Shown here in pieces: positions 1 through 18,274 of a stretch of DNA of 18,274 bases. The number at the start of each line of letters is the position of its first letter. The stretch's first letter is position 1. The stretch is taken from the NCBI GenBank assembly GCA_046760225.1, contig JBHIDR010000017.1, forward strand, positions 1-18,274. The letters run 5' to 3'. Source of the DNA: Candidatus Aenigmatarchaeota archaeon (GTDB lineage: Archaea > Aenigmatarchaeota > Aenigmatarchaeia > Aenigmatarchaeales > JACQIB01). The notes below the pieces were generated by a model that made no database searches, was not told the origin of the DNA, and saw nothing but the letters and a program-made list of their open reading frames with translations. A program made the translations under genes and the position numbers.

Positions 1-1
1 G

Positions 2-583
2 GCGCTCCAGGAAACACTTTCCAACTTTTTCTCAGGAATTTACCTGATATTCGACAGGCCTTTCAAGACAGGTGATGTGATAACCCTGGGTTCAGGCCAT
101 ACAGGCACAGTGCTTGAAGTAGGCACGCGATCTGCCAAAATCAAGACATTTGACAACACGATTGTAACAATACCCAATGCAGAGCTTGCCAAATCAATAA
201 TAACAAACCTCTCTGCACCAGATTCAATAATAAGGGTCAAGCTGCCAATAAGTGTTGCCTATGGAAGCAACATAAACCAAGTCAAGCAGCTACTCGAGGA
301 TGTAACAAAGGAGGATCCTGCTGTTGTGGGAGATCCACAGCCAGCTGCAAGGTTCATGAAGTTCGGCGACTTCTCCCTTGATTTTGAGCTCATGCTCTGG
401 GTTGATTCATTGGGAAAGAAGCTGGACACAATACACAGGATAAACACCAGCATCAACGATGCACTTGAGAAAGCAGGCATAGAGATACCATTCCCCACAA
501 GGACGCTCTACAATGTCATGATAGACAGCGGAAAGAGCAACCAGATTCAGCAGCCTACTCAGGTCCAAGAACCTGCATTCTGA
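2..583 (+). CDS. mscS: Small-conductance mechanosensitive channel (MscS family), 5'-truncated by the window edge
   Basis: Frame is open from nt 2: ALQETLSNFFSGIYLIFDRPFKTGDVI...VGTRSAKIKTFDNTIVTIPNAEL...AGIEIPFPTR, matching MscS TM3, beta-domain and C-terminal motifs. Confidence 0.95.
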   Translation, partial: ALQETLSNFFSGIYLIFDRPFKTGDVITLGSGHTGTVLEVGTRSAKIKTFDNTIVTIPNAELAKSIITNLSAPDSIIRVKLPISVAYGSNINQVKQLLEDVTKEDPAVVGDPQPAARFMKFGDFSLDFELMLWVDSLGKKLDTIHRINTSINDALEKAGIEIPFPTRTLYNVMIDSGKSNQIQQPTQVQEPAF

Positions 584-587
584 AAGG

Positions 588-593
588 ATTTAA
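588..593 (+). promoter_or_regulatory. Archaeal TATA box for dcd (probably leaderless)
   Basis: TTTAAA preceded by purine-rich GAAAGGA, 22 nt before the ATG at 616; no SD motif. Confidence 0.55.
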
Positions 594-615
594 AGTTTAG
601 TGACAAATTCTCTCT

Positions 616-1716
616 ATGGCTATTTATTCTGATACTGACTTCAGGAAGAACAGGAAGCTCAGGTTCAGTCCCAGGCTGAAGCGGGTGGGCCCGTCTTCCC
701 AGGACCTGCACATAGGCAGGCTGTACAAGCAAAAGCACCTGGAGCATGACATAACTACTTCGGATGGGTGGCTGAACTACCTTAAGGAGATAGAGTCAAT
801 TGACTCTGATGTACCATGGACAAAGTTCAGGACAGGACTGGAAAAGGAGCCAACAATGAAAAGGGACAATGAGGATGTCTGGGTACTGAGGCCAGGTCGC
901 ATGTACCTTGCAGAGAGCATAGAGAAGATTACATTGCCAAAGGGCCTGGGTGTTGATGTTGACACAAGGAGCAGCTGGGCAAGATATGGTGTAAGGGTGG
1001 AGCATGTTGATGATGAGCTGAAAGGTTTCTCAGGCTACAAGGGCCATATCCCCCTCATGATAGTATCCTGTGACACGCCAGTGGTCTTGAGGCCAAGGGA
1101 CAGGATATGCCAGGCAATTGTGTATGATGAAAGAGGCAAGGGAATACTGGGCAACAACGGGATATTCGAGGCAATCACGAACAAGGAAATAGAGTGCTAT
1201 AAGCTGGCCATGTTCAATCCCAAGATAAAATTACCGAGCATCAACATAGACAGGCATTCCATTCATCTCACGCTTAATCCAAACATAAAGAGGTTTAATG
1301 ACAAGATTATAGACCCAAAGGAGGACTTGTCAGGAAAATACCTTGACATCAATATAACAGGCGGTTATGAAATACCTTACAAGAAATTCTTCCTTGGTTC
1401 GTCCAATGAAATACTCAGAATAGGCAAAAAACATGTTGCACTGCTCAGGGAGATATTCACTTCTCCTGAAAGGGTCAGGACGCACTCCAATGCAGGATAT
1501 GTTGACCCCGGATTCGAGGGAACAATAACACTTGAACAGTTCGTGGTCCCTGATGGACCCAACACGATTTATCCTGACATGAAGATGGGCGAGGTTGAGA
1601 TATGCAGGCTAAAGAGCCCGTGCACCAAGCCCTACAAGTCAAAGTACAGCGGCCAGTTCGGTGCCACAGCAAGCAAAGGCCATCTGGATTTCAAGAAGAA
1701 AAAGCGAAAGAAATAA
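616..1716 (+). CDS. dcd: dCTP deaminase with two tandem dUTPase-fold domains
   Basis: N-domain has PSSQDLHIG, TRSSWARYG and DRICQ; C-domain has HSNAGYVDPGFEGTITLE and PYKSKYSGQ. At 366 aa it is about twice a normal Dcd. Confidence 0.85.
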   Translation: MAIYSDTDFRKNRKLRFSPRLKRVGPSSQDLHIGRLYKQKHLEHDITTSDGWLNYLKEIESIDSDVPWTKFRTGLEKEPTMKRDNEDVWVLRPGRMYLAESIEKITLPKGLGVDVDTRSSWARYGVRVEHVDDELKGFSGYKGHIPLMIVSCDTPVVLRPRDRICQAIVYDERGKGILGNNGIFEAITNKEIECYKLAMFNPKIKLPSINIDRHSIHLTLNPNIKRFNDKIIDPKEDLSGKYLDINITGGYEIPYKKFFLGSSNEILRIGKKHVALLREIFTSPERVRTHSNAGYVDPGFEGTITLEQFVVPDGPNTIYPDMKMGEVEICRLKSPCTKPYKSKYSGQFGATASKGHLDFKKKKRKK

Positions 1717-1751
1717 TTCTCTATTTAAAGATTTTCCCCTTTAATTTATAG

Positions 1752-2090
1752 ATGAGCGCTTCTTCAGAATGGCTTATTCCGCATCCCAACTACAGCGAAG
1801 ATGGAACATATGTTTTTCAGAACATTGAGTTGCGAGAGGCAATTAGGGAATTTCCTGCGCTCTTCGCCTACTTCCCACTCAAGGAAGGTTTGCCCAAGCT
1901 GCTAGAGAAAACCGAGGCGCATTATAAATCAGAGAAAGTAGGTGCACAGAACCAGAACTGGTACAAGGATGCCATAAGCTTCACAAGAGCGGCCAAAGAA
2001 GATTACGAAGCCGGCCATGCAAAGATAATCATGTTCTATGGCAATTACCAGGACAAGGACAGAAGACTCGTTCTTGTATTTGAAAAATGA
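1752..2090 (+). CDS. Hypothetical protein (112 aa)
   Basis: ATG-started ORF with TTTAAA at 1724-1729 at promoter spacing; no motif recognised. Its stop codon abuts the repeat at 2091. Confidence 0.7.
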   Translation: MSASSEWLIPHPNYSEDGTYVFQNIELREAIREFPALFAYFPLKEGLPKLLEKTEAHYKSEKVGAQNQNWYKDAISFTRAAKEDYEAGHAKIIMFYGNYQDKDRRLVLVFEK

Positions 2091-2134
2091 TGGTGGGCCC
2101 GGAGGGAACCGCCCCTCAGGCTCTAGAGAACCTG
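2091..2134 (-). repeat. tRNA-3'-end-containing direct repeat, copy 1 (att-like)
   Basis: Minus strand CAGGTTCTCTAGAGCCTGAGGGGCGGTTCCCTCCGGGCCCACCA; 37/44 identical to 3113-3156; ends in a tRNA T-stem/acceptor/ACCA. Confidence 0.85.
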
Positions 2135-2147
2135 TAATGGTTTTGGA

Positions 2148-2180
2148 CCGTGGTGGTGCCTGGCGGAACCACGGCTTTTT
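2148..2180 (+). terminator. GC-rich hairpin followed by a T5 tract (possible terminator)
   Basis: CCGTGGT (2148-2154) pairs with ACCACGG (2168-2174), then CTTTTT; lies between convergent ORFs. Confidence 0.35.
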
Positions 2181-2244
2181 GTATAATTAGCGTTGCTTAC
2201 AGATATCATTAACGCCGACAGAAAGCGATAATTAATTATGCTTC

Positions 2245-2400
2245 TCATTCCTTGGTATATTCAAAGACACCATAGCCAAATGAGGTATTTCTAAACCTCT
2301 TCTCGAAATATTTCATATCTGGAAAGAACTCTTCATTTTTATAATTGGGTCTTCCTTTTCCTTGAGGAGCGCTTCTCTTACACTTTCTTCTTTTATTCAT
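2245..2400 (-). CDS. Small basic hypothetical protein (51 aa), not in the ORF track
   Basis: Hand translation MNKRRKCKRSAPQGKGRPNYKNEEFFPDMKYFEKRFRNTSFGYGVFEYTKE; minus-strand TTTAAATA (2423-2430) with purine-rich BRE-like flank 22 nt upstream. Confidence 0.45.
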   Translation of the reverse strand: MNKRRKCKRSAPQGKGRPNYKNEEFFPDMKYFEKRFRNTSFGYGVFEYTKE

Positions 2401-2585
2401 GCTAGAGAATTGTGCAATTTGATATTTAAACCTTTATTATTTTTCACTCAATCCTTACCCCATGCAAATGAAGTTTATCTTGGATTCGACTGGCTCCTCA
2501 TCCGGGTGACTACATTTCTTAGTTTTGTGGTCACCTCCTCTTCCTTATGGACCGAAGTTAACTTTATGTTAGACATAAACAAATT

Positions 2586-2972
2586 ATGGATATGGAAATA
2601 ACATACCTGACAGAAGAAGAAATAATACAGATAAACAAAGATGTGGTATCCGAAAGTGCCGTGGAGACGGACACATTTGGGCTTCTTAAGGAAAAAGACC
2701 TTAATTTCTTGGTTGAAAGAATACGAGGAATGAAGAACATTTGGGATGCTGCTGCTAAACTCCTTACAGGACTTATAGAAGGCCATATTTTTCTTGAGGG
2801 AAATAAGCGAACAGCCCTAAGTGCCTTGGAGACGTTTTTAAAGCTCAACGGCTATAATTTTAGTATAGAGATAAACGAGATTAAAGTCCTGTACGACATA
2901 GCTGAACAAAAGATGAATTTCAAGGAAATACGGGAGTGGATAAAGGAGCATTCGGTGAAAGAGCATGGTTAG
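2586..2972 (+). CDS. doc: Doc-type Fic-family toxin (death-on-curing)
   Basis: HIFLEGNKRTA fits the Doc variant HxFx[DE]GNKR of the Fic motif; typical YLTEEEIIQIN start and FLKLNG segment; 128 aa. Confidence 0.9.
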   Translation: MDMEITYLTEEEIIQINKDVVSESAVETDTFGLLKEKDLNFLVERIRGMKNIWDAAAKLLTGLIEGHIFLEGNKRTALSALETFLKLNGYNFSIEINEIKVLYDIAEQKMNFKEIREWIKEHSVKEHG

Positions 2973-3081
2973 AAAATTCGTGATAGAAACCGCGAAAAAG
3001 TTAAGAGAAAGAGATAGAAGTATTTTTAATTATCTTGCGAGGGAAGAGGAAGCCAGGAAAAGAATGAGAGCTGTTTCTTAG
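2965..3081 (+). CDS. Putative Doc antitoxin peptide (38 aa), not in the ORF track
   Basis: MVRKFVIETAKKLRERDRSIFNYLAREEEARKRMRAVS; overlaps the end of doc by 8 nt; amphipathic helix ending in YLA recalls the Doc-neutralising tails of Phd/AbrB-type antitoxins (inference). Confidence 0.55.
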   Translation: MVRKFVIETAKKLRERDRSIFNYLAREEEARKRMRAVS

Positions 3082-3112
3082 ACTAAGCTCAGGTTCTCCT
3101 TTACCTCGGGTA

Positions 3113-3156
3113 TGGTGGGCCCGGATGGAACCTGCCCTCAGGTTCAAGATAACCCG
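3113..3156 (-). repeat. tRNA-3'-end-containing direct repeat, copy 2 (att-like)
   Basis: Minus strand CGGGTTATCTTGAACCTGAGGGCAGGTTCCATCCGGGCCCACCA; 37/44 identical to 2091-2134; its CCA lies 70 bp downstream of the tRNA-Arg CCA. Confidence 0.85.
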
Positions 3157-3182
3157 AAACGAGTTCTCCGACACCTCAGGGT

Positions 3183-3261
3183 TGGTGGGCCTCGAGGGAT
3201 TCGAACCCCCGACCTGCTGGTCCGAAGCCAGCCGCTCTAATCCAAGCTGAGCTAGAGGCCC
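3183..3261 (-). tRNA. tRNA-Arg (anticodon UCG), intronless, CCA encoded
   Basis: GGGCCTC TA GCTC AGCTTGGATTA GAGC G GCTGG CT TCG GA CCAGC AGGTC GGGGG TTCGAAT CCCTC GAGGCCC A CCA folds as a full cloverleaf; TTTAAAA upstream at about 3285-3291. Confidence 0.97.
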
Positions 3262-3293
3262 AATATAGAATAAGTTCCCGGGTCTTTTAAACA

Positions 3294-3851
3294 CTATCGC
3301 TCAAAATAGCCCCCATCTAATAGGAGGTTGATCACCGCACTGTAGGTCTCATCAGGGGTGAGTTTTCCCGTATCAATCATGCCAATGTATAATTCGCGGT
3401 CCCTGTAGTCGCCGCCGAATTTTTTGCAGCAGAAACTGGCTTCCGCGTTTTCTCGCTCCTGGAGGTCTCTTTCAGCCTTTTCCACTGTAATTCCTTCCAG
3501 GTTTGCCTCCCGTTGCGCACGCACCCCTAATTTCGCTGTTATGTAAACCGGAAAGAATTCTTTTTTAAGGCGCAGGCCAGCCTGCTTGCATATGACAGGT
3601 TCGCAGCGGCCGTCAAAAATAACGTCACCCTCCTGGACTATTTCCACCACAGTATCGATGATTTCATTAAGGATATCATCTGGAATCACTGAAAAGTATT
3701 TGTGAAATTCTATCTTCTTATCACCTGCAAAATCCTTTACCAGTTCACCTGGAGAGATATATTTCAGTCCGGTGGCTTCTGCAACCCTTTTGGCTACAGT
3801 GGTTTTGCCTGACCTGGGTAGGCCTGAGAATAGCAGTGCTGGTTTGTGCAT
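3294..3851 (-). CDS. cmk: Archaeal-type cytidylate kinase
   Basis: N-terminal P-loop SGLPRSGKTT, YISPGE, VIFDGR, A...VRAQR...EGI and IDTGKL follow the archaeal (d)CMP kinase pattern. Confidence 0.8.
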   Translation of the reverse strand: MHKPALLFSGLPRSGKTTVAKRVAEATGLKYISPGELVKDFAGDKKIEFHKYFSVIPDDILNEIIDTVVEIVQEGDVIFDGRCEPVICKQAGLRLKKEFFPVYITAKLGVRAQREANLEGITVEKAERDLQERENAEASFCCKKFGGDYRDRELYIGMIDTGKLTPDETYSAVINLLLDGGYFER

Positions 3852-3930
3852 ATAGATATTTTAGTATAAAACTTTAAATCAGCAACAGCTTGGCACAAAC
3901 ATATATTCTTTCAATGTAATTATTGTAGGC

Positions 3931-5514
3931 ATGTGCGGGATTGCTGGTGTGTATACTCCCGGAAAGAGCGTTGTAGTAAAACTGGCCAAGATTATGAAGA
4001 AAGAATGGACCAGGGGACACACTTCTTTCGGTATAGAGACCTATGATGAGAAGGGAAACCTCTACATAAGAAAAGGGATGAGAACGCCGGGTGATGAAGA
4101 CCTCGAAGGCCTGAAGGGGGACATAGGGATAGGACACCAGAGATATTCCACGCGTGGCTCGAACAAAAAGTATTTTCTGAAAAGGAATTCCCAGCCGATG
4201 TCATTGCACATTTTCCCGATAAAGGGCGGCGGGTTTGTGGCCGAGCGTTGCGACTATGTCTATGAGGATGAGTTGGAAGTAAAGAGCATGATGTCGATCG
4301 CTCATAATGGGGACATATTCAATACGGAAGAAAGGAGAGATTATCATTACCAATGCGACATAAAGTATTTTGCCTGGCCATTTGCAGATGAGCTTGCAAA
4401 AGATTATGATGGAACAATATCCAAGGAAAAGCTTACCAAGGTTGCCCGGAAAGTTATCCCGCAACTCAAGGGAAGTTTTTCTTTTGTTGGTTACACGGTC
4501 GATAGGAATCGCAACAAGACCATGTTCGCAGGAAGGGACCCGTGGGGGATAAAACCGGGCTTCATAGGAGAGGTTGACGGGGGATACGCGGTGGCCTCGG
4601 AGGACGCCGCGCTCAAGACCATAGGCTGTAAGAGGGAGGATATATTCGAAATGAAGCAGGGGCATTTCTACATCATTGATATGGATCATGACACTGAAAG
4701 GGTGGAAGTCGAGGATGTAGAAATAAAGGTAGAGAAACCTGCTTTTTGCGCCTTTGAATTCGTATACTTCGCGGACAGGAACACCACTTTTCGCGGGAGG
4801 AACGTGGCAAGAATAAGGAATGAGATGGGAAGAAGGCTCGGAAAGGAACATCCTCTCAATGTCCATATGGTCGTCCCTATTCCGGAATCCGGGAGGTCCG
4901 TGGCCATCGGTTATTCCCATGCAACAGGCGTACTTTACGAAGAAGGTTATAGCAAGAACAGAGGAATAAGCGATATACGTACTTTCATATTGCAGGAACA
5001 GGAGGCGCGTGATGAAGAGGTGCTGAATAAATTGGATCCCATCAGGGAGGTTCTTGAAGGAATGGACGTCGCGGTGGCGGATGACAGCCTGGTGCGCGGG
5101 ACCACCATGAGAAAACTAGTCAAAAGGACGCGAGATGAAGGCGGGGCAAACGAGGTCCATGTGCTCATGGGATGCCCGCCGCAGGTATCGCCCTGTTATC
5201 TTGGAATAGACATGAGGACGCGAGGAGAGTTCGCTGCAGCGCGGGCGGCAAGGAGGCTGGGTTATGATATCTACAAGGGGTTCCGTGATTTTGATAACAT
5301 GGGCCTGACAAAGGAAGAGCTCGTGAACGTGATTGAAGAGATAAAGGAGGAGATAGGCGCGGACGGTCTATACTATCTCAGCTTTGAGGGGATGAGCGAA
5401 ATAGTAGGTGATGGCTATTGCTTTGGTTGCTGGAACCCATCATTGAACCCAAAGGATTTGAGGAAGGACATAATCAGTTCTATAAGGGATAATCCAGAAG
5501 GATACAGGGTCTAA
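3931..5514 (+). CDS. purF: Amidophosphoribosyltransferase
   Basis: Ntn nucleophile MCGIAG, GHQRYSTRG, AHNGDI, RDPWGIKP, CAFEFVYFA, VPIPESG, PRPP loop DDSLVRGTT, SPCYLGIDM and CFGC (Fe-S-type cysteines). Confidence 0.97.
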   Translation: MCGIAGVYTPGKSVVVKLAKIMKKEWTRGHTSFGIETYDEKGNLYIRKGMRTPGDEDLEGLKGDIGIGHQRYSTRGSNKKYFLKRNSQPMSLHIFPIKGGGFVAERCDYVYEDELEVKSMMSIAHNGDIFNTEERRDYHYQCDIKYFAWPFADELAKDYDGTISKEKLTKVARKVIPQLKGSFSFVGYTVDRNRNKTMFAGRDPWGIKPGFIGEVDGGYAVASEDAALKTIGCKREDIFEMKQGHFYIIDMDHDTERVEVEDVEIKVEKPAFCAFEFVYFADRNTTFRGRNVARIRNEMGRRLGKEHPLNVHMVVPIPESGRSVAIGYSHATGVLYEEGYSKNRGISDIRTFILQEQEARDEEVLNKLDPIREVLEGMDVAVADDSLVRGTTMRKLVKRTRDEGGANEVHVLMGCPPQVSPCYLGIDMRTRGEFAAARAARRLGYDIYKGFRDFDNMGLTKEELVNVIEEIKEEIGADGLYYLSFEGMSEIVGDGYCFGCWNPSLNPKDLRKDIISSIRDNPEGYRV

Positions 5515-6770
5515 GGTGTGACCCTGTCCAGGGTTCTTGGGAACGCTATTGTGTCAAAGATATGGGGCGCTCCTGTGAGCCACATCACTAACCTCTCTAT
5601 TCCAAGACCGAACCCGCTGTGCGGAACTGTTCCATAGCGGCGGAGGTCAATATACCATTCATAATCCTTCTTGGGCAGCTTGAAGAGCTTGAGGGATTCT
5701 AGCAGTTTCTCCTTGTCATAAATCCTCTCTGAGCCGCCGATTATTTCACCAACCCTTGGCACGAGCAGGTCTGCGCCAAGAACAACCTTGGGATCCTTGG
5801 GATCAGGCTCCATATAGAAAGCCTTCATCTCACGCGGGAACCTCTCAAGAAACACAGGAGCCTTTGCACCTATTTTTTCCATTAGCTCCCTCTCCTCTTT
5901 GTCAGTGAGGTCATGCCCCCATTTGAGCCCGAGCTTTTTTATGGCATCTGCATACATTATCCTCTTGAAAGGCGCTGTGAGCTGTTCGAGGTCAGTTGTG
6001 TCTCTGCCAAGCTCTTTCAGCTCCTTCTTGCAGTGCTTCAGTACATGCTTTACAATGTGCAGTATCATGTCTTCCTGGAACTTGATTATCTCCTCATAAC
6101 CTACCCAGGCAAGCTCGACCTCAGCAGTCCAGTACTCAGACAGATGCCTAACTGTCCTGCTCTTCTCAGCCCTGAATGCCGGAGTAATCGTGTATATGCG
6201 CTCAAGTGCCTGTATCATGGCCTCAGCATAGAGCTGCCAGCTCAGGGAGAGGTAAACACCCTTCTTGTCACCATACTTCTTGACTTCAAAGAGCTCTGCG
6301 CCTGTTTCACAGGCAGATTTTGTGAATATTGGTGATTGCACCTCATGGCATCTGCGCGACCTGCAAAAATCATGAATTGCCCTGAAGACCTCGCTGCGCA
6401 CCTTCATGATCTCAGTGAGCTTTCTGCTGCGAATCCAGAGATGCCGCACATCGCGCAGGAATTCCTCAGAGAGGTCCCTTCCTATTGGAAATCTTTCAGC
6501 AAGGCCTATTATTCCAAGCTCCTTTGCCTGTATTTCATAGCCGCCTGGTGCGCGCTTGTCCTCCTTTACACTGCCCCTGACAGTCACAGATGATTCTATT
6601 GTTGCTTTCTCAGCCTCAGGAATCCCCTTGCATGCTAGCTGTATTATTCCAGAGCTGTCCCTGAGTATAATGAACACTATCTCCTTCTGCTCCCTCTTCC
6701 TGTATACCCATCCGCGCAAGGACACTTCTTTGCCCCTGTACTTCGGGACATCGCTTATTGGCACGAACAT
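5511..6770 (-). CDS. asnS: Asparagine--tRNA ligase
   Basis: OB fold (LRGWVYRKR, FIILRDSSG), QLYAE, FRAEKSRTVRHLSEYW, GEIIGGSER, YEWYIDLRRYGTVPHSGFGLGIER. ATG at 6770 preferred over TTG at 6779 (GGGGTTGA SD-like motif upstream). Confidence 0.93.
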   Translation of the reverse strand: MFVPISDVPKYRGKEVSLRGWVYRKREQKEIVFIILRDSSGIIQLACKGIPEAEKATIESSVTVRGSVKEDKRAPGGYEIQAKELGIIGLAERFPIGRDLSEEFLRDVRHLWIRSRKLTEIMKVRSEVFRAIHDFCRSRRCHEVQSPIFTKSACETGAELFEVKKYGDKKGVYLSLSWQLYAEAMIQALERIYTITPAFRAEKSRTVRHLSEYWTAEVELAWVGYEEIIKFQEDMILHIVKHVLKHCKKELKELGRDTTDLEQLTAPFKRIMYADAIKKLGLKWGHDLTDKEERELMEKIGAKAPVFLERFPREMKAFYMEPDPKDPKVVLGADLLVPRVGEIIGGSERIYDKEKLLESLKLFKLPKKDYEWYIDLRRYGTVPHSGFGLGIERLVMWLTGAPHIFDTIAFPRTLDRVTP

Positions 6771-6810
6771 CTTAATCAACCCCTATTTGTCTTTTCTCTG
6801 TTTTAAATGT

Positions 6811-6885
6811 TGGCGCCCGGAGCTGGACTCGAACCAGCACCCTCTTGGTTAACAGCCAAGCGCTCTTCCATTGAGCTATCCGGGC
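6811..6885 (-). tRNA. tRNA-Asn (anticodon GUU), intronless, CCA encoded
   Basis: GCCCGGA TA GCTC AATGGAA GAGC G CTTGG CT GTT AA CCAAG AGGGT GCTGG TTCGAGT CCAGC TCCGGGC G CCA, a 75-nt cloverleaf. Confidence 0.97.
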
Positions 6886-6893
6886 TTTGCCAA

Positions 6894-7853
6894 TCATACA
6901 CTCACCTCTCCTGGAAGCTTTGGAAACGGTGCTGCCTGTTCCACTCTTTCAAGTCCGCAGACAAATCTGGTAAGCCTTTCCAGGCCGAAACCAAAACCTG
7001 CTGTTGGCTTGATCCTGCTTTTTTTCAGCAAGTCCAGATACCAACTGTATATTCTGGGCTTTTCACCAACCTGCTTCAGCTTCTTTGTTATTAGTTCTGG
7101 TATGTCTTCCCTCTGACTTCCAGACACTGCCTCGCCAAAACCCTTTGGATATATCATGTCAAAGGCGAGGAGCTTTTCCCTTTGTTTTGGGTATATTTTG
7201 TCGTAAAATCCTCGTGAGCCAGTTGGGTAGTCCACTATGAAGAACGGTTCATCAAACTGCATTGATATTGCTTTTTCAGCTTCCCATGGAATCTCCTTTC
7301 CTTCTTCTATGGAAAAGCCAAGCTTTTCTGCTAGTTTTAATGCTTCTTTGTATGGCAGCCTCTTGAAAGGAAGTTTCGGGACCTTTAGCTCCTTTCCCAG
7401 CTTTTTCTTGACAACAGGCATGATTTCTCTCATTATGTCCCTTAAAATAGTTTCTGCTACTTCCATGGCCCTGTCCCTGCTGGCCCCGCTCAACTCAACA
7501 TCTATTTGCCAGAACTCACACAAGTGGCGTCCTGTTTTTCTTGCTGATAAAGGCTCCTTTCTGAGGCACGGAGATATGGAAAATACCTTTCCAAGCGCAC
7601 TGGCAGCCAGCATCTTTTGCAGAATCATGCTGCTGGTCACTTTCCACCTTTTGCCATAAAAGTCAACCTCGAACTGCTTGGCTCCTCTCAGGCCGGGATC
7701 AGTTGCAGATGCTATTATGGGCGGCCTTATCTCGAGAAAGCCCTGTCTTTCCAGGCTTGATTTGGCAGCAGCTATTATGGCATCCTGTATCTCAAGGACG
7801 TCCCTCATGCCCCTCAGCCTTTCAACTGGACATGCCTGTAACTTGCGCCTCAT
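6894..7853 (-). CDS. Archaeal asparagine synthetase (AS-AR / AsnRS2, truncated AsnRS paralog)
   Basis: 319-aa class IIb aaRS catalytic core with no anticodon domain: IIASATDPG, TSSMILQK, SPCLRKE, GRHLCEFWQIDVE, GEAVSGSQRE, PTAGFGFGLERLTRFVCG; SD GGAGGTG. Confidence 0.9.
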   Translation of the reverse strand: MRRKLQACPVERLRGMRDVLEIQDAIIAAAKSSLERQGFLEIRPPIIASATDPGLRGAKQFEVDFYGKRWKVTSSMILQKMLAASALGKVFSISPCLRKEPLSARKTGRHLCEFWQIDVELSGASRDRAMEVAETILRDIMREIMPVVKKKLGKELKVPKLPFKRLPYKEALKLAEKLGFSIEEGKEIPWEAEKAISMQFDEPFFIVDYPTGSRGFYDKIYPKQREKLLAFDMIYPKGFGEAVSGSQREDIPELITKKLKQVGEKPRIYSWYLDLLKKSRIKPTAGFGFGLERLTRFVCGLERVEQAAPFPKLPGEVSV

Positions 7854-8011
7854 TTCAACACCTCCAGGGCAACCCTGACCTTAGAACTAGGGCTTATTTT
7901 CTTGATCTTCCTGACTTCCTTTGGAACAATTATCCTTCCTTTAGAATCAAGCTTAGCAGTGAAACTAGACAGGTCTTCAAACGCCCTTTTCCAAGTTTTC
8001 TCGTTCACCAC
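7850..8011 (-). CDS. AbrB/MazE/SpoVT-family DNA-binding protein (about 53 aa), not in the ORF track
   Basis: Hand translation MVNEKTWKRAFEDLSSFTAKLDSKGRIIVPKEVRKIKKISPSSKVRVALEVLK; LDSKGRIIVPKEVR is the swapped-hairpin signature; GTG start 9 nt after AGGTGA; TGA overlaps the AS-AR ATG (ATGA). Confidence 0.85.
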   Translation of the reverse strand: MVNEKTWKRAFEDLSSFTAKLDSKGRIIVPKEVRKIKKISPSSKVRVALEVLK

Positions 8012-8022
8012 GCATTGGTTTC

Positions 8023-8057
8023 ACCTAATAGTAATTACAATCAGGTAGTATATAAAA
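8023..8057 (-). promoter_or_regulatory. TATA box plus 24-bp imperfect palindrome (putative operator) of the asparagine module
   Basis: Minus-strand TTTTATATA at 8049-8057; ACCTAATAGTAATTACAATCAGGT (8023-8046) matches its reverse complement at 20/24 positions and lies between the TATA box and the SD. Confidence 0.65.
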
Positions 8058-8075
8058 GTTGCTGTTTCGTGGGAA

Positions 8076-8092
8076 TGGCGCCCGGGACAGGA
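8076..8092 (-). repeat. Detached 3' fragment of tRNA-Asn (att-like direct repeat)
   Basis: TGGCGCCCGGGACAGGA is 16/17 identical to 9213-9229 (TGGCGCCCGCGACAGGA), the last exon of the intron-containing tRNA-Asn. Confidence 0.8.
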
Positions 8093-8113
8093 TTTTCTAA
8101 CCTCTGAAAGGAT

Positions 8114-8362
8114 TTATAATTGGACAAGATTTCTAATACCTACTTCGTTTACGAGGTCTCTCCAGGAACGCGAACCCTTAACACGCCGCTTATAGAACCT
8201 AGGTTTTTTACCCTTGGGATAGCGTATAGCATACTCGTTAAAGAAGTCAATAATCTTAATGTCTTCCCCCTTAACATAAGGCCCTTCGTTTCTTATCCTA
8301 CTAGCAAATTCTTTAGGGTCATAATATTCACAAACGTGAGTGCCCCAATCTATTCTTTCCAT
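8114..8362 (-). CDS. Hypothetical protein (82 aa)
   Basis: ATG-started ORF, co-oriented with and 34 nt downstream of the protease-like gene; no motif recognised. Confidence 0.65.
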   Translation of the reverse strand: MERIDWGTHVCEYYDPKEFASRIRNEGPYVKGEDIKIIDFFNEYAIRYPKGKKPRFYKRRVKGSRSWRDLVNEVGIRNLVQL

Positions 8363-8396
8363 ATAATCACTATTATTAAGTAGTTTTTTAGATTAT

Positions 8397-9155
8397 TTAT
8401 TTCTTTCCTTTATTCTTTCGTCTTTCAACTAACTCGATATAGTCCTCATCCAGGACAACTTTGAATTGAGATAAGACATCCCAACCCAGTATCATATGTG
8501 GAAGAAGGTCGATTACTAAAGTACCTCGTTTTACACTTTCAAAGCGTCTTTGATATTTTCTGATGAATTGGCATTGCTCATTGTTGAGCCCTTTAGTGTC
8601 AAAGATTTTGAGAAGGTCCATTGTGACACCTTTTTCCAAATCACTACAATAACGCCTGATATCACTCGAATAATAAAGTGACGTAGCAAACCTATCTTCA
8701 AATTCCTCTGCTAATCGAGGTAAAAATCCAATACCCCCATCAATATCAACAGCAAACTCAAATGTGTTTATATATGGAATAGAGGCGCACGCAGCTTTGC
8801 CGTTTTCTCCTTCTATCCTTACTCTCAATTCAGCGTCATAGGTACAATGGTAAAACCTTCCCCCAAGACCAGACCCATAACCTTGTAGCTTTCCTTCTTC
8901 AAGTCCCAGCGCGGTGCGAAATTCTGGGGGTAGAAGCGTGACTGCACCGCCAGTATCCATAAGTACCTTGTCGAATAAGATGTCGTAGCTATCATCCGTG
9001 AATGGTCGCTTTACTACTCTTTTATCTAGATTACTGGGGACAGATATCAGTATATCTGGCTTGCGCATGTTTCTACTTCTATGGTATAGACCAATTTTTC
9101 CGGACATGAGATAGCCGTTCCGAATCTGTAACTTGGCACCTTCTCCCTCACTCAT
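8397..9155 (-). CDS. Retropepsin-like (clan AA) aspartyl protease-like protein with a large insertion
   Basis: VLMDTGGAVTLLP catalytic motif, Gly-rich flap GYGSGLGG and terminal ILGWDVLSQFKVVLD; TTTAAAT upstream at promoter spacing. Confidence 0.75.
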   Translation of the reverse strand: MSEGEGAKLQIRNGYLMSGKIGLYHRSRNMRKPDILISVPSNLDKRVVKRPFTDDSYDILFDKVLMDTGGAVTLLPPEFRTALGLEEGKLQGYGSGLGGRFYHCTYDAELRVRIEGENGKAACASIPYINTFEFAVDIDGGIGFLPRLAEEFEDRFATSLYYSSDIRRYCSDLEKGVTMDLLKIFDTKGLNNEQCQFIRKYQRRFESVKRGTLVIDLLPHMILGWDVLSQFKVVLDEDYIELVERRKNKGKK

Positions 9156-9212
9156 AATTATTACTTAGAAGTAAAAACATTTAAAGGTAACCATAAAGGG
9201 ATAATTAAATTT

Positions 9213-9351
9213 TGGCGCCCGCGACAGGAATCTCACCTGAGTTTTGAACCTTTGGCCTGCTATTGATCATTGCCAACACCATGTGACCTCCCGGTTAACA
9301 GCTTCGCCTGGGTTTAACCCATCGGACGCTCTTCCCCTGAGCTACGCGGGC
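9213..9351 (-). tRNA. tRNA-Asn (GUU) with three introns (30/31, 50/51, 59/60)
   Basis: Removing 9322-9303 (20 nt), 9282-9252 (31 nt) and 9242-9230 (13 nt) gives the 75-nt cloverleaf GCCCGCG TA GCTC AGGGGAA GAGC G TCCGG CT GTT AA CCGGG AGGTC ACAGG TTCAAAT CCTGT CGCGGGC G CCA; each junction forms a BHB-type motif. Confidence 0.9.
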
Positions 9352-9496
9352 ATTAATAAAGAATTGATGCCATTTAATAAAAAACTTGCAAAAGAGCTTG
9401 AAATGATATTTTACGCTTTACCCGGTTAAAAGAGTTAAATATCAACATTTATATACTGGTAAGTAGTAATTTATTATAGGATAAGGTGGTTAGCTG

Positions 9497-11479
9497 ATGG
9501 TAGAAAAAGGCACTAAGAAGAATAAAGAGCACGTTTTAGAGAAAGTTTACAGGTCATTAAAAGACAAGGGCATGTCAGACAAGGAAATTGACAGCAAGAT
9601 GCACGCGGCAATGCTTCTTTCATATGTCGGTGCTACTTACAATGTTATGGACCAGAAGAGCCTGCCCACTCCGCTTTTCAGGGCAAGGTGGAAGAAGAGG
9701 GACAAGAAAGTGGAAGTGGAGATATTAAAGGGAAGGCCAAAGGTCCCGATACCTGATTCAGTTGAGATCAATGCACTTGACCTGGTGCTTGCTCACCAGA
9801 TGAGGGACATACCCCTCCTGTGGCTGGGCGAATCAGGCACAGGAAAGACCCATGTTACAGAATGCTTTTATGCCACAATAGCCAGGCCGGAAAACATATA
9901 TTCCCTGACACTTGAGTCAGGACTGACAGGAAGCAGTGTTCTTGACCCGTTTACCCGGGGCGTACAGGAGGACGGTATGTCTAAATTGAAGATTCTGAGG
10001 GAGTCTCTTGACCAGTATATCGGGATTTTCATTGATGAGCTAACAAGAGGAGATACCAATGATATCATAAAAATTGTTGATGGGCTGGTCGTGGCAGGTT
10101 CTGAAAGGGGCAGATTAGGAATACCCATACCTGAGTTAAAGCAAGGAAAGCTCGAGTACGATGGAAGAAAGAAGAAAATGCAGGTAGTGGGTGCAGCCAA
10201 CCCCCCGAACTCAAGGTACAGCAGGGCAATAGACCCTGATGATGCCATAAAGCAGAGGTTCCAGATGTATGATTTCGAGAGCATTGCGCAGAGCGCAGGC
10301 TCATCACTGTGGAGAACAGACCCTGTTGAAGGCGGCCATGAGAAATTCATTGACCTGTTCAAGAAAAGGACATCAGAATATCTTGGTATTGACAAGTCAC
10401 TCTTCGATGGAATAGAAGATGACTGGGTCAGCCTGTATGCATGGATAACCGATTCCGAGAGGACAAGCAAGGACCAGATATACAGCGCACTTGAGTTCGC
10501 TGACATGCTGGGAGCGGCTATGTCACAGGGCTACAGCGCTACAGCCCAGGAGGAGCAGGACGAGCTGGAAGCATGGAGCAACATGCTTGAGAACGAGTAC
10601 GGCATAAAGTTCGAATTCAATTTCGCTGTCAGGGAAGACAGCGATGAGGTAAAGAAGATATACGAAGTTGTAAATTCCATGAGGGAGCCCCTTGTGCCCA
10701 GGGACATTGTAAAGGTAAAGAAGATGGCTGATGCAATAAAGACAATCAGGGAGCTCAAGACGTCCTTCTCCAACAGCGATCCTTTCGAGAAATACATGGA
10801 TATCCTTAGTAAGGAGGAAAAGAGGGCAATCACAATAGCTGATGTTGCATATTCTGCTGTCCTGCTTACAACCAGCAAGCAGAAAAGGGAGGAAGGCATA
10901 GAGTACCCGGACCCCTCAGACCTGGTAAACAAGACAATCAAGCAATACCTGGAGCTCGAGGAAGCCTACAAAAAGACCTTTGGAGTCAAAGTTGGCACCT
11001 TTGATTTCAATGACCCGAACAGGGGGATAAAGAACTTCGCCCTCAGCCAGGCAGTGCATGGTGCAGTGAAAATGGGAAGAAAGGGCATAAGGAACACCAA
11101 GGACGAGGAAGTTGTGGCAGCAGGTGATTATTCCTCTGCTCTGATATACTCCTTGAAGGAACAGGTAAAGAAGCTCACAGGACTGAAGGACGACAGCAAG
11201 CCAATGAGAAACATCATGCTCGCAAACATAATAGGAGACCTGACAACCCTGGCAGGTTTTGTGGGGATATATTACAAGGATGATGTCAACAAGGCAATAG
11301 CAAGCAAGGCAGACGGCTACTTTGACGCGAAAAAGAAGGACCCCAAGTACGGCGCAACCCACAAGAACGTCCTGCCAATAGAGGACGCCATAAAGGACGT
11401 CTATGACAAGAAGCAGAAGGAGCAGGCAATCTTCTTCCCAGACTACTTCGAGCACAGGCTCCTGAGGCTGTTCAGGTGA
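9497..11479 (+). CDS. MoxR-like AAA+ ATPase with a long C-terminal extension (660 aa)
   Basis: Walker A GESGTGKT, Walker B IFIDELTR, sensor-1 VVGAANP, arginine finger DAIKQRF; SD AGGTGG; near a vWA gene as usual for MoxR. Confidence 0.85.
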   Translation: MVEKGTKKNKEHVLEKVYRSLKDKGMSDKEIDSKMHAAMLLSYVGATYNVMDQKSLPTPLFRARWKKRDKKVEVEILKGRPKVPIPDSVEINALDLVLAHQMRDIPLLWLGESGTGKTHVTECFYATIARPENIYSLTLESGLTGSSVLDPFTRGVQEDGMSKLKILRESLDQYIGIFIDELTRGDTNDIIKIVDGLVVAGSERGRLGIPIPELKQGKLEYDGRKKKMQVVGAANPPNSRYSRAIDPDDAIKQRFQMYDFESIAQSAGSSLWRTDPVEGGHEKFIDLFKKRTSEYLGIDKSLFDGIEDDWVSLYAWITDSERTSKDQIYSALEFADMLGAAMSQGYSATAQEEQDELEAWSNMLENEYGIKFEFNFAVREDSDEVKKIYEVVNSMREPLVPRDIVKVKKMADAIKTIRELKTSFSNSDPFEKYMDILSKEEKRAITIADVAYSAVLLTTSKQKREEGIEYPDPSDLVNKTIKQYLELEEAYKKTFGVKVGTFDFNDPNRGIKNFALSQAVHGAVKMGRKGIRNTKDEEVVAAGDYSSALIYSLKEQVKKLTGLKDDSKPMRNIMLANIIGDLTTLAGFVGIYYKDDVNKAIASKADGYFDAKKKDPKYGATHKNVLPIEDAIKDVYDKKQKEQAIFFPDYFEHRLLRLFR

Positions 11480-11493
11480 GAAGGTGCATGATG

Positions 11494-11865
11494 ATGAACT
11501 ATAACAAAACAATAAAAACAAACATTGAAGACCTCACACCGGATGAGTTTGTAATAGATGTGGATAAGAAGGAGAAAAAAGACAAAAAGCCAGTAAAGAT
11601 AAGAAAAAGGAGAAGGCTCAGAAAGGGTCATGATGAAGGAAACGTTCTCAGGCTTGTTGAGAACTTTAATTACGTTACAAATCTTAAGGACGAATATAGC
11701 GGTAGGTTTTTTGACTGGGAAGATGTAATAGAGAAAACTACACGTCATTGGGACTACAGTATTGAGGACGCAAAAGAGACAGCAAAGAGACTTGAGAGCA
11801 GGCCGTACAGCTCAATTTACGCTTTCTTTCTCACCAAGAGAAAGACAAATAAAAGTGGTGCATGA
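11494..11865 (+). CDS. Leader-tagged hypothetical protein 1 (EDLTPD-type leader)
   Basis: MNYNKTIKTNIEDLTPDEFVIDVDKKEKKDKKPVKIRKRRR...; SD AGGTG at 11482; start could be 11488, 11491 or 11494; ATGA overlap with the next gene. Confidence 0.8.
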   Translation: MNYNKTIKTNIEDLTPDEFVIDVDKKEKKDKKPVKIRKRRRLRKGHDEGNVLRLVENFNYVTNLKDEYSGRFFDWEDVIEKTTRHWDYSIEDAKETAKRLESRPYSSIYAFFLTKRKTNKSGA

Positions 11866-14105
11866 TTATGGCTAACATAGACAGAGGTATAAATGAAGCA
11901 GAAAAGATATTCAGGGGCACAATTGAAAGAGAGATGCCTCTGTTCAAGAACATCGAAGTGAACAGGAAGTGGAAGAAGCCTTTTCCAGGCATGTACTGGA
12001 TGTTCTCCATAGGCAAGAAGAAGCCAACAGACGAGAAGAACCTGATAAATGCCTGGGTTTTCAATCCCAAGGCACTTGACAAGGCCTTCAAGGATGTTGT
12101 GAACCTCTATAACAACAAGAAGCTGATGGGAACAGGCGAGATTGAAAGACTTTACAGCCTGAAGGGCCGCAAGATAGACAAGGAGCACTACAAGGAGAAC
12201 CTCATGCTCATGGTGCCCACATACCTGTTTTTCCATGAAATAAACCACAAGGACATACCTTTCGGCAGGGAGGACGAGAAGAAGATTGACAAGGCGCTCT
12301 ATGAAGCAATAAGGGAGATCTGCCCGAATGAGAGCAGGGCAACAACTGTTCTGAAGGTCTCTGGTTGCAGGAACATGGTCTGGGATTTTGGTGATGATAC
12401 TGCCTTTTTCAAGGAATGGAAATATGACAGCCTGGGAGATACACTGAGGGACGAGATCAAGAACTATGGTGTTGCGCTTGACGGAACCAAGGTTGACGAC
12501 CTTCCTGACGGCACAATACCAGTATGGGATGTTATTGAACTTCATAGGTCTGACCAGCCCCTTAGCAAGACAAGGGGTGATGCTACTGCATCATGGGCCA
12601 TGAGCAGGATCATGTACAGCATGCTGTTCGCAGACACAGACACACTGAGGGGCAATCTTTTCAAGATGTTCTATGATGCCATGCTCAAGTCACCTGAGGC
12701 AAGGAGAAAGGGTATACGCAAGGACGGTGTCAGGAAAAGGGTAAAGGACGCCTTCAAGAACATGGCAAGAATACAGAAGAAGGACGTTATTGATGTTCTG
12801 AATGTTGATGGTTCTGAATTTGATGTGAAGAAATACTGCGCTGCAGTTGACGACATGTATGACAACATGATGGACAAGGCATATGTCAAGGACAGGGACT
12901 ATGTCCTCAAGTGCATAACAACCCTGATATCAGACGACAAGAGCAGGTACGAGTCCCTCAAGGGATTCATAAAGCCCTTTGCAGACATCCTCTCAGCCCA
13001 GATGTCAAGTGCAAGGGGAGAAGGAGAAATAGGTTCTGGATCTGTTTCCTCAGCACTCGAGAACCTGCTCGAAGAACTGGACCAAGGCGAAGCAGAGCAG
13101 CTGCTTCAGGACGTGATGAACGAGATGGGCGATGAAAATCCATATCAGCCTGGTACTGGTAGAGGCAGGGGAAGAGGCGGCGACAGCCCAAGACATGGCC
13201 TTGACATGATAGCAATGGACGAGTACTACAAGAAGAACCGCTACAAGATTGATGTAAAGAACCCCTCTTACAAGGACGAGGTCGTTGATGCAGGTGTGGA
13301 ACAGGAATGGGTGCTAAAAAGATCTTCAAAGATTACAGATGAGCAGAGATTAAGGTATATGAATAAAATAGAGAGGCACCAGAGGACTGTTGGTCCCAAG
13401 CACCCTGTCTTGATTGAGCGAGGAAAGGGCATATGGACCCTTAATGAATACGAAGTCAAGGAAACACAGCTCATCACAACCAGGACAGTCTCAACAGGAA
13501 TAGAGGTGCCTAAAAACATTATATTCATCCCTGACTGCTCAGGAAGCATGTTCACAGGAATCGGCTGGGGTCATGGTTCAGGAAATTATGCTGGCTCAGG
13601 CTTGCCATATGACGAGCTGAACAAAGTTATCTATGGTGTGACCGAGGCACTTGTTAATGCAGCCAGCAAAATGAAACAGAAGGTGCATGGAGCTGCTGCT
13701 CCGTTCTCCAATAGCACAAGATGGAGCGGTTTCCATGACCTTGCAGAATCATACAAGACAGCTGACAACCCGTTCAAGCAAATGCTCCACACACCTGAGG
13801 AAGGCGGGACATACCTTGATGCAACTGTCTTTGACAGGGCAGAGAAGGAGAAGGAAAAGGGCAAGACAGCTTACATAATCATAACTGACGGTCAGCTTGA
13901 TGGAGGCGATTCAGTGCTCCAGAAGATGAAGCAGTATTCCAAGAACAAGGACAATGCATTCATTTATATTGAAATCGGCGGAAGCTCAGATTTCGGAGGA
14001 GAAGTAAAGAAATTCGCAAAAAGGCACAACAATGTCAGCCATTACATCGAGAACATCAGCACGCTCGGAAAGAGGCTCGAGAGCATACTGATAAAATATG
14101 GGTGA
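11862..14105 (+). CDS. HEXXH metallopeptidase-like + C-terminal vWA (MIDAS) domain protein (747 aa)
   Basis: FFHEINH then RNMVWD in the N-terminal part; Gly/acidic linker (GTGRGRGRGG); MIDAS IFIPDCSGSM...EGGT...IIITDG. Confidence 0.85.
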   Translation: MIMANIDRGINEAEKIFRGTIEREMPLFKNIEVNRKWKKPFPGMYWMFSIGKKKPTDEKNLINAWVFNPKALDKAFKDVVNLYNNKKLMGTGEIERLYSLKGRKIDKEHYKENLMLMVPTYLFFHEINHKDIPFGREDEKKIDKALYEAIREICPNESRATTVLKVSGCRNMVWDFGDDTAFFKEWKYDSLGDTLRDEIKNYGVALDGTKVDDLPDGTIPVWDVIELHRSDQPLSKTRGDATASWAMSRIMYSMLFADTDTLRGNLFKMFYDAMLKSPEARRKGIRKDGVRKRVKDAFKNMARIQKKDVIDVLNVDGSEFDVKKYCAAVDDMYDNMMDKAYVKDRDYVLKCITTLISDDKSRYESLKGFIKPFADILSAQMSSARGEGEIGSGSVSSALENLLEELDQGEAEQLLQDVMNEMGDENPYQPGTGRGRGRGGDSPRHGLDMIAMDEYYKKNRYKIDVKNPSYKDEVVDAGVEQEWVLKRSSKITDEQRLRYMNKIERHQRTVGPKHPVLIERGKGIWTLNEYEVKETQLITTRTVSTGIEVPKNIIFIPDCSGSMFTGIGWGHGSGNYAGSGLPYDELNKVIYGVTEALVNAASKMKQKVHGAAAPFSNSTRWSGFHDLAESYKTADNPFKQMLHTPEEGGTYLDATVFDRAEKEKEKGKTAYIIITDGQLDGGDSVLQKMKQYSKNKDNAFIYIEIGGSSDFGGEVKKFAKRHNNVSHYIENISTLGKRLESILIKYG

Positions 14106-14109
14106 TTGA

Positions 14110-14973
14110 ATGAGAGAAAGAACAGTAAGAAAACCTATACCAGACGCAACCGACATGAAAGAAGTAGAGGAGAGTATAAGGAAGCAATCTAAGAAAAGAA
14201 AAGTAAAGAAACTAAAGAGGAAACCTCAGCCAATACCTTCTAACTTGGTCCCAAGGAATGAGAAGTATTATAAAGCATGGGTAGATTACTTCAGGCACTT
14301 CAATGCACGTGACCCTGAAATCATGGCTGCCTTAATTGACTTTATTAAATTTTCATGTAGAGGCATAGATATAGGTGCAGTGAATAAAGATACTTTCATC
14401 CAAACCCTTAAAATTGTAGGAAAAGAGGACGAGGCAATTGTTTATGAAAGCTTGAGAACTATTCCAAGCGAATTCAACCTTACTGATGTTGCTCTTACCC
14501 AAATGGGCATCATAGCTTCAGAATTTAGAAAAAAGAATGTAACAGATGTTAATGAAGAACTTTTTCATTATACAAGTGATAACCTCAAATTTTACATAAC
14601 TCCATATATACTTGCAAAATGGATGACTGAAGGGACAGCAGGAGTATATCTGGCTTTGCTGGATTCTCTTGATGAAGATTATCACTTGGAATTTGAATGG
14701 AAAAGGAGAAGCGATCCAGAGTATGATTACAAAGAATATAATAAATTCAAGAAAATCAGCTCCAAATTAAGAAATCCAAAGACCCTTGCGCCGTTTGTAA
14801 AGGAGGGCAAGGATGTTACAGCTTTCTTGAATGAGTACACAATTATGTTTAAGGAAATAAGCAGAATGAAGAAATCCAACCATGATTGCGGTCATGAGCC
14901 TCATAATCCTCGGGGGACGTCGTATTGTAGAGCTTGTAAGATGCTAGACAACTTTTACAAGGAGAAGAAGTGA
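14110..14973 (+). CDS. Leader-tagged hypothetical protein 2 (PIPD-type leader; C-terminal Cys/His cluster)
   Basis: MRERTVRKPIPDATDMKEVEESIRKQSKKRKVKK...; ends HDCGHEPHNPRGTSYCRACK; 4 nt after the vWA stop. Confidence 0.85.
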   Translation: MRERTVRKPIPDATDMKEVEESIRKQSKKRKVKKLKRKPQPIPSNLVPRNEKYYKAWVDYFRHFNARDPEIMAALIDFIKFSCRGIDIGAVNKDTFIQTLKIVGKEDEAIVYESLRTIPSEFNLTDVALTQMGIIASEFRKKNVTDVNEELFHYTSDNLKFYITPYILAKWMTEGTAGVYLALLDSLDEDYHLEFEWKRRSDPEYDYKEYNKFKKISSKLRNPKTLAPFVKEGKDVTAFLNEYTIMFKEISRMKKSNHDCGHEPHNPRGTSYCRACKMLDNFYKEKK

Positions 14974-14977
14974 TTTT

Positions 14978-16477
14978 ATGACAAAAGAAAATACAACCTA
15001 TGGAAGAACAGTGAGGAGACCCATACCAGACTATGCAGACCCTGATGTGGAAGAAGTAGATGTAAAAGCAATTGTCGGCAAGCCAAAGCCCAAGAGCAGC
15101 TATTCTGCACCAGCACAGGGTGACCTGGGGCAATACATAAGTAACATTGAAAAGGTCCTTGATGCTCTTGAACAGACAGAGACAATGCTTGGCAGGTATC
15201 CTGAGGACTTCCCTAGAATAACAAAGGCTAAAGCAGAAGAAATACTGAAGAGGGACGAATGGAAGGGCATTATGAAGGACTACAGGGAGATTGAGCTTCT
15301 TGAGGCTTCTATTGACGAGCATGTAAGTAGGGGTGATGATTACAGAATGCTGGCAAAGGCACCGATCATTGATACCCGTATAGGCCTTGATTACAACCCA
15401 TCCACAAATGCAATAAATCTTTCAAATCTAGTGGTGCAGACAAGAACCATACCCCGAGGAATTGATACTTTCATGAGGATTTTCCTGAAACAGGCAAAGA
15501 AGAACAAAAAGGCCACTGTTTCCTTGAGGTATGGAAAAAAGACAGAGCAAAGGGAAAAGGAAGTTCCAGGAAGATTCTGGGGCACAAAGAAGGTCAAGGA
15601 ATATGTTCAAGTTGTAGACAAAGGAAAGATAGAAGGCATAGTTGTCCAGTATGATGATGCAGAGATTGATGTAAAGTTTGAGGAAAAGCATGGTGACAAG
15701 AAAGTCTCTTTCAGGGGCTCCATATCAGAGCCGAACAAGGACGAGAACATTACTCAGCTCTACAAGTGGCTTTTTAGGTTCGACAAGACAACATACGAAG
15801 ATATGGTAAAGAATATCCATGATATATATGAGAAAGGAACAAAGCTCGAGGAAAAGCTGCACAAGGACAAGAACTACAAGTCAGTGCTCAAGCTTATCAA
15901 GGACAACATACCAGAGGACAAGATACCGGATGTGATAGAGAAGAGGAACAAGATCATTGGGAACAAGGGCAGGCTGGAGGAAAATCTTGAAGGCCTTTAC
16001 ATCCCATGCGGGGATATAGTTGCCACAAACATCTCTGTTGACAATTACGGAACAATCAAGATATCAGCTAAAGGAAATTGTAAGAACATATCAGCCAACA
16101 AATACGTGGATGTTCTTGAGGCGCTCATGGAAAAATATGCAATTGAAGGTGAAATCCATACAGAAAAGGACAAGGATAGTGTTTACTACAAGATATTCAC
16201 TGAAATAAAGGATGACCAAATGAAAACGAAGAAAGGACCAGTTTATAGCTATAGTGGCTACAATTACATGGATAGTAGCGAATCAGATTACAGCAGAGAC
16301 AAAGACAATGAAATCAAATATCTCAATGTCAGGAAAGCTGAGATAAAATTCCAGACAGAGGACGTCAACAGCAAAGGGGAAATAAAGTACGAGAATGGCA
16401 AGTTCTCCTTTTTCATCAGGACAAACCCCGAGCATATCGATGATTTTAAGGATATACTGCACACACCGGTGAAATGA
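14978..16477 (+). CDS. Leader-tagged hypothetical protein 3 (PIPD-type leader, 499 aa)
   Basis: MTKENTTYGRTVRRPIPDYADPDVEEVDVKAIVGKPKPK...; long ORF 4 nt after the previous stop; body not recognised. Confidence 0.85.
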   Translation: MTKENTTYGRTVRRPIPDYADPDVEEVDVKAIVGKPKPKSSYSAPAQGDLGQYISNIEKVLDALEQTETMLGRYPEDFPRITKAKAEEILKRDEWKGIMKDYREIELLEASIDEHVSRGDDYRMLAKAPIIDTRIGLDYNPSTNAINLSNLVVQTRTIPRGIDTFMRIFLKQAKKNKKATVSLRYGKKTEQREKEVPGRFWGTKKVKEYVQVVDKGKIEGIVVQYDDAEIDVKFEEKHGDKKVSFRGSISEPNKDENITQLYKWLFRFDKTTYEDMVKNIHDIYEKGTKLEEKLHKDKNYKSVLKLIKDNIPEDKIPDVIEKRNKIIGNKGRLEENLEGLYIPCGDIVATNISVDNYGTIKISAKGNCKNISANKYVDVLEALMEKYAIEGEIHTEKDKDSVYYKIFTEIKDDQMKTKKGPVYSYSGYNYMDSSESDYSRDKDNEIKYLNVRKAEIKFQTEDVNSKGEIKYENGKFSFFIRTNPEHIDDFKDILHTPVK

Positions 16478-16478
16478 T

Positions 16479-16952
16479 ATGGGAGACAGAATACTCAAAG
16501 GAGAATTTGAAGACCTCACACCAGATACCTATGTGATAGATTTGGACGAGGAGAAGGAAGAGCCAGAAAAGAAACGTATTCCTTCATTTAAGGAATATCT
16601 GGAAGAGAATGTTACGCCTGAAAAGACACATGAAGAGATTGCTGAGGAATACCAGCAGCAGTATGGCTCAAGGGGCGATGACATCAAGACCATCTACCAG
16701 GTCCTTGAGGAGTCAAGGGCAGACAACGGCAGGAGGACTGATTACACCAACGACAAGAAGAGAATAGAGACAAACGGCAAAAAGAAGCCCAAGAAGAAGA
16801 AAGAAGAGGAAAAGTATGATGACCCGTTCGCAGACTATACTGATGATGACTTTACAGTTGAGATGGACAGGGGCTTGGAAGTCAAATCAGAAGAAAAATG
16901 GTACCAGGCTGCTTGGAGGAAATTCAAGAACCTTTTCAGCAGGGGGAAATGA
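16479..16952 (+). CDS. Leader-tagged hypothetical protein 4 (EDLTPD-type leader; highly charged; amphipathic C-terminus)
   Basis: MGDRILKGEFEDLTPDTYVIDLDEEKEEPEKKR...KWYQAAWRKFKNLFSRGK. Confidence 0.85.
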   Translation: MGDRILKGEFEDLTPDTYVIDLDEEKEEPEKKRIPSFKEYLEENVTPEKTHEEIAEEYQQQYGSRGDDIKTIYQVLEESRADNGRRTDYTNDKKRIETNGKKKPKKKKEEEKYDDPFADYTDDDFTVEMDRGLEVKSEEKWYQAAWRKFKNLFSRGK

Positions 16953-17128
16953 TTATGAACAACAATCGTAACAAAATAATAAAGAGACCAATACCAGATG
17001 CAACTGACACAAAAAAGATAGAGGAAAGTATAAAAGAGAAAAAAGGAAGAAGAGCAGAAAGAAGAAAAGAAAGAAGGGTGCATGATTATGACCACTCCAT
17101 ATGGAAAGACAATAAAAGGGCGGATTGA
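16949..17128 (+). CDS. Leader-only mini-ORF 5 (PIPD-type), possibly frameshifted
   Basis: ATG at 16949 overlaps the previous TGA; MIMNNNRNKIIKRPIPDATDTKKIEESIKEKK closely matches the 14110 leader; as read, it runs 47 nt into the next gene. Confidence 0.65.
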   Translation: MIMNNNRNKIIKRPIPDATDTKKIEESIKEKKGRRAERRKERRVHDYDHSIWKDNKRAD

Positions 17129-17921
17129 AGACCACACAGAAGAAGAAATAAAGATAGATTTTGATGAGGAAGAGAAAAAACCAGTAAAAAAGAGGAAAAA
17201 AAGAAAGCTAAAAAGAATGGACACACCACCATTTCTTCCTGAAATAATAGAGGCAGGATACGAAATAAATGAAATAATGCCTAACCGCAACATATTCTTC
17301 GGGTATCTGACACTTGAGGTCCCCAAGACAGAGAAATATTATGAAAAGGATGGTGAACCAGTTCTTTTTGATTCTAATGGTGAAGAAGAGAATTATTATG
17401 GATTTAGTGAGAAAGAGGTTAAAGAGACGAGACAAGACTTCAATTTGAAGAGAAGCGCTGAAGAGTATATAAGAAAGGTTATATCAAAGAAGCTCGAGCC
17501 CATATTAGAGATAGTCGAGAATATTTACAAAGATACAAAGCCTGTAAGGTATTTTTTTACCAAGATTGATGATATTTCATTCAACATTTATAGCTGTAGA
17601 AGGGACACCGATTACAGTTTTAGTGAATTTTCCCCTGTTAGTCATGTAACAGTACAAGGCGCTGACTTTCTGACCATTGATTTTCGTTACACACTTGAAG
17701 AGACAGAAAAAATAAAGAAAGGGACAAAAGACCATTATTTGGAGAGGAGTTTTACTGACAAGCTTCTAGGAAGAGAGCCCGAGAAAAGGGTATTGGACTA
17801 TTATCATGTCTATGACAGGCCTGAATTATACGTAAAATTTAATGCACGCTCCATTGCTAACAACAGGAAAAATGCACTAATCAAGACCCTGAAGAAAGCA
17901 GGCTTCAAGGTACATAGGTGA
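17082..17921 (+). CDS. Leader-tagged hypothetical protein 6 (279 aa)
   Basis: MIMTTPYGKTIKGRIEDHTEEEIKIDFDEEEKKPVKKRKKRKLKR...; SD GGGTG; start at 17082 or 17088. Confidence 0.85.
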   Translation: MIMTTPYGKTIKGRIEDHTEEEIKIDFDEEEKKPVKKRKKRKLKRMDTPPFLPEIIEAGYEINEIMPNRNIFFGYLTLEVPKTEKYYEKDGEPVLFDSNGEEENYYGFSEKEVKETRQDFNLKRSAEEYIRKVISKKLEPILEIVENIYKDTKPVRYFFTKIDDISFNIYSCRRDTDYSFSEFSPVSHVTVQGADFLTIDFRYTLEETEKIKKGTKDHYLERSFTDKLLGREPEKRVLDYYHVYDRPELYVKFNARSIANNRKNALIKTLKKAGFKVHR

Positions 17922-17926
17922 TCTTT

Positions 17927-18274
17927 ATGAACTATCATAAGACAATCAAAGGCAGGTTTGAGGACCTCACACCAGATGAATTTGTGATAGAGGTTGATGA
18001 TGAAGAGAAAGAAGAAAAGAAGCCATAGCAGAAGCCTCCAGAAGTCAAAAAAGTGACATCTAAAGAAGCTCAGGAAGTGTATGATCTGTTGGACAAGATA
18101 GAGATGCCCAAAGATGAAATAGAGTTCATAACGTGCTATAATCTTCCCAAGAAGTACAGGGACTCCATGGGCGGGTCATATGTTGTCAATCTGACCCATG
18201 GCCAGGCAACGTTGCTTGCTCAACTGGTGTCAAAAAAGACAGGTGTGAGATACAGGCTCCCTTCTGTTCAGGGC
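17927..18274 (+). pseudogene. Leader-tagged ORF 7 interrupted by an in-frame TAG; downstream part FGE-sulfatase-like; runs off the window
   Basis: MNYHKTIKGRFEDLTPDEFVIEVDDEEKEEKKP, TAG at 18026-18028, then the same frame is open for 82 codons ending VVNLTHGQATLLAQLVSKKTGVRYRLPSVQG; SD AGGTGA upstream. Confidence 0.65.

Follow-up and report, generated by a model that had tools for sequence, protein, structure and literature searches.

The locus at 9351..9213 on the minus strand (139 nt) raises the question of whether a tRNA-Asn(GUU) gene that is broken up by three introns, and whose canonical 37/38 site is empty, can be a working gene. It lies in a window of 18,274 nt, which is the whole stretch of DNA analysed and a whole contig of an 851 kb assembly (83 contigs, 83% complete). 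The genome is DPANN, Aenigmatarchaeota-like, and the genomes of its relatives measure 0.3–2 Mb. We hold with good confidence that the locus is a functional, vertically inherited tRNA-Asn(GUU) gene of this archaeon. The unspliced sequence starts with a 7-nt acceptor strand and ends with the complementary strand, the discriminator G and CCA. When the four exons (29, 20, 9, and 17 nt) are joined, ARAGORN accepts a tRNA-Asn(gtt) of 75 nt, encoded CCA counted in, with a regular cloverleaf, a 7-bp acceptor stem, the discriminator G and CCA. Together with inspection of the BHB motifs, this bears out an earlier note, which had proposed three BHB-type introns, none at 37/38, and an exact 75-nt cloverleaf after cutting behind the second bulge base.

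All parts of the gene lie on the minus strand, which the earlier note had left unnamed. Exon 1 (29 nt, 9323..9351) holds the acceptor 5′ strand, the D-arm and positions 26–30, and is followed by intron 1 at 30/31 (20 nt, 9303..9322). Exon 2 (20 nt, 9283..9302) covers positions 31–50 with the anticodon GTT at 9299..9297, and intron 2 is inserted at 50/51 (31 nt, 9252..9282). Exon 3, at 9243..9251, is a micro-exon of 9 nt, as the earlier note had it, spanning positions 51–59, which make up most of the T-loop and, on the 5′ strand of the T-stem, its 3′ part. It separates introns 2 and 3, which therefore do not abut, contrary to the earlier note. Finally, intron 3 is located at 59/60 (13 nt, 9230..9242) and exon 4 (17 nt, 9213..9229) contributes position 60, the T-stem 3′ strand, the acceptor 3′ strand, the discriminator G and the CCA at 9215..9213. 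The anticodon GUU and the discriminator G73 are identity elements of tRNA-Asn; the spliced product has both, and GTT with the terminal G is common to all 18 aligned tRNA-Asn sequences. Upstream, an AT-rich element resembling a TATA box at 9372..9384 (minus strand), read from the sequence at roughly −33 to −21 relative to the mature 5′ end, is a putative archaeal promoter, and TTTATTAA-like boxes are found about −28 to −35 upstream of the tRNA-Asn genes of three relatives (G005, G014, and G037). The locus was also found on contigs of four runs of one study, a hydrothermal vent metagenome, two of which may be the source of this DNA, with no differences inside the gene; the joined, intron-less form was absent from the contigs of all four. 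A single contig covers the entire compared stretch in three of the runs and none does in run X4. One X4 contig (record 7, 307 nt, depth 4) matches window positions 9296–9352, which run from exon 1 through intron 1 into exon 2, with five differences and three gapped bases inside intron 1, and it may represent a related strain with a 30/31 intron that is 3 nt shorter.

Each intron presents a central helix of 4 bp, with one G·U pair in every case, and two 3-nt bulges on opposite strands; the predicted cuts, behind the second base of each bulge, keep the register known from canonical 37/38 introns. Intron 1 has the central helix CGTC/GGCG, the bulges CG^A and AA^G, a strong inner helix of 5 bp (TGGGT/ACCCA) and a weak outer one of 2 bp (AG/CT), and is hBH-like. 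Intron 2 has the central helix GGTC/GGCC, the bulges AC^A and AA^A and a long inner stem pairing at eight of nine positions, without any outer helix. Intron 3 has the central helix TTCA/TGAG and the bulges AA^A and AT^T, an outer helix of 3 bp (AGG/CCT) that belongs to the T-stem and almost no inner helix (1 bp), and is HBh′-like. Every helix and bulge quoted in the earlier note is thus present in the sequence. BHB motifs of the hBHBh′, hBH and HBh′ types have at least one flanking helix, which is the inner one in introns 1 and 2 and the outer one in intron 3. The three motifs differ in how they fold. When the whole precursor is folded thermodynamically, its MFE structure includes the central helix of intron 2, with a pair probability of 0.69–0.85, while for the corresponding helices of introns 1 and 3, folded as free RNA, the minimum pair probability stays at or below 0.03 in every intermediate. 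The structure in which all three BHBs are enforced lies 7.6 kcal/mol above the MFE, and C25, a base of the D-stem, is needed for the central helix of intron 1, so that the two compete for it. The weak folding of introns 1 and 3 and the competition for C25 count against a functional gene, as does a search of RNA runs, none of which matched window positions 8400–10400.

The introns would probably be removed one at a time. Stepwise splicing is expected because cutting introns 2 and 3 together would leave the 9-nt exon 3 held by 3 bp only. Within such a scheme intron 2 would probably be spliced before intron 3, since in the folding model it has the sole BHB that is stable in the free precursor and since, with intron 2 gone, the outer helix of intron 3 grows from 3 bp to 5 bp. 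Introns that have to be removed before the next BHB can form are a situation that tRNAscan-SE 2.0 was built to handle, according to the part of its description used here (PMC8450103).

Comparison with related genomes supports selection on the exons. A DNA search of 41 genomes (this one, G000, and 40 relatives) gave matches in four, this genome included. The congener G001 has two identical tRNA-Asn copies: the first is syntenic with the three-intron gene, and the second is located directly upstream of the gene for asparagine–tRNA ligase (AsnRS), where the window has another, intronless tRNA-Asn. The mature sequence of the three-intron gene is 90% identical to the G001 tRNA-Asn (84% identity for the upstream sequence and exon 1), and two acceptor pairs have changed on both sides in a compensatory manner, 5-68 being G-C here and A-T in G001 and 6-67 being C-G here and G-C there. 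In G001 the gene is interrupted only once, by a canonical 37/38 intron of 42 nt. Hence the exons are conserved between the orthologs and the introns are not. Exon conservation and compensatory changes indicate selection on the exons for tRNA structure.

The introns, by contrast, turn over among close relatives. The tRNA-Asn could be resolved in 12 relatives, where it is intronless in seven and has one 37/38 intron in three (12, 15, and 42 nt); G014 has one 59/60 intron of 51 nt, and G005 has introns at both 39/40 and 59/60 (37 and 54 nt). Among 80 AsnRS loci, 22 were scanned for an adjoining tRNA-Asn, and the scan yielded only intronless copies (L063, L065, L066, and L087) and a gene like that of G001 (L067). 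A further case of turnover within the genus is the tRNA-Arg(tcg) at window 3183–3261 (minus strand), which is intronless, whereas the syntenic G001 gene (L008 10112–10232) has a 43-nt intron at 37/38.

The earlier note had called the gene cryptic. This is right in that standard finders overlook it; it is not, however, the sole tRNA-Asn(GUU), as a second, intronless one was detected 2.3 kb away at 6811..6885 (minus strand) by both ARAGORN and Rfam (75.5 bits). That copy lies between a gene resembling asparagine synthetase A (6894–7853, minus strand; NF005052, 352 bits, just below the 368-bit cut-off) and the AsnRS gene (5511..6779, minus strand; NCBIfam NF003037, 456 bits, cut-off 414), whose 11 closest loci show 62–74% identity. 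It begins 8 nt after the asnA-like gene, ends 31 nt before AsnRS and has no AT-rich box of its own; the arrangement looks like an operon. In G001 a tRNA-Asn of the intron-containing type occupies this position, and the syntenic block has no asnA-like gene. The neighboring ORF at 3931–5514 was first considered AsnB-like for its Pfam GATase matches, an assignment that was rejected in favor of a purF-like amidophosphoribosyltransferase, which NCBIfam suggests at a score under the cut-off. The intronless tRNA-Asn is an outlier among the 18 tRNA-Asn compared, with at most 79% identity to any other and a T-stem that is absent from the other 17, and it could be a replacement or a lateral arrival. It differs from the three-intron gene in the sequence of both the acceptor stem and the T-stem. 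The spliced product of the three-intron gene, on the other hand, is 85–90% identical to the tRNA-Asn of G001, G030, G005, and G010, which is the common sequence type of the order. With the product of the common type and the intronless copy an outlier, the three-intron gene looks like the inherited one.

The presence of an intronless twin means that the three-intron gene is in principle dispensable, which weighs against its being functional. It could be a redundant copy that is turning into a pseudogene, with intact exons and poor or no splicing, while decoding is carried out by the copy at 6885..6811. The position of that copy beside AsnRS fits this view, and so do the weak, relaxed BHBs of introns 1 and 3 with their low pair probabilities. 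We nevertheless consider such decay unlikely. The four stems have been preserved and show compensatory changes when compared with G001, the exact geometry of 4-bp helix and 3-nt bulges is kept in all three introns, the gene has a TATA-like box of its own, and it is this gene and not the twin that carries the sequence type shared by the order. In addition, multi-intron genes are predicted for isoacceptors such as Gln(ctg) and Pro(cgg), for which the genome scan found no other gene, which implies that the cell must splice precursors of this kind. A functional, inherited gene therefore remains the preferred reading.

That scan was undertaken with our own SPLITS-like code over the whole 851-kb genome. 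To qualify, a gene needed U8, an encoded CCA and an acceptor stem perfectly paired over 7 bp; it could contain at most three introns, each having a central helix of 4 bp and one flanking helix, and its joined product had to pass ARAGORN. From 737,388 candidate introns and 2,718 acceptor candidates, 2,490,606 combinations were tested, yielding 48 solutions at 26 acceptor pairs, equivalent to 25 distinct loci. The code is rough and is validated only to the extent that it re-finds the ARAGORN and Rfam genes; the other loci are predictions. Known tools recover far less than a full tRNA set here, with 11 tRNAs reported by ARAGORN without introns and 17 matches to Rfam RF00005 above cut-off. Among the 25 predicted loci, eight are intronless and 17 interrupted. 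One-intron genes are predicted eight times, only once with the intron at 37/38, and two- or three-intron genes nine times, with three introns each in Ser(tga), Gln(ctg), and Pro(cgg); one of those nine (C4 24635–24830) has no class-consistent solution. The commonest predicted site is 59/60, which is occupied in 10 of the 25 loci. Near-identical 59/60 introns are shared between C20 9209–9474 and C37 3996–4138 (35 nt) and between C30 2843–3001 and C71 1976–2187 (42–43 nt), and the 37/38 intron of the C71 gene resembles its own 59/60 intron. These similarities suggest that introns may have been copied between tRNA genes of this genome. A copied origin for the introns of the Asn gene was rejected after a blastn-short search of introns and flanks against the whole genome, in which the best non-self match reached only an E-value of 0.3. 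Likewise, a homing endonuclease was sought beside the gene and discarded as a candidate, with no such domain at E ≤ 1 in the flanking ORFs at 8397–9155 (minus strand) and 9497–11479 (plus strand).

For the unspliced sequence of the Asn gene at 9351..9213, ARAGORN reported no gene with or without its intron mode (−i), and Rfam RF00005 gave nothing at E ≤ 10, in agreement with the expectation of the earlier note that standard annotation could miss it; the only Rfam match at E ≤ 10 within 9100–9460 was to a lncRNA family on the opposite strand, and was dismissed as spurious. The scan offered four solutions at the locus. Three of them (86, 88, and 88 nt, all accepted by ARAGORN) would correspond to a different splicing pattern, with only two introns or with other cut sites, and a product with a long extra arm. 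We find this highly improbable, since tRNA-Asn belongs to class I, whose members have no long variable arm, and all 17 others compared have 75–77 nt with CCA; the conserved T-loop and the 5-nt variable region are restored by the three-intron solution alone, the sole one of 75 nt (class I). Chance resemblance without any gene, for which only the silence of the standard finders at the locus speaks, has a negligible probability and is refuted by the recovery of the same solution in the scan, by the reversed-sequence control (0 loci in 416,250 bases, against 25 in the real genome) and by the syntenic G001 ortholog with its compensatory pairs and 90% identical product.

A functional three-intron gene calls for enzymes able to process it. 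Typing of the EndA of the genome, which the earlier note had put forward as a check, revealed two separate genes, alpha-like and beta-like, a layout linked to cleavage of relaxed BHBs. PF01974 has two matches above cut-off in the genome; the two EndA genes are located on contig C2 and encode proteins of 163 and 176 aa, each with EndA N- and C-terminal domains. The alpha-like protein (176 aa, G000:C2:23825–24352, equal to L007 2332–2862, plus strand) keeps the catalytic Tyr and His, and its best match among solved structures is PDB 3iey chain A (E-value = 4e-35), which we take to be the (alpha-beta)2 EndA of Nanoarchaeum equitans. The beta-like protein (163 aa, G000:C2:22793–23242) has neither the catalytic His nor the Lys, as expected of a structural beta subunit. 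An EndA match was obtained in each of the 21 genomes searched in the order, and at least two in 18 of these, adjacent wherever both are listed. Separate alpha and beta subunits are an arrangement that has been associated with cleavage of relaxed, non-canonical introns in the parts of the literature consulted (PMC5829648, PMC4090602). In this genome the beta-like and alpha-like genes are separated by a 189-aa ORF (L007 1785–2354, plus strand, on G000:C2) that overlaps with the longest frame of the alpha-like gene; most relatives have the two EndA genes side by side.

The alpha-like subunit departs from the known enzymes in its active site. In alignments to 3iey, 1a79, and 5x89, Ala replaces the triad lysine (Lys156 in M. 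jannaschii), within R-A-N and not the R-K-K motif with which 3iey chain A keeps its catalytic Lys. The same Ala occurs in all 20 alpha sequences of the order, which leaves the Tyr-His-Lys triad without its lysine, and in another 20, drawn mostly from other orders of the class, the residue is Ala, Ser or Thr, followed by Arg or Lys in 15 of the 20. The equivalent K334A mutation abolishes cleavage by the M. kandleri EndA, as stated in the text of PMC5829648 available here, and the substitution counts against the preferred reading. A conserved insertion rich in Lys and Arg (K-P-L-K-R-G-P-K type) is located between the catalytic Tyr and His; 3iey has a comparable insertion of 6–7 residues relative to the M. 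jannaschii EndA. In the same part of PMC5829648, a “specific loop” of EndA (L1/L2/L3) with a conserved Lys is described as conferring cleavage of relaxed BHBs. It is our guess that the insertion might supply the missing charge.

RtcB is also encoded (PF01139, 496.8 bits). Its match at G000:C35:1477–2834 (plus strand) falls into two pieces, the first covering profile positions 3–52 with two TAG stops and the second 47–426 in an open frame of 386 aa; a frameshift, an assembly error or an inserted element are possible reasons. With these enzymes, expression of the gene could proceed as follows. Transcription from its own AT-rich promoter would give a precursor of roughly 139 nt, whose three BHBs would be cut by the two-subunit (alpha and beta) EndA after the second base of each 3-nt bulge, at six sites in all. 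RtcB would then ligate the four exons into the 75-nt cloverleaf with G73 and encoded CCA, and the neighboring AsnRS would charge this product, acting on both tRNA-Asn.

Multi-intron tRNA genes are a kind already known, and it is the layout found here that is unusual. In the Thermoproteales, up to three BHB introns per tRNA gene, mostly at non-canonical positions, are reported in the portions of the literature drawn on here (PMC4033280, PMC8450103; Sugahara et al., 2008 and Fujishima et al., 2010 are reviewed there). The present gene shares with them the relaxed hBH and HBh′ motifs, the close spacing of introns, such that order may matter, and the two-subunit EndA; unlike them, its host belongs to a DPANN lineage with a genome below 1 Mb and is no crenarchaeon. 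“Intron transposition”, which is ascribed to the Thermoproteales in the same sources, has left no sign in the Asn gene, as its three introns have no paralog in the genome, although similar introns do recur among other tRNA genes there, a pattern that resembles the spread reported for the Thermoproteales. Closer parallels come from ARMAN-2, for which the consulted part of PMC3239211 describes a tRNA-Cys with a 13-nt intron at 59/60 that is cleaved in vitro and one gene with introns at 53/54 and 59/60. ARMAN-2 is likewise DPANN, and the 59/60 site and 13-nt length of intron 3 and a micro-exon between two T-arm introns are common to both. The differences are that the ARMAN-2 EndA is a fused three-unit epsilon2 form, compared to two separate genes of about 165–175 aa here, and that at most two introns per gene are described in that part of the report, compared to three here. 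Incomplete tRNA sets in DPANN have been taken as a sign of undetected disrupted genes that need a manual search, in the section of PMC5829648 drawn on here. Our literature search found no description of tRNA introns of Aenigmatarchaeota.

Three points add interest to this locus, namely an intron content that has turned over fully within the genus, a divergent tRNA-Asn without introns next to AsnRS and an EndA that lacks the triad lysine. A tentative and rather doubtful extension would connect the first and the last: BHB introns may be gained and lost fast in Aenigmatarchaeota, given that the same gene has one 37/38 intron or three non-canonical ones within a genus, and may be served by a lysine-less alpha-beta EndA in which the Lys/Arg-rich loop between Tyr and His provides a substitute, a functionally distinct, relaxed active site that would permit introns to proliferate, including the predicted 59/60 introns in 10 of 25 loci. 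Congeners with entirely different introns in one orthologous gene, along with the 59/60 hot spot, offer a natural system for the study of BHB intron gain and loss. Similarly, an intron-rich lineage whose sole catalytic EndA subunit lacks the triad lysine is a test case for catalysis and relaxed specificity. As finders miss the gene and 17 of the 25 loci are predicted to be interrupted, tRNA counts, inferences from codon usage and completeness estimates come out too low for DPANN genomes of this type. Concerning the rest of the window, six co-directional ORFs of 157–747 aa occupy 9497–17921 (plus strand) and match no Pfam family at E ≤ 0.001; the first of them (660 aa) shows weak AAA_5 and GmrSD_N-like matches (E-values of 0.002–0.04).

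Follow-up and report, generated by a model that had tools for sequence, protein, structure and literature searches.

A shared N-terminal peptide tag on otherwise dissimilar proteins encoded with an AAA+ ATPase and an HExxH-vWA adaptor in a DPANN archaeon

The window analyzed here is a whole stretch of 18,274 nt from a Candidatus Aenigmatarchaeota archaeon (contig JBHIDR010000017.1). Its right half, positions 9,497-18,274, carries the following genes and features on the plus strand:

9497..11479, plus strand: AAA+ ATPase, AAA_5/MoxR-like, 660 aa, with a core at about residues 100-330 and a family-conserved C-terminal helical half
11494..11865, plus strand: tagged client A1, 124 aa, between the ATPase gene and the vWA gene, no Pfam family at cut-off
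11862..14105, plus strand: HExxH-vWA adaptor, 747 aa, with an N-terminal HExxH domain, two long strands and a C-terminal vWA domain
12234-12248, plus strand: HEINH of the adaptor, the HExxH motif
about 13497-14102, plus strand: vWA domain of the adaptor, with the MIDAS sequence DCSGS at 13533-13547
14110..14973, plus strand: tagged client B1, 287 aa, C-terminus rich in Cys/His
14978..16477, plus strand: tagged client B2, 499 aa, no family in Pfam
16479..16952, plus strand: tagged client A2, 157 aa, very charged
16955..17128, plus strand: B3, 57 aa, tag and Arg/Lys tract alone, overlapping the start of A3 in a different frame
17088..17921, plus strand: tagged client A3, 277 aa from the ATG at 17088, with an alternative ATG at 17082
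17927..18274, plus strand: tagged client A4, running off the contig end, with an in-frame TAG at 18026-18028

Apart from the two enzymes, every plus-strand ORF of this run (seven of seven) starts with a related leader, as a preliminary description of the locus had claimed, and its account of the spacing also holds, the genes lying 1-14 nt apart or overlapping. The leader, hereafter the tag, is about 20 residues long and in most cases leads into a charged linker, which is often rich in Lys/Arg. It starts 2-10 residues past the start codon in the window ORFs and has the consensus [KR][TIV][IV][KR]xx[IF]xD followed by an acidic stretch, the Asp being the sole invariant column of the leader alignment. 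The tag of A1, for example, lies at 11506-11565 and leads into a Lys/Arg tract (K+R 0.47 after the tag). A Lys-rich tract had been noted after each leader; a K+R content of at least 0.30 over 30 residues was found after four of the six window leaders measured and nine of 15 genome-wide, while the tract is weaker in the rest. The KTIKGRFEDLTPDEFVIE and RTVRRPIPD leaders had been treated as separate types. They are related, as stated, but constitute a single family, for the copies on contigs C10 and C27 mix both.

Twelve copies of the motif [KR][KR]PI.D are present in the six-frame translation, where composition predicts 1.5 and 10 shuffles gave a mean of 1.2 (maximum 2). All 12 copies are situated at ORF starts, 11 of them 2-15 residues past a Met and one 3 residues past a GTG. 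A profile search (E<0.01) identified the tag in 17 ORFs of the genome, on 10 contigs. Eight of these tags belong to one co-directional array together with the single-copy pair of ATPase and adaptor genes, and nine others are elsewhere in the genome. The prediction that the leader would be found at N-termini was thus borne out, whereas its expected confinement to the operon was not. Conserved tag residues are written with differing codons, and the A-type tags are mutually 61-77% identical in DNA (A2 against the other A-type tags, 61-62%). Among strain variants in the tag core, B1 has three that are synonymous and one K-to-R change, and all four of B2 are synonymous. The drifting codons and these variants (seven synonymous, one K-to-R in B1 and B2 together) indicate, at the sequence level, that the tag is selected as a peptide.

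Behind the tag, the proteins mostly differ, as had been said of them. Their bodies range from 57 to 609 aa in length, and one body family with three members is shared, with no other pair of bodies alike at E <= 0.01. With the exception of one wHTH, the tagged bodies have no Pfam family; PHROGs, NCBIfam and PADLOC gave nothing informative for any client, and B1 has no family match in Pfam, PHROGs or Atlas. The body of A4 is akin to C36:416-856 and C27:9311-9850. The TAG codon of A4 at 18026-18028 is TAT in X1, the sole public contig covering the site. Reading this TAG as a recoded codon was rejected, because the covering contig has TAT and TAG is a common terminator, ending 136 of the 618 long frames that have a complete stop codon. 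The X1 contig continues from there into contig C36. Reading on beyond position 18274, as had been proposed, added one tagged gene on the adjoining contig, the eighth member of the array.

The ATPase, which is single copy in the genome, has Walker A GESGTGKT, Walker B IFIDE, an NPP sensor region and R254 (RF); G111, G114, G116, K117, D180, E181, N235, P236 and R254 are invariant in 16 homologues. By these signatures it has the P-loop core of an AAA+ protein, complete with both Walker motifs and an arginine finger. The assignment to MoxR made in the preliminary description is upheld by the AAA+ motifs and the adjacent vWA gene, but the match to Pfam AAA_5 (E 0.0023, 18.4 bits) is under the cut-off of 22. 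Within the ATPase family, AAA_5 reaches E <= 0.001 in two of 16 members. A profile search of the PDB returned weak rows (McrB, E 0.01). AAA_5 is present in all ten of the nearest Atlas clusters, which serves as a lead but does not test the assignment. The protein thus appears weakly MoxR-like by profile, above no Pfam cut-off. Comparison with PDB chains by sequence gave nothing useful for the ATPase or the adaptor.

The adaptor was modelled with AlphaFold (pLDDT 84, pTM 0.80), and its C-terminal domain is predicted to have a vWA fold with the DxSxS...T...D metal-site motif (DCSGS in the window). The vWA fold scored Z 14.8 in VIA (rmsd 2.6-2.7 over 167-174 residues), with Z 13.7 against Rea1-MIDAS and Z 12.9 against the NorD vWA domain (range 452-746), and the 14 PDB matches found by Foldseek at E <= 0.001 all contain vWA. 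The residues H125, H129, D558, S560 and D676 are invariant in 22 of 22 adaptor family members, and E126 and T650 are kept in at least 90% of them. The HExxH motif lies inside helix 107-128 of the model; the adaptor of genome G068 has HECPGH instead, one residue longer. For the N-domain (model pLDDT 80), VIA gave DPP III at Z 5.9, ZMPSTE24 and selecase at 4.8 and the zincin-like structure 3e11 at 4.6, amid unrelated helical rows, so that a zincin fold is weakly indicated by the model (Z <= 5.9). Foldseek found no match for this domain at E <= 0.001, and Pfam no peptidase family in the 22 family members. D138 is invariant in the N-domain alignment.

Neither the tag nor the ATPase was found in 40 relatives (0/40), and a search of 370 further genomes from the phylum did not find the tag either. 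Searches for related loci found none in viral contigs and none in metagenome contigs, a scan of genome contigs yielded one locus (L051), and a word-indexed protein search returned, apart from proteins of the window itself, a single adaptor with 58% identity on a contig of 3.2 kb. For comparison, 14 loci were used, taken from G068 and from a different DPANN phylum, of whose 28 matching genomes 13 were included. The ATPase gene adjoins an HExxH-vWA gene in all 14 loci. At eight of them, at least two neighbours have a common N-terminal peptide, which is their own and different from the others; at the remaining six, no neighbours have a common N-terminus. Of the nine shared-peptide clusters, eight are located between the two genes of the pair or no more than 1.6 kb away, and matches to the lineage tags were at the pair in seven of seven cases in G694, three of three in G419 and four of five in G435 (14/15 over the three genomes tested). 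Other DPANN genomes and a provirus carry differing counterparts of the tag beside related pairs. The window tag profile matched none of 267 ORFs across the 14 loci, and homology of all lineage tags was dropped on that ground. Therefore, speaking of the same system across lineages rests on layout, not on tag homology. Looking at the lineage tags by eye gives the impression, and only that, of a pattern of two aliphatic, basic, Gly/Pro and hydrophobic-acidic positions. In G371, a convergent aminotransferase gene comes directly after the vWA gene.

The tag exists, is locked to N-termini and co-occurs with the pair. It matches no known domain in Pfam, in agreement with the earlier remark that the leader was not recognised from any described family, it was not detected in the genomes that lack the pair, and the bodies are not full-length paralogs. 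Co-occurrence, the 0/370 result and the pair-locus peptides (14/15) lend comparative support to the claim that the leader serves as an N-terminal tag with a functional link to the AAA+/vWA pair. In that respect the preliminary interpretation is supported; its further ideas, that the invariant Asp completes the MIDAS site, that cargo is threaded or exported and that the HExxH domain cleaves it, are hypothetical. On balance, we regard it as probable that the right half of the window is a chromosomal locus of a DPANN-specific two-part machine, the ATPase and its HExxH/vWA partner, and that the tag is a constant handle for this MoxR-like/vWA machine. The adaptor would capture the handle, either at the MIDAS metal via the invariant Asp or in the HExxH groove. 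Using ATP, the ring of the ATPase would then remodel the client, release it or mount it, and the tag might be removed in the process. The clients would be otherwise unrelated, fast-evolving proteins, and one machine may so serve many variable cargoes. What we infer in this reading is that adaptor and tag physically bind, at which site they do so, whether cleavage follows and what the arrangement is finally for; our guess at the purpose would be the mounting of variable binding or surface proteins. The conserved MIDAS and HExxH residues of the adaptor, and the binding of an acidic target residue at the MIDAS site of NorQD, suit this reading. Counting against it are the unlike tags of different lineages, the tagged genes in other contexts, the six of 14 loci whose neighbours have no N-terminus in common, the aminotransferase gene of G371, the plain paralogs among some tagged neighbours elsewhere, the weakly indicated zincin fold and the ATPase profile score under the Pfam cut-off. 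A complex prediction for the whole adaptor with a 40-residue tag, run without controls, had a score of 0.00 and a mark of 0.32 and speaks neither for nor against binding.

It is unlikely, in our assessment, that the tag is instead a co-assembly element, perhaps a beta-hairpin, through which the clients bind each other or a common scaffold, while the pair acts on this assembly or elsewhere and does not read the tag. Clustered co-directional genes would suit the subunits of one assembly, and the A-type tags have weak matches to two strands of SH3-like barrels, namely the RimP C-terminal domain (E 0.055) and NCBIfam RimP (E 0.0046), but these are under every cut-off. Co-assembly also leaves unexplained that the tag changes by lineage along with the pair and that tags are nearly exclusive to pair loci.

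Less probable again is a virus-derived morphogenesis module, in which the tag would be a packaging or propeptide signal into a particle, like the T4 capsid-targeting sequence, and would be removed by the HExxH domain. L087 belongs to a tailed (pro)virus, with the module placed between portal and capsid; the families matched there are a terminase (phrog_38, E 1.9e-46), a portal, a major head protein and a scaffold, and L088 has the same placement as read from the gene map only. Moreover, the part of Iyer et al. (2021) on jumbo phages proposes virion assembly with proteolytic processing for a pair of MoxR and metallopeptidase-vWA proteins (PMC7824862), many of the nearest Atlas clusters of the ATPase are viral, and the distribution of the pair is patchy. 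Against this module, Pfam and PHROGs identified no capsid, portal, terminase or integrase in the window, and of the two ORFs scanned on the continuation C36 (60-395, TrmB regulator) none is viral. The flanks of the locus are cellular (AsnRS, PurF, TrmB regulator), the tagged genes are dispersed among cellular genes, and a tblastn search of 50,697 phage records came back without a match.

We also consider it quite improbable, more so than the viral module, that the tag addresses some other machinery for export, surface-anchoring or turnover and is near the pair only through a shared variable gene island. At least six tagged genes are in other contexts away from the pair, for instance in a pilus-like locus and next to RNA polymerase genes, which is not what a dedicated operon would predict. 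Some of them are near surface loci, such as an operon resembling those of type IV pili on C27, the gene of an Ig-domain protein of 1781 aa on C10 and that of a beta-helix protein on C74. However, the tags have no hydrophobic signal-like segment, the lineage tags of the three other genomes are almost only at the pair, and tagged genes sit between the ATPase and vWA genes in the window and in L084, L085, L087 and L088. That the start is merely inherited, within one family whose bodies diverged beyond recognition and whose N-terminus has no addressing role, is very improbable: some tagged neighbours in other loci are plain paralogs (six related pairs among eight loci) and the A-type tags retain DNA identity, but the window genome's bodies vary widely in length and are unlike apart from the three-member family, and the N-terminus is under purifying selection at the peptide level as codons drift.

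Beyond the handle proposed for the window, DPANN archaea and viruses might share a 'constant handle, variable cargo' system, in which a short N-terminal peptide co-evolves with an AAA+/HExxH-vWA loader and marks unrelated, quickly diversifying proteins, among them DGR-hypermutated binders in some lineages, for capture, processing and mounting at the cost of ATP; we offer this wider reading tentatively. For this tiny symbiont, the pattern hints at a so far undescribed route by which variable proteins would be directed to a single machine.

The known MoxR/vWA pairs are chaperones, each devoted to a single target. In the portions of PMC9976466 that concern them, NorQ/NorD, CbbQ/CbbO and RavA/ViaA resemble the window in having an ATPase ring and a single vWA partner, and the MIDAS site of NorQD binds an acidic residue of the target. 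The ranges of the window adaptor that align to NorD vWA and Rea1-MIDAS also take in long strands ahead of the core, at the place of the 'finger' in NorD. Each of those pairs has a single defined enzyme as its target, whereas at least 17 unrelated clients are marked by a peptide here; the window ATPase is twice as long as theirs, and the N-domain of the window adaptor bears HExxH.

For the vWA domain, Kaur et al. (2020) proposed the capture of a substrate peptide (PMC7159879). The vWA-MoxR ternary conflict systems treated there resemble the window in a core of MoxR and vWA with diversifying associated proteins, but they are bacterial and tied to a multicellular habit, and their variable parts are fused to vWA or VMAP instead of being free leader proteins (PMC7159879). 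They also have a VMAP, iSTAND, FtsH or beta-propeller third component or effector-associated domains. The operon proteins of the window matched none of these in Pfam at E <= 0.1, and PADLOC found none, so the parallel that the preliminary description had drawn to these systems fails at the component level.

The jumbo-phage pair resembles the window in that the AAA+ gene adjoins a gene whose product has an HExxH-type domain at its N-terminus and a vWA domain at its C-terminus, and chaperone/co-chaperone action with proteolysis was proposed for it; in the part of the paper on this pair, nothing is said of an N-terminal tag common to neighbouring genes (PMC7824862). Two relatives of the window pair, L087 and L088, are in tailed (pro)viruses, but no sequence similarity to phage records was detected and the locus of the window is chromosomal with cellular flanks. 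In phage T4, the internal proteins have an N-terminal capsid-targeting sequence, which is shared by otherwise unrelated polymorphic proteins and addresses them to one assembly. The T4 signal works with a scaffold core and a prohead protease and without an AAA+/vWA pair, while the window has no capsid genes. The pair of Acidianus two-tailed virus consists of p618 (MoxR) and p892 (vWA), and we know of no tagged client set for it. As in the window, this is an archaeal MoxR-vWA pair tied to the assembly of a structure, and it is set apart by description, not by sequence, in that the passage on it gives it no peptidase domain (PMC7824862). A review of DPANN dark matter makes no mention of MoxR, vWA, von Willebrand or AAA+ (PMC6393860). 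In the literature searched, we found no description of a tagged-client array with an AAA+/vWA pair.

DPANN archaea are dependent on host-cell contact, and to our knowledge their variable genes are mostly without assigned function. The tag groups 17 orphan proteins with one machine and provides a common experimental handle for these orphans. Since the client set would be encoded as a peptide label, client recognition is directly testable by tag swaps and by mutants of the Asp, MIDAS and HExxH residues. If true, the wider reading would add a new class of protein-targeting signal with its machine, possibly central to the display of variable host-interaction proteins by these symbionts.

The same layout in the relatives includes DGR-diversified proteins. 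At L087, there is an RT and an 86-nt repeat present three times, two copies of which are at the 3' ends of both tagged genes, and by this arrangement the tagged proteins of L087 are classed as DGR-diversified. The window clients are not DGR targets as judged by RT and template/variable repeats, and an RVT_1 match is absent from their genome (G000, 83% complete). Between 7800 and 18274, the tags are the only direct repeats to fall on annotated features, and the same region contains four shorter repeat families of 30-42 nt with 65-73% matches.

The window corresponds to the complete contig C17 of a genome of 0.85 Mb (G000; 83 contigs, 83% complete), and from position 9497 to the contig end it carries one co-directional gene block. 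As the preliminary description stated, the genes of this block are separated by 1–14 nt or overlap.

Layout of the window
Left half, cellular genes: MscS channel fragment, dCTP deaminase-like gene, Fic protein, kinase, PurF-like gene, AsnRS, tRNA-Asn, archaeal AsnA-like gene
From 9497, first gene of the block: ATPase, 660 aa
Between the ATPase and HExxH-vWA genes: A1, 124 aa
After A1: HExxH-vWA protein (the adaptor), 747 aa
Downstream of the HExxH-vWA gene, in this order: B1, 287 aa; B2, 499 aa; A2, 157 aa; B3, 57 aa; A3, 277 aa
Last gene of the window: A4, truncated by the contig end

All seven small or orphan ORFs of the block start with a related peptide, in agreement with the first reading of this DNA, and Asp is its sole invariant column. 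The division into two separate leader types did not hold, as copies on contigs C10 and C27 (KTIRRPIKDHMPDELVIE, KIIKRPIEDHMPDEFVIE) bridge both and leave one family. A profile built from the seven window leaders and iterated over the six-frame translation of the genome (E<0.01) recovered 17 ORFs, of which seven lie in the window and the others on C36, C27, C10 (two, adjacent), C32, C74, C29, C3, C16 and C51. Twelve copies of the core word [KR][KR]PI.D were counted, where composition predicts 1.5 and 10 shuffles averaged 1.2 (maximum 2). Every occurrence is at an ORF start, 11 at 2–15 residues past Met and one at 3 past GTG. By our own reading of the upstream letters, GGTG stands within 18 nt of the chosen start in 11 of the 17 tagged ORFs.

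The tag is conserved as a peptide. Its copies vary in codon use (four Pro, three Ile and two Arg codons), and contigs of related strains are available from a single study of vent samples (four public DNA runs, X1–X4); in these, B1 and B2 have seven synonymous changes and one K-to-R in their tag cores. Over the whole block, the strain changes are 24 synonymous and 12 non-synonymous, a stop-codon site apart. At 16365, the T of the window stands against G in contigs of three of these runs (X1, X2, X3), a difference that changes Val463 of B2 to Gly. A stretch resembling the tag core, KVPIPD, is also found at ATPase residues 82–87 (9740–9757); it is probably a chance match in the sequence, since it is not conserved in the homologues of G068 and L051.

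Behind the tag, the proteins mostly differ. A Lys-rich tract had been described after each leader; a 30-residue stretch with K+R of at least 0.30 follows it in four of six window proteins and is missing from the rest, and genome-wide it follows the tag in nine of 15 tagged proteins (background 0.12). All-against-all BLAST of the bodies gave one family of three (A4, C36:416–856 and C27:9311–9850) and no further relation at E 0.01 or better, and Pfam named nothing in the tagged proteins except a C-terminal winged helix in a 609-aa C10 protein. The tagged ORFs are thus not full-length paralogs, because their bodies are unrelated apart from this family. Two mini-ORFs consist of the tag without a body, at window 16955–17128 (57 aa, overlapping the next tagged gene) and at C16:32–106 (L025, 25 aa); they may be independent small proteins or remnants of tag-tag recombination.

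Across 16 homologues, the Walker A and Walker B motifs of the ATPase, its NPP sensor region and its RF arginine motif are invariant. The earlier assignment to MoxR is best softened to MoxR-like: the 10 nearest Atlas clusters all carry AAA_5 and many are viral, but the AAA_5 score of the ATPase itself falls under the cut-off. Only two of the 16 family members reach AAA_5 at E 0.001 or better, and a profile search of PDB sequences returned weak rows, including McrB at E 0.01. By sequence, the ATPase is very divergent.

The predicted structure of the adaptor (pLDDT 84, pTM 0.80) places a vWA domain at residues 546–747 (Z 14.8, structure comparison of the model). The model also matches Rea1-MIDAS (Z 13.7) and the NorD vWA domain (Z 12.9), and both matches extend back over two long strands before the core. 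NorD has a "finger" that has been suggested to reach into the pore of the ATPase (PMC9976466), and the two pre-core strands of the adaptor would occupy the position of this finger. Across 22 adaptor family members, neither the MIDAS residues nor the two HExxH histidines vary. When the N-domain was modelled alone (pLDDT 80), Foldseek returned no match and the VIA structure comparison gave weak rows, several zincins among them (Z 4.6–5.9), so a peptidase fold is no more than possible. In G068 (L033, 12748–14625), the adaptor relative has HECPGH, in which the two His stand one residue further apart, and its metal site may therefore be altered or dead.

Both genes are present in one copy each in the genome. 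Forty relatives from its genus, family and order gave no match to the ATPase. The tag, with 17 matches here, has none in these 40 genomes or in 370 others of the phylum. The adaptor family has few members: 76 representatives in a set of 1.8 billion proteins. Four of 371 genomes of the phylum, this one included, contain the adaptor at E 1e-5 or better. Its share is higher in a second DPANN phylum, to which the Woesearchaeota record L051 belongs (28 of 401 genomes, the unpublished G767 counted). For comparison, 14 loci were taken, from G068 and from the 13 best-matching genomes among the 28, without G767 and the weak matches. In all 14, the adaptor has an ATPase homologue next to it, sometimes with one to three intervening genes, like the window. 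In eight loci, two to four neighbours have an N-terminal peptide in common that scores higher than the 99.9th percentile for unrelated pairs; the other six have no such neighbours. Eight of nine shared-peptide clusters lie within the pair or at most 1.6 kb away, and the ninth, with an unrelated start, at 1.5–1.9 kb. In G371, the adaptor is followed by a convergent aminotransferase.

Lineage tags of four other DPANN genomes, with matches at the pair locus where a whole-genome search was made
G694: VLKPGD[IV]AFD and VLKPxxxxF; 7 of 7
G419: KVI[KR]GKDLEF; 3 of 3
G435: AK[IV]IQPKTLE; 4 of 5
G770: AKVI[RQ]GEGA

The bodies of the tagged neighbours in these loci are related in some pairs only. The window tag profile matched none of 267 ORFs in the loci of other lineages. 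The tags are lineage-specific, and no homology between them is claimed. No other genome examined has a client set as large or as dispersed as this one (17 ORFs, at least six of them clearly distant from the pair), and several dispersed clients adjoin surface loci.

The array continues beyond the window. Run X1, possibly the source sample, has a 21,576-nt contig that spans 9497–18274 in one piece and extends further; 525 nt on, it contains a second copy of 17925–17991 and then letters identical to C36:481–510. C36 therefore comes after C17, with a gap of about 112 nt. The array past C17 comprises the remainder of A4 and an eighth tagged gene (C36:416–856), and ends at a convergent TrmB-type regulator. 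Within A4, the window has an in-frame TAG at 18026–18028, and the sole public contig covering the site (X1, depth 20) has TAT (Tyr), so A4 is probably whole and the TAG may be an assembly error or strain variant. TAG is an ordinary stop in this genome, terminating 136 of 618 long frames with a complete stop codon. Tagged genes or paralogous bodies lie at six contig ends (C17 3', C36 5', C32 5', C16 5', C74 3' and C27 3'); repeated tags therefore probably break the assembly, and some "dispersed" tags may actually be neighbours.

Two related loci, L087 and L088, carry the module in the order tagged gene, adaptor, tagged gene, ATPase within a tailed (pro)virus. Family searches of L087 identified terminase, portal, scaffold, major head protein and reverse transcriptase, and the gene order of L088 matches it, from the gene map alone. 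An 86-nt repeat occurs three times in L087 (8420–8505, 8738–8823 and 11641–11726), with the reverse transcriptase at 14728–16401. Each of the two tagged genes flanking the adaptor gene has one copy at its 3' end, and most differences between these two and the remaining copy fall at positions where that copy carries a plus-strand T. This bias is the signature of a diversity-generating retroelement in a DPANN (pro)virus, with the two tagged proteins as its targets. In the window's genome, a search gave no RVT_1 match, and no L087-like repeats were found in 7800–18274 of the window.

The simplest account of these findings is that the N-terminal peptide is a handle by which the adaptor, and via the adaptor the ATPase, would recognise clients, handle and machine drifting together within each lineage. 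From published MoxR/vWA pairs, the obvious candidate is capture of an acidic residue by the MIDAS metal; a second, suggested by the conserved HExxH, is removal of the tag. A flexible tether would be a fitting role for the charged linker that follows the tag. As to function, our leaning is that the system would mount or mature variable interaction proteins, because several dispersed clients adjoin surface loci and those of a viral relative are hypervariable binders. MoxR/vWA chaperones are well known. A search of the full-text literature, supplements aside, turned up no account of N-terminal tags shared by neighbours of such pairs, and the window contributes a new tag. In outline, the gene pair itself has already been described in jumbo phages (PMC7824862).

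Upstream of the block, two orphan ORFs of 82 and 252 aa (8114–9155, minus strand) point away from the operon; the longer contains, internally at residue 50, a tag-core-like VVKRPFTDD that was not picked up by the tag profile. The gene at 616–1716 encodes a 366-aa protein with two dCTP deaminase-like matches (DCD twice; also the DCD_N and DCD_C families). A 97-aa ORF at 3001–3294 (minus strand) is probably no gene, since a tRNA-Arg (3183–3261) sits inside it. An asparagine trio occupies 5511–7853 on the minus strand: AsnRS (5511–6779), tRNA-Asn (6811–6885) and an AsnRS-like asparagine synthetase A (6894–7853).
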